Source: a virus. From it: a stretch of DNA of 36,589 bases. The position numbers were made by a program, and so were the translations under genes. The notes beneath the pieces are model-generated. The model had not been told where the DNA came from. It saw only the letters and a program-made list of their open reading frames with translations, and ran no database searches. Shown one piece after another: positions 1 to 36,589 of this stretch. Every line of letters begins with the position of its first letter. Position 1 is the first letter of the stretch. The stretch is from IMG/VR virus record IMGVR_UViG_3300048576_000185, positions 1-36,589 of that record; one strand, written 5' to 3'.

Positions 1-127
1 TCGCTGATCCCGATCTGCCGAAGGATGCCCGCCTCGGTGTCATCATCCACCCGCCGGTCCCCCTCGAAAATCCCATAACCGGCGCTGTACTGCAGACCGA
101 GTTTGTGAGCCTCCATCACCAGACGCA
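1..127. repeat. Terminal direct repeat, copy 1 (identical to 36463..36589)
   Basis: Read directly: tcgctgatcccgatctgccgaagg...ctccatcaccagacgca occurs at both window ends, 127/127 identical. Confidence 0.97.
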
Positions 128-545
128 CATTAAAAGCCGTCGATCCGGTCCGCTGCTGTAGTTGCGCTCCCCAGTTGCTGCCATCTGGTTTGGTCAGGTA
201 GATCTCCACCGGGATCTCGTACCGCTCAAAAATAATGGTCACATGATCCTGTTTAAACGGCCGCATCCTGATCCCTTCGGAGGTCATATCCGCGAGTTTC
301 TTTACCTCCTCCACCAGTTGCGTGGGCATCAGTTGGACAGCTCCTCCGAGCATGTCCATCTGCCCAACCTCCTCATAGATCGGCCAGGCTACCAGGTCGA
401 TATCATGTACCCTGGGGACCTCACGCCTGATGGATCCCGCGATGGCGATCTGTTGCACAACCGGCTGTAGGATCCTGAGCAGTTCGTTGGCAGTCTCCCT
501 TGCCACCCGCAGGTCATATGTTTTTCCATCCGCTTTTCCACTCAT
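1..545 (-). CDS. Pol X-family (Pol beta-like) minimal DNA polymerase/nucleotidyltransferase. This is the N-terminal 181 codons; the ORF leaves the window start and is completed by 36429..36462 (192 aa in total).
   Basis: ATG at 545-543 preceded by GGAGGTGAGAT. Translation: MSGKADGKTYDLRVARETANELLRILQPVVQQIAIAGSIRREVPRVHDIDLVAWP...IPVEIYLTKPDGSNWGAQLQQRTGSTAFNVRLVMEAHKLGLQYSAGYGIF. It carries the GS-x-RR...D-x-D palm motif and a TGSxxFNxxxRxxAxxxG thumb-like motif. This ORF is absent from the ORF track because it has no stop inside the linear window. Confidence 0.75.
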   Translation of the reverse strand, partial: MSGKADGKTYDLRVARETANELLRILQPVVQQIAIAGSIRREVPRVHDIDLVAWPIYEEVGQMDMLGGAVQLMPTQLVEEVKKLADMTSEGIRMRPFKQDHVTIIFERYEIPVEIYLTKPDGSNWGAQLQQRTGSTAFNVRLVMEAHKLGLQYSAGYGIFEGDRRVDDDTEAGILRQIGIS

Positions 546-548
546 ATC

Positions 549-683
549 TCACCTCCAGACTAAAAAACAAAATGCTATATAAACCGTGATTGCCCAAATG
601 ATGAAAATCACTCCCACCTTGATGGCAACCACCAGGCAGCTCCTGGCCAGTGCTGCCTGGCGTTCCACCTTATCCGCATCCAC
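549..683 (-). CDS. Possible 44-aa single-pass membrane micro-protein (GTG start)
   Basis: VDADKVERQAALARSCLVVAIKVGVIFIIWAITVYIAFCFLVWR. It fills the gap between two genes and its TGA sits in the SD of the Pol X gene. There is no ATG, and GGAGGTG lies about 12 nt upstream. Confidence 0.25.
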   Translation of the reverse strand: MDADKVERQAALARSCLVVAIKVGVIFIIWAITVYIAFCFLVWR

Positions 684-954
684 TCTGCTCAACTCCCACC
701 TCCTCTCTGTATCTCGCCATCAGCCGGTCAATGGCCTCTTGCCCGGGTACCCACGTGCGCATCTCCCCGCACAGATCGCACCGCACATCCATCACCATCC
801 CCTCCGCCACCGCCATTACATCCGGGGCATCCCCCAGATCTGCGGCATCGATGGCTCGCCTGAAGACCATCAACTGCCTGATCCCCGCCGCGGATCTCCC
901 GCTCATCCCCATCACATGCCCGTTTTTGCACCGCCATGGTCTCAAATCATCCAT
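670..954 (-). CDS. Small Cys-rich protein, probable zinc ribbon
   Basis: WRCKNGH ... VRCDLCGE Cys/His pairs. Strong SD (GGAGGAGGTGG) lies 6 nt upstream of ATG 954. The start overlaps the stop of the upstream gene. Confidence 0.55.
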   Translation of the reverse strand: MDDLRPWRCKNGHVMGMSGRSAAGIRQLMVFRRAIDAADLGDAPDVMAVAEGMVMDVRCDLCGEMRTWVPGQEAIDRLMARYREEVGVEQSGCG

Positions 955-1505
955 TGGTCCACCTCCTCCATCACCGTATCCCCATGACTCATCACCACCA
1001 CGCAGTTGTCAGGTACCCATGCTCGAGCCTTCACCGTTATTTCCCACGCCCCATGTTTTTCCTCAGCCTTATCCAACCAGCACATCGTGTAGACCGGGCG
1101 CCCATTGATCACTTCCAATCTTGTCATCACCAGTGGTTCCAAATGTTTTGGAACAACCGCCAGATCCGGGAGCTGATCAAACACAGCCTGGTGATGGCAC
1201 GCCGCTTCATCGATGGCCCTTCTCACGGTCTGTCGCCTGGCTCGGTTGATCCCCCACATCACCGCCTCCGCGTCCGTACCCAACTGCGCCAGGCTTACCA
1301 CTTCCCGCGCCCGCCAGGCCAGCAACAGGTGCCAGATGCCCAGATCCGGCTCATCCCATTCCGGTCTGGACAGCAGGGAAAGAGCAGCTGGCGGAACGAG
1401 GGAGAGGTACCGATCGCTTCTCACCGGCTCGCCCATCCGGATCACATGTATTCGTCTGATCCCATCAAAAGCCAGATCATTCTGTAAAATCTTTTCGTCA
1501 TCCAT
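942..1505 (-). CDS. Hypothetical early protein (188 aa), possibly DNA-binding
   Basis: I moved the start from track position 1571 to ATG 1505 (MDDEKILQ...), which has GGAAGGGAAGGGA just upstream. Positions 1506-1571 are occupied by a perfect 16-bp inverted repeat and look non-coding. Confidence 0.55.
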   Translation of the reverse strand: MDDEKILQNDLAFDGIRRIHVIRMGEPVRSDRYLSLVPPAALSLLSRPEWDEPDLGIWHLLLAWRAREVVSLAQLGTDAEAVMWGINRARRQTVRRAIDEAACHHQAVFDQLPDLAVVPKHLEPLVMTRLEVINGRPVYTMCWLDKAEEKHGAWEITVKARAWVPDNCVVVMSHGDTVMEEVDQWMI

Positions 1506-1521
1506 CAGTCCCTTCCCTTCC

Positions 1522-1568
1522 GTGAGCTTCCGTGAACTTCCCGGGAGGGTCTGTTCACGGAAGCTCAC
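1522..1568. repeat. Perfect 16-bp inverted repeat GTGAGCTTCCGTGAAC / GTTCACGGAAGCTCAC with a 15-nt spacer containing CCCGGG
   Basis: Arms at 1522-1537 and 1553-1568, read directly from the sequence. Confidence 0.95.
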
Positions 1569-1857
1569 CACCTGTTCACAGCCCTGAGTGGTTGCTTATA
1601 GCCTTCGAGTACAAAATTTCTCCTAATCCCTTATATATGTTCACAGAAGTACACAAGTGCACATAAAAGCGGGCTTTTCTATGAGTTAATTGATAAATAT
1701 TCACCATTAATTCATCCCACCCTTTCCATTCCCGTGAACTGTGAGCCTTGTGAACAGGATTGGGAACAGACTCTTTGTTTTGCAGCCTGTTAGTTTTTAG
1801 ATAGGCGACAAAACAAAATCCCAGTAGCAGGATAAGCTCACGCAGTTCACAGTTCAC
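1522..1857. repeat. Iteron array: 12 copies of G[T/C]TCAC in both orientations. Candidate replication origin or multi-operator region.
   Basis: GTTCAC or its complement at 1532, 1553, 1574, 1639, 1734, 1750, 1845 and 1852. GCTCAC or its complement at 1522, 1563, 1741 and 1836. An AT-rich core lies at 1681-1716. The array sits between the primase stop and the next gene's start. Confidence 0.7.
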
Positions 1858-4685
1858 GCTTCCTCCGGCAAACCTGGTTGCAGCGGTTTTTTGAAAGTCT
1901 TCTCTTCCTTTTTTACCGGATTAATCGGGCCAATCTCATCCAGGCTCAAGCCATACCGTTTTGCCAGAGCTGTCATGCGATCCTCTTCCCAGACAACGTA
2001 ATATCCATTCCGGGTCCGACCGCTGACCTGGAGCTGAAGGTCTTCCCTGATCAGATGCCCTATTTTCTGGGGTGATAACTCATCCTTTTTCTTCTTGCTC
2101 GATTTACTATCATCATCATCTGGATCCCGGAGATTCATTTGATCGATGATCTGGTTGGCGATCAGGGTGATGGATCCGACCGTCATTTGTTCCTGCCCGT
2201 CCGCCGACAAGGATATGAAATCATGGTGCAGATCGGGGAATTTGTGGATCTGCCAGATGGCCTCAATCACCCGGGCGTTGATGGTCATGCTCTTCAGCTG
2301 GACCATCTCGGCATAATATTCACGCAGGAACTGCCTCATTTCTTTCTGCAGCTCAGGGTCATCCTTGGCCACTGCCATCAAAGGTCCGGTGACCTGGTTC
2401 AAACGGCTGGAAATGTCAATATCATAGTAAGTGGGGTCCACCGGGATCTCGGATTGCCATTGTTCCAACCGCCAACGTAGCAGTAAATTGCGCAATGCCA
2501 GGGCCCGGGCTCGCATATCATTATTTACTTCCAGGGGGATCTTGTACTTAAGCAGTTCAAAGGTTTCCCGCGGCTGGATCTTGAATGTCAGAGACCGGCT
2601 GCCCACCGCGTCATCCCAAAAATCACGCCGCATGGCGATCAATTTCGGGCAGAAGGTCGTATACATCCGTTCCTGAAAATCCTTTTTCCCGTCGATGATC
2701 ACTTCCTCTAGGCGCCAGATGGGATTGTGCTTCATGGCTCCGAGGTTCAGGAATTTCACAATATCGTTTGATGCGTCCGATTTTTGCAGGTCGGCTTCAT
2801 CGATGAAAACCGTCCCCCTGTAACGTTCTACCGATCGGAAAAGGCTGGCAGCTGTACCAGCTCCATTGGCCACCATTAACCGATAACAGACCAACCCCAC
2901 CCGCCGCATCAGTTCACTCTTCCCGGCGCCCGCCTCTCCCATGGCCCTCAAATAGGGTATCGTGTTGAAACAGTCATATAACCAGGTGAGCAACGCATAG
3001 TACGCCATGATCTTGGCATCCAGATCCCGGTTGAGTAAATATGCCCGTTTGATGAACAACTCCACGATCGCAACGAGCTCACGGGTGCTTTTCAGTTCCC
3101 CCAGTTTCGATGGAAAGAGTACTCCCCCATTCCGGAAAGTATCGGTAGGAGGAAACGCCTCATAGACCGTCCCTTTGATTTCCACTGTCCGGCCTTCGCC
3201 AATTTCACCGCTGGGGTTTCTCCATGCCAGGCTGGAACTATCACCCTCTGGATCAAACATGTACTCAACCAGCCAGCCATCAATAACACCTCCCAGGGTG
3301 AAAGTGGTATTACTCGTTCTTTCTGATTTCGTATTTTCATTTAGACGGGTCTTTACAATTCTTCCAAATTCCCGCTGATTGATTTTCATCAAGCGCGAGA
3401 GATCTCCCTGGTAAGTTGCCCTCTCAAAATCTGGCATCAGGACGACAATATCGAAAGCATCTTTCAGCGCTTCATCCCTGGCGGCGCCCTCAGCCATGCC
3501 CGCCTTCTCGCAGATCTCCTCAACAAAAGTTCTGCTTTTGTCCATCAGGTTTATCAACGCTTTTACCTGTTGATCCTGGTCCAGCCCTTCCTTAATAAAT
3601 CGCTTAAGTAAATCATTGGCATCCTTTACCTCATCACCCGGCCATCTGACCATCCTGGTCATCGGCCCGAGTAGTTTGGCATTGATCCAGGTATTTTTCT
3701 GCCCGGCTGGGTCGCTGTCCATCCCCAGATAAATGGTCACTTCTCGATCGGCTTCTTTGGCACCAGGTTTTTTTCTGCCGGCAATGAACGAGACCAGCTC
3801 GGGGGATAAATGTGTCCCCGCCAGAGCCACCGCGGGGATTTCCCACTGTCCCAGGCTGATGGCGTCGGCCTGGCCTTCTACCAGTACAACCGATTCAGCA
3901 GCAGGAGACCAGGCCGAATTGAAAAACGGTTGTCTCTCTCCACCCAAAATTTCGGGGATGTTGTAGTGGCGTTTTTCTGGCCCGATGGACCGCAGGCTCA
4001 TGTACTTGACCTTCCCGGCTCGGTAATGCAAATAAACCAGAGACCGCTGCCCGAAAACTCCTGGTATCCGATCGTTATCGATCCAGGAGGAGTAGGAGGA
4101 CAGGTTCAGCCCCTGGGCGGTCGCCCATTTTTCTACACCTCCCTGCAGTCCCAGGATGGCGATGGCCGCTGGAGATTTGAGGTCCACACCTGCCAGGCTC
4201 AGCTCCCCTGAAAGTTGTTTTTTCTCCTCATCACTGCCCGACCCCGAATATCCCAGATGGTGCTGGCGTATAACAGCCTCGGTCCATCCCCTACCCTTGG
4301 CATATTCAAGCGCTTCCGGTTTTTCCGCCAGCCACGTGGACATCACCCGCCCCGCCACATCGAAGGCCTCCTCCCTCGCGCGGATGGTCAGCCTCACCTG
4401 GTTGTCCTGCTTCCCCCAGTCGGGCGCGGATATCCCCACCCGCCGGCAGAGATCCTCCACCGCGGACTTGAAGTCATACCCGCGCCTGGTCTGCACCCAG
4501 TTGATGACATCCCCGTGCTCACCCTGGCTGTTCCAGTGATATGCCTGGTTCGCAACATCCACCACCAGGCTGTCATGCTGATCACAGGGCCAGTATCGCC
4601 CGCGTTTGATCAGACGATATCCATCCTGTTCAATGACTTGCTCAATCCTCACCGTGCTCTTGATCTTTTCGACAATGTCATCCAT
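1854..4685 (-). CDS. DnaG-type primase (degenerate zinc-finger region plus TOPRIM) fused to a C-terminal P-loop NTPase; putative primase/helicase or replication initiator
   Basis: Start set at ATG 4685 (MDDIVEKIK, with GGGGAG 5 nt upstream). YWPCDQHDSLVVDVANQAYHWNSQGEHGDVINWV resembles the DnaG CHC2 finger with two Cys lost. TOPRIM motifs: VVLVEGQADAISL and IYLGMDSDPAGQK. Walker A: GEAGAGKS. Walker B: VFIDEAD. Confidence 0.85.
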   Translation of the reverse strand: MDDIVEKIKSTVRIEQVIEQDGYRLIKRGRYWPCDQHDSLVVDVANQAYHWNSQGEHGDVINWVQTRRGYDFKSAVEDLCRRVGISAPDWGKQDNQVRLTIRAREEAFDVAGRVMSTWLAEKPEALEYAKGRGWTEAVIRQHHLGYSGSGSDEEKKQLSGELSLAGVDLKSPAAIAILGLQGGVEKWATAQGLNLSSYSSWIDNDRIPGVFGQRSLVYLHYRAGKVKYMSLRSIGPEKRHYNIPEILGGERQPFFNSAWSPAAESVVLVEGQADAISLGQWEIPAVALAGTHLSPELVSFIAGRKKPGAKEADREVTIYLGMDSDPAGQKNTWINAKLLGPMTRMVRWPGDEVKDANDLLKRFIKEGLDQDQQVKALINLMDKSRTFVEEICEKAGMAEGAARDEALKDAFDIVVLMPDFERATYQGDLSRLMKINQREFGRIVKTRLNENTKSERTSNTTFTLGGVIDGWLVEYMFDPEGDSSSLAWRNPSGEIGEGRTVEIKGTVYEAFPPTDTFRNGGVLFPSKLGELKSTRELVAIVELFIKRAYLLNRDLDAKIMAYYALLTWLYDCFNTIPYLRAMGEAGAGKSELMRRVGLVCYRLMVANGAGTAASLFRSVERYRGTVFIDEADLQKSDASNDIVKFLNLGAMKHNPIWRLEEVIIDGKKDFQERMYTTFCPKLIAMRRDFWDDAVGSRSLTFKIQPRETFELLKYKIPLEVNNDMRARALALRNLLLRWRLEQWQSEIPVDPTYYDIDISSRLNQVTGPLMAVAKDDPELQKEMRQFLREYYAEMVQLKSMTINARVIEAIWQIHKFPDLHHDFISLSADGQEQMTVGSITLIANQIIDQMNLRDPDDDDSKSSKKKKDELSPQKIGHLIREDLQLQVSGRTRNGYYVVWEEDRMTALAKRYGLSLDEIGPINPVKKEEKTFKKPLQPGLPEEA

Positions 4686-5025
4686 GCAGACTCCCCACCC
4701 GTAAAAGATTATGTGACGTGATTTTCTTGCCTTACATGGCCCGAAACTGCCCCAAACCTGCCCAGTGGATAGCTTCCATGTCGCATAATAAAATATTATG
4801 TACATCGGCCATCACTCGCCCGCGCCCTGTTTTTCTGGCAACCCCGCGCCCGCCCGGGCAAATGCCCATCAAAACCCGTAAAAATGGAATTTCTCTACTA
4901 CTGAATTCAATGGCCTACGCGCGCCCATGGGACGGGTACCCGCCTCCTCTCCGCATGGCTGCGCCCGATGGGCTCTGGAGGGCGCCAGACCATCAGGTAC
5001 AGCCAGGTGGAGGGGAGAGCCGCCT

Positions 5026-5334
5026 CTACCAGCCATCCTGCTCCCTCAACTGGTGATACTCTCCCAGCCGGCGCTGTGCCACCTGGACATCCTGCCTGAT
5101 CTCACGCGTCAGTTCCAATGCCGGGCGCAGCAAAGGCTCCAGGCTGCCATCCCGCTGGATGGCCTGCCCGATCCTAAGATCCAACTCCTGCTGCCTGATG
5201 GGAACCATCCCCATACGAGACATGGCATCCTCAATCATCGCTCTGTGTTGTTCTGCATCCTTGTGTAATTTGGCCATAACATCCTCGTATAATCCGGGCA
5301 GGGCCTTCTCCCTGCCCGGGTAATCATCCGGCAT
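5026..5334 (-). CDS. Hypothetical helical early protein (102 aa)
   Basis: ORF in the minus-strand gene series. G/C-rich third positions. No recognisable motif. Confidence 0.5.
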   Translation of the reverse strand: MPDDYPGREKALPGLYEDVMAKLHKDAEQHRAMIEDAMSRMGMVPIRQQELDLRIGQAIQRDGSLEPLLRPALELTREIRQDVQVAQRRLGEYHQLREQDGW

Positions 5335-5344
5335 CCGCCGGCCG

Positions 5345-5563
5345 TTAGTATTTCCTGCACCGTCCGCCTGGCTGCCGGCGATTGATCACGGTCACACCCT
5401 CGGGCTTGATGAGGATCTGTCCGTGCTTCACCGCGACCGCCTGCAGTCTGGCTCCCTGCTGGAAGACATCTCCCACCTGTGGATCCAACCTTTTTGGCAA
5501 AGTCTCACGCTGTAGAATGGCTTCTGTTGGGGGATTCGCCCGAATTTCCGCATTTGTTCCCAT
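5345..5563 (-). CDS. Hypothetical early protein (72 aa)
   Basis: AGGAGGA SD 5 nt upstream of ATG 5563. Tightly packed against its neighbours. Confidence 0.55.
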   Translation of the reverse strand: MGTNAEIRANPPTEAILQRETLPKRLDPQVGDVFQQGARLQAVAVKHGQILIKPEGVTVINRRQPGGRCRKY

Positions 5564-5579
5564 CGTTTATCCTCCTGGA

Positions 5580-5798
5580 TCAATCTGCGAGGTCCTCATC
5601 GACCAGATCATCGAAGGGGATGTATCCATTCCGCCCAATCACGAGGATGACCGCCCTGCCGTTGGGGGCGATCCAGGCTTCGGACCGCGTCCACGAGGTC
5701 AGCGTCTCATCCCCTTCCTTGAACCGAATTTCCACCCCGATCGGATGCAACTTGTTCCATTGGATCAACCTGGCGATCAATTGCGAATCTGCCGGCAT
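5580..5798 (-). CDS. Hypothetical acidic early protein (72 aa)
   Basis: GGGAGG SD upstream of ATG 5798. Acidic C-terminus: FDDLVDEDLAD. Confidence 0.55.
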   Translation of the reverse strand: MPADSQLIARLIQWNKLHPIGVEIRFKEGDETLTSWTRSEAWIAPNGRAVILVIGRNGYIPFDDLVDEDLAD

Positions 5799-5799
5799 A

Positions 5800-6153
5800 T
5801 CAGCCTCCCTGGATCATCCGGATGAACGCGTGCACAGCCGGGCTGTCATCAGCATCCCAGGGCGTGCGGACCGGGCGCCGTTCCATCTGATCGATCATGA
5901 TCAGCTCATCCAGAACAGACAGCCCGCTTTTCATCCGCTCGATCCGCCGGTTCTGCTGGCGATCGATCCATTCGTGGATCCACGCCGCCACCTTTGTTTC
6001 CACCCGTCCCTGGGGGATGGGCAGCTCTCTCCGCAAAAACAAAAGCAAAAAACCTTCCCGCGCCGGGAAGTTAGCTTCCCGCCTGATCGCCCTGCACTGC
6101 AGGAACCAATTCGCAATCACCACCCAGAGAGGGTAATATCCTACGATTTTCAT
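5800..6153 (-). CDS. Hypothetical early protein (117 aa)
   Basis: ATGA start/stop overlap with the upstream gene. GGTGGAGGA SD. Confidence 0.55.
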   Translation of the reverse strand: MKIVGYYPLWVVIANWFLQCRAIRREANFPAREGFLLLFLRRELPIPQGRVETKVAAWIHEWIDRQQNRRIERMKSGLSVLDELIMIDQMERRPVRTPWDADDSPAVHAFIRMIQGG

Positions 6154-6494
6154 CTACGATCCTCCACCAGTTGATCAAGCAATTGTTTTTGATCCGCTTC
6201 GCGCGCCTCCGCTTCCACCGCCCGGGCGCGCTTTTCGGCCCAATCATCCACCCAGTAAGCCACCATAATTGCCAGGCCGCCGCTCAGGGTGGCCGCCCAT
6301 AGGATTACCATCGGCTCCGCCTTGTCTCCCTTGCTCAGGGATATGGTGACTGTCACCGGCGCCATAATCCCCAGCATATTGAGCCAGTTCTCGATCATTC
6401 TGGGTAGTGGACGTTTGAGAATTAACCGCCACGGGATCCAGTGGATCACCAGTAGCAGTAAGACTACGATCGTGCAGCATGCGAGAATATCCAT
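6150..6494 (-). CDS. Membrane protein (about 3 TM segments) with a charged coiled C-terminal tail
   Basis: Hydrophobic runs ILACCTIVVLLLLVIHWIPW, MLGIMAPVTVTISL and MVILWAATLSGGLAIMVAYWV. GGAG lies 7 nt upstream of ATG 6494. Confidence 0.6.
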   Translation of the reverse strand: MDILACCTIVVLLLLVIHWIPWRLILKRPLPRMIENWLNMLGIMAPVTVTISLSKGDKAEPMVILWAATLSGGLAIMVAYWVDDWAEKRARAVEAEAREADQKQLLDQLVEDRR

Positions 6495-6611
6495 CCATCA
6501 TCTCCATCAACATTTCTTTTGATTGGCGGGCGCGGAATATCATCTCGGGATCGAGCGCCAGCTCAACCCCGGTGATGATGGTTTTCCGCTCCCGTTTGGC
6601 CATGGATCTGC

Positions 6612-7235
6612 CTACCCGCCAAAAAACTGGTTGCACATGCCAAGAATGACCTTGCGGAGGTATTTGTCCTGGGCAGCCGTGAATGGCGAATTTGGAAATA
6701 CATCTTCTACCGCCGGGTCAATGCTTGATCCATCCACAGGTTCATAAACCGGCTCGGGCTTTTGGACCTTCAGCTCTTGTTCCCAATCGCTGGTAATGTT
6801 GGCAGCGATGGCCAGTGCCATTGCCAGATCGGACCCGATATATTGGGTCATCTTTTTATCATCATTGGGATATTTTTCAACGACTTCATAATGAGGATCG
6901 GTATCCAATTCCCATTGCTTTCCGTTGAAGAAAATGAGATGAACATAAATGGAAGCCACCTCTGAATATTTCACGCAGCGTTTTTCTTTCATATCCGCGG
7001 AAAGGTTTGATCTTCCGTTATATGGCTTTAACAGCGGCAATAGAACTGGCGGAATAGCCTTTTGCATTTCAATATCGATGGATGCCAGCGCCTTCTCTCG
7101 TTTGCGTATCTCCTCTGCCTCCCGCGCTTCACGATCCGTTTTTTCCTTCAGCATCCGTAAACGTCCATGCTTGATTAATTCGTCCAGGGTGAGCTGCCCT
7201 GGTGTTTCCTTGGTCATTATTGAATTTTCGTTCAT
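6612..7235 (-). CDS. Hypothetical protein (207 aa) with an N-terminal coiled-coil
   Basis: Start set at ATG 7235 (MNENSIM, with AAAGGAGAACAA upstream) rather than track position 7295. No catalytic motif recognised. Confidence 0.55.
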   Translation of the reverse strand: MNENSIMTKETPGQLTLDELIKHGRLRMLKEKTDREAREAEEIRKREKALASIDIEMQKAIPPVLLPLLKPYNGRSNLSADMKEKRCVKYSEVASIYVHLIFFNGKQWELDTDPHYEVVEKYPNDDKKMTQYIGSDLAMALAIAANITSDWEQELKVQKPEPVYEPVDGSSIDPAVEDVFPNSPFTAAQDKYLRKVILGMCNQFFGG

Positions 7236-7322
7236 TTGTTCTCCTTTTATCTCCCGGCCGGTAGATCCGGGGATTGAAATGATAGATGACTGCATAATCA
7301 GGAACTGCCAAAATTTGTTAAG

Positions 7323-8438
7323 TTACAGCTCAATATCATCCACCACCGATTGCATCTCATCCATCGATGGCGTGCAATATCGCAGGGTGGTGGTTAATCG
7401 CTTATGCCGTGCCAGCTTGTTGGCGAACACCAGACCAAATTTTCTTTCCACCAGGTGGATGAAGGTGTGCCTTAATCGATGGGGAGTGACCGGCGCATCA
7501 AGCTGCGCCCGCCGGGATACTTCGGCCACCACACGCTGAACCGTTCTCCGGCTCAAATTCCCTTCATCATCACCGGGGAAGAGGTGTTGTTGAACCTCCT
7601 TCCCGGGGATGATTTCCACCCAGGCCTTGAGAGCTGCCCGCAGTTGGGGCGCGAGCGGCACATCCCCTGTCAGATGCCGCTTGCTGTCATATACCAGCAC
7701 CCTGCCGGATCTCGGGTTGAGGGTGATGTCGCCGATCTGCAGGTGGGTCACTTCGCTCTCCCTCAGGCCGGCTGTCAGCATCAACTGGCAGATCGCCCGG
7801 TCGCGGATGGCCTGCTGTCGCTGCAGGTCAGTCCGCGCCGTGTTGAGATCGGCCTCCAACTGGCGCACGAACAGCCGTCGGTCCTTTTCCAACAGCCAGC
7901 GCGGCGCCAGATCCACCTGGTCCATGCGGGTGAGGTCCCTGGCCGCGTCTTCCTGGATCAAGCCCAGACTGAGCGCCCATTGGGAAAGCTTGCGCAGAGC
8001 CACCATCCGCCGGTTCCAGGTGGCCGGGCGGATGTGCTGCTTTTCGCATTCACGCTGAAAGGAACGAAAATCCACCCGGTTGCAGTCGGATGGATGGAAG
8101 GGAGATCCATAAATTTCCCGATACCAGCGGGAATAAATACCCAGATCAAAGGCATAACTGTGGATGGAGTTATCCTCGAGGGTCTTGCCAGGCTTGACCA
8201 TCGAGCGCAGCCAGGCTGCGAAATCATTGATCCAACGTGGGGGGGAGGATGGATCATCCGCCCCCATTTCGGCGCTCATCTCGCATCCGGTTACAAGGCA
8301 CCGGGCTTGCGCCATTTTGTCGAATTCGGGATCCTGTGAAAAATCAGGATCATGGCTCACCTGGCAGGCGAATGTTTCAGTTTTTCCTTCCCTGCCTATG
8401 ATATATTTGCTGATCATAATCGGCTGCTGATCACTCAT
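7323..8438 (-). CDS. Tyrosine recombinase (phage integrase / Xer-like) with a ~70-aa N-terminal extension
   Basis: Start at ATG 8438 (MSDQQP, with GGAGGTG upstream). SAM-like core-binding region: WINDFAAWLRS...ATWNRRMVALRKL. Catalytic signature: AGLRESE ... HRLRHTF ... LARHKRLTTTLRY. Confidence 0.85.
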   Translation of the reverse strand: MSDQQPIMISKYIIGREGKTETFACQVSHDPDFSQDPEFDKMAQARCLVTGCEMSAEMGADDPSSPPRWINDFAAWLRSMVKPGKTLEDNSIHSYAFDLGIYSRWYREIYGSPFHPSDCNRVDFRSFQRECEKQHIRPATWNRRMVALRKLSQWALSLGLIQEDAARDLTRMDQVDLAPRWLLEKDRRLFVRQLEADLNTARTDLQRQQAIRDRAICQLMLTAGLRESEVTHLQIGDITLNPRSGRVLVYDSKRHLTGDVPLAPQLRAALKAWVEIIPGKEVQQHLFPGDDEGNLSRRTVQRVVAEVSRRAQLDAPVTPHRLRHTFIHLVERKFGLVFANKLARHKRLTTTLRYCTPSMDEMQSVVDDIEL

Positions 8439-8781
8439 GGGCCACCTCCGCTCGCTCTGGTCCGGTCTGGATGAAGGTTCCCGCGATCGGCAGCGATTTG
8501 GCGAAGGTGAGCATGGCATCTTCCCCCGGCTTGAGCCAGATATACAATTTCAGGGTGGGGATATCTGTCGCCGTCCTGGCTCTGCCCGCTCCGAAGCGCC
8601 GGTTGGCATTGTTCATGATGTTGCGCTGGTCCTTTTTCAGCTCGCCGAAGTCATCATATTGCACCACAATGGCCTTGCCCGGGATGAGCTGCTCGGCCAG
8701 TTGTTTGCAAAAACTGTCCCCATATTGCTTCAAATTGGTGGGGATTTCGGAATAACCGAGTACGGTACGCTTTCTGTCCAT
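8431..8781 (-). CDS. Hypothetical early protein (116 aa)
   Basis: GGAGGG SD upstream of ATG 8781. Its 3' end overlaps the tyrosine recombinase start by 8 nt. Confidence 0.55.
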   Translation of the reverse strand: MDRKRTVLGYSEIPTNLKQYGDSFCKQLAEQLIPGKAIVVQYDDFGELKKDQRNIMNNANRRFGAGRARTATDIPTLKLYIWLKPGEDAMLTFAKSLPIAGTFIQTGPERAEVAHE

Positions 8782-8834
8782 TCTGCCCTCCAGAAGGAAA
8801 TAAAAAATTATTCAGCCACTCTAGAAAGAGTGTG

Positions 8835-9032
8835 CTATTCTGAAATTGCTGTTTGATTTGGTTGTGGTGAGGTATGAGGTTCGGAAGAAAATCTATGGTC
8901 CTCATTCCATTGGGTGATGATTTGCCTAACGGAAGCTGATCTAGAAATTCGATACTTCTCTTCATATGCTTTCAGGATTGAAAGCTCACTCAAAGAAAGG
9001 GAAATTGAAATTTTTTCTATAGTCTCTTTCAT
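8835..9032 (-). CDS. Ribbon-helix-helix (CopG/Arc-like) DNA-binding protein. First gene of the early operon; Cro-like by position.
   Basis: KISISLSLSELSILKAYEEKYRISRSASVRQIITQW fits the beta-strand/helix/helix RHH pattern (sRSxxIRxAI). ATG 9032 has GGAG 7 nt upstream. The track start at 9038 is a GTG. Confidence 0.6.
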   Translation of the reverse strand: MKETIEKISISLSLSELSILKAYEEKYRISRSASVRQIITQWNEDHRFSSEPHTSPQPNQTAISE

Positions 9033-9058
9033 GACCACTCTCCGCTAGCGTAATTTTT

Positions 9059-9074
9059 TACTCGCATACGAGTA
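9059..9074. promoter_or_regulatory. Operator-like inverted repeat TACTCG-cata-CGAGTA, overlapping the -10/+1 of the early promoter. A degenerate second copy, TACTCcgcGAGGA, lies at 9078-9090.
   Basis: Read directly. The position between two divergent regulator genes supports the call. Confidence 0.5.
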
Positions 9075-9101
9075 TTATACTCCGCGAGGAAATAGTGTCA
9101 A
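9074..9101 (-). promoter_or_regulatory. Early (lytic) sigma70-type promoter: TTGACA, 16 nt, TATAAT
   Basis: On the minus strand the -35 TTGACA is at 9101-9096 and the -10 TATAAT is at 9079-9074. Both hexamers are perfect consensus, and the promoter lies about 40 nt upstream of the RHH ATG. Confidence 0.75.
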
Positions 9102-9141
9102 GTGGTAGCATAAAGTATCAAATGTTAGCTAGAATAGGAAT

Positions 9142-9558
9142 ATGGAAGATAAACGCGAAAAAGTCATGTTATGGTTTAACGAAAAATTTCTTTGGTATCA
9201 GAGCCAACAACCAAAGAAAAGGGCAACAATTGAGGAATTCGCCAATTTTATAGAAATCCCAGACGCTTCTCTGGGTCATTATATGAATGGTCGGAGAATT
9301 CCTTCCTTTGAAGTGTGTATGAAAATAGCGAAAAAATTAGGTGATTATTCGCTTTTACCTATTTCTGGGTTTGATTTGCCAGGGGAAGTCATAACATTTG
9401 ATTCACTTCCCCCTGAAACACAGTCCATGTTTATGCAAGCAATTGGAGAAATCAATTCTTTACTCAAATCAAAAAATGTGAGTAATGAGGACGAAGCCTT
9501 CAAAATAGCCTCTGAAGTATTTGCATCGCATTCATTGCGCGCCGCAAAAGTAAAATGA
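9142..9558 (+). CDS. XRE/cI-type helix-turn-helix repressor (138 aa). No S24 autocleavage domain is evident.
   Basis: ATIEEFANFIEIPDASLGHYMNGRRIPSFEVCMKIAKKLG matches the XRE HTH pattern. It is divergent from the RHH gene. Confidence 0.75.
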   Translation: MEDKREKVMLWFNEKFLWYQSQQPKKRATIEEFANFIEIPDASLGHYMNGRRIPSFEVCMKIAKKLGDYSLLPISGFDLPGEVITFDSLPPETQSMFMQAIGEINSLLKSKNVSNEDEAFKIASEVFASHSLRAAKVK

Positions 9559-9638
9559 TTTGAAGTCTTTGTAACCACAATGATCATATGTAACCCTCCA
9601 TTTATAAAAAAAGTATAGCACGGATGTTCTATTAGTCA

Positions 9639-9656
9639 ACTGTAACTACTTACAGT
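9639..9656. repeat. Inverted repeat ACTGTAA-ctac-TTACAGT in the intergenic region upstream of the membrane-protein/recombinase genes
   Basis: Read directly. It is flanked by direct AGTCAA repeats at 9634-9639 and 9655-9660. Its function is unknown; it could be an operator or an attP arm. Confidence 0.4.
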
Positions 9657-9680
9657 CAATCATTGAATAGGGGTGAAGAA

Positions 9681-10181
9681 ATGAAAAAAATCACACAAAT
9701 CGTTGTTATCATTCTAATTGCTCTTATGGTCTTTGGTTCTGGCTTTCTCATGAGAGACGTGATCCAACCACAAAATAGTTTCATCATCAAAATTGCTTCC
9801 GGAAGCACGCCTACCCCTGAAGGATGCAACCCCCAGGAAGTGGCGGTTTATTTCTCAATTCTTAATCAGTTTATGAATAATTTCAACGACCTGGATACTA
9901 TCGCCAGATCCACCAGCCGTATCAACCTGACTACTCCCATCATGAAAATGCAGGAAGTAAAACAGCAATTCCAACAAGCCTCCGGCCCCAAATGCACTGC
10001 CACAGCCACTGATTACTTCCTGACCTATATGGAAAAAGATATTAATGCCTACCTGGCGTTCTCGACAGAAGCTCCCGATGCCGAGGTTACCAAACAATTG
10101 AAAGACGCCAGGGATTTCCACGATCTGACAATTTCAGAGATTTCCAACGTTCAGCGGTGTATGCCTAATTGTAAGAATTGA
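9681..10181 (+). CDS. Signal-anchored extracytoplasmic Cys-containing protein (166 aa). Candidate lysogeny-expressed superinfection-exclusion protein.
   Basis: ATG 9681 has AGGGGTGAAGAA upstream; the track start at 9663 is a TTG. N-terminal TM segment: ITQIVVIILIALMVFGSGFLM. Four Cys residues lie in the soluble part. The gene sits between the repressor and the integrase. Confidence 0.65.
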   Translation: MKKITQIVVIILIALMVFGSGFLMRDVIQPQNSFIIKIASGSTPTPEGCNPQEVAVYFSILNQFMNNFNDLDTIARSTSRINLTTPIMKMQEVKQQFQQASGPKCTATATDYFLTYMEKDINAYLAFSTEAPDAEVTKQLKDARDFHDLTISEISNVQRCMPNCKN

Positions 10182-10187
10182 TTGATT

Positions 10188-11822
10188 ATGCAATCTCGCA
10201 ATCCATTCCCCCCTGGTTCTCTGGTCGCCGCCTACCTCCGCGATAGCGGCGGCGGCGGCCAGGATCTTTCTGTATCCCAGCAACAGGCCGAGCTCACCCG
10301 CTTCGCCGCTGAAAACGGCCTGATCATCTCGCGCGTGTTTGTCGATATCGCCAAAACCGGTACCACCACCGTTGGCCGTGAAAGTTTCGATGAAATGATC
10401 ACTTATTTTCAACAGAACGGCCCACAGCGCCTCGAAATTGGCATCATTTTGTGGTCATTCTCCCGCTTTGCCCGCGAAATGGATGACAGCTCCTACTACA
10501 AAGCCATGCTCCGCATCCAGGGCTACGAGATCCACTCCCTCTCCGATCCCATCCCATCCGGACTTGAAAAACCCGATCAGCGCCTGCTCGAAGCCGTCTA
10601 CGATTACAACCACGCCCGTTTCATCCTCACCCTCCAGAAGGATGTGAAGCGCGGCTTATATTCCATCTTCAGGGAATACGGTGCCCTGGGCGGGCTGCCG
10701 CCCCGCGGCTTCAAGCGCGAAATCATCACCCTCCCCAATCACCGCTCGGGCGAAAAACACACCATCGCCCGCTGGGTCCCCGACCCGGATCTGTGGGAGA
10801 CCTGCCGCCTGGCCTGGCAGATGCGTGCCGCCGGCTATTCCTACCGCGAGATCCACGAACGTACCCACCTCTATAGCTCCCAGGGCTCCTACGCCACCTT
10901 TTTCAGCAATCGCATTTACCTGGGAGAAATGACTTTTGGGGATGAGATCGTGCCCGATTACGCCCCCGCCCTGGTGGATCTCGACACCTGGAACAAGGTC
11001 CAGGAATACAACCATCGCAATAAGATGATCAGCTCCCCCAAAATCGGCAACCCCGATCACTCCTCCCGCACCAACTCCCCCTACCTGCTCTCAGGGTTGG
11101 CCTTTTGCCCGTGTGGCGCCCATCTCAACAGCCACAAAATCAAATTCTCTCGCGGGTACGTCCGCACCTATTACCGCTGTGCCAGCTACAAAAAAAGCGA
11201 GGTTGAACACACCCGCCAGATCCCGGCTGAAGAACTCGAGGAGAAAATCGAAGAATTCATCCTCGAGAAGATCCTCTCCCCCTACAACCTGATCCAGATC
11301 ACCTCCGCCTACTATGATGATTACGCCAGCCATAAGTCAAAACTGGTCCAGGAACGCGGCCAGATCCGCCGGGTGCTCAGCCGGAATAAAACCTCCATCA
11401 CCCACCTCATCCACACCATCAAACTGACCGGACCCAACGCCGCCCTTGGCCGCGAGGTTGCCGGGCTGGAAGAGGAAAACACACGCCTCGAGGAACAGGC
11501 CCGCATCCTCGATGCTGCCCTCAACTCCCAACCGCCCAAACCCAACCGCGAGGAGCTGAACAACATCTCAACCTACCTGCGCCAGGCGATTAAAACAAAA
11601 GAAACGGCCGAAAAGCGCCGTTTCCTGCGAGGAATCATCACTAAAATCATTGTCAACCGTACCGAAAATCAGGTTGAAATCACAATCTACTATATAAATC
11701 CAATCTCAATATTTAGAGCTGAGCAGTGTGCCCCTGCGGGGGTTCATTGGCCAACTCTAAATTTCACATTCACCTACAAAAATGATCGGAAAAAATACAC
11801 TTACAAACAAAAAAGTCCCTGA
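10188..11822 (+). CDS. int: Large serine recombinase (phage integrase type)
   Basis: Resolvase-type N-terminus: AAYLRDSGGGGQDLSVSQQQAEL. Recombinase domain. Zinc ribbon: CPCGAHL...YYRC. Long coiled-coil segment (LEEENTRLEEQARILDAAL). The ATG lies 6 nt after the stop of the upstream gene. Confidence 0.9.
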   Translation: MQSRNPFPPGSLVAAYLRDSGGGGQDLSVSQQQAELTRFAAENGLIISRVFVDIAKTGTTTVGRESFDEMITYFQQNGPQRLEIGIILWSFSRFAREMDDSSYYKAMLRIQGYEIHSLSDPIPSGLEKPDQRLLEAVYDYNHARFILTLQKDVKRGLYSIFREYGALGGLPPRGFKREIITLPNHRSGEKHTIARWVPDPDLWETCRLAWQMRAAGYSYREIHERTHLYSSQGSYATFFSNRIYLGEMTFGDEIVPDYAPALVDLDTWNKVQEYNHRNKMISSPKIGNPDHSSRTNSPYLLSGLAFCPCGAHLNSHKIKFSRGYVRTYYRCASYKKSEVEHTRQIPAEELEEKIEEFILEKILSPYNLIQITSAYYDDYASHKSKLVQERGQIRRVLSRNKTSITHLIHTIKLTGPNAALGREVAGLEEENTRLEEQARILDAALNSQPPKPNREELNNISTYLRQAIKTKETAEKRRFLRGIITKIIVNRTENQVEITIYYINPISIFRAEQCAPAGVHWPTLNFTFTYKNDRKKYTYKQKSP

Positions 11823-11840
11823 TCTCTCAGGGGCTTTTTA
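11811..11840. terminator. Bidirectional intrinsic terminator between the convergent recombinase and endolysin genes
   Basis: AAAA-GTCCCTGA-TCTC-TCAGGGGC-TTTTTA. The 8-bp stem has one G-U pair on the plus strand and one mismatch on the minus strand. An A-tract lies on one side and a T-tract on the other. Confidence 0.75.
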
Positions 11841-11907
11841 TCGTAAGCGGTTTTATCGGTTCCCATCTTTTATGTTATGTCTGCGCAATCAAATCCATCA
11901 CCTCCCT

Positions 11908-12864
11908 TCAATCCACATTCCAGCCAGCGGCGACCGCCAGCGTTTTCAGCCGTTCAATCTGACCGGGTTGATCCAGCTCTTCCCAGTGTTTATGTACCCC
12001 TGCAGTTGGATCAGTCTCTGCCGGCTGCGGATCCGCTGCCCGGGTGGATCCAGACTCTCCCCAGGGCGGCATCTCCGCCAGGGTCGCCCAGGCGAAGGGA
12101 ATATGCTGGGTATCAAGGGCATGCTGCATGGACCACCAGCTCACACCCACCATCCCCAGCTCACGTGCGCGTTGCTCAAATGCGATCATCGCCGCCCTCG
12201 AGGGCACACCGCCATCACCGATATATGCCCGCCCGATCGGCACGATCGGGATATCTGTGACTTTACGCCACTGTTCGATGGACGAATTGAGATTCGAGAT
12301 CGCACTGGCCACATCATCCACCACGTGTTCTGTGCCCCAATAGACCATCGGCATGCCAAAATCCGCGGCGCCATAACCTTTGGATGTCGCAGCCCATAGG
12401 ATGGATTTGGGATGCCAGGTACCGCCCGTGGATGATTGGTAGCATGCCCACCAGCACCACCCCGCCAGGCAGCCTGCCGGCGCCGCGCCGTGGAAAGCTT
12501 TCACCAGGGCAGATGCGAACGAATCGGGAGATTTGGCATTATCCACCGCCACTTCTGCATCAAACACCCACCCGGTCAACGAGAATTTCTTGCAGAACCC
12601 GGCCACCCTGGCGCCCTCTGCTGAAGGTGTCAATCCATAGACGGCGCATCCCCCAAACACGTGGATCCCCACCGTCTGCAGGGCTTTGACCAGGTTGATT
12701 CGTTGAGTTTCTTCCCAGTTCGTGGACCGGGTCGAGTGCAGGACCGCAGATTGGAATTTCCCCGCCTGCAGAGCGGCCACAATTTTCCCGATATCCCCGC
12801 CGTAGATCTCGGGGATGCTCCAGATATAAATATTTTTTCCGATGGTTTGTTTTAAGTCGCTCAT
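11908..12864 (-). CDS. Putative endolysin, TIM-barrel glycosidase-like (possibly GH25-like muramidase)
   Basis: Start at ATG 12864 (MSDLKQ, with AGGAGGA upstream) rather than track position 12930. It is the last gene of the late operon, after the fibre gene. Alternating beta/alpha pattern with GWVFDAE and VGIHVFGG. The family assignment was made by eye only. Confidence 0.5.
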   Translation of the reverse strand: MSDLKQTIGKNIYIWSIPEIYGGDIGKIVAALQAGKFQSAVLHSTRSTNWEETQRINLVKALQTVGIHVFGGCAVYGLTPSAEGARVAGFCKKFSLTGWVFDAEVAVDNAKSPDSFASALVKAFHGAAPAGCLAGWCWWACYQSSTGGTWHPKSILWAATSKGYGAADFGMPMVYWGTEHVVDDVASAISNLNSSIEQWRKVTDIPIVPIGRAYIGDGGVPSRAAMIAFEQRARELGMVGVSWWSMQHALDTQHIPFAWATLAEMPPWGESGSTRAADPQPAETDPTAGVHKHWEELDQPGQIERLKTLAVAAGWNVD

Positions 12865-12902
12865 GTTTAATCCTCCTATTTCGAATGGACAGATTTGTGA
12901 GA

Positions 12903-14354
12903 TTACAATTCGCTTTCGACCATGATCCAATCGGTTGTAGTATTCCCCACTCCGATATCCCTGAAGGTCGATGCGGTTGATGCCGCGGCGGTACCATAAA
13001 GTTTCAATATGCTTCCAGAGGTGTGTTCCGAAAGGGTTCCCAGTAGTATGGCAACCTGCGCAAGACCGCCCCCAAGATAAAAATTCGCGGCCGCCGAACA
13101 GCTAAAGGTGGCGGTGGCGTAATTCCTCATAGGTGTCGGTAGGCTAAGATACCCATAAAAATTAGTACCGGTTGCCTGAACATAAGCCCAGGTCAGAGAG
13201 GCGTACGCGACAGCTAGAATATCTTTCCAACAATATCGCTGACATAACTCCAACTCTTGACCTGTTGGCTTTGGTAACCACGCCTGAACAGTGGACGCGA
13301 TATATAATCCAGCCTCTGAAATAAGCACATAATCACTTGCGTGCGCCGGAACATCCTCTGTCCAGATCAAGATGATCAGGTTGTTGCATGATTGCGATAC
13401 CGTTCCAGTAACACTCAATTGCGTGATTGTGTTATGGGCAGCAGATATCTGAGCAGTCCCAATGAGGGTTAGGGATGTTGTATTAAAGAAGTTCCCGGTT
13501 GTGTAGGTACCTGACGTCCAGTCGTTGATGATATCGCTGGTGACCGCGTCGGCGGTCCCTGTCCATTCCAGGATGGCAATCCGCATGTCAATTGTTCCAG
13601 AGCCGGCATTTTTCACCGGTTTCACCAGGCATTGAGCGATGATTGATTTACCCCTTGCCTGGATGCTGTTTGCACTCTCAACAATCTGTTCAATGCCGTG
13701 CCGGTAGCTCGTACCGCCGGCGGTCAACTTACACGAATAGGGCGAGTTGGTCAGACCGGTTGAGCGCTGAATAGTTGGGTTGGATCCCTGGATAAGAGAA
13801 TTCCATCGGTCAGGGGCGTTGTAAATATCATCGGTCATGGTCACCGCGCTTCCAGTTCCACCGCGCTGCCATATATCGAACCCGCCATTTATCAATATGT
13901 TCGCTGATGTTGGATTTGTCCCACCACCCCCACCCGAAACCATCGCCCACGCGGATCCGGATGGAACAAAGATTTTGGTTTCCCCCTGCGCAACCGTGCC
14001 TATCGTTGTTGCCGCTGCATTTTTGACCGTAATCGTTTCGGCGGCATCCGCCGTATTGATGATCACGAATACATGGTTGGATGTGGCATTCGCCGGCAAT
14101 GTGACATCCCTCGCGGATCCATTCGGGTCCAGCCATTGCAGCGGACTATCCCCATCCACCAGGGAGAGATTGGCAGCCATGGAATAGGTGCGGCTGAAAT
14201 AGGCCACAAGCTCTGTTCTGGCCAGCAGGGTCTCCATGGCCGTGATCTCTTCATAAGCTCTGCTGAATAGTACTGCCGCGCAAGTATCCCCCGCCAGACC
14301 ATCCACCAACGCAGGTAAAAAGGTTTGTATCCCACCCGGAAAAACCGCCGTCAT
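12903..14354 (-). CDS. Tail fibre / receptor-binding protein
   Basis: Its position is distal in the tail module. Gly/Thr/Ala-rich shaft ending in SGGGGGTNPTSANILINGGFDIWQRGG, a motif common at the start of fibre-tip domains. Confidence 0.7.
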   Translation of the reverse strand: MTAVFPGGIQTFLPALVDGLAGDTCAAVLFSRAYEEITAMETLLARTELVAYFSRTYSMAANLSLVDGDSPLQWLDPNGSARDVTLPANATSNHVFVIINTADAAETITVKNAAATTIGTVAQGETKIFVPSGSAWAMVSGGGGGTNPTSANILINGGFDIWQRGGTGSAVTMTDDIYNAPDRWNSLIQGSNPTIQRSTGLTNSPYSCKLTAGGTSYRHGIEQIVESANSIQARGKSIIAQCLVKPVKNAGSGTIDMRIAILEWTGTADAVTSDIINDWTSGTYTTGNFFNTTSLTLIGTAQISAAHNTITQLSVTGTVSQSCNNLIILIWTEDVPAHASDYVLISEAGLYIASTVQAWLPKPTGQELELCQRYCWKDILAVAYASLTWAYVQATGTNFYGYLSLPTPMRNYATATFSCSAAANFYLGGGLAQVAILLGTLSEHTSGSILKLYGTAAASTASTFRDIGVGNTTTDWIMVESEL

Positions 14355-14782
14355 TTGTCACCATCCTCTCGAAAATAAACCTGCAGGCTCGCTGGCACCT
14401 GGTGGATTTCGCCCCCGGCCATCGCCCAGATCTCTGCATACAGCTCCCGATACCCACCCCAGCCCCCCGCCCAGAACGCGTCAGAATAAATCTGGCTCAC
14501 CGGATCCCTGGGAGCGTTGATCCCTGGGAAATGCCCGATCCGCCAGGCATTGGCATCCCGCAGATCTGCCGGCAGTTGCCACTGCACCTGGTTGTAGATC
14601 TCCACCGCCCGCTGGAATTCCTTCCCCTGGCTGATATTCCCCAGCCGGTGATCCAGTTGGTGCCCCAGCTCGTGCAGCCTGGACCAGTCATCCGTGTAGT
14701 GCATCGCCCCGCTGATCGGGTCATACCATCCCCTGGCCTGCTGGCTTTTGATCAATTTTTGTAGGATCTGATTAAGGCCCAT
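14351..14782 (-). CDS. HExxH zinc-metallopeptidase-motif protein in the tail module
   Basis: HELGHQLDH is encoded at 14660-14674 (CAC GAG CTG GGG CAC). AGGAGATAAGG SD. ATGA overlap with the fibre gene. Confidence 0.55.
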   Translation of the reverse strand: MGLNQILQKLIKSQQARGWYDPISGAMHYTDDWSRLHELGHQLDHRLGNISQGKEFQRAVEIYNQVQWQLPADLRDANAWRIGHFPGINAPRDPVSQIYSDAFWAGGWGGYRELYAEIWAMAGGEIHQVPASLQVYFREDGDK

Positions 14783-14791
14783 CCTTATCTC

Positions 14792-15391
14792 CTATGCCGA
14801 TCCCAGACGTTCAATAATCAGATTGAGAGTGCAATCTTGTATGGATTGGTTTAAACCATTGTAAATATTGCATACAGGTACAATGGTGGAACCATCTGCT
14901 TTTATCCCCGTAAAGCACATTCCGCTATAACTATTCCCAACAACCCCCCAGAATTCGCTATACCACATAAAAAGGGTTGGAAAGGCTAATCCACTCCAGG
15001 TTACTTCTATTCTGCCTGAGGTTGGTGTTGATGGACAATTCGCATTGATTTCATATATAGCCCGATACCTACCGCCTAAACCTGCGGGAATGGTGATGGT
15101 TCCCCCTGAGTGCATGTTATATGGATCATACTCAGTGGTGATCGCCAGGTTGGCATTGGCCCCGGTGGCGAGCGTGGTTGATCTGTAATGATATAAACCG
15201 ACATAAGGAATTTCAGGGCATTTCCCGGCCGCCTCAAAGGCATTCCCGCTCGAGTTGAGCCTCACCATTTGGCCAGGGATCAACCCGCCAAAAACCGCGT
15301 CAAAATTCTGGCCCCAGTACGTGTTGCCAAACAGAGCTGAGATGCTGTCCCCGGTCACGAGGATGGGCACCGCACTATATGGACCGGCCAT
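14792..15391 (-). CDS. Tail-module protein (199 aa), possibly a jelly-roll receptor-binding accessory
   Basis: Called on position. Beta-rich sequence (GRYRAIYEINA, TLNLIIERL). No specific motif. Confidence 0.45.
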   Translation of the reverse strand: MAGPYSAVPILVTGDSISALFGNTYWGQNFDAVFGGLIPGQMVRLNSSGNAFEAAGKCPEIPYVGLYHYRSTTLATGANANLAITTEYDPYNMHSGGTITIPAGLGGRYRAIYEINANCPSTPTSGRIEVTWSGLAFPTLFMWYSEFWGVVGNSYSGMCFTGIKADGSTIVPVCNIYNGLNQSIQDCTLNLIIERLGSA

Positions 15392-15935
15392 GGGGTTCCT
15401 CCTCGCTCGGTTTTACATCCGCCTGAGCCTCATCCACCGGCGCCGGATCTTCCTTAACTGGCTCAGGATCTTCCTGTTCCGGCTGTTTGGCCAGGCGGAT
15501 TGCCTCCAACTCTCCGCTGATGTCCTTGTCTGCTGTCCAGCTCCGCTCTTCAGCCAGGGGGATGGCTTTCATGGCCACCTCAATCGGGTTGGCGCCTGGC
15601 AGCTCGAGCACTTCGCGGCTCAGCATCACCTCTTCGATGTCCGCCCGCTCGCCGGGGAAGTCCACCGGCCGGTATTTCCTGCCGTTGGTGATGTTCCCAC
15701 AGTTCAAACAATAAAATACGGGTTCATCCGGGTCCACCGCCTCAGCGTTGCCGCAATCCGGGCAGCGCGCGATCCACCTTCCCCGGTTGATCTGCGCGGT
15801 CACCGCCGCGCCTTCCGCCTGGTTCCCCACCACCGCCAGGCCGCGCACCGTCGCCCATTTGCGGATACGCTCGAGCACTCCCGAGCAGCCTTCCGCGATC
15901 GCGTAGTCTCTGGCCGTCAAAATTCTGTCTGCCAT
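15375..15935 (-). CDS. Zinc-ribbon protein with an acidic Pro/Glu-rich C-terminal tail, in the tail module
   Basis: RCPDCGN...YCLNCGN. C-terminus: QPEQEDPEPVKEDPAPVDEAQADVKPSEEE. Confidence 0.5.
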   Translation of the reverse strand: MADRILTARDYAIAEGCSGVLERIRKWATVRGLAVVGNQAEGAAVTAQINRGRWIARCPDCGNAEAVDPDEPVFYCLNCGNITNGRKYRPVDFPGERADIEEVMLSREVLELPGANPIEVAMKAIPLAEERSWTADKDISGELEAIRLAKQPEQEDPEPVKEDPAPVDEAQADVKPSEEEPHGRSI

Positions 15936-15943
15936 TTTTCCTC

Positions 15944-17455
15944 CTACAATACTTTCGTGTCGATGCCGATCCGCGCCGGCAGGGTGAACCAGCCATCCCC
16001 CGAGATGTCGATCACCGGCTCGAGTGTCAGGGTGGTCAGCAATCCCTGCCCGTTGGGATATAAAAATTCTTCCTTCAGCTCACCCACCACATAGCTGCCG
16101 CTGATCCCCAGCGCGGCAATCGAAAGATCGATCCTCATGAATTGGTCGATCTGGAACTGCAGATCCGGCCTGGTTTCGATTTGGATGATCGGGATCTTGC
16201 TGGCCCCCTGCAGCAACAGATTGATGTGCTCTGCCAGTGCCATCGCCTGGTAAATCCCCTGGATCCAGGGACTGTCCAATGTCATGGATCTGGTTCCATA
16301 CCGCGCGATGGATACCGCCGTGGATGCCGTTTGCTCTGACACATCCCCTTTGGTGATGGCTTGTCCTCTCACCTTGCACATCGTGACAATGCCCACTGAT
16401 GCCGAATTGTTGGTGATGGTCACCAACCCCTTGCCGGCATATACCGGCGAGAGTGTCACTGTGAACTGGCTGCTCAGGTCGGTTCCTGTTCCATCCGATT
16501 TGGTATTCATTGTGTAGTCGGTGGTCACCACCGGCGCCACTATGTTGGTCGCCGCGCAGGTCTGCCCGTTGTATCCGAAGGTAGCCCAGGTGGTCAGGCT
16601 GGCGCCCGGGTTGAGAGCCGGCCTTTCCGCCATCGTCCAGATCACTCCCAGCGCCTGCAGCACCAGTGGATTGACCTTGACCGTGATCGAGTTTTTAACC
16701 GTCTCCCACGGTTGTTTGGTCAGTGGTTTGGATCCCAGTTGGCTCTGGTCCAGGGTGAGCGCCGCCAGCGAGATCCGGTCCCTCTTGTAAAAGGTCGCTA
16801 TCCCTGATCGATCGAAGAAAAACCGCCCGAAATAGGCATCCGCCAGCTCGCGGAGGGCCGTAAAGGCCGTCTGCCCGGTCACATGCCAATATGGTAGGGT
16901 ATCCAGGGTCGAATCGATCGCGTAGGTCGTGATCCCCGCTGCCTGCAGGATCAGGATGATGGCGTCGGATACGCGGATATTGGTTTGCAGGGGGATCGAT
17001 ACCGGCTCTGAAAGCAGCGCCTCATCCCCGATCAGGCTGATGGTCACCGTGTCGGACCCGGCCGGCTGGATGTCGTTGACGCTTCCCACCCAGCGATCGT
17101 ACCAGGTGCCCGTCGAGGCATCCTTGGCCCTGATCTTCGCCCGCGCCCCCGGCAGCAGATACGGGTAGTACGGGCTGGATGGGTTGTCAGCCGTGTACCG
17201 CCCGTCGTGGTTATCGACGGTCAGATCGATCCGCGTGGTCTGCAGCGCTTCCAGCCCGTTGCCATCCTGCGAGACCAGGTTGGCTCGCCCCCCGCTGCGT
17301 GTGTACCCCCGCACAAATGGGGTTTCGATCCCGCTGTAACGCCCGCTCCCATCCCAGTCGATCACGAACCGCCAGAACATCCGCGGGTAGGGGTACAGTT
17401 CCTCCACCCCCAGGTGGATGCCCGTTCCCAGCTTGAAAGTCCCCAGGGTGGCCAT
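15944..17455 (-). CDS. Minor tail protein following the tape measure (distal tail / tip complex)
   Basis: It lies immediately downstream of the tape measure gene (TGATG overlap). 503 aa and beta-rich. Confidence 0.6.
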   Translation of the reverse strand: MATLGTFKLGTGIHLGVEELYPYPRMFWRFVIDWDGSGRYSGIETPFVRGYTRSGGRANLVSQDGNGLEALQTTRIDLTVDNHDGRYTADNPSSPYYPYLLPGARAKIRAKDASTGTWYDRWVGSVNDIQPAGSDTVTISLIGDEALLSEPVSIPLQTNIRVSDAIILILQAAGITTYAIDSTLDTLPYWHVTGQTAFTALRELADAYFGRFFFDRSGIATFYKRDRISLAALTLDQSQLGSKPLTKQPWETVKNSITVKVNPLVLQALGVIWTMAERPALNPGASLTTWATFGYNGQTCAATNIVAPVVTTDYTMNTKSDGTGTDLSSQFTVTLSPVYAGKGLVTITNNSASVGIVTMCKVRGQAITKGDVSEQTASTAVSIARYGTRSMTLDSPWIQGIYQAMALAEHINLLLQGASKIPIIQIETRPDLQFQIDQFMRIDLSIAALGISGSYVVGELKEEFLYPNGQGLLTTLTLEPVIDISGDGWFTLPARIGIDTKVL

Positions 17456-19116
17456 CAGCGGTTGATCTCCCGCAGTGCCTGCATCAGCACCGGCTTCAGC
17501 GCGTTCACCGCCCCCCGCTGATCCAACGAGTTAACCAGGCTATTCACGTGCAGATGGATGGTGATATTTGCTCCCAAACCACCCAGCTTGTCATTGGGGA
17601 TGATCCTACCGGAGTGATCTGGAACGTCCAATTCTGGACCGTTCTCCCCCACAATTCTTGGCCTTCCGGCATCATAGTCTCCACCTTTTGCAAACCAAAT
17701 CGGGTTCCCTCCGTTATTACCAGGAACATAACCACCACTATTAACAACCTTATGGACAGTAGTTACAGTGACTGTCTTTTCCGTAGGAATTCCAGCGATC
17801 TGATCAGCAAGGTTGGACGCGTTGGTAGTCCCATCATTCAGCTTCGTGTTGTATGCATCGGCTGATTTGATCAGGTCGGCGGTTTGTTTGTCCACCAAAC
17901 CCCAATCTTCCATCAGTCTTCCGATGAACTCGCTGTCCTTGGCCGAAAACCCATCCAGGGAAAGGCGTTTGATCAGCATATCCACCACGAATTTCTTGGT
18001 TTCCTTGTCATGCTCATCCGCATTATTTTTGATTTCGGCGGCGGTATCCTGCCATCCCTTTTTGGCTTCATCAAGATCCTTTTTTTGGTCGTCCGATAGA
18101 TACGGTTTCTTCTCCAGTTCCTTGATTTTGTCCAGGTATTCCTGGGCTTTATCATTCAGGGTTTGCTGTGCTTCTGAGTACTTGGTTTGCATATCTCCGT
18201 AGGATCCCGCCATCACCGCCTTCATCGTTTCCAGGCTGGATTGCATTTGATTGGCGGCATTGGCGGCATCCAATTCTGATTTGGAATAATCAATCATTCC
18301 ATCATTAGTATCCTTGATCGCTTCATGCAGCTGGTGAAGTTGGTTCTCCAGGTCCTTTTGAGCCTGTGGGTATCCTCTGGTTTTTTCAATCAAGTTCTCA
18401 ATTGCCCCCGCCTGTTCCTGCAGCCCCTTGGTTCCTTCCCCCTCGCCATCGATCATATCCGTGATCACCGGTATGACTTGATTTCCGACGATCATTTTGT
18501 ATTCGGTCCATTTGTCATTCAGGGCATCCACTGCTTTGTAGTAATCCTCCGAAGCCTTGGCTGCCTTGTTGGTAACGATCAAGCCCTTGCCAACACTGTC
18601 CACCATCGATTTGATCCCGCTGCCCCCCTGCTCGAGCAGTTTCTTCATCTCCGGGCCGGCTCGCTTGCCAAATTCATCCGCGGCGAATTGCGCTCGTTGT
18701 ACCGGGTCCTGGATGGCCACATATTGATCGGCCAGTTTTGCCAGGGTATCGATGTTGGGCTGCAGGCCGTTATCAGTCATGGTCTTGAATGCCGTGGTCA
18801 GGGTGGATGTGCTCAATCGCAAATCATCCGAGACCTGGAAAAGTTCGCTTGCCTCAGCGGTGGTGGTGCCCATATCCCTTGCGAGATCGATAATCGAGAG
18901 GTTGTAATCCTGGGTTTGCTTGGTCGCATCGATGACCTGTTTCCCCAGAAAGGCCACCGCTCCAGCAACTGTCAGCGTGGTAACGTTGAAACCGGTGAGG
19001 TCCTTCACCACGTCGTTGGTGAATTTCCCCATCGATCCCATTTCTTTTCCGACCCCCTGGACTGTTTTACTGGCCTGGTCGGTCGCCTTGATGATGATCT
19101 CAATCAGATTTGCCAT
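17455..19116 (-). CDS. Tail tape measure protein (553 aa)
   Basis: Follows the G/GT chaperones. Helical and Ala/Gln/Lys-rich, with a typical N-terminal region: AGAVAFLGKQVIDATKQTQDYNLSIIDLARDMG. Confidence 0.85.
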   Translation of the reverse strand: MANLIEIIIKATDQASKTVQGVGKEMGSMGKFTNDVVKDLTGFNVTTLTVAGAVAFLGKQVIDATKQTQDYNLSIIDLARDMGTTTAEASELFQVSDDLRLSTSTLTTAFKTMTDNGLQPNIDTLAKLADQYVAIQDPVQRAQFAADEFGKRAGPEMKKLLEQGGSGIKSMVDSVGKGLIVTNKAAKASEDYYKAVDALNDKWTEYKMIVGNQVIPVITDMIDGEGEGTKGLQEQAGAIENLIEKTRGYPQAQKDLENQLHQLHEAIKDTNDGMIDYSKSELDAANAANQMQSSLETMKAVMAGSYGDMQTKYSEAQQTLNDKAQEYLDKIKELEKKPYLSDDQKKDLDEAKKGWQDTAAEIKNNADEHDKETKKFVVDMLIKRLSLDGFSAKDSEFIGRLMEDWGLVDKQTADLIKSADAYNTKLNDGTTNASNLADQIAGIPTEKTVTVTTVHKVVNSGGYVPGNNGGNPIWFAKGGDYDAGRPRIVGENGPELDVPDHSGRIIPNDKLGGLGANITIHLHVNSLVNSLDQRGAVNALKPVLMQALREINR

Positions 19117-19656
19117 TATTCGCTCTTATCTCATCAATCAGATTGACGATTTTGAATTCATCCGGATACATTTTGGAAAATTTCCCTTCCTGGCCTGGCG
19201 TTCTCTGGTTATACAACGACGTCGCTCTATGCACTCGTTCCGCCATGTTCATGCCTCGTAACAACCATTCCGGTTGATCCAGAATTGCCCCCTCGCAGGG
19301 AAGCGCGTTGTAATTTCTGCAGGTAAACGCTAACCATAAAATCTCTGGCTGTGGATGTTCGTTGGGTTCATCTGTATAGTCAGCCACAGCCAGGATCAGT
19401 TTGGGCCGTCAACCCACTCCAATTCCTTCACATACTTCTCCACCACTTCCTTGGCCAGTCTCTTGGCCTCTCCGGTCTTCAGATCGGCTACCTCCTCAAT
19501 GGCACCACCGATGATCATCCCGCTCTCGATGCCCGCTTTTACGACGGCCATCGTGTGGTCAAGATGGTTTAAATCCTTTTTGTTGATCTCTGCGATCAAC
19601 TTGTAAAACGCGACCATATGCTTGATCCGGGGATCCGGATTAACTGTGAAAGTCAT
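19100..19656 (-). CDS. Tail assembly chaperone GT, the -1 frameshift fusion product
   Basis: After a -1 slip on C CCA AAC, the reading continues CTG ATC CTG GCT GTG GCT GAC..., which is the frame of track ORF 19100..19387. Confidence 0.65.
19396..19656 (-). CDS. Tail assembly chaperone G (86 aa)
   Basis: Lies between the major tail and tape measure genes. Ends ...GGC CCA AAC TGA, with the slippery heptamer in frame. Confidence 0.75.
   Translation of the reverse strand: MTFTVNPDPRIKHMVAFYKLIAEINKKDLNHLDHTMAVVKAGIESGMIIGGAIEEVADLKTGEAKRLAKEVVEKYVKELEWVDGPN
19399..19405 (-). promoter_or_regulatory. Programmed -1 ribosomal frameshift heptamer CCCAAAC (X XXY YYZ, in the zero frame)
   Basis: The plus strand reads gtttggg at 19399-19405. 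The TGA of the G ORF follows immediately at 19398-19396. Confidence 0.7.
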
Positions 19657-19666
19657 CCCTCACCTC

Positions 19667-20674
19667 CTACGGTAATGTCGCCAGTTGGTTGACAAAGATC
19701 AGTCCGCCCACCGCCGCGGCGGAGGCGTTGTATCGGCAGCGCATGGTCCCTGTCACAATCGAGTTCCCATCCTGCTTGCCGATTTCCGAGAAGCTCTCCC
19801 ACTTTCCCAGCAGGTTGGCGATGAATGACTTTTTACTGTAAGTCGTCCCCGCCGTGGTCAGGGCGCTTCCCTCGAACAGCAGTTTTATCGCCTGGGCCGC
19901 CTGGGTGAGACGGTTGGCCTTCTGCGCGATCGCGGTCGCGTTGTGCACGAAGGTCACGTTCAACATGATCTCATACAGGTCCTTGTCGAACACGATCCGG
20001 CTGAAGTACAGGTTTCCATCGGTGGTGTAATCCGCCCGCCAGCCGGTCTTGATATTCAACTCAAACCCTTTAATCGTGTTGCTCACCTGTGTGGTCGCCG
20101 GGTAGGTCGCGGCCGCGTTGAGATAGACTTTCCCGGTGTTGACCATCACATCCTCCACCGTGGGGATGCTCAATGCGCCCGTGAACGCGTTGGGCTGCAC
20201 CTGGCGACCGATCATCTTCCCGGACCATTTCAGCGCGTTCTTGATCCCGCCGCTGATTTTCAGCGACTCGAAAAAGCAATATTCCATCCGCTCCGCGCCG
20301 GCGTTGTCTCCGCCCTCGATGGTACCGGTCTTGATGGTGTTCGCCGCCGTGGTCGGCCACGGATATCCATACACCTTTCCGCTGCCTGCGCCATCCGCCG
20401 CCCCGGTCCCGACCGCTTTGATCCCCATTTCGCACGGATACGGTCCCTGTTCAAAAGTCAGGATCTGCTCGCCCACATCCATCGCCCCCTCGTAGTAGGG
20501 GATGTAACTCCGGTCGGTGCCCGGCAGAATGGAAACATCCTCATCCGGGAAGACCACCTCCGCATTGTCCTTGAGGGTGCAGCTGTTCTCACGCAGGATG
20601 GTGGTGGCTGCCACCGCGGTGCCTGGCGTAGTCTCCAGGCCAAGTTGAACCTTTTGGAAGGCTGTTTCGCCCAT
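19667..20674 (-). CDS. Major tail (tube) protein
   Basis: Directly upstream of the G/GT genes. GGGAGGA SD. 335 aa and beta-rich. Confidence 0.7.
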   Translation of the reverse strand: MGETAFQKVQLGLETTPGTAVAATTILRENSCTLKDNAEVVFPDEDVSILPGTDRSYIPYYEGAMDVGEQILTFEQGPYPCEMGIKAVGTGAADGAGSGKVYGYPWPTTAANTIKTGTIEGGDNAGAERMEYCFFESLKISGGIKNALKWSGKMIGRQVQPNAFTGALSIPTVEDVMVNTGKVYLNAAATYPATTQVSNTIKGFELNIKTGWRADYTTDGNLYFSRIVFDKDLYEIMLNVTFVHNATAIAQKANRLTQAAQAIKLLFEGSALTTAGTTYSKKSFIANLLGKWESFSEIGKQDGNSIVTGTMRCRYNASAAAVGGLIFVNQLATLP

Positions 20675-20868
20675 TATTTCCTCCCTTTCTGAGGTACCTC
20701 TTCATACAGCCCGCTCGCGCGGACCGCGGCAACCAGGTCGCCGTCCATCTGCTCGAGATCCTGATCTGTCAGATCCCGTGCGGGTATGCCCAATAAAAAC
20801 TTCTCGGGGTGGGTGTACTTCCACACCACCACCGGCTCCTTTTTGACTTGTTCCTGTTCTTCAGGCAT
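20674..20868 (-). CDS. Small structural-module protein (64 aa)
   Basis: TAATG overlap with the major tail gene and an 8-nt overlap of its start with the end of the upstream gene. Confidence 0.45.
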   Translation of the reverse strand: MPEEQEQVKKEPVVVWKYTHPEKFLLGIPARDLTDQDLEQMDGDLVAAVRASGLYEEVPQKGRK

Positions 20869-21334
20869 TGATCGTTACTCCTTCTTTTTCATTTACCCAG
20901 AGATCTATGACAGGTCCCCAGTATTGGTCATCCGGTCCGCCCCACTGGATCGGCCCTATCTTCCAACTGAACAGCTCGCCGCTCTCCTGGTCGCCGATGA
21001 TCTGGCAGGATCCATTGAGTGTCAGATGCGCGTACAGGGTGATGGCCACCGCTCGCGGCCACGGCTCCACCAGGGCGTACCGCTCGCTCATCTCCTTGGC
21101 CATCCCGCACAGCATGATGTAGATCCGCACCTTGTAGCGGTGGGTCATCTCCACATCGGCGCTCTGCACGATCGTATTTTCGGCGTTCGCCGCCAGCACG
21201 CATTTGATCAACGGGAAATCCGCTTCCGCGGCGGAGGGGCTGGGGCCGTCCACCCGGGCGGGCGACGGCTGTGGAGCCGGGTTCACGCCCGCCAGGATGG
21301 CCTCCAGTTGTGCCAGTACGTTGGTGATGCTCAT
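20861..21334 (-). CDS. Neck / tail-completion protein (called on position only)
   Basis: Lies between the connector and major tail genes. ATGA coupling. Confidence 0.4.
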   Translation of the reverse strand: MSITNVLAQLEAILAGVNPAPQPSPARVDGPSPSAAEADFPLIKCVLAANAENTIVQSADVEMTHRYKVRIYIMLCGMAKEMSERYALVEPWPRAVAITLYAHLTLNGSCQIIGDQESGELFSWKIGPIQWGGPDDQYWGPVIDLWVNEKEGVTINA

Positions 21335-22155
21335 ACCATCCCCCTGGCCATCAGCCCCAGCTCAGTCAGCGTCTTGCGCAGATATACCGTCACATCTTTG
21401 GGAGTGGAGAAAGTGACCCCGTCCACGGTGATGGTTTCCGCGGTCGGGTTGCTCTGCAGTTTGTACAGAGCCAGTGCCCCTCTTTTGGCCAGGCCTTCGA
21501 TGTCCGCGCCCGGGTTCCAGCGATAGATCCTGGCGCCGCTCAAATGGCTCGCCGCCATGGATCCATTCACCCCCCTGATCAGGGTCAACTGATCAGGAGT
21601 GCCGCTCACAACCGCCGAAGCGTACATCCATTCGTCATCGATCTTCAGCAGCTCACCCGCCTTCACCTTGCCGGCCGTGCAGGTCGCGCTGGTATCGCTG
21701 GCATTGATCCCGGCTGCCAGGCTGGCGAGGGTATCTTCCACCGTCTCCGGCCAGATCCGGCTGTAACCCCAGATCCCCGCCACGCTGATCGCCGCGTCGC
21801 TGTAGCTGGTCACGCTCGGGTACCACGAGTACATCCCACCCACCAGGCGGATGGAGTGCTTGGGATACCGGTTGAGCGGATACAACCGGTAGTACGCGCT
21901 GGGGATGACCGTGCCATCCCCGTTGGTTAAGGTGGTCACCTCGAGCAGATCGGCATCCACTACCAGTTCGGTTTCATCGTCGGGCACATCAAAGGTCAGT
22001 GTCCGAACCCGTGGGTGGAATTCCCGCCGGCTGAGAGTTTCAATCTGCGCGCTCACATCCTTGATCATCTTCAGGATGAAAGCGTCATCCGAGGTGCTCT
22101 TGATGTCGCTGTATTCGCGCAGGGCTGAGACGGTGGTGTAATCGCAGATCTTCAT
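21331..22155 (-). CDS. Head-tail connector (gp6-like N-terminal region) with a long C-terminal extension
   Basis: Start at ATG 22155 (MKICDYTTVSALREYSDIKSTSDDAFILKMIKDVSAQIETLSRREF) rather than track position 22347. The N-terminus fits the pattern typical of head-tail adaptors. Confidence 0.5.
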   Translation of the reverse strand: MKICDYTTVSALREYSDIKSTSDDAFILKMIKDVSAQIETLSRREFHPRVRTLTFDVPDDETELVVDADLLEVTTLTNGDGTVIPSAYYRLYPLNRYPKHSIRLVGGMYSWYPSVTSYSDAAISVAGIWGYSRIWPETVEDTLASLAAGINASDTSATCTAGKVKAGELLKIDDEWMYASAVVSGTPDQLTLIRGVNGSMAASHLSGARIYRWNPGADIEGLAKRGALALYKLQSNPTAETITVDGVTFSTPKDVTVYLRKTLTELGLMARGMV

Positions 22156-22160
22156 GGTGG

Positions 22161-22520
22161 TTAGCTCTTCATCACTACCGCGAAAGCGCGATCGGCGCTC
22201 TGGGAAACAGCGGAGCCGGAGGCTTCGGTCCAGATCTTGAACCGTTCGGCTCCCGCCAGCTCGGTGGGCAGCGGATAGGCGTGGCTGGCGCCCAGGTCCA
22301 CCGTGATCTCCACCAGCGTATTGCTCGCATTCCGCAGATCCCCCCATGTGGTGCCGCCATCCGGAGAAACCTTGAACGCGATTTTGGTGGTCGCTTCCAG
22401 TGCGGCGGGGGTGATCAGTTGTCCCTTCTCAAACCCGGCAAAGATGATCGGATCGCTTTCGCTCTGTCCGCTGAGGATTTTGTGAGGTTGCTGCTGACTG
22501 TATCGTGTGTATGTTCCCAT
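22161..22520 (-). CDS. Hypothetical head-module protein (119 aa)
   Basis: GGAGGAGGAAATCG upstream of ATG 22520. Confidence 0.45.
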   Translation of the reverse strand: MGTYTRYSQQQPHKILSGQSESDPIIFAGFEKGQLITPAALEATTKIAFKVSPDGGTTWGDLRNASNTLVEITVDLGASHAYPLPTELAGAERFKIWTEASGSAVSQSADRAFAVVMKS

Positions 22521-22532
22521 CGATTTCCTCCT

Positions 22533-22555
22533 CCCCTCCCCGAACTGGGGAGGGG
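22533..22555 (-). other. GC-rich stem-loop (CCCCTCCCC / GGGGAGGGG, 5-nt loop) abutting the SD of the downstream gene
   Basis: Read directly. No U-tract follows, so this is not a canonical terminator. Confidence 0.6.
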
Positions 22556-22566
22556 GATGAATTTTC

Positions 22567-22896
22567 CTAGAGGTCGCCTACACCGCCCGGGTGGACGGCC
22601 AGAAGTTCGCCTTGCCCCATGACGGGTTTGGTTGAATTTTCCTTGACCGGCTTTGAACCATTTGGCTTGGTGGTTTTCGATGAAGTTTCATTAACCGGTT
22701 TTGGGGTTGTTGGTTTGGTTGGCTTGGGCGCAGTTTCCTTAACCATTTTTTTGGCAATACCTTCATCTGCCACCGCCCGGCCATCCTGGATCAGAAAGGT
22801 CGCCCCTTCCGGATCCAGGTCCGCCACCTCTCCCTTGCGGAAGAAATTTTCCCCGGTCTCGCGGCCGCGGTAATCCACTAAGAATTTGATCTTCAT
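22567..22896 (-). CDS. Small protein with a Lys/Pro/Thr-rich low-complexity tail; possible head decoration or fibre
   Basis: MKIKFLVDYRGRETGENFFRKGEVADLDPEGATFLIQDGRAV, followed by APKPTKPTTPKPVNETSSKTTKPNGSKPVKENSTKPV. GGAGGA SD. Confidence 0.45.
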   Translation of the reverse strand: MKIKFLVDYRGRETGENFFRKGEVADLDPEGATFLIQDGRAVADEGIAKKMVKETAPKPTKPTTPKPVNETSSKTTKPNGSKPVKENSTKPVMGQGELLAVHPGGVGDL

Positions 22897-22898
22897 GG

Positions 22899-23291
22899 CT
22901 AATCCTCCGCGTAATCCACTTCAACATGGGCCTGTCCGGCTGCCGTGGCGGCAATCCCGGTATGGCGGGCGATGATCGGAGTGTTGGGCGGGATGTTGGC
23001 CTGTACGATGGTGACAGCCGTGACAGATCCAACAGTGGAGCTGTTGGTGTAGGCAGTCGCTGCAGCAATTTCGGCCCCGCCCACCGTTGTACCCAGCTTC
23101 ACATTGGCGGCTGCTACAGTGCCCGCAGTTTCGGTGTCATAAACGATGCGGATGGCGTAGATCTTCACCCGCCGCGGTCGGCGTAGCAAAGTCTCATCGA
23201 TTGTGGTTCCCGCGCCATTGTCGATATTGAAGATCTGCGATTTGACGGTGTTGATTTTGTCTTTACCGTGAGAAATTAACATTTTTGGCAT
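22899..23291 (-). CDS. Hypothetical head-module protein (130 aa)
   Basis: AAGGAGAG SD 6 nt upstream of ATG 23291. It immediately follows the capsid gene. Confidence 0.45.
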   Translation of the reverse strand: MPKMLISHGKDKINTVKSQIFNIDNGAGTTIDETLLRRPRRVKIYAIRIVYDTETAGTVAAANVKLGTTVGGAEIAAATAYTNSSTVGSVTAVTIVQANIPPNTPIIARHTGIAATAAGQAHVEVDYAED

Positions 23292-23319
23292 GGAATACTC
23301 TCCTTATGCTCTTTTCTGG

Positions 23320-23343
23320 CAGGGCGGGTTTTCACCCGCCCTG
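23320..23343 (-). other. Stem-loop CAGGGCGGG / CCCGCCCTG (9 bp, 6-nt loop) about 20 nt after the capsid polyprotein stop
   Basis: Read directly. No U-tract follows on the sense strand. Likely a partial terminator or an mRNA-stabilising hairpin. Confidence 0.55.
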
Positions 23344-23363
23344 TTCAATCAATTTGTGTGCGG

Positions 23364-25907
23364 TTACACGCCCACGAAATAGGTTTCCGCGGCAGCTTCG
23401 TTGTCTCGATAACCCAGACCTGCCCGCAGGGTGGCCACGATTTCGGTCACATCCGCGTTGGCGATGCGGGTGGTTTCGATCTTCATGCGGCGTTTGAACG
23501 CCAGTTTCCACTGATCGAAGCGCACGCCCAGGATGCCGCCATAGGCGTTGTTTGATTGGGTGGTCTGGTCCACCTTCCCGCTGCTGTTGGCTTTGCGGGC
23601 ATTGGTGGTGCTGCTGTAGTGCATGAACCAGCTGGGGATCACATCCACATTCCAGATCTTTTTCAGCCAGCCATTTTCGAGGGTGGCCACACTGTTTACA
23701 TCCTTGGTCAGCACTTCCGGCAGCTTGCTGCCGGCTTTAAGGGTGTTGGGGTCGATGATGAAAGCGCACTTGGTCGGATCCGCCACGGCCATGCCGGCGG
23801 TGCCCATCAGCCACAAGGTTTCGATGAAGTCATCGATGCTCAAACCACCACTGGCGCTCCGGCTGTTGGCGGTGTTGGTAACCAGCGCCAGCTTGCGGAA
23901 GCCATCCATGGCCAGGTAGAGGTTGGTGGCGGTCTGTGTGGAGCTGTTACCGATATCATTGATATTGGTAGAACCGGTGGTGGTACTGTCCCCATCGATG
24001 GCCAGCATTTCCAACATTTCCCCGCCGCTTTGCTCCAGTTGAGTCTCAAGCTGGGAAACATACCTGATCAGGCTGTCCTCTTCCAGCTCGCCGGTGTATA
24101 TAGCTCGGGCGCCGATCTTGGCCACTGTGATTTCCTTCACGCCCGTCCCCATCTGAGTATTGATGATCTGGGCGGGTGGGATCTTCATGGTCCCATCAGA
24201 GGATGTGGTTTCCGCGATCTTGTACCAGCTCGGATCAGTCCCCTCCAGCGGGAATTTCTCGCTGGCATAACCATCCGGAATGGTCACGGTTGGGATGCGT
24301 GGAATGATCTGGCGGGCCGCGCGGATTTTTTCCCAGATCTGCATCGCGTAAGCGGTGCCAATCCAATCTGCGCCGGCATTGGAGGTACCGGTCCCTGCCG
24401 GGTCGGTGGATGCCTTGATTGCATCCTCAGTCGGTTCCAAACCGCTGGCTTTCATGGCGGATTTGACGTAGGCCGCCTCTTCGGTGTCTTTCATCTGGGT
24501 GCATTTGATTGCCAGGGCACGTACGATCTGCGGAGAGGTTGGTTCCTTGGAAGCTTTCATGATATCGATGGTCAGCGCCAGTTCAGCCGGGCTGTATCCA
24601 TCGAACTTCCATAGGTCAGCACTCTTGGCAACATACGGTGCCCCGCCGAAAGGTAACCGCTGCATTTCAGCGATTTTTTTCTCAAGCGGCTCGGTGGCTG
24701 CTTTGATGGCCGCTTCCATCTTTTCCTTTTCCGCCAGTTCTGCTTTGAGGGCTGCAGCCTTGGCAGTATCATGCGCGGCAAGTGCCTCTTCAATGAGTTT
24801 TTTGATCTCTTCTGGAGTCATTTTCGTTTGTCCTTTCCCCTCTGGGGATGATTTGATAGAGTTGTTTTGGTTATCTGTCCCATCCATCATCGGTGTGGCA
24901 CTTTGTGGGCTACCGCCTTTTGCCTCACCCTCCAGATCATCCGGGTCAGTTATTCCCATCATTTGCTCGAAATGAGCCTTCAATACCGGCTTTGCGATCG
25001 CATAAGCGTTCGCCGGCTGCCGGGTCCCTTCATCGTTGTCCATCAGGCTGATCTCGGCAATCGGCCAGATCAAGATCTCGCCGGTGCTCTTGGCCACCCG
25101 TGCCAGATGCGCGATGGATCCGCTGCTGGCGAAGGCCTTCCCGGCTTTCGCACTCTTCCAAATCCGTTTGGCGTAGTCATTGGCCTTATCCAGGACGATC
25201 CGCATCTTCAGCCCGGCATCGGTCTTCCAGGTTTTCACCACATCGCCGATGATTTCCGGTATACCCATCGGGCGCCGCTCAGGAGAAAAACCGTGGTAAT
25301 AAACCACCAGCGGAGTTTTGATTTTGTTTTCGAAGAACTTGGTTCGCGGTGAAAAGAATTCTTTGTGTACGTCTTTTCCGTTATCCGGACCGTAGTATGG
25401 AGCGGCCAGAACTTCCAGTTCCCAGTCGCCGTCATCACTCCCCACTGCCTTGATGGTCATCCGCTCCCCGCCCAGCACATCCAGCACCTCGGGTAGATCC
25501 GCCGCCTTGGCTGCCGCGTCCGCCACCGCATCCACCAGCTCGCCCGGGTCCAGCTCCTCCCCGATATCCAGGATGGTCTTCGCCAGTTCCTTGATCTTCG
25601 AGATCCGCGCCTTGTCGCTGGTGTTGTTCCGTGCCCCGATCTTGTACCACAGGCACTTGGTCACCGGCCGGTAGGTGCGGACCACCTCGGTCTGGTTGCT
25701 TAATGTGACCACCCCATCCTCATCGATGGCCCAGTCAAACTGGATGTATTTCTCACCCAAATGGACAATCAGCGTGCTTTCATACACTGCCTCCATGTAT
25801 GGCCAGGGACGGTCATCCGGACCGGTCATCATCAGGTTGGGCCTGAGTAATAGCTGGATGGCAGCTCGCAATAAATCCAGCTTGTCTGTAAGCGATAATT
25901 CTTTCAT
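23364..25907 (-). CDS. Polyprotein: N-terminal domain, HK97-type (S78-like) prohead protease, coiled-coil scaffold and HK97-fold major capsid protein
   Basis: Start at ATG 25907 (ATGA overlap; GGAAGGA 9 nt upstream). Protease-like segments: WELEVLAAPYYGPDNGKDVHKEFF, LVVYYHG, ASSGS and ILIWPIAEISLMDNDEGTRQPANAYA. Coiled-coil: EEIKKLIEEALAAHDTAKAAALKAELAEKEKMEAAIKA. Capsid-like segment: GELEEDSLIRYVSQLETQLEQSGGEMLEMLAIDGDS. Confidence 0.8.
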   Translation of the reverse strand: MKELSLTDKLDLLRAAIQLLLRPNLMMTGPDDRPWPYMEAVYESTLIVHLGEKYIQFDWAIDEDGVVTLSNQTEVVRTYRPVTKCLWYKIGARNNTSDKARISKIKELAKTILDIGEELDPGELVDAVADAAAKAADLPEVLDVLGGERMTIKAVGSDDGDWELEVLAAPYYGPDNGKDVHKEFFSPRTKFFENKIKTPLVVYYHGFSPERRPMGIPEIIGDVVKTWKTDAGLKMRIVLDKANDYAKRIWKSAKAGKAFASSGSIAHLARVAKSTGEILIWPIAEISLMDNDEGTRQPANAYAIAKPVLKAHFEQMMGITDPDDLEGEAKGGSPQSATPMMDGTDNQNNSIKSSPEGKGQTKMTPEEIKKLIEEALAAHDTAKAAALKAELAEKEKMEAAIKAATEPLEKKIAEMQRLPFGGAPYVAKSADLWKFDGYSPAELALTIDIMKASKEPTSPQIVRALAIKCTQMKDTEEAAYVKSAMKASGLEPTEDAIKASTDPAGTGTSNAGADWIGTAYAMQIWEKIRAARQIIPRIPTVTIPDGYASEKFPLEGTDPSWYKIAETTSSDGTMKIPPAQIINTQMGTGVKEITVAKIGARAIYTGELEEDSLIRYVSQLETQLEQSGGEMLEMLAIDGDSTTTGSTNINDIGNSSTQTATNLYLAMDGFRKLALVTNTANSRSASGGLSIDDFIETLWLMGTAGMAVADPTKCAFIIDPNTLKAGSKLPEVLTKDVNSVATLENGWLKKIWNVDVIPSWFMHYSSTTNARKANSSGKVDQTTQSNNAYGGILGVRFDQWKLAFKRRMKIETTRIANADVTEIVATLRAGLGYRDNEAAAETYFVGV

Positions 25908-26392
25908 CGTAAGCATTCCTTCCTGAGTGCCGTATCGATCATCCCGTAGACCGCCGACTCCTCCTCTGCGATAACCTGATCAGCTCGTTTCCAGCCCACC
26001 TTTTCGGCATACAGGCTTTGCTCACCTTCGGCGCCGTGCAAAAGTGGACCGTAGCTGACGTTGTTGCCCACTGTGACCTGCAGGCCGTCCTGAGAGACCA
26101 CGGATGTCCATTTTTTGGTGATGGTCTCGCTGCCCGGGCTGCTGTTGCGCACATAGGGCACCTCAATCCTGCCATCCGCCAGCGCCCCAAAGAAAAATTT
26201 CCTTTGTGCCTCGCTGACAAATGTCTCTCCGTACACCGCCTGCCGGGTGAGCCGTTTCACCTCTGGCGCCACCATGATCTTGCCCTTGATATACAGCCCC
26301 GCGGCCTTCATCACGGGCTTCACGCAATCCAGCCGGCTCAATTCCTCCAGCCGCTTCACCAGCTGCTCGATCCCTTTAATCTCAGTCGCCAT
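25904..26392 (-). CDS. Head-module protein with an HK97 gp10-like N-terminal pattern (uncertain)
   Basis: MATEIKGIEQLVKRLEELSR...VKPVMKAAGLYIKGKI. Lies between the MuF-like and capsid genes. Confidence 0.35.
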   Translation of the reverse strand: MATEIKGIEQLVKRLEELSRLDCVKPVMKAAGLYIKGKIMVAPEVKRLTRQAVYGETFVSEAQRKFFFGALADGRIEVPYVRNSSPGSETITKKWTSVVSQDGLQVTVGNNVSYGPLLHGAEGEQSLYAEKVGWKRADQVIAEEESAVYGMIDTALRKECLR

Positions 26393-27095
26393 TCAGACCC
26401 TCGATTTCCCAGGTCTCATAACACCTGCAGCCTGGATGTAAGGGCGGAAATCCGCTGTCCGAGCTGATCACCTCGCCGTCATGCGGAGCGCATTCATCAC
26501 AAACGGTCTCATCCAGCTCAGTATGGAAAATGGGCTTCATGCTGAGTGAGCTGCCCTTTTCCACTTCCGCCACGATCGCGCGATCCCCTTCAGCGGCCGC
26601 CCGGGTGGTCTCGGTGATGGCGATCAACGCCGATCTTGATGGTCCAAACAGATCCTCAATCGCCTTGGCCAGGTCATCCAAACTTTGGCCGTTGGCGAAG
26701 TAGTTTTCCACCGCCCCCTGCAGTGCTTTTCGGCTGTTGGCAGTCAGATCCTTCACCAGGTCAAAAGTGTAGTTTTTGGACCAGCTGCCGGCTGCCTGGT
26801 TGGCCAGCTTCCAATCGACCTTCGCTACCGATTTCCCCGCGGCGCCGGTCACCTGCTTTTGCAGGTTTCCGCCTGCCTCGCGCGCGATCGCGGCCAGCTC
26901 AGGCTCGATGGCCGCCCGCAGGTCATCACCAATCCCGCTCCAGAAACTCTCCGGAATATTCCCGAGATCCGGGGTTTCGCCCAGCAGCTCCATCAATTTG
27001 TCAGCTCTCCCACCGAATTGCCGTTGGATGACAGCTGCCAGCCGCTCTTCGGCTGCCTGGCGATGGATGACGTGTCCCTGCAGGACCTTTTTCAT
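26382..27095 (-). CDS. Head morphogenesis / minor capsid protein, Mu F (SPP1 gp7)-like
   Basis: ALIAITETTRAAAEG ... DETVCDECAPHDGEV ... FPPLHPGCRCY is the characteristic MuF C-terminal signature. Follows the portal gene with an ATGA overlap. Confidence 0.8.
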   Translation of the reverse strand: MKKVLQGHVIHRQAAEERLAAVIQRQFGGRADKLMELLGETPDLGNIPESFWSGIGDDLRAAIEPELAAIAREAGGNLQKQVTGAAGKSVAKVDWKLANQAAGSWSKNYTFDLVKDLTANSRKALQGAVENYFANGQSLDDLAKAIEDLFGPSRSALIAITETTRAAAEGDRAIVAEVEKGSSLSMKPIFHTELDETVCDECAPHDGEVISSDSGFPPLHPGCRCYETWEIEGLNGD

Positions 27096-28690
27096 GGGTA
27101 TCCTCGATATGTGCTGGACATATGGCTGGCCAGATATTTTGCAATACTCTCATCAATGACCTGGTTATCCTCGAGGATCAGCGCGTACTTGGCCGCCTGC
27201 TCGAATACTGCTTTGATTTCATCCATGCTTGAGCAATTCGGTAGAGATCTTTGGATCATCCCCTTCATATTTTCTGGAATGGTATTCGTCTCAAATTCGA
27301 ATTCAAGCTTCTTGCCCTTTTTCAGCCGGTTGATGGCCGCCCGCTGCCAGGCTGCCAGATCCGCGGATTTCCCACTGGGAGTGTTGGGCCTGGGTTCGTC
27401 GCCCACATCCTGGCCGATGTCCTGTACCTGCGCCCGTTGTTGCCCTGGGTTCTGGTCCAGCGCGCCTCCGACTGCCGGATCGTTTCCCCCTTGGGTCGCT
27501 GTCGTCCCGATCTCGTCCGGCAGTCTCTGTCCCCGTTCATCTGGAAGCGGCGCGTCCCCATAGAATTTCTTCCTGGTCTCATCGATTGTGTGGGTCTTGG
27601 CGTACTCCCTCTGTTCCTGCAGGCCAATCACCCGGTCCGTCACCCGGATGTCATCCCACCAGGCTTCCAACCCCTCCCCATACATCGGCAATAAATCATT
27701 GGTGATCTTCTCCGCAATCGCGGTCAGCCGCGGCCAGACTGAAAAATCGATCATGGTTGCCTTGCCGCTTTTGCTGTTCGCCTCAGTGGCATTCACACTT
27801 AACACGGATGCCAGTCCTGGCGCCACCAGGTTGTAAATCTCCTCTTTTGCGAACTGTCGTCCGTTGATGAATTCCATGTCCTTCTGACTCAAGGTATTCT
27901 GCAGCCACTGAACACCATCCCCTGTTCCTCGCAAAAGCATGATGGAACGCCTCTTGGCCGAGTCCTCTGTCCGCTTCTTAATATCCTCCCAGGCGGAGTC
28001 TTCTACCCAGTCCTTGAAAGACATCACTCCAGGTAGCCGCCCATTATTCTCCCCAAAATTTTTCGCGTTCCATTTGGCCATTTCCAGGTCAGTCCGCGCA
28101 TCCATCCGCGCTGGTTTGAAGTCAGACATCCCCTCGAATAAGGTTTTGGGATGGAAATTTTTAAAATGAACAACCTCATCCACATCCAGCGCCAGGGGTT
28201 CCCCCGGACCGGCGTAAAATTTGTAACCTTTTAAAAACATATTGCCATCTGGAACCGGCTTTACTCGGTCACTGGGGAGCAGCCAGATCTCCTCCAGATG
28301 ACCGTTAACAATGTTTTTCCACCAGTACGCATCCCCGCACAGGGAATGGTACGAGAAAGTTCCTTCCAAAATTTCAAATCGGCTCTGCAGTGGATTGGGA
28401 TGCTTTAGAAGGCTGATCAGTTCATGCCCAATTACTTCATCCAATCCAGACTCGCTTCTCCGGCTGATATGCAATGGAACAATTGCGCATTGTTGGGCTA
28501 CATATTTGACCGCCGTTGAAATCCATGACAGCTTTTCATAAAGGTCAATTTCCTGGGCAGCCTCGCCATAATCAGTGATGCTCCATTTTTCGCCGTCGGC
28601 ATAAACACTCTGCCATCTGGCAACGCGAGTATCTACTGCCTTGGTGGAGATATAACCAATCCTTCCCAATACACTGTCAAGAAATCCCAT
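27092..28690 (-). CDS. Portal protein (HK97-type)
   Basis: Start at ATG 28690 (TAATG overlap with the TerL stop). 532 aa. Lies directly downstream of TerL. Contains LLKHPNPLQSRFEILEGTFSYHSLCGDAYWW. Confidence 0.85.
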   Translation of the reverse strand: MGFLDSVLGRIGYISTKAVDTRVARWQSVYADGEKWSITDYGEAAQEIDLYEKLSWISTAVKYVAQQCAIVPLHISRRSESGLDEVIGHELISLLKHPNPLQSRFEILEGTFSYHSLCGDAYWWKNIVNGHLEEIWLLPSDRVKPVPDGNMFLKGYKFYAGPGEPLALDVDEVVHFKNFHPKTLFEGMSDFKPARMDARTDLEMAKWNAKNFGENNGRLPGVMSFKDWVEDSAWEDIKKRTEDSAKRRSIMLLRGTGDGVQWLQNTLSQKDMEFINGRQFAKEEIYNLVAPGLASVLSVNATEANSKSGKATMIDFSVWPRLTAIAEKITNDLLPMYGEGLEAWWDDIRVTDRVIGLQEQREYAKTHTIDETRKKFYGDAPLPDERGQRLPDEIGTTATQGGNDPAVGGALDQNPGQQRAQVQDIGQDVGDEPRPNTPSGKSADLAAWQRAAINRLKKGKKLEFEFETNTIPENMKGMIQRSLPNCSSMDEIKAVFEQAAKYALILEDNQVIDESIAKYLASHMSSTYRGYP

Positions 28691-30234
28691 TACGCCACCG
28701 CTTCCCCGGCTTTGAATTTCTTCTCGCCGCACATTTTATAGCCGCCGCTGGCCGTATCCACCTGGTCGTCATGCCGCGCGTTGGCTGAAAAATTCTTGCA
28801 CTCGTCGATAAAGGCTTGTACCCACGGGCCATTCACTACCCGCAGGAACCCTTGACGCGCTCTGATCTGCCAGCTCCTTGCCCGGGTCAGCTTGTCGCCT
28901 TCCGGTTTTTCCTGGCCGATCACAACATTCAAAAGTTCCTTGTCCTTCATAAAATCCGTGAAGACAACCGTCTGGAAAGCTACATCTTCCACAGCCCAGG
29001 TGGTCCCTTTTTCCCCTGCATCTAACATCCAGCCCTTGATTACTTTCAGGAATTCTTCCAGGGCTCTCACCCGGATCATATCTCTGAAGTAAATCAATCC
29101 GCTGGTTTCATCGTGTGCTACTGCAACACAACTGTTCCAATCGCTCTTGCTGTTTCGCCCTAGCGCCAGATCGATATACCTGAACCACTTCAGACCCTTC
29201 GGCGCCTCGTCCACCCTGATGAAATCGCTGTCAATGAAAAATCCACCCGAAAGTGCCCGCGGCATCTGTTGATAAACTGGCCACCATTCATCATCACCCA
29301 CGTTCGATTTCTTTTTCAATAATTCTTTTTCATCCGCAAGGTAAGGCCATAAAGGTTCTCCCGGTTTTCTTCCCAGCATATCTCCGCCAATCGGCAGCCA
29401 GACCCCATTCAACATTTGCTTTTTTTGATCTTCAATGGTTTGGGGATAATTGCTTTCATCCAGAGCAATGGCAGGCAGGAATAAAACATGGAATTGATCG
29501 ATCAAGGGATCATCACTTGCCATCAGTTTGATCAATTGCCCGGCCAGATCATCTTGCGACCATCTGGTGTGGGTGATGATTACAGCTCCACCTCTTTCCA
29601 ACCGCATATAAGCGGTGGACTTGTACCAGTCAATCAGCATTTTCAGATAGGTGGGACTGTCGGCATCTTTTCTTGATTTGATTGGGTCATCAATATTGAG
29701 GATGTGAGCGCCATAACCGGTGATACCTCCACCGACGCCGGCAGCAACCATTCCGCCTCGATAAGGCGCTGCGAGATCCCAATGCGCCTGGCTACGGCTG
29801 TCTTCCGAAATGCTGACGGCCATTTCATTCATGGTGATGGCATCTTCACCAAATATTTTTTTATATCGTTCGCTGTTGATGTAATCCCGAACTTTTCGAC
29901 TGTCATCCATCGCCAGATCCGCACCATAAGATGCCTGGATCCACCGCTTATCCGGGTTTCTGCCTAAAAACCAACTGGGGAAAAGCCGGCTGATGGTCTC
30001 ACTTTTGCTATATCTGGGTGGCTCTTCCACAATTAATCTTCCGATGCCTTCTCGGCCTTCGGTCCGTACATACAATTCCACTTGCTCGAGGGTATTCGCC
30101 AGTAATTCGATATGTGCAGCTGATCTGTACCAATTGGCCATCTGGAGGCAATAGGGAAGCAAATGCCTCCTGGCCAATTCTCTTTTCGCCAGCTCTGCAT
30201 TTGCTTCTTCCTTGGATATTCGAGTTGCTGTCAT
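28690..30234 (-). CDS. terL: Terminase large subunit
   Basis: 514 aa. ATPase region: RLIVEEPPRYSKSE (deviant Walker A) and GAHILNIDDPIKS (Walker B-like). Nuclease-size C-terminal half. Lies upstream of the portal gene. Confidence 0.85.
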   Translation of the reverse strand: MTATRISKEEANAELAKRELARRHLLPYCLQMANWYRSAAHIELLANTLEQVELYVRTEGREGIGRLIVEEPPRYSKSETISRLFPSWFLGRNPDKRWIQASYGADLAMDDSRKVRDYINSERYKKIFGEDAITMNEMAVSISEDSRSQAHWDLAAPYRGGMVAAGVGGGITGYGAHILNIDDPIKSRKDADSPTYLKMLIDWYKSTAYMRLERGGAVIITHTRWSQDDLAGQLIKLMASDDPLIDQFHVLFLPAIALDESNYPQTIEDQKKQMLNGVWLPIGGDMLGRKPGEPLWPYLADEKELLKKKSNVGDDEWWPVYQQMPRALSGGFFIDSDFIRVDEAPKGLKWFRYIDLALGRNSKSDWNSCVAVAHDETSGLIYFRDMIRVRALEEFLKVIKGWMLDAGEKGTTWAVEDVAFQTVVFTDFMKDKELLNVVIGQEKPEGDKLTRARSWQIRARQGFLRVVNGPWVQAFIDECKNFSANARHDDQVDTASGGYKMCGEKKFKAGEAVA

Positions 30235-30236
30235 CC

Positions 30237-30848
30237 CTATTCCTTGTTGATACTCTTGGTATATTCGAGCAATTCTTCATCGCTCATTTCGGCTACATCG
30301 TTTTTGCCACGTCTGCGCTTGTCATCAACCTCGATCCTCGTGGAATGATCACCGCTCATCTCGAGATATAGCCTTCGATCCTGATGGTTTTTGTAATTGG
30401 GGTTACCCGCACTTTCAGCCAGGGCTTTCAGCACTTCCGCTCGATGCTCAAAAAATTCCCGATCCTGCAGTTGCGCGATCATCGCGTCAATCTCTGGGTT
30501 CTCTTCCCGCCATCTGATCAATACCCGATCTGACCGCAGGCCCAGAACATCCCTGGCCAGCTTGATCTGGGTGGCCGGCCAGCGCTTGATCTTGGGAACC
30601 GATGCCCAGGCGATATAGGCGGCCAATCTCCACGGCATTTTTTTCCGCGCCAGATCCAGATATAGTCTGAACCAGCTCCGATCCTCCCCATCCAGACATT
30701 CTTTTTGAGGGCCATCCAGGAAGAGATTTACCATCCCTTCCAATGATTCCCTTGCGCTTCCGGAGGAAATCTCGAGCTCATCATCGGCTGCTTTAATCTC
30801 ATCGATTATGTTGTCGAATGAGAGCTGGCTGAATTTTTTTACCGCCAT
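30237..30848 (-). CDS. terS: Terminase small subunit (called on position, with an HTH-like segment)
   Basis: Immediately upstream of terL. Contains ATQIKLARDVLGLRSDRVLIRWRE. AGGTGGTGAG SD. Confidence 0.55.
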   Translation of the reverse strand: MAVKKFSQLSFDNIIDEIKAADDELEISSGSARESLEGMVNLFLDGPQKECLDGEDRSWFRLYLDLARKKMPWRLAAYIAWASVPKIKRWPATQIKLARDVLGLRSDRVLIRWREENPEIDAMIAQLQDREFFEHRAEVLKALAESAGNPNYKNHQDRRLYLEMSGDHSTRIEVDDKRRRGKNDVAEMSDEELLEYTKSINKE

Positions 30849-30858
30849 AACTCACCAC

Positions 30859-31086
30859 CTATTTGAGGACAAGAGACATCACATATGTGATCACCGCCAG
30901 CGCCACCGCACTGGCCAAAAACGTCATGATCCGGTTGTAGACTGTTTGTTTATTGACCAGGTCGCGGATCTCCGAAAACTGCTTGACAATCCCCTGGTCC
31001 GGGCAGTCCTTTGGGCCGAAGAGGACCTGGTGGTGGACAGCCACCTGGCCCTCCAACTCATCAACGCGTGCAGGGATGTCGGCCAT
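30859..31086 (-). CDS. Small C-terminally anchored membrane protein (XhlA-like architecture); putative lysis accessory
   Basis: N-terminal coiled segment (RVDELEGQVAVHHQVL) plus a C-terminal TM segment (IMTFLASAVALAVITYVMSLVL). Confidence 0.4.
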   Translation of the reverse strand: MADIPARVDELEGQVAVHHQVLFGPKDCPDQGIVKQFSEIRDLVNKQTVYNRIMTFLASAVALAVITYVMSLVLK

Positions 31087-31089
31087 GGA

Positions 31090-31563
31090 TTACCCCGAGA
31101 AGGTCTTGCCAATGATCGGCAGCCCGCGGATCAGTTTATAGATCTGCTTGCTCCCGATGATCTGTGTCAGGTAACCCAGCGCAAACACTCCCAGGGTCGC
31201 CAGCCGTGCGGCTTGCTCATCTAAAATCGCCGTTGTGATCTGCGGATTAAATACTTTGATCGCCGCCAGGATCACAAAAGCCACCAGGTTGAGGACCGCG
31301 ATCCAGGTATCCGATGTCCCATCCGCTACCCAACCGAGCAGTTTGAGCAGGTTTACCAGCACGGTGATAACCCCGGCCACCCCCACCAGACCGCCGAATG
31401 ACAGTGCCAGGTCCAGAACTACCTGCAGCGTATCCGGCCGTTGGACCGCCGTCTGCCCCACCCCCGTGGATGCCATCACCGGCGACACCAGAATGGCCAA
31501 CAGCGCCAGGCACACCATCCCCGGTATAACAACCCTTTTGAAAAACTTCTTAATCCCAAACAT
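31090..31563 (-). CDS. Multi-TM membrane protein; putative holin
   Basis: Four hydrophobic segments. LVGVAGVITVLVNLLKLLGWVADGTSDTWIAVLNLVAFVILAAI resembles holin families of Gram-positive phages. AAAGGAGAACAGC SD. Confidence 0.5.
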   Translation of the reverse strand: MFGIKKFFKRVVIPGMVCLALLAILVSPVMASTGVGQTAVQRPDTLQVVLDLALSFGGLVGVAGVITVLVNLLKLLGWVADGTSDTWIAVLNLVAFVILAAIKVFNPQITTAILDEQAARLATLGVFALGYLTQIIGSKQIYKLIRGLPIIGKTFSG

Positions 31564-31588
31564 GCTGTTCTCCTTTTTCTCTAATCCC

Positions 31589-31613
31589 CTCTGCGCCCTC
31601 TGCGAACTCTGCG
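31589..31613 (-). repeat. Three tandem CGCAGAG heptads (plus strand CTCTGCG) with an exact 9-nt period, in the leader of the late operon
   Basis: Plus-strand CTCTGCG at 31589, 31598 and 31607, which is 26-50 nt upstream of ATG 31563. Confidence 0.85.
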
Positions 31614-31653
31614 GTGAAAGAGCTTTGCGGGTGGTATGGGGTTAAACGCGAAA

Positions 31654-31697
31654 CGCCCACCACATCGTGGGATCAAAATCCCGTGATGTGGTGGGCG
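31654..31697 (-). terminator. Long hairpin (13 bp, 2x2 internal loop, 5 bp; loop UUUG) followed by UUUCGCGUUU; terminator t2 ahead of the late genes
   Basis: The plus strand reads cgcccaccacatcgtgggat-caaa-atcccgtgatgtggtgggcg. The interrupted U-tract lies on the minus-strand side. Confidence 0.65.
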
Positions 31698-31767
31698 CTC
31701 AGCTCCACCGGTGGCCAGAACTACATCCGGCCTGCAAAGTTAATTTTAAGACAGGTTAAAGTACATG

Positions 31768-32082
31768 TCAATATCCTGTCGGAAATTGGATAAAGAGCTC
31801 ATCATTGTCTTCGGAATATATATTACCAATAACCAGAAGTCTCTCCGAGGTAAGGAATCCGAATTTCGTCCTCAATGACTGCCCATGGAACATAAAAACC
31901 AATGGTTTCATTTTAACAATTTCATTTGGTATTGTGTTGTTGTTTCCATCCCTCTTTTTCATGTAAGGATCAACCTCATCGGCGTCAGTCGGAAAGGTCA
32001 AAACGGTGCATCCGTCATGGTCAGGGATGAGATCCAGAATAGTGTCAATCAAATCATCATACATGGTCATTAATCCTTTCAT
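31768..32082 (-). CDS. Hypothetical acidic protein in an AT-rich gene (moron-like). Start uncertain: ATG at 32082, 32070 or 32064, or TTG at 32112.
   Basis: ORF with markedly lower G+C than its neighbours (21 G+C in the 60 nt at 31861-31920, by hand count). AAGGA lies 9 nt upstream of ATG 32064. Confidence 0.45.
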   Translation of the reverse strand: MKGLMTMYDDLIDTILDLIPDHDGCTVLTFPTDADEVDPYMKKRDGNNNTIPNEIVKMKPLVFMFHGQSLRTKFGFLTSERLLVIGNIYSEDNDELFIQFPTGY

Positions 32083-32108
32083 TGTAGAGTATAGACCAGT
32101 TTCCACCT

Positions 32109-32390
32109 TCAAGGCGCCGAATTCTTTAATTTCAGCTTGAACTCCTCATCCGAGTTGTACCTCATTCGCACCTGCTCGGTCACCAGCGTATCCCTGGGAA
32201 CGACCATCCCTGTAAATGCCCACAGATACGAGTATCCCACCCTGATCACCTCCGTTGGCGCCGGACCGCCTGCCATGATAGCCTCAGCCTCCGCCAACGT
32301 CTCCACAAACACCAGCGAGGTCCCATGGATCGGGCTCGCACCCTCCACATAATACCCCACCTCGCATTTTTTGATCTTCCGTTCTTCCAT
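32109..32390 (-). CDS. Hypothetical protein (93 aa), first ORF after the late promoter and terminator
   Basis: Start at ATG 32390 (MEERKIKK) with GGAGGTGGTGGGG upstream. The N-terminal extension in the track covers the terminator hairpin. Confidence 0.5.
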   Translation of the reverse strand: MEERKIKKCEVGYYVEGASPIHGTSLVFVETLAEAEAIMAGGPAPTEVIRVGYSYLWAFTGMVVPRDTLVTEQVRMRYNSDEEFKLKLKNSAP

Positions 32391-32406
32391 CCCCACCACC
32401 TCCGAA

Positions 32407-32429
32407 CAAAAAAGCCGGGTTTCCCCGGC
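32407..32429 (-). terminator. Intrinsic terminator t1 inside the leader: GCCGGG-GAAA-CCCGGC followed by UUUUUU
   Basis: The plus strand reads aaaaaa (32408-32413) then gccgggtttccccggc (32414-32429). The U-run follows the hairpin only on the minus strand. Confidence 0.7.
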
Positions 32430-32455
32430 AACTACCAATAAATATTGCAACCAGA

Positions 32456-32484
32456 ATTATAGCTTATCCGTTCTATATTGACAA
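32456..32484 (-). promoter_or_regulatory. Near-consensus sigma70-type promoter: TTGTCA, 17 nt, TATAAT (candidate late promoter)
   Basis: On the minus strand the -35 is at 32484-32479 and the -10 at 32461-32456. It begins 14 nt after the stop of the 316-aa gene. CCTGTTCAC (32493-32485) abuts the -35. Confidence 0.75.
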
Positions 32485-32497
32485 GTGAACAGGAATA

Positions 32498-33448
32498 TCA
32501 TATCCTCACTCCCTTCCTTCTCCGTTTGGACCGCTCTATCCCCTTCACCGGCTCCTCACCCCTCAATTTTTTTAGCCTCTGATAGTGCATGAAAATCGCA
32601 TATCCTGTGACCGGGCTCTTCATCAGCCGGCCGATGTCCGCCCAGCCCTTATGCCATACATCCCTGGCCAGCAACAGGAACTCATTGGCGCCCTCTGTCC
32701 AGTTTTCGGTGGTTTCAGTGACTCCTTGTTTGGGATACTTGATCTGTTCTGCCACACTTCTCCGGATGTACCAGTAGGACCATTTGGGGTTGCGTTGTCT
32801 TTCCTTTCCTACCGCCTGAATAGCGGGGATATGATGATTTTGGATATAACTGACCACATTTCGTACCTCACATCCCCACATCTTTGATACTGTCACGGTA
32901 TCCAGCCACTCATCCCCCCATCGTTCCTGGGCCAGGGTCACCAGCCGGCGAAAATAGGGGTTGATCATCCGCTCTGTTTTAAAGTAAACCCAGTGTTCTG
33001 GCTGGATCAACCACCGCTTAAAATCTTCTACTTTTACCCATCTCTTCATGACCCTGGTATCGCTATATGGCATGTAACTGTATAGCATGATCCCCAGATC
33101 CATCCAGCAGGTGACCGAATGGCTGTCCCGACCGAGGATCTTCCCGATTTTGTTGCCCGATAAATACCCTTCGGCATGACGTGGGGATGTAATGCCATGT
33201 CTGACCACATACATATGGATCGAATTTTGAGATCTTCCCATCATTTCGGCGCATTTTTCAGTCCCCAGGTATTGATAATTCTCCCTGACGAATTTTTTCT
33301 CCTCATCAGTCCAAGATACTCGCCGGGGCTTCTGTTCCTCTTGCACGATCACCGGCCGGACGACATTTATCCCATTTACTCGCTTCCAGTCAGCGGGTTG
33401 GGTGTTGGCATCACTAATGGCAAGATCAATCAAAAAATCAATATCCAT
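32498..33448 (-). CDS. DNA-binding regulator with two Myb/SANT-like HTH repeats (316 aa); candidate late-gene regulator
   Basis: SWTDEEKKFVRENYQYLGTEKCAEMMGRSQNSIHMYVVRHGI and NWTEGANEFLLLARDVWHKGWADIGRLMKSPVTGYAIFMHYQRLKK. Basic C-terminal tail: RSKRRRKGVRI. Confidence 0.5.
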   Translation of the reverse strand: MDIDFLIDLAISDANTQPADWKRVNGINVVRPVIVQEEQKPRRVSWTDEEKKFVRENYQYLGTEKCAEMMGRSQNSIHMYVVRHGITSPRHAEGYLSGNKIGKILGRDSHSVTCWMDLGIMLYSYMPYSDTRVMKRWVKVEDFKRWLIQPEHWVYFKTERMINPYFRRLVTLAQERWGDEWLDTVTVSKMWGCEVRNVVSYIQNHHIPAIQAVGKERQRNPKWSYWYIRRSVAEQIKYPKQGVTETTENWTEGANEFLLLARDVWHKGWADIGRLMKSPVTGYAIFMHYQRLKKLRGEEPVKGIERSKRRRKGVRI

Positions 33449-34313
33449 CGTGAGTATCTCCCTTACCGATCATCTGGATGACTAAATCCACAACCGGGCA
33501 ATCCTTGCATGTAGTCACGGTTGCGTTATCTACCAGGCTGCATTTTTTACAGGTATCTCTCACCGAGATCTCGAACAACACCCAGGGAGGAAGTTTCCCG
33601 ACCGCCGCGAACGCATCCCATGCCGGCCGGCTCACTTTCCCGGCTCTTCGCGTGGCAATCTCAAAAGCAGGCACAGTATTTGAGCCTATTGGCTTTGCCT
33701 TGCTCCCCTCAATCACCCGGCGGATGGCATCCACGCTCTGGGGGATGGTCATCTTGCTGTTGGCCAATCGGATGGCCATCTTTTCTCGAGTGGCCGATAC
33801 CGGGATATCCATCAGGGCATCCACCAGGCGCGGATCGGGGGAGATCCGTTTCGCCAGAATCAATTTTTGGATGGATGTCTCCAGCTTCAGCAGCTTCAGA
33901 TTTCGGTTTACCCGGGCGTAATTGGTCCCCATCTTGAGAGCGATTTGGTTCTCGCTCAGTCCAAACTCATTTTTGAGGCGCTGGTAGGCATGCGCCTCAT
34001 CGATGGGGTTCAGATCTGCCCGTTGGATGTTGGCCACCATCGCCCTCATCAGCCGTTCTTCTTTCCCGATGCCGCCTGTTGGGTCCACCGGATCCACTGG
34101 CACCTCCTTCAGTCCTGCCAGTTTGGATGCTCTCAGCCTCCTCTCGCCATCATGGATGATGTAATTTCCCTTGCCGGCAACTTCCGCGATGATAGGCTGG
34201 ATGACCCCGTGCTGTTTGATGCTGTCCGCCAGTTCCTGCAGTTCGGCCTGGTCAAATGTTTTTCTTGGCTGCTCAGGGTTGGGCAGCAATCTTTCAACGC
34301 TGACTAATATCAT
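33438..34313 (-). CDS. ParB/Spo0J-like protein (ParB N-terminal domain plus HTH) with a Cys-rich C-terminus
   Basis: LLPNPEQPRKTFDQAELQELADSIKQHGVIQPII...HDGERRLRASKLAGL. HTH: SENQIALKMGTNYARVNRNLKLL. C-terminus: CKKCSLVDNATVTTCKDCPV. Confidence 0.8.
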   Translation of the reverse strand: MILVSVERLLPNPEQPRKTFDQAELQELADSIKQHGVIQPIIAEVAGKGNYIIHDGERRLRASKLAGLKEVPVDPVDPTGGIGKEERLMRAMVANIQRADLNPIDEAHAYQRLKNEFGLSENQIALKMGTNYARVNRNLKLLKLETSIQKLILAKRISPDPRLVDALMDIPVSATREKMAIRLANSKMTIPQSVDAIRRVIEGSKAKPIGSNTVPAFEIATRRAGKVSRPAWDAFAAVGKLPPWVLFEISVRDTCKKCSLVDNATVTTCKDCPVVDLVIQMIGKGDTHDGY

Positions 34314-34431
34314 GGTTCCTCCATTCCCATATCTTCAGATACACCCACACAACCGGCCAGAGTAGGCACATCCACCACACCCCGGCCTGCTCCTGCCTCA
34401 GTTGCTCCGCCGTCTCACCCACCCACGGCAT
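34294..34431 (-). CDS. Possible 45-aa Trp-rich membrane micro-protein
   Basis: MPWVGETAEQLRQEQAGVWWMCLLWPVVWVYLKIWEWRNHDISQR. It fills an otherwise empty 125-bp gap, has G/C-rich third positions, has a weak SD and overlaps the ParB start by 20 nt. Confidence 0.25.
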   Translation of the reverse strand: MPWVGETAEQLRQEQAGVWWMCLLWPVVWVYLKIWEWRNHDISQR

Positions 34432-34438
34432 AGCCGTT

Positions 34439-34948
34439 CTACTCCCCAGCCAGGTGGATCAGCAGCTGCCGGCTGCTCTCGGTCAGATAAACCGGATCCC
34501 CTCGCCACTCTGCCTGTGTGATGATCCCACGCTCCATCATGCTGTCCATCCCCCCGAAAATAATCCTCAGGTGCCTGATCCCCATTCCTGGCCGTTTGGC
34601 CAGCATAATCATCAGCTTCAGATCTGCCGAGTTGAAATACTGCCCGGTCGCCTTCCGAGCCTTGCTAGCCAGCGACATCGTGGATCTCGCCTCCAGCCGG
34701 TCCAACACCTCTTCGCTGATCACCGCCGGCTCCGGCCCAACGGAAAGTAACCGGTCCGCCCGCTTGTAAACTTCCTGGCCGTGAGTGGTCAGCCTCCCAT
34801 CCTCACCGATCAGGTCCGCCAGGGCCTTGCGGGTCGAGCCATGCATATCCCTCCCCAGCCCTCCCTCCGCCGCCTGGCAAACCAGCACGAAATGCGCCGG
34901 TGTCAAATCGCAGTACATCATGATTTGATCCTCAAATTCCTTTTCCAT
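34439..34948 (-). CDS. Hypothetical protein with two winged-helix-like segments
   Basis: ATG 34948 with GGAGGTGAGGTG upstream. C-terminal segment: LKLMIMLAKRPGMGIRHLRIIFGGMDSMMERGIITQAEWRGDPVYLTESSRQLL. Confidence 0.45.
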   Translation of the reverse strand: MEKEFEDQIMMYCDLTPAHFVLVCQAAEGGLGRDMHGSTRKALADLIGEDGRLTTHGQEVYKRADRLLSVGPEPAVISEEVLDRLEARSTMSLASKARKATGQYFNSADLKLMIMLAKRPGMGIRHLRIIFGGMDSMMERGIITQAEWRGDPVYLTESSRQLLIHLAGE

Positions 34949-35301
34949 CACCTCACCTCCTCTCGATGGTCCAACCGCCAGCGCAATTCCTCTGGCGTCA
35001 TCTCCTCCAACCGGCGCCTTTTTATCCGCGCCTTGATCACCTGGATTTCTGCCGGCAGATACACCCGCCCAGTTATCGGGTCCACCTCCACCGCCACTTT
35101 ATAAGGAAGTCCCAGCGGAACGCACACCGATTTTTCGGATGGCATATATCCTTCGGTTATGATTTTGTATGCCATCCCGGCCGATACTCCAAACTGGCTT
35201 GCAACGGCCCGATAACCGCCATGAGGTCCTGATCTTCGGAGAGCCCGCCTCATGGCCCTCCTGATCTTGTTATATGCTTTAACATATGCCGGGGATTTCA
35301 T
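34948..35301 (-). CDS. Small basic HTH DNA-binding protein (117 aa)
   Basis: Start at ATG 35301 (ATGA overlap with the ASCH gene stop). YRAVASQFGVSAGMAYKIITEGY is HTH-like. Confidence 0.5.
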   Translation of the reverse strand: MKSPAYVKAYNKIRRAMRRALRRSGPHGGYRAVASQFGVSAGMAYKIITEGYMPSEKSVCVPLGLPYKVAVEVDPITGRVYLPAEIQVIKARIKRRRLEEMTPEELRWRLDHREEVR

Positions 35302-35843
35302 TTCAAAACCTCTTTTTCGATATCTGCCGGCAGATCCCACATCCCCAACCCACCCCTGGCATGGATGCACCGGCCTGAAATATCCCGGATGTTTGTGAGG
35401 ATCCACGCATACCGACTGGGTGAGTAATCTCCAAACGATTTTTCCGGTTCCCCGGGAGGAATATCGATAACCAGGTCATCTTTTCCCGGTTCCTTCTGTT
35501 CATTGATATAACACTCAAATCGATATATTTCATTACTCCTGGATGATATATATCGGGCCCGAGCGGGCGGAATATAAAGGCAGCCGACCAGCTCGCAGGT
35601 GGCGACAACCCTCCCCAGCGAAAAATCCGGGTAGGTTGGATAACCGTATTGGTCATCGAGCAGCGCCGATCTGAATGGTTCTTGCCCGATGATCGAGTGA
35701 GCCCCGGTGATGTACATCCTGTTTTTGCCCGCGTGGATGGCCAGCGGCCCCCGATAGTTGGTGGACCATGACCTGGTCTCAATCCGCTTTTTTCCCATGG
35801 CCACCAGCGTCGCCCATGGCTGATAAAGAGTGATCGCTTTCAT
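35298..35843 (-). CDS. ASCH (PUA-like) domain protein
   Basis: MKAITLYQPWATLVAMGKKRIETRSWSTNYRGPLAIHAG is the characteristic ASCH N-terminal pattern. Confidence 0.7.
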   Translation of the reverse strand: MKAITLYQPWATLVAMGKKRIETRSWSTNYRGPLAIHAGKNRMYITGAHSIIGQEPFRSALLDDQYGYPTYPDFSLGRVVATCELVGCLYIPPARARYISSRSNEIYRFECYINEQKEPGKDDLVIDIPPGEPEKSFGDYSPSRYAWILTNIRDISGRCIHARGGLGMWDLPADIEKEVLK

Positions 35844-36418
35844 TCTTCATCTTCCTTCCAGATCTCGAAAAATCCGGTGTCGGAATCAATGACCCCAATA
35901 ATTCCACGGCCATTTGCCCTGGACCATTCGCGCGCCGGCGCAGTCACTTTGACAAAGTTTTTATAGGGAGCAATCTGATTTTTCAGCGGTAGTCTGCATT
36001 CATATTCGAAAAATTCATCCTTCGGAATATAGATGGATATTTTCTCGTCCGGATCCACCAGCTCATAATCTTCATAGATGTCCTCACCATGGAGTTCCTG
36101 GTTATAAAGCTCGAGGTACACATCCTGAAGATCCTCGGCGTCCATGGCCGCGAATAACTCAGATCCGCTCCGATATACATTCCATGGCGCCCCAACTTCG
36201 GCAATGGATGATCGTAAATCCCGGGCCAGGTGAGGCAGCTCGCCGGCGATCTGGCGGCTGATAAACCAGAGAGCTTGCCGGCAGACCATACCCCAAAAAT
36301 CATCCTTGTCATAGCGCAACACAAAATACCTGCCGAGGGGGTCCATCGGATGCCCATCCGCATGTTCGATTTTGTATTTCCCATACAGTCCTTTTTCTTT
36401 ATCGGTTTGTTCTTCCAT
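35840..36418 (-). CDS. Hypothetical protein (192 aa) with an acidic C-terminal half
   Basis: Start at ATG 36418 (MEEQTDKEK, with AAGGAGGACAGA upstream) rather than track position 36538. N-terminus: YKIEHADGHPMDPLGRYFVLRYDKDD. Confidence 0.55.
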   Translation of the reverse strand: MEEQTDKEKGLYGKYKIEHADGHPMDPLGRYFVLRYDKDDFWGMVCRQALWFISRQIAGELPHLARDLRSSIAEVGAPWNVYRSGSELFAAMDAEDLQDVYLELYNQELHGEDIYEDYELVDPDEKISIYIPKDEFFEYECRLPLKNQIAPYKNFVKVTAPAREWSRANGRGIIGVIDSDTGFFEIWKEDEE

Positions 36419-36428
36419 TCTGTCCTCC

Positions 36429-36589
36429 TTATGAGATCCGCTTACTCGGATCCAGATACCATTCGCTGATCCCGATCTGCCGAAGGATGCCCGCCTCGGT
36501 GTCATCATCCACCCGCCGGTCCCCCTCGAAAATCCCATAACCGGCGCTGTACTGCAGACCGAGTTTGTGAGCCTCCATCACCAGACGCA
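36429..36589 (-). CDS. C-terminal end of the Pol X-family gene that starts at 545 (the same gene, continued through the terminal repeat)
   Basis: ...GILRQIGISEWYLDPSKRIS, with stop TAA at 36431-36429. The frame closes: 545 + 34 = 579 nt = 193 codons. Confidence 0.75.
   Translation of the reverse strand, partial: RLVMEAHKLGLQYSAGYGIFEGDRRVDDDTEAGILRQIGISEWYLDPSKRIS
36463..36589. repeat. Terminal direct repeat, copy 2 (identical to 1..127)
   Basis: Read directly. Confidence 0.97.

Follow-up and report, generated by a model that had tools for sequence, protein, structure and literature searches.

The Cre/loxP system of phage P1 serves in cyclisation and dimer resolution but not in chromosomal integration. 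In the TnpI/IRS system of the transposon Tn4430, accessory recombinase-binding repeats beside the core site confer selectivity for resolution (PMC2847244). The tyrosine recombinase fold has also been adopted by MrpR (YopR) of phage SPbeta, a protein that has retained three of the seven catalytic residues, does not recombine DNA and acts as a lysogeny repressor (PMC10516654).

The DNA analysed here, referred to as the window, is an entire IMG/VR virus record of 36,589 nucleotides whose ends overlap by 127 bp, a sign of a circular assembly; the sequence indicates a complete circular phage genome of 36.5 kb, and the host is probably a member of the Anaerolineae (Chloroflexota). A preceding sequence-only reading had pointed to two recombinases of different families, and both genes are indeed present (Table 1) and, by their residues, both products appear active. 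Dozens of phage contigs whose proteins share only about 30% identity have this arrangement too, which rules out a chance mosaic. Separate jobs are indicated for the two proteins, the serine recombinase being the integrase and the tyrosine recombinase a Xer-type, non-integrase enzyme. The remark that a 36-kb phage normally needs only one integrase was right, and the serine recombinase is that integrase.

Table 1. Features of the window discussed in the text.
Feature	Position	Strand	Basis or remarks
Repeat-rich non-coding stretch after primase gene	1506..1857		GTGAAC/GTTCAC repeats, perfect 16-bp inverted repeat; context only
Primase/helicase-type replication gene	1854..4685	-	PHROG DNA primase families; downstream of element
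Accessory half-site GTCACATAA	4709..4717	-	Direct orientation with core left arm; starts 87 bp away
dif-like core site, proposed crossover site	4780..4804	-	TGTACATAA-tatttta-TTATGCGAC; sole full copy in genome
Xer-type simple tyrosine recombinase, 371 aa	7323..8438	-	PF00589 and PF02899
116-aa ORF, translationally coupled to tyrosine recombinase	8431..8781	-	ORF overlap
First early gene, small RHH/Cro-like candidate	8835..9038	-	phrog_876 (transcriptional repressor), weak, 9.7e-4
Consensus early promoter TTGACA-16-TATAAT	9074..9101	-	12/12 matches; drives RHH-like, 116-aa and tyrosine recombinase genes
HTH_3 repressor-like gene, head of lysogeny cassette	9142..9558	+	Pfam HTH_3 6e-07; PHROG transcriptional regulators
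Large serine recombinase, phage integrase	10188..11822	+	Domains, phrog_95, prophage junctions
Serine integrase attP	11711..11762		52-bp imperfect palindrome; 24-nt arms, 4-nt centre
Hairpin with flanking A and T runs	11810..11839		Between integrase gene and convergent late gene 11908..12930
ParB-like gene	33438..34313	-	TIGR00180 parB_part 124 bits, above cut-off; PHROG ParB-like families; no ParA partner; context only

The serine recombinase, which may alternatively start at a TTG at 10182, has Resolvase, Recombinase and Zn_ribbon_recom domains and matches phrog_95, a family annotated as integrase, at 4e-55. Its Y-x-R-D-S motif with the catalytic serine and its zinc-ribbon cysteines are invariant among 14 relatives, and it is preceded on the same strand by the HTH_3 repressor gene and a 172-aa ORF. 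Its attP falls within the final ~110 nt of the integrase gene itself, and integration would consequently swap the last ~28 residues of the protein, as their codons would be detached by the crossover. Palindromes at the same position were found in two further loci, L169 and L220; a limited literature search returned no report of a serine integrase gene that contains an attP. The hairpin behind the gene is probably a bidirectional terminator.

The use of this site is indicated by a prophage. A 50.5-kb contig from an Anaerolinea MAG (G006:C11) carries an integrated relative, whose synteny with the window extends from the serine recombinase as far as the tail genes, with host genes from about 37.85 kb onward. 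The contig begins with a tRNA-Glu(CUC) fused to the 3' end of the serine recombinase; the attL junction adjoins the integrase homologue, and the prophage sits at the 3' end of this tRNA gene with the serine integrase site split exactly into attL and attR, whose common core is GTGCCCCCAGGG. The attP rebuilt from both junctions restores the conserved C-terminal tail of the integrase and aligns with positions 11660-11845 of the window; the window attP is colinear with it and shares the outer TTTAG..CTAAA arms and the GTGCCCC centre. At attR the integrase tail is likewise followed by a hairpin equivalent to the probable terminator. The sequence-only reading had proposed prophage junctions as a check on which att site is used, and here they are formed by the att sites of the serine integrase. 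This enzyme would thereby join the attP at the 3' end of its gene to a host site, which in this close relative is a tRNA gene 3' end. The gene for the tyrosine recombinase lies 4.6 kb inside the prophage, away from the junctions.

In the tyrosine recombinase a Phage_integrase domain (1.4e-23) is combined with a SAM-like N-terminal domain, and all catalytic residues are found (R226, E229, K253, H320, R323, H345 and Y354). R226, K253, H320, R323 and Y354 are invariant across 60 relatives at 17-76% identity, and the catalytic residues are also retained in nine more distant ones, one of which has a glutamine for the second histidine; as judged from this pattern, the enzyme is catalytically competent. 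A profile search of the PDB returned XerA (1e-56), XerD (4e-56), XerH (3e-33) and Cre (about 1e-13), and for an AF2 model with a pLDDT of 85.5 the top Foldseek matches were XerA, XerH and IntI4. The extra N-terminal segment noted earlier was confirmed as an open frame of ~65 additional residues; it is common only to the closest relatives (P0002, P0003 and L002), and residues 1-61 are predicted to be disordered (pLDDT <50). The described operon context holds as well: the gene is third behind the early promoter, after the RHH-like gene, and its ATG at 8438, with GGAGG 7 nt upstream, produces the 8-nt overlap with the end of the preceding 116-aa ORF. The first early gene has no match apart from the weak one to phrog_876, and RHH-like small ORFs occupy the same position in relatives. 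The 116-aa ORF has no Pfam, PHROG or NCBIfam match, a protein atlas search gave nothing >0.85, and among the fetched loci a homologue was found in L002 only.

Of 48 informative contigs from related phages, 40 keep an early-operon tyrosine recombinase upstream of the primase gene. At least 15 loci pair it with a serine integrase and at least 9 with a tyrosine integrase on the opposite strand; it is thus retained whichever type fills the lysogeny slot. Together with its internal position in G006:C11, this shows that the enzyme does not serve as the integrase.

A likely target for this enzyme lies some 100 nt ahead of the primase start and consists of a dif-like core and an accessory half-site. 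The full core is matched once in the window, with 0.03 matches expected by chance. The two arms of the window core are not symmetric, which speaks against a target role: the left one, TGTACATAA, differs at 4 of 9 positions from GTCGCATAA, the reverse complement of the right one. Perfect TTCGCATAA-N6-TTATGCGAA cores occur in three independent loci, where our own calculation predicts 2.5e-5. Of the 40 relatives that carry the recombinase, 30 have an equivalent core 52-340 bp ahead of the primase gene, as against one of the eight that lack the enzyme (Fisher p = 0.0017 with kinship ignored; background rate 0.010 per 800 bp); by the search rule used, the remaining ten of the 40 have no core. The accessory half-site, at a fixed offset of 85-87 bp, matches the core arm of its own locus in 36 of 54 loci that represent nine sequence variants, a co-variation with a permutation p <= 1e-4. 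The recombinase-plus-site module is also found in Bacillota and Chloroflexota genome loci that have none of the window's other phage genes. In seven Bacillota loci without a primase gene the element stands directly upstream of the recombinase gene itself, and the same is true of at least the core in the Chloroflexota loci L144 and L146. The longest primase ORF would start at 4805, inside the core site, so that the true start is probably the ATG at 4685, and primase relatives in our alignment (A2) begin at the corresponding MDDIVEKIK-like position. The repeat-rich stretch behind the primase gene is a candidate replication origin.

We propose, with roughly even confidence, that the Xer-like tyrosine recombinase resolves multimers of the phage genome at this element. 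Made as a single enzyme from the early lytic promoter, it would bind three copies of a 9-bp motif within the ~100-bp element that closely precedes the primase gene, two of them inverted around a 7-bp spacer to form the crossover core and the third in direct orientation 87 bp away. With one element per genome, a partner site can come only from a sister, tandem or terminally repeated copy of the genome. Through its accessory copy the element resembles sites of the res/IRS type, which favour intramolecular resolution, and together with the single element this makes the conversion of replication or recombination multimers into monomer circles the likeliest role, in the manner of Cre/loxP for P1 and TnpI/IRS for Tn4430. 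Against this role, phages that package from concatemers have no obvious need of monomers. A multimer resolvase was among four options raised before, and this part of it is the best supported, with XerA and XerD as closest relatives and a single dif-like core plus accessory half-site conserved throughout the family. As for the plasmid-like form to which it had been tied, the prophage relative is integrated, not episomal.

The same chemistry could have a different payoff, in that the recombinase might cyclise incoming terminally redundant DNA in a Cre-like manner or join monomer circles to form multimers suitable for packaging by the terminase. One site per genome, expression from the first promoter used after infection and the absence of a general recombinase annotation in PHROG scans of the submitted ORFs would suit this role, and core-only tyrosine recombinase systems do yield both intra- and intermolecular products (PMC2847244). 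The phased accessory half-site, however, suggests selectivity for resolution, not fusion, and the site is about 10.8 kb or about 25.7 kb from the terminase genes, depending on the direction round the circle, so that, assuming headful packaging, few headfuls would have it in their terminal redundancy; we regard this alternative as rather unlikely. An equally doubtful role is that of a DNA-binding regulator, with recombination secondary and the three half-sites as operators of the downstream promoter, which belongs to the primase gene here and to the gene of the recombinase itself in the Bacillota elements. The element could be such an operator rather than a crossover site, and even a resolvase would probably sit on the downstream gene's promoter region. 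The accessory half-site directly precedes the ribosome-binding site of that gene in the Bacillota loci and lies about 25-100 bp ahead of the primase start in many phages, and SPbeta, which also has a serine integrase, does employ MrpR as its master repressor (PMC10516654). Yet MrpR has lost most catalytic residues, whereas all seven are kept here in relatives down to 17% identity, which argues for selection on catalysis, and a simple sigma-70 scan of the coding strand found no promoter over the accessory half-site.

The other three options raised earlier fared less well. A second integration route, in which the dif-like core would recombine with a similar host site as in dif-integrating elements with their own Xer-like enzyme, has precedent in arm-less tyrosine integrases (that of Brujita is among the PDB sequence matches), and the genome loci with the module alone are compatible with it; but the core is intact and internal in G006:C11, whose junctions are att sites of the serine integrase, and the gene belongs to the lytic operon. 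A search of 61 Anaerolineae genomes returned matches to the dif-like pattern no more often than to a reversed control, and we consider this route very improbable. The tyrosine recombinase might instead moonlight as directionality factor or excision helper of the serine integrase, given that it is expressed early, that no recognisable directionality factor was found and that such factors are often proteins co-opted from another function (PMC11795197). Against this, it persists in relatives that have a tyrosine integrase in the lysogeny slot, and it has a conserved candidate DNA target of its own, leaving little probability for such a role. Hardly any is left for an inversion switch: a perfect 18-bp inverted repeat does flank 21262-22582, but it is unlike the core in sequence and missing from the syntenic region of G006:C11, and the single full core per genome excludes inversion at the dif-like site.

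With respect to known systems, the serine recombinase has the domain set of the A118, phiC31, Bxb1 and SPbeta SprA integrases and, like phage large serine integrases, an attP that is an imperfect palindrome of ~50 bp, with attL and attR recovered from a relative. It departs from them in the position of attP within the reading frame, in the exchanged C-terminus and in the target, a tRNA gene 3' end in the relative. MrpR resembles the tyrosine recombinase as a protein of the same fold in a phage with a large serine integrase, but the window protein has the complete set of seven residues, belongs to a lytic operon and is accompanied by a conventional HTH repressor.

The nearest relatives in sequence and fold are XerD and the Xer systems with a single recombinase, namely archaeal XerA/dif, XerH/difH and XerS/difSL, with which the window shares a two-domain, arm-less architecture and the action of one enzyme on a near-palindromic core whose inner arms read CATAA/TTATG and whose spacer is 6-7 bp; the adjacency of gene and site in the Bacillota loci is reminiscent of XerS/difSL. 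It differs in that the module is part of a phage early operon and does not serve a chromosome terminus, that the protein scores far below the XerC (127 vs 335 bits) and XerD (116 vs 330 bits) equivalog cut-offs, that there is no sign of control by FtsK, that many cores of the family have a 7-bp spacer and that a third, accessory half-site is present at a fixed offset of 87 bp. Cre/loxP likewise combines a simple tyrosine recombinase encoded by a phage with a single short site in the genome, and its function is the proposed likeness to the window system; P1, however, is a plasmid prophage while the window phage family integrates by a separate integrase, the sequence similarity is remote (E about 1e-13 vs 1e-56 for Xer), and loxP has no accessory site. 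TnpI/IRS is the counterpart in site layout, with an inverted-motif core and extra direct copies of the same motif nearby, about 100 bp in total here and 116 bp in IRS. One accessory copy is seen in the window and two (DR1 and DR2) in IRS, and the substrate is a phage genome instead of a transposon cointegrate; the selectivity for resolution that the accessory copies impose in IRS would hold for the window element as well. The family would also provide many natural recombinase/site pairs.

The serine and tyrosine recombinase genes lie where the sequence-only reading had placed them, and on the evidence of sequence the serine recombinase is the integrase, because the junctions of a related prophage carry att halves from which an attP colinear with that of the window can be rebuilt. 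As scans of viral contigs with either recombinase as a single protein gave no match and alignments were required, an alignment of tyrosine recombinase relatives (A1) was used to retrieve viral and genome contigs. Anaerolinea and Anaerolineaceae MAGs gave the top genome matches to A1. This suggests a host among the Chloroflexota, an assignment based on MAG contigs. Synteny with the window extends, in one Anaerolinea contig of 50.5 kb (G006:C11), from the serine recombinase over the primase, terminase and portal genes as far as the tail genes. Beyond approximately 37.85 kb this contig carries ordinary cellular genes, for an aldo/keto reductase, a histidine phosphatase, MgsA, PPK2 and a DsbA-like protein, and it is therefore an integrated prophage. 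The contig starts with a tRNA-Glu(CUC) gene (identified by ARAGORN), which passes directly into the serine recombinase gene at the 3' end of the latter. At the opposite end of the prophage, a segment next to the host DNA encodes a recombinase C-terminal tail and a terminator hairpin, and both junctions have GTGCCCCCAGGG in common. The attP rebuilt from the two phage halves aligns colinearly with window 11660-11845, sharing the outer TTTAG...CTAAA inverted arms and the GTGCCCC centre, and its reading frame ends in a tail like that of the window (...FTFTYKNDRKKYTYKQKSP in the window, ...FTFNIIRKKYTRLIK in the relative). The window thus has an attP of about 50 bp with imperfect dyad symmetry, the matching attL and attR were recovered from this relative, and palindromes occur at the equivalent position in two related loci, L169 and L220. 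The proposed inspection of prophage junctions for the att site in use is thereby answered, for this relative, in favor of the serine integrase. The protein has the domains of a large serine integrase, namely Resolvase (catalytic, with the nucleophilic Ser), Recombinase and a zinc ribbon, and both its Y-x-R-D-S motif and the zinc-ribbon cysteines are invariant across 14 relatives. Note that the attB of the window phage, guessed as a tRNA 3' end ending in CCGCAGGGGCA, found no match among 121 Anaerolineae genomes, and that the window contains no tRNA gene.

As the attP lies inside the reading frame of the integrase (window 11711-11822; L135:1-140; L136:17740-17920), integration exchanges the last ~28 residues of the protein. 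The exchanged tail is kept between the window and its relative (FTF...RKKYT). After integration it is replaced by a sequence read from the antisense of the tRNA gene, and the terminator of the integrase gene is shifted about 37.8 kb away. This could let the serine integrase sense the integrated state. A limited literature search returned no description of a serine integrase gene that contains its attP, and an integrase that alters its own C-terminal tail would be a simple natural system for studying integrated-state sensing.

Features of the window considered in this analysis
Feature	Position	Strand	Remarks
Primase gene	1854-4805 as longest ORF	minus	ORF
Accessory half-site GTCACATAA	4709-4717		
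Dif-like core TGTACATAA-tatttta-TTATGCGAC	4780-4804	minus	sole full copy in the window genome
GC-rich hairpin	5289-5324		15-nt arms, 6-nt loop
Tyrosine recombinase gene	7323-8438	minus	371 aa
Promoter TTGACA-16-TATAAT, perfect	9101-9074	minus, facing away from the plus-strand cassette	promoter scan
Serine recombinase gene	10188-11822	plus	
attP of the serine integrase	11711-11762		52-bp imperfect palindrome within the last ~110 nt of the gene
18-bp inverted repeat, perfect	21244-21261 / 22583-22600		brackets gene 21331..22347

The window is a complete IMG/VR virus record that comprises 36,589 bases, and its ends share an exact 127-base repeat, the mark of a circular assembly. Nearly all genes are carried on the minus strand, including those for primase, terminase, portal, tail proteins and a ParB-like protein; the plus strand is confined to 9142-11822 with an HTH_3 repressor gene, a 172-aa ORF and the large serine recombinase. 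Behind the perfect promoter follow, as one operon, a small RHH-like gene, an ORF of 116 aa, for which neither a family match nor an informative protein atlas neighbor was obtained, and the tyrosine recombinase. The latter starts with an ATG at 8438, with GGAGG 7 nt upstream, and the reported 8-nt overlap with the 116-aa ORF is indeed present. Further along, the GC-rich hairpin is kept in the closest viral relative, L002, through a G-U-compatible change, and is there directly followed by a T run. For both reasons we dropped this palindrome as a candidate recombinase site; it is probably an RNA hairpin that acts within the early operon as terminator or attenuator, and its presence places the true start of ORF 5026..5334 at the ATG at 5277. 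L002 also contains, immediately after its tyrosine recombinase gene, an additional 265-aa ORF (L002:4884-5681) with similarity to the N-terminal region of the primase (31% identity across 131 aa).

In the prophage G006:C11 the tyrosine recombinase gene lies 4.6 kb and its core site 7 kb inside the element, the junctions being those of the serine integrase, so that the gene is not found at a prophage boundary as is the case for lambda-type tyrosine integrases. As judged from these positions, the tyrosine recombinase is not the integrase. Among related phages it is encoded on the same strand as a large primase gene and 1.2-6.4 kb upstream of it, with a protein identity of only 20-57%, and it is present in 40 of the 48 primase-family contigs that offer at least 6.5 kb of upstream sequence. 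The divergent lysogeny slot is occupied by a serine recombinase in at least 15 loci and by an opposite-strand tyrosine integrase in at least nine, among them the genome loci G001 and G002 that have no resolvase domain anywhere in either record. The early recombinase thus stays while the integrase is swapped, which indicates a function of its own and argues against the suggestion that it serves as a dedicated directionality factor for the serine integrase. The presence of two recombinases in an integrating phage would thereby be explained, one for integration and the other as a conserved enzyme of the replication module with its own site, and the problem of a "second integrase" annotated in many metagenomic phages becomes a testable model with defined DNA substrates.

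Sequence and predicted fold mark the enzyme as a simple tyrosine recombinase of the Xer type and not an orthologue of XerC or XerD. It combines a catalytic domain with a SAM-like core-binding domain and has all seven active-site residues expected for PF00589 (R226, E229, K253, H320, R323, H345 and Y354). In an alignment of 60 sequences R226, K253, H320, R323 and Y354 are the only invariant columns, with E229 and H345 at least 90% conserved, and nine more distant relatives, some of them genome-borne, retain the catalytic set, one with Q in place of H345. The closest relatives are P0002 (82% identity) and P0004. Within NCBIfam XerC and XerD rank top, yet far below the equivalog cut-offs (TIGR02224, 126.6 bits versus 335; TIGR02225, 115.7 bits versus 329.6). 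A profile of the 60 relatives matched archaeal XerA (1e-56), XerD (4e-56) and XerH (3e-33), and much more weakly the Brujita integrase (1e-28) and lambda Int or Cre (~1e-13). The AlphaFold2 model (mean pLDDT 85.5, residues 65-371 with high confidence) predicts the two-domain core-binding and catalytic fold, and Foldseek ranked XerA, XerH and the integron integrase IntI4 first, with Cre and the core of lambda Int also among the matches. Profile and fold comparison hence place the protein on the Xer rather than the phage Int side, in agreement with the Xer-like identity considered earlier. Neither Pfam nor NCBIfam revealed a lambda-type arm-binding N-terminal domain. The extra N-terminal segment is an open frame, as had been noted, and is found only in the nearest relatives; with a pLDDT below 50 for residues 1-61 we interpret it as a disordered tail specific to this lineage.

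When the surroundings of the recombinase gene were scanned for dyads of the arm-spacer-arm type, three loci unrelated to one another (L013, L048/G007:C18 and a Desulforudis MAG) were found to have perfect TTCGCATAA-N6-TTATGCGAA sites; by our calculation about 2.5e-5 such sites are expected by chance in the 1.69 Mb searched. Weaker variants cluster 120-380 bp ahead of the recombinase gene in Bacillota loci, where the cores as a whole precede it by 100-380 bp, whereas in the Chloroflexota phages the core is situated just upstream of the primase gene, in the same operon, and not of the recombinase gene. The single full copy in the window compares with 0.03 expected by chance. In 30/40 loci with the early recombinase, and in 1/8 without it, a core of the form xxxxxATAA-N6/7-TTATxxxxx precedes the primase gene by 52-340 bp (Fisher p = 0.0017, kinship ignored), and the background rate elsewhere in primase-family loci is 0.010 per 800 bp. 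As in single-recombinase Xer-type systems, in which one enzyme serves a linked near-palindromic core with arms of about 9-11 bp and a spacer of 6-8 bp, near-palindromic cores with 6- or 7-bp spacers are linked to the enzyme in the window and more than 40 relatives. The arms are clade-specific, for example GTCGCATAA, TTCGCATAA, TGCGGATAA, TGCGTATAA, GCRACATAA and TTCCGATAA, and the spacers lack symmetry and in many cases have 7 nt (tatttta, caacgca, catgggg), unlike the targets of protelomerases, which are fully two-fold symmetric including the centre. Note that the longest primase ORF begins inside the core, so that the true start is probably the ATG at 4685; relatives of the primase align from the MDDIVEKIK position, and the listed ORF probably includes some 40 codons that are not translated.

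The arm motif occurs a third time in the element, in the same orientation as the left arm and with its start 85-87 bp from that of the core. This accessory copy differs from the core arm of its own locus by at most two positions in 36 of 54 loci, is identical to it in 29, and occurs in nine sequence variants. When accessory copies were shuffled among the 19 distinct core/accessory triples, the mean number of mismatches was 31.8 and the minimum 18, as opposed to six observed (p <= 1e-4). In seven Bacillota loci without this primase the same architecture directly precedes the recombinase gene: after the core and ~50 bp come a short block resembling TAAG, then a T run and finally the accessory copy, which immediately precedes the ribosome-binding site. 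The element therefore belongs to the recombinase, not to the primase. By sequence, an extra copy of a putative binding motif at a fixed position is a trait that the element shares with TnpI/IRS-type resolution sites; in Tn4430 the IRS consists of a core and extra recombinase-binding repeats, the accessory repeats forcing resolution between direct repeats (PMC2847244).

In L222, a locus of the distant primase-family clade L222/L223, five dyads GACTGATAA-N7-TTATCAGTC are dispersed (2052, 6286, 9468, 15985, 20445); this clade has two tyrosine recombinases with intact active sites, and its multi-site layout is unlike the single element. Two Chloroflexota genome loci, L144:4604-5781 and L146:9561-10601, have a palindromic core 100-150 bp upstream of a family recombinase and no other match to window proteins nearby, one of them close to a gene recognized by eye as smpB-like. 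Five of 80 viral contigs (L160, L187, L194, L215 and L224) start 0-151 bp upstream of the primase match, with ~0.35 of 80 expected by chance according to our calculation. These starts fall between element and gene in G-rich sequence, and we dropped them as evidence for physical genome ends; the pile-up is probably an assembly or sequencing effect. Three close pairs of related phages were available for a search for crossover breakpoints at the core, and none was informative.

With one element per genome, the enzyme can recombine only elements on different or tandem genome copies. The Xer-type recombinase would bind the element and cross over at the core, and the accessory copy suggests a topologically selective synapse, which would make the resolution of multimers to monomers the most likely outcome. 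The recombinase may alternatively cyclise incoming DNA, or deliberately form multimers for packaging, or the sites may be in mainly regulatory use. A second route of integration via the core, as had also been considered, has a low probability: integration has left the core of the relative G006:C11 whole and in the interior of the prophage, dif-like matches in host genomes show no excess, and the recombinase gene is part of the lytic operon. In the same context, the number of dif-like patterns in 61 Anaerolineae genomes equaled that of a reversed-pattern control, and we discarded the idea that the phage core mimics the host dif. The inversion switch of the sequence-only reading is excluded for the core site, of which the genome has a single copy. 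Elsewhere in the window, the perfect 18-bp inverted repeat (~0.01 such pairs expected by chance in our own estimate) is absent from the syntenic region of the prophage G006:C11; it is neither conserved nor related in sequence to the core, and the idea of an inversion by the recombinase was dropped on both counts.

Besides monomer resolution, occupancy by the recombinase just before the downstream gene would be a probable second effect. We tentatively put forward, as a possibility that is rather doubtful in its full extent, that the ~100-bp element, with its core and a helically phased accessory half-site that covers the start region of the gene behind it, is a portable recombination-plus-promoter cassette. 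By means of this cassette an active recombinase of the Xer type would reduce replicating genomes to monomers and hold back expression of the primase gene, and in Bacillota elements it would autoregulate its own gene. If true, the start of replication would be coupled to the topology of the genome across a large family of uncultivated, integrating phages of Chloroflexota, and this family would supply dozens of natural, mutually distinct recombinase/site pairs. Such co-varying pairs, with at least nine arm variants, are candidates for orthogonal tools of the Cre/lox type.

In a limited literature search no description of a module consisting of a recombinase and a core/accessory element was found. 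The window module is alike in logic to Cre/loxP of P1 and TnpI/IRS of Tn4430, but differs from both in that it resides in the early replication operon of integrating phages with a separate, full integrase, and in that its site consists of a core and one phased accessory copy before the primase gene. XerC and XerD act at the chromosomal dif under the control of FtsK, whereas the gene in the window is phage-borne. MrpR of SPbeta is a repressor with a recombinase fold that keeps 3/7 catalytic residues and does not recombine (PMC10516654); the tyrosine recombinase described here, in contrast, keeps 7/7, and its active site is not degenerate. What the present analysis adds is the likely cognate element of the Xer-type recombinase, a core/accessory site before the primase gene in integrating phages that possess their own integrase.

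Follow-up and report, generated by a model that had tools for sequence, protein, structure and literature searches.

To our knowledge, what has been characterised of Q-type late antitermination comes mainly from lambdoid coliphages and a few of their relatives. AlpA, a small HTH protein (Xis/MerR-like class) from Pseudomonas aeruginosa, is a promoter-loaded antiterminator (PMC9371919). The put RNA of HK022 acts alone on RNA polymerase and suppresses termination constitutively (PMC9378689). In the conAn system of pLS20, spurious expression of a very long operon is limited by terminators placed early in it (PMC8191782, PMC10325885), and conAn2, a large RNA element in a 383-bp intergenic region, works with ConAn1 at the operon start (PMC8191782). 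For the long-stem terminator TerR of pLS20, "extraordinarily long" stems (>14 bp) are reported to resist processive antitermination (PMC8191782, PMC10325885). A literature search returned no prior description of late control in the phage group considered here.

The window (the whole stretch of DNA analysed, 36,589 nucleotides of IMG/VR record IMGVR_UViG_3300048576_000185) holds the circular, 36.5-kb genome of a temperate phage, organised on one strand and carrying cI-like, integrase and recombinase genes. Its elements follow each other in the order early operon, P1-t1, orfA and an accessory slot, P2, a small hairpin, t2, and the lysis, packaging, head and tail genes (Table 1). Matches to TTGACA-N16-18-TATAAT at 11 or more of the 12 positions number three in the window, against 0.22 expected (P ~0.003). 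These three best sigma-70 matches, PE (12/12), P1 and P2 (11/12 each), are all intergenic and on the coding strand. PE has a palindrome over its -10 hexamer and no terminator downstream, in contrast to P1 and P2; no motif common to P1 and P2, or to either of them and the early-promoter palindrome, was found. A tRNA scan was negative, searches of deposited phages with the region (as DNA and protein) and with the 316-aa protein gave no match, and TerL peptide patterns retrieved nothing from IMG/VR.

Table 1. Promoters, hairpins and genes of the early, middle and late modules, with positions in the window.
Feature	Position	Strand	Remarks
PE, early promoter	9074-9101	-	TTGACA-16-TATAAT, perfect consensus; divergent from cI-like gene
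Operon-end terminator	11806-11842 (including 11832-11817)	-	convergent junction
Late operon, 19.7 kb	11908-31563	-	157-aa and 75-aa membrane proteins, TerS-like, TerL, portal, head, tail
3' leader	31564-31643	-	conserved poorly (66-68% identity); no promoter-like site
t2, putative intrinsic terminator	31644-31700	-	long-stem hairpin; stem 31697-31654
Leader hairpin 1	31713-31732	-	GGCCGGA-UGUAGU-UCUGGCC, 7 bp
P2, late-operon promoter	31743-31771	-	TTGACA-17-TAAAAT (11/12); -35 31771-31766, -10 31748-31743
orfB, 98-aa accessory gene	31768-32064	-	variable slot; GC ~40% vs 54%
orfA, 93-aa orphan "middle" gene	32109-32390	-	putatively gated by P1-t1
t1, intrinsic terminator (predicted)	32408-32429	-	GCCGGG-GAAA-CCCGGC 32429-32414, then T6 32413-32408
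P1, sigma-70-type promoter	32456-32484	-	TTGTCA-17-TATAAT (11/12); -35 32484-32479, -10 32461-32456
316-aa multi-HTH protein	32498-33448	-	Myb/SANT-like helical repeats and two Xis/MerR-like winged HTH domains
ParB-like protein, 291 aa	33438-34313	-	partner of 316-aa gene

P1 begins 14 nt past the stop codon (TGA, 32500-32498) of the 316-aa gene, the last early gene in the window, and its transcripts are expected to start near 32448-32446. About 20 nt past this start lies t1, in which a 6-bp all-GC stem closed by a GAAA loop runs directly into U6, as in intrinsic terminators (folding energy -13.8 kcal/mol). A GGAGGTG ribosome-binding site at 32403-32397 and the ATG at 32390 follow on the minus strand, which gives a leader of ~60 nt with no hairpin ahead of t1. 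Across four sequence variants the P1 hexamers are constant and t1 is identical, with variation in the spacer and in the initially transcribed region; within the block, conservation is lowest in the unpaired portion of the P1-t1 RNA. A weak -10-like AATATT, variable among relatives, can be made out by eye at ~+3 to +8, and no clear sigma-dependent pause element was seen by eye at P1 or P2.

The late operon had been described as promoter-less by an earlier, sequence-only reading of this DNA, in which transcripts from P1 pass t1 and then t2. That description missed P2, which lies on the minus strand inside the very interval flagged there, with ~37 nt between it and the long hairpin downstream; the late operon thus does have a promoter. 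The positions given in that reading for P1, t1, the ribosome-binding site, the ATG, the long hairpin, the first late ATG and the operon-end terminator are exact. It was also right that no promoter lies between the long hairpin and the first late ATG, and that the late genes hold no near-consensus promoter: all matches between 11908 and 31563 fall short of 10/12, and the search for terminators within the operon turned up no convincing one. Transcription from P2 is expected to start near 31735, with a leader of ~170 nt. The P2 hexamers are constant among relatives and the spacer differs at up to five positions, so that P1 and P2 share the marks of sigma-70-type promoters (11/12 matches, 17-nt spacers, hexamers constant while spacers vary).

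Two stem-loops follow P2. In leader hairpin 1, two one-sided changes in relative L017 (G-U to G-C and G-C to G-U) preserve pairing. The stem of t2 comprises 13 bp, a 2x2 internal loop and 5 bp, and three more pairs are possible into the tail, TTTCGCGTTT at 31653-31644. The stem ends in a C:G pair followed by UUU, and t2 resembles an intrinsic terminator only partly because the U-tract is interrupted (UUUCGCGUUU). Its folding energy is -36.6 kcal/mol (z = -7.7), and it ranks first in stability among 9,133 sliding 60-nt windows of the minus strand (-40.6 kcal/mol against a mean of -14.5, sd 5.3). Stem and tail are identical in five variants; compensatory changes are absent from the stem in close relatives, which have only one-sided changes elsewhere in the leader. 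The exact t2 pattern was found in metagenome, genome and viral collections only within the same phage group, besides a chance match (L023) inside an unrelated coding region. The 3' leader contains tandem 9-nt repeats GCAGAGnnn (31612-31589) and a ribosome-binding site AAGGAG. As an antiterminator pairing in either leader, the sole candidate seen by eye, GGUGG/CCACC, is far weaker than t2 and was rejected, as was a CCACCGGTGG palindrome, which is not conserved. Long hairpins without U-tails also occur at other gene junctions (1577-1518 and 22556-22532).

Among relatives, identity is 88-99% over P1-t1 and 90-97% over P2-t2, as against 79-89% in orfA, 66-68% in the 3' leader (diverged pairs) and 65-93% in the first late gene; flanking genes in the diverged pairs are at 65-89%. 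Variation within the blocks is confined to spacers, loops and the internal loop, and hexamers, t1 hairpin and t2 stem and tail are constant. Homology upstream of P2 starts at the -35 hexamer, or a few bases before it, in four unrelated gene contexts, namely orfB (whose TGA stop falls within the hexamer), an Acr-like cassette, another cassette, and orfA directly. The last is the minimal variant, L016, in which the orfB slot is empty; L011 and L017 have other cassettes in the slot. In these two, orfA and P2 are parted by a strong terminator and then a cassette transcribed in the convergent direction. P1 is therefore not the late promoter there, and the conserved t2 would therefore act only on transcripts started at P2, since upstream transcription is already stopped. 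L011 also has a hairpin of t2 style (17-bp stem, then GUUUCGUUUUC) at its convergent gene junction, a site that would call for a terminator. Part of the high conservation could stem from recent recombination at module junctions and not from selection.

The architecture recurs in a distant phage, Virus Rctr41k, which has little in common with the window beyond TerS and TerL (47% identity). It has the same two-tier promoter-terminator layout in unrelated sequence. Its first tier consists of a TTGACA promoter (whose -10 hexamer has C for A at position two), an 11-bp GC hairpin with a U-tract, a gene for a 457-aa protein and possibly an ORF for a 58-aa basic, Cys-rich peptide. The second tier consists of TTGACA-17-TG-TAAATT, a small hairpin and a perfect 15-bp hairpin followed by TTTTTTGTTT, and a holin-like gene, TerS and TerL come next. 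The two terminator-like hairpins are the two best such sites on the plus strand in the first 20 kb. Thus the promoter-terminator elements exist, are non-random, are conserved above their flanks and are arranged alike in a distant relative.

In its late half this arrangement resembles lambda Q at pR'-tR'. Within ~100 nt of a late promoter that looks constitutive lies an intrinsic terminator, here putative (P2 at 31771-31743, t2 at 31697-31644, late ATG at 31563), and the genes beyond, for lysis-type membrane proteins and then for terminase and structural proteins, form one long operon. Upstream, a small gene (orfA) directly adjoins the late promoter in L016; in the window, L011 and L017 the two are separated by accessory genes. 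A short terminated RNA is implied in the uninduced state, as with the 6S RNA of lambda. The differences are that neither sequence nor fold links any protein here to Q-lambda, Q21 or Q82, that no Q-binding or sigma-dependent pause element was recognised, that the candidate regulator gene has a promoter-terminator switch of its own, and that the terminator stem is unusually long. No Q family was found by Pfam or PHROG across nearly all early ORFs, orfA, orfB and the 316-aa protein, and the proteins scanned include no homologue of Q, AlpA, sigma factors or RinA/ArpU; that no Q-like gene can be recognised, as proposed earlier, is thus borne out by Pfam, PHROG and PDB profile searches and by Foldseek. 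Lambda N followed by Q offers a parallel, with two terminator barriers in succession and the regulator of the later one lying behind the earlier. Here, however, each barrier has its own promoter directly upstream, and no nut-like boxA/boxB was seen by eye. The t2 stem belongs to the same >14 bp class as TerR; TerR closes an operon, whereas t2 stands at the start of one.

The following mode of action is proposed. P1-t1 would gate orfA and any accessory gene behind it, and P2, the leader hairpin and t2 would gate the 19.7-kb lysis/packaging/head/tail operon. Since P1 and P2 are near consensus and no operator common with the early promoter was found, both would by default yield short RNAs, ending at t1 (~40 nt) and t2 (~90 nt). 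Expression of the genes beyond would then depend on a phage factor that renders polymerase from P1 or P2 resistant to the terminator next to it. The logic would be like that of AlpA and of lambda Q at pR'-tR', set in a two-step cascade like that of lambda N and then Q. From the sequence we infer that t1 and t2 terminate and that read-through depends on a factor. Where a constitutive-looking promoter fires into a terminator before the late genes, late expression must involve read-through. The idea of Q-type logic thus survives in so far as a promoter fires into a predicted terminator ahead of the late genes; the read-through of two terminators from P1 does not, as late transcripts most likely start at P2 and would meet t2 only. 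Q-type logic with new antitermination factors, orfA being one candidate, is given about an even chance. The fuller proposal is tentative and on balance unlikely to hold in all its parts: lytic timing would be set by a two-step cascade of promoter-terminator cassettes, with factors from new families unrelated to Q, N and AlpA, the candidates being orfA here and, non-homologous but in the same slot of Rctr41k, the 457-aa HTH/phosphoesterase-like protein and/or the 58-aa peptide.

As to the factors themselves, that of t1 would presumably be an early product. That the t2 factor is the product of the middle slot, orfA in the window, is rather doubtful. The gene is the only one always present between P1-t1 and P2 in the relatives compared (80-100% identity), and its position makes it a candidate late regulator by inference only. 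Its product has no Pfam, PHROG or PDB match and no HTH or zinc motif, and a poor AlphaFold model (pLDDT 60) found no structural match in the PDB with Foldseek. HMMER detected one real distant homologue (P0011), and matches in repeats of giant DUF11-type proteins were treated as spurious; a profile search of metagenome and GTDB genome contigs gave nothing. The distant homologue is 51% identical, lies on a 1.1-kb contig and has no recognisable P1-t1 ahead of it. P1 and P2 have in common no motif that might serve both as a loading site. With P1 constitutive ahead of a putative late activator, a lysogen would be at risk if t1 were anything but very tight.

If the proposed reading is true, a Q-like circuit logic has arisen anew or been retained in an unrelated phage lineage from the environment, working with different factors, and new antiterminator proteins would come with compact cis sites of ~80 nt (P1-t1) and ~130 nt (P2-t2). 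The factors of the cascade would have to overcome a terminator whose long stem is of a type reported to withstand processive antitermination; if long stems generally do so, the t2 factor must work differently, and the locus would allow a direct test of whether any factor defeats such a terminator. Conserved promoter-terminator blocks can also mark early/middle/late boundaries where no regulator is recognisable. If the reading is wrong, only the order is unusual, the promoters and terminators themselves being ordinary.

The long hairpin may instead serve RNA processing, stability or translation (e.g., as an RNase III site or protective stem), with timing set at P2 by a repressor or activator. 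A stem of ~18-21 bp with an internal loop, such as that of t2, is in the size class of RNase III substrates, the U-tract is interrupted, the constancy of the stem points to constraint on sequence and not on pairing alone, and the other junction hairpins (1577-1518, 22556-22532) have no U-tails. This explanation is nevertheless quite unlikely, since the counterpart in Rctr41k is a plain terminator, the constant UUUCGCGUUUAACC tail is best explained by terminator function, and P2 has neither a repeat or palindrome common with the early promoter (palindromes are only of the size expected by chance) nor the hexamers of an activator-dependent late promoter, its -35 and -10 being near consensus. Leaky attenuators and/or small-RNA genes, comparable to lambda oop and 6S RNA, would need no dedicated antiterminator, the ~40-nt and ~90-nt RNAs having functions of their own or the strong promoters being held to a low, constant read-through, and would suit the failure to pin down any candidate factor, the conservation of P1-t1 above its flanks, and a promoter-then-terminator order kept at both sites and in the distant phage. 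A low probability is assigned to them: the unpaired part of the P1-t1 RNA is just what is conserved least, the genome offers no target complementary to this RNA (the one further TTATTGGTA has the same sense), and a fixed leak into holin and structural genes is hard to square with lysogeny. A third possibility, very unlikely in our view, is that the P2 leader, with hairpin 1 and the long hairpin, is a protein-free, cis-acting RNA that modifies polymerase, like HK022 put or conAn2. Two stem-loops lie directly past the promoter and could act on the transcribing polymerase, the geometry in Rctr41k is alike, the operon is very long, and put RNA alone does act on RNA polymerase (PMC9378689). The second stem-loop, however, has terminator features: a U-tract follows it in both lineages, which put lacks. 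The leaders at P2 and P1 are shorter than the 383-bp region of conAn2, the late operon has no convincing internal terminators to overcome, P1-t1, whose leader has no extra structure, would be left unexplained, and the late genes would stay constitutively on. For the comparison with put that was suggested earlier, the P2 leader offers two stem-loops and matches no Rfam family: searches of the whole window (gathering threshold) and of the region (E up to 10) gave only chance matches to microRNA or sRNA hairpins, put itself being unconfirmed as an Rfam entry.

The sequence-only model, with P1 as sole late promoter, t1 and t2 passed in turn and the 316-aa protein as the Q analogue, has hardly any credibility left. 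P1 and t1 are real and conserved, and the 316-aa gene does end just before P1. The protein also has AlpA's broad fold class twice, in its winged HTH domains (PMC9371919), and the promoter-then-intrinsic-terminator logic is that of AlpA, outside lambdoid Q. It is, however, four times larger than AlpA and does not co-occur with the switches in relatives, and no protein scanned gave an AlpA-family match. The conserved, near-consensus P2 lies between P1 and the late genes, and in L011 and L017 the terminator and convergent genes part orfA from the late operon. The gene, said to hold the Q position, is not conserved there: it was found only in the window variant and at the edge of the L014 contig, and in L011, L016 and L017 an unrelated gene for 86 or 77 aa takes its place next to near-identical P1-t1 and P2-t2. 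It is therefore unlikely to encode the cognate factor, and the 316-aa HTH protein is very probably not the antitermination factor. The 86-aa gene was rejected as a functional stand-in, its similarity being limited to the last few codons. That the protein is unlike the Q families holds by sequence and by fold comparison with a low-confidence model. A PDB profile search gave weak Myb matches only, HTH_17 is matched only below threshold (E = 0.0075), and Foldseek points to RacA/BldC-like winged HTH domains, results that weigh at the domain level only because the AlphaFold models are poor (both pLDDT 60-62). No promoter-terminator pair was seen by eye in the gap after the closest 316-aa homologue, and L006 and L007, which carry homologues, have no comparable pair. 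In other phage contigs the homologues have a ParB-like gene as partner, and the pair lies close to where the early operon begins, not by the late genes; the 316-aa gene and its ParB-like neighbour look like a transferable two-gene unit.

The exact 127-nt direct repeat at the ends of the window (1-127 and 36463-36589) identifies it as a circular genome or assembly of 36,462 bp, in which the early operon passes through coordinate 1. GC content is 54%, and the minus strand carries almost every gene. From the early promoter PE the early genes extend down past coordinate 1 and continue from the top of the window, in the order tyrosine recombinase and primase, ASCH-domain protein, ParB-like protein, and 316-aa multi-HTH protein. 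They are followed by the region considered here and then by the late genes for 157-aa and 75-aa membrane proteins, TerS-like protein, TerL, portal, head, and tail; this operon reaches 11908 and ends at a terminator in a convergent junction. An extended -10 promoter-like site (TTGACT-16-TG-TATACT, 10/12; minus strand, 9587-9639), followed by GGAGGG and ATG, points antisense into the cI-like gene, and its product could be an antisense RNA or a small ORF.

All elements listed in the sequence-only reading between the early and late genes, i.e., promoter P1 with hairpin t1, an ATG with its GGAGGTG, and a long hairpin (t2), were recovered at the coordinates given there. Genome-wide, a score of 11/12 or better against the promoter consensus is reached only three times where 0.22 would be expected (P about 0.003), each time in an intergenic position on the coding strand. 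The t1 hairpin folds at -13.8 kcal/mol and t2 at -36.6 kcal/mol (z = -7.7); when 60-nt windows sliding along the entire minus strand were folded, t2 came first of 9,133. These features are not attributable to chance. The third promoter site, P2, had been overlooked; it overlaps with the TGA that ends the second small ORF and is situated ~37 nt ahead of t2, so the late operon, described earlier as promoter-less, does have a promoter. Nothing promoter-like was found from the hairpin to the late ATG or within the late genes, as had been claimed, and the earlier observation is thus accurate yet incomplete.

Promoters, hairpins, and genes of the window and of related contigs (Rctr41k, Virus Rctr41k, contig L029, KX853513)
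Feature	Source	Coordinates	Strand	Description
PE	window	9101-9074	minus	perfect consensus TTGACA-16-TATAAT, divergent from cI-like gene
cI-like gene	window	9142-9558	plus	HTH_3
Serine recombinase	window		plus	after cI-like gene
ParB-like protein	window	33438-34313		early operon
316-aa HTH protein	window	32498-33448		last in early order
P1	window	32484-32479; 32461-32456	minus	TTGTCA, 17-nt spacer, TATAAT
t1	window	32429-32414	minus	GCCGGG-GAAA-CCCGGC + T6
GGAGGTG + ATG	window	ATG at 32390	minus	
orfB, upstream of P2	window	31768-32064		98-aa accessory gene, low GC
P2	window	31771-31766; 31748-31743	minus	TTGACA, 17-nt spacer, TAAAAT (11/12)
t2	window	31697-31654	minus	44 nt, then TTTCGCGTTT
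Upstream of P2	L011	8855-9658	minus (opposite)	cassette of AcrIC5-like and HTH_17 (Aca-like) genes
Upstream of P2	L017	3774-5022		three-gene cassette: HTH_23, 229-aa, and 94-aa genes
Upstream of P2	L016			slot empty; orfA stop codon 11 nt from -35
First promoter	Rctr41k			TTGACA (gene 23 stop codon inside), 17-nt spacer, TG, TCTAAT
First hairpin	Rctr41k			~37 nt past promoter; 11-bp GC stem + TTTCTTTTCG, then ribosome-binding site, gene 24
58-aa ORF	Rctr41k	15404-15580		unannotated, very basic, CxC + CxxC motifs
Second promoter	Rctr41k			TTGACA (58-aa ORF stop inside), 17-nt spacer, TG, TAAATT, then small hairpin
Second hairpin	Rctr41k			terminator-like; 15 bp + TTTTTTGTTT, then ~95-nt leader, holin-like gene, TerS, TerL

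A search of 5.8 billion proteins gives only a few homologues each for the 157-aa protein and for the product of orfA, a 93-aa orphan gene between P1-t1 and P2, and the contigs carrying these homologues provided three variants of the region (L011, L016, and L017) for comparison with the window. Identity among the variants is 88-99% for P1-t1, 90-97% for P2-t2, 79-89% for orfA, and 65-93% for the first late gene, and in diverged pairs 66-68% for the 3' leader. No substitutions occur in the hexamers of either promoter, in the hairpin of t1, or in the stem and tail of t2; those seen lie in the spacers, in the initially transcribed region, and in the loop and internal loop. Four unrelated contexts precede the -35 of P2, and the slot between orfA and P2 is a hot spot for accessory genes; the promoter region of the L011 cassette contains the palindrome TATACACGTTATCGTGTATA. 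Homology among the variants begins at, or a few bases before, this -35, which marks P2 as the left edge of a conserved late module. In L011 and L017, orfA is separated from the late genes by a strong terminator and convergently oriented genes; P1 therefore cannot supply late transcription there, and the conserved t2 could act only on transcripts initiated at P2.

Three contigs from related assemblies (L013, L014, and L015) break at the edges of the P1-t1 and P2-t2 blocks, which suggests that the blocks are common to co-occurring strains and form the borders at which mosaic modules meet. The stretch from t2 to the ribosome-binding site contains three tandem 9-nt repeats, GCAGAGnnn (31589-31612, minus strand). 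In L011 all three aligned copies read ACAGAG and are followed by an extra GGAGAG unit, a concerted change suggestive of a binding site or of repeat homogenisation. An AT-rich 1.1-kb contig (L026, 540-835) carries an orfA homologue of 51% identity, which is preceded by a gene for a DNA methyltransferase and a gap of 296 nt; the gap retains the words TATAGAACG and TATTGGTAG and holds no recognisable P1-t1.

Among deposited phages, Virus Rctr41k, from a DAMO/AAA enrichment culture, has the TerL closest to that of the window (46.6% identity); the two phages have little in common apart from TerS, TerL, and a small number of early proteins. Rctr41k has the same architecture in unrelated sequence, with the caveat that the -10 hexamer of its first promoter has C at the second position. 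Its two hairpins outrank every other terminator-like site on the plus strand of the first 20 kb. Gene 24 (457 aa) has a weak metallophosphoesterase match, and the 58-aa ORF, with a plausible ribosome-binding site, lies directly upstream of the late promoter in a Q-like position. The recurrence of this layout in such divergent sequence, its long stem carrying a canonical U-tract, is the best evidence available here that t2 is probably a terminator, that the promoter-then-terminator order is likely functional, and that the two-tier arrangement may be a design feature. In P2 (31768-31771) and in both Rctr41k promoters (13907-13912, 15577-15582), the -35 TTGACA contains the TGA at which the upstream gene ends.

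The 316-aa protein was fairly described as Myb/SANT-like: its repeats have a weak PDB profile match to MYB21 (E = 0.0014), and it has two Xis/MerR-like winged HTH domains (HTH_17, E = 0.0075) with domain-level Foldseek matches to RacA and BldC. It has only four homologue clusters, and in every homologue contig long enough to show the immediately preceding gene, this gene is ParB-like, as in the window (32498-34313) and most of the contigs (L002-L010). Where the immunity region is visible too, the pair is near the start of the early operon and precedes replication genes. Unrelated phage contigs carrying the pair include one in an Anaerolineales assembly, and with the ParB of its closest phage relatives the window's ParB-like protein shares only 29% identity. 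In the window the pair is downstream of a conserved 45-aa gene, a position occupied in L016 and L017 by a methyltransferase and an 86- or 77-aa gene, and in L011 by the 86-aa gene alone. The 316-aa and 86-aa proteins have only their last few codons in common, part of a conserved block starting ~30 nt before the stop. A sequence-specific factor is not expected to be swapped while its target stays near-identical, and the 316-aa protein is thus very probably not the cognate antitermination factor that it had been proposed to be.

Two conserved, strong-looking promoters, each with a stable hairpin and a U-rich tail at short range, thus precede otherwise promoter-free gene blocks. Both hairpins would terminate transcription by default, giving RNAs of ~40 and ~90 nt, until a phage-encoded factor switches polymerase to read-through, in two tiers stacked like lambda N then Q. 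The same promoter-then-terminator logic is used by lambda Q at pR'-tR' (PMC6606751; PMC9388147) and by AlpA (PMC9371919). For t2 the natural candidate would be the product of the middle slot, whose position matches that of Q: orfA in the window and, in Rctr41k, either gene 24 or the 58-aa ORF. Occupants without homology to each other would have a parallel in the Q families, which are themselves unrelated. The orfA sequence and its poor structure model give no support for a nucleic-acid- or polymerase-binding role. Stems longer than 14 bp resist conAn processive antitermination, and the t2 stem falls in this class (PMC10325885); either the factor would act by a different route, or t2 may be meant to be very tight. 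Judged from sequence comparison, regulated antitermination at these pairs has about an even chance of being correct, and it can be tested directly with the conserved cis modules and the candidate genes of the slot.

The original single-promoter model, in which P1 drives the late genes with the 316-aa protein as factor, is contradicted by the conservation of P2, by the isolation of P1 from the late genes in L011 and L017, and by the replacement of the 316-aa gene beside near-identical switches. Its read-through idea is strengthened by the relatives, whereas its late promoter, number of terminators, and factor are not upheld. The long hairpin could instead be a processing or stability element, with control exerted at P2, an explanation weakened by the canonical terminator at the Rctr41k counterpart and by the lack of a recognisable operator at P2. 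The pairs may also be leaky attenuators or small-RNA genes; against this, conservation of the P1-t1 RNA is lowest where it is unpaired, and the RNA has no antisense target. A put- or conAn2-like cis RNA in the P2 leader is unlikely, since in each lineage the hairpin has a U-tract behind it and no convincing internal terminators to be overcome were found in the late operon. Regulated antitermination remains the preferred reading. Two other strong minus-strand hairpins at gene junctions are without U-tails and may be RNA processing or stability elements: one at 1518-1577 between the 93-aa and 209-aa early genes (16-bp stem, -34.6 kcal/mol), and a GC-rich stem at 22532-22556 between two late genes, directly before a ribosome-binding site.
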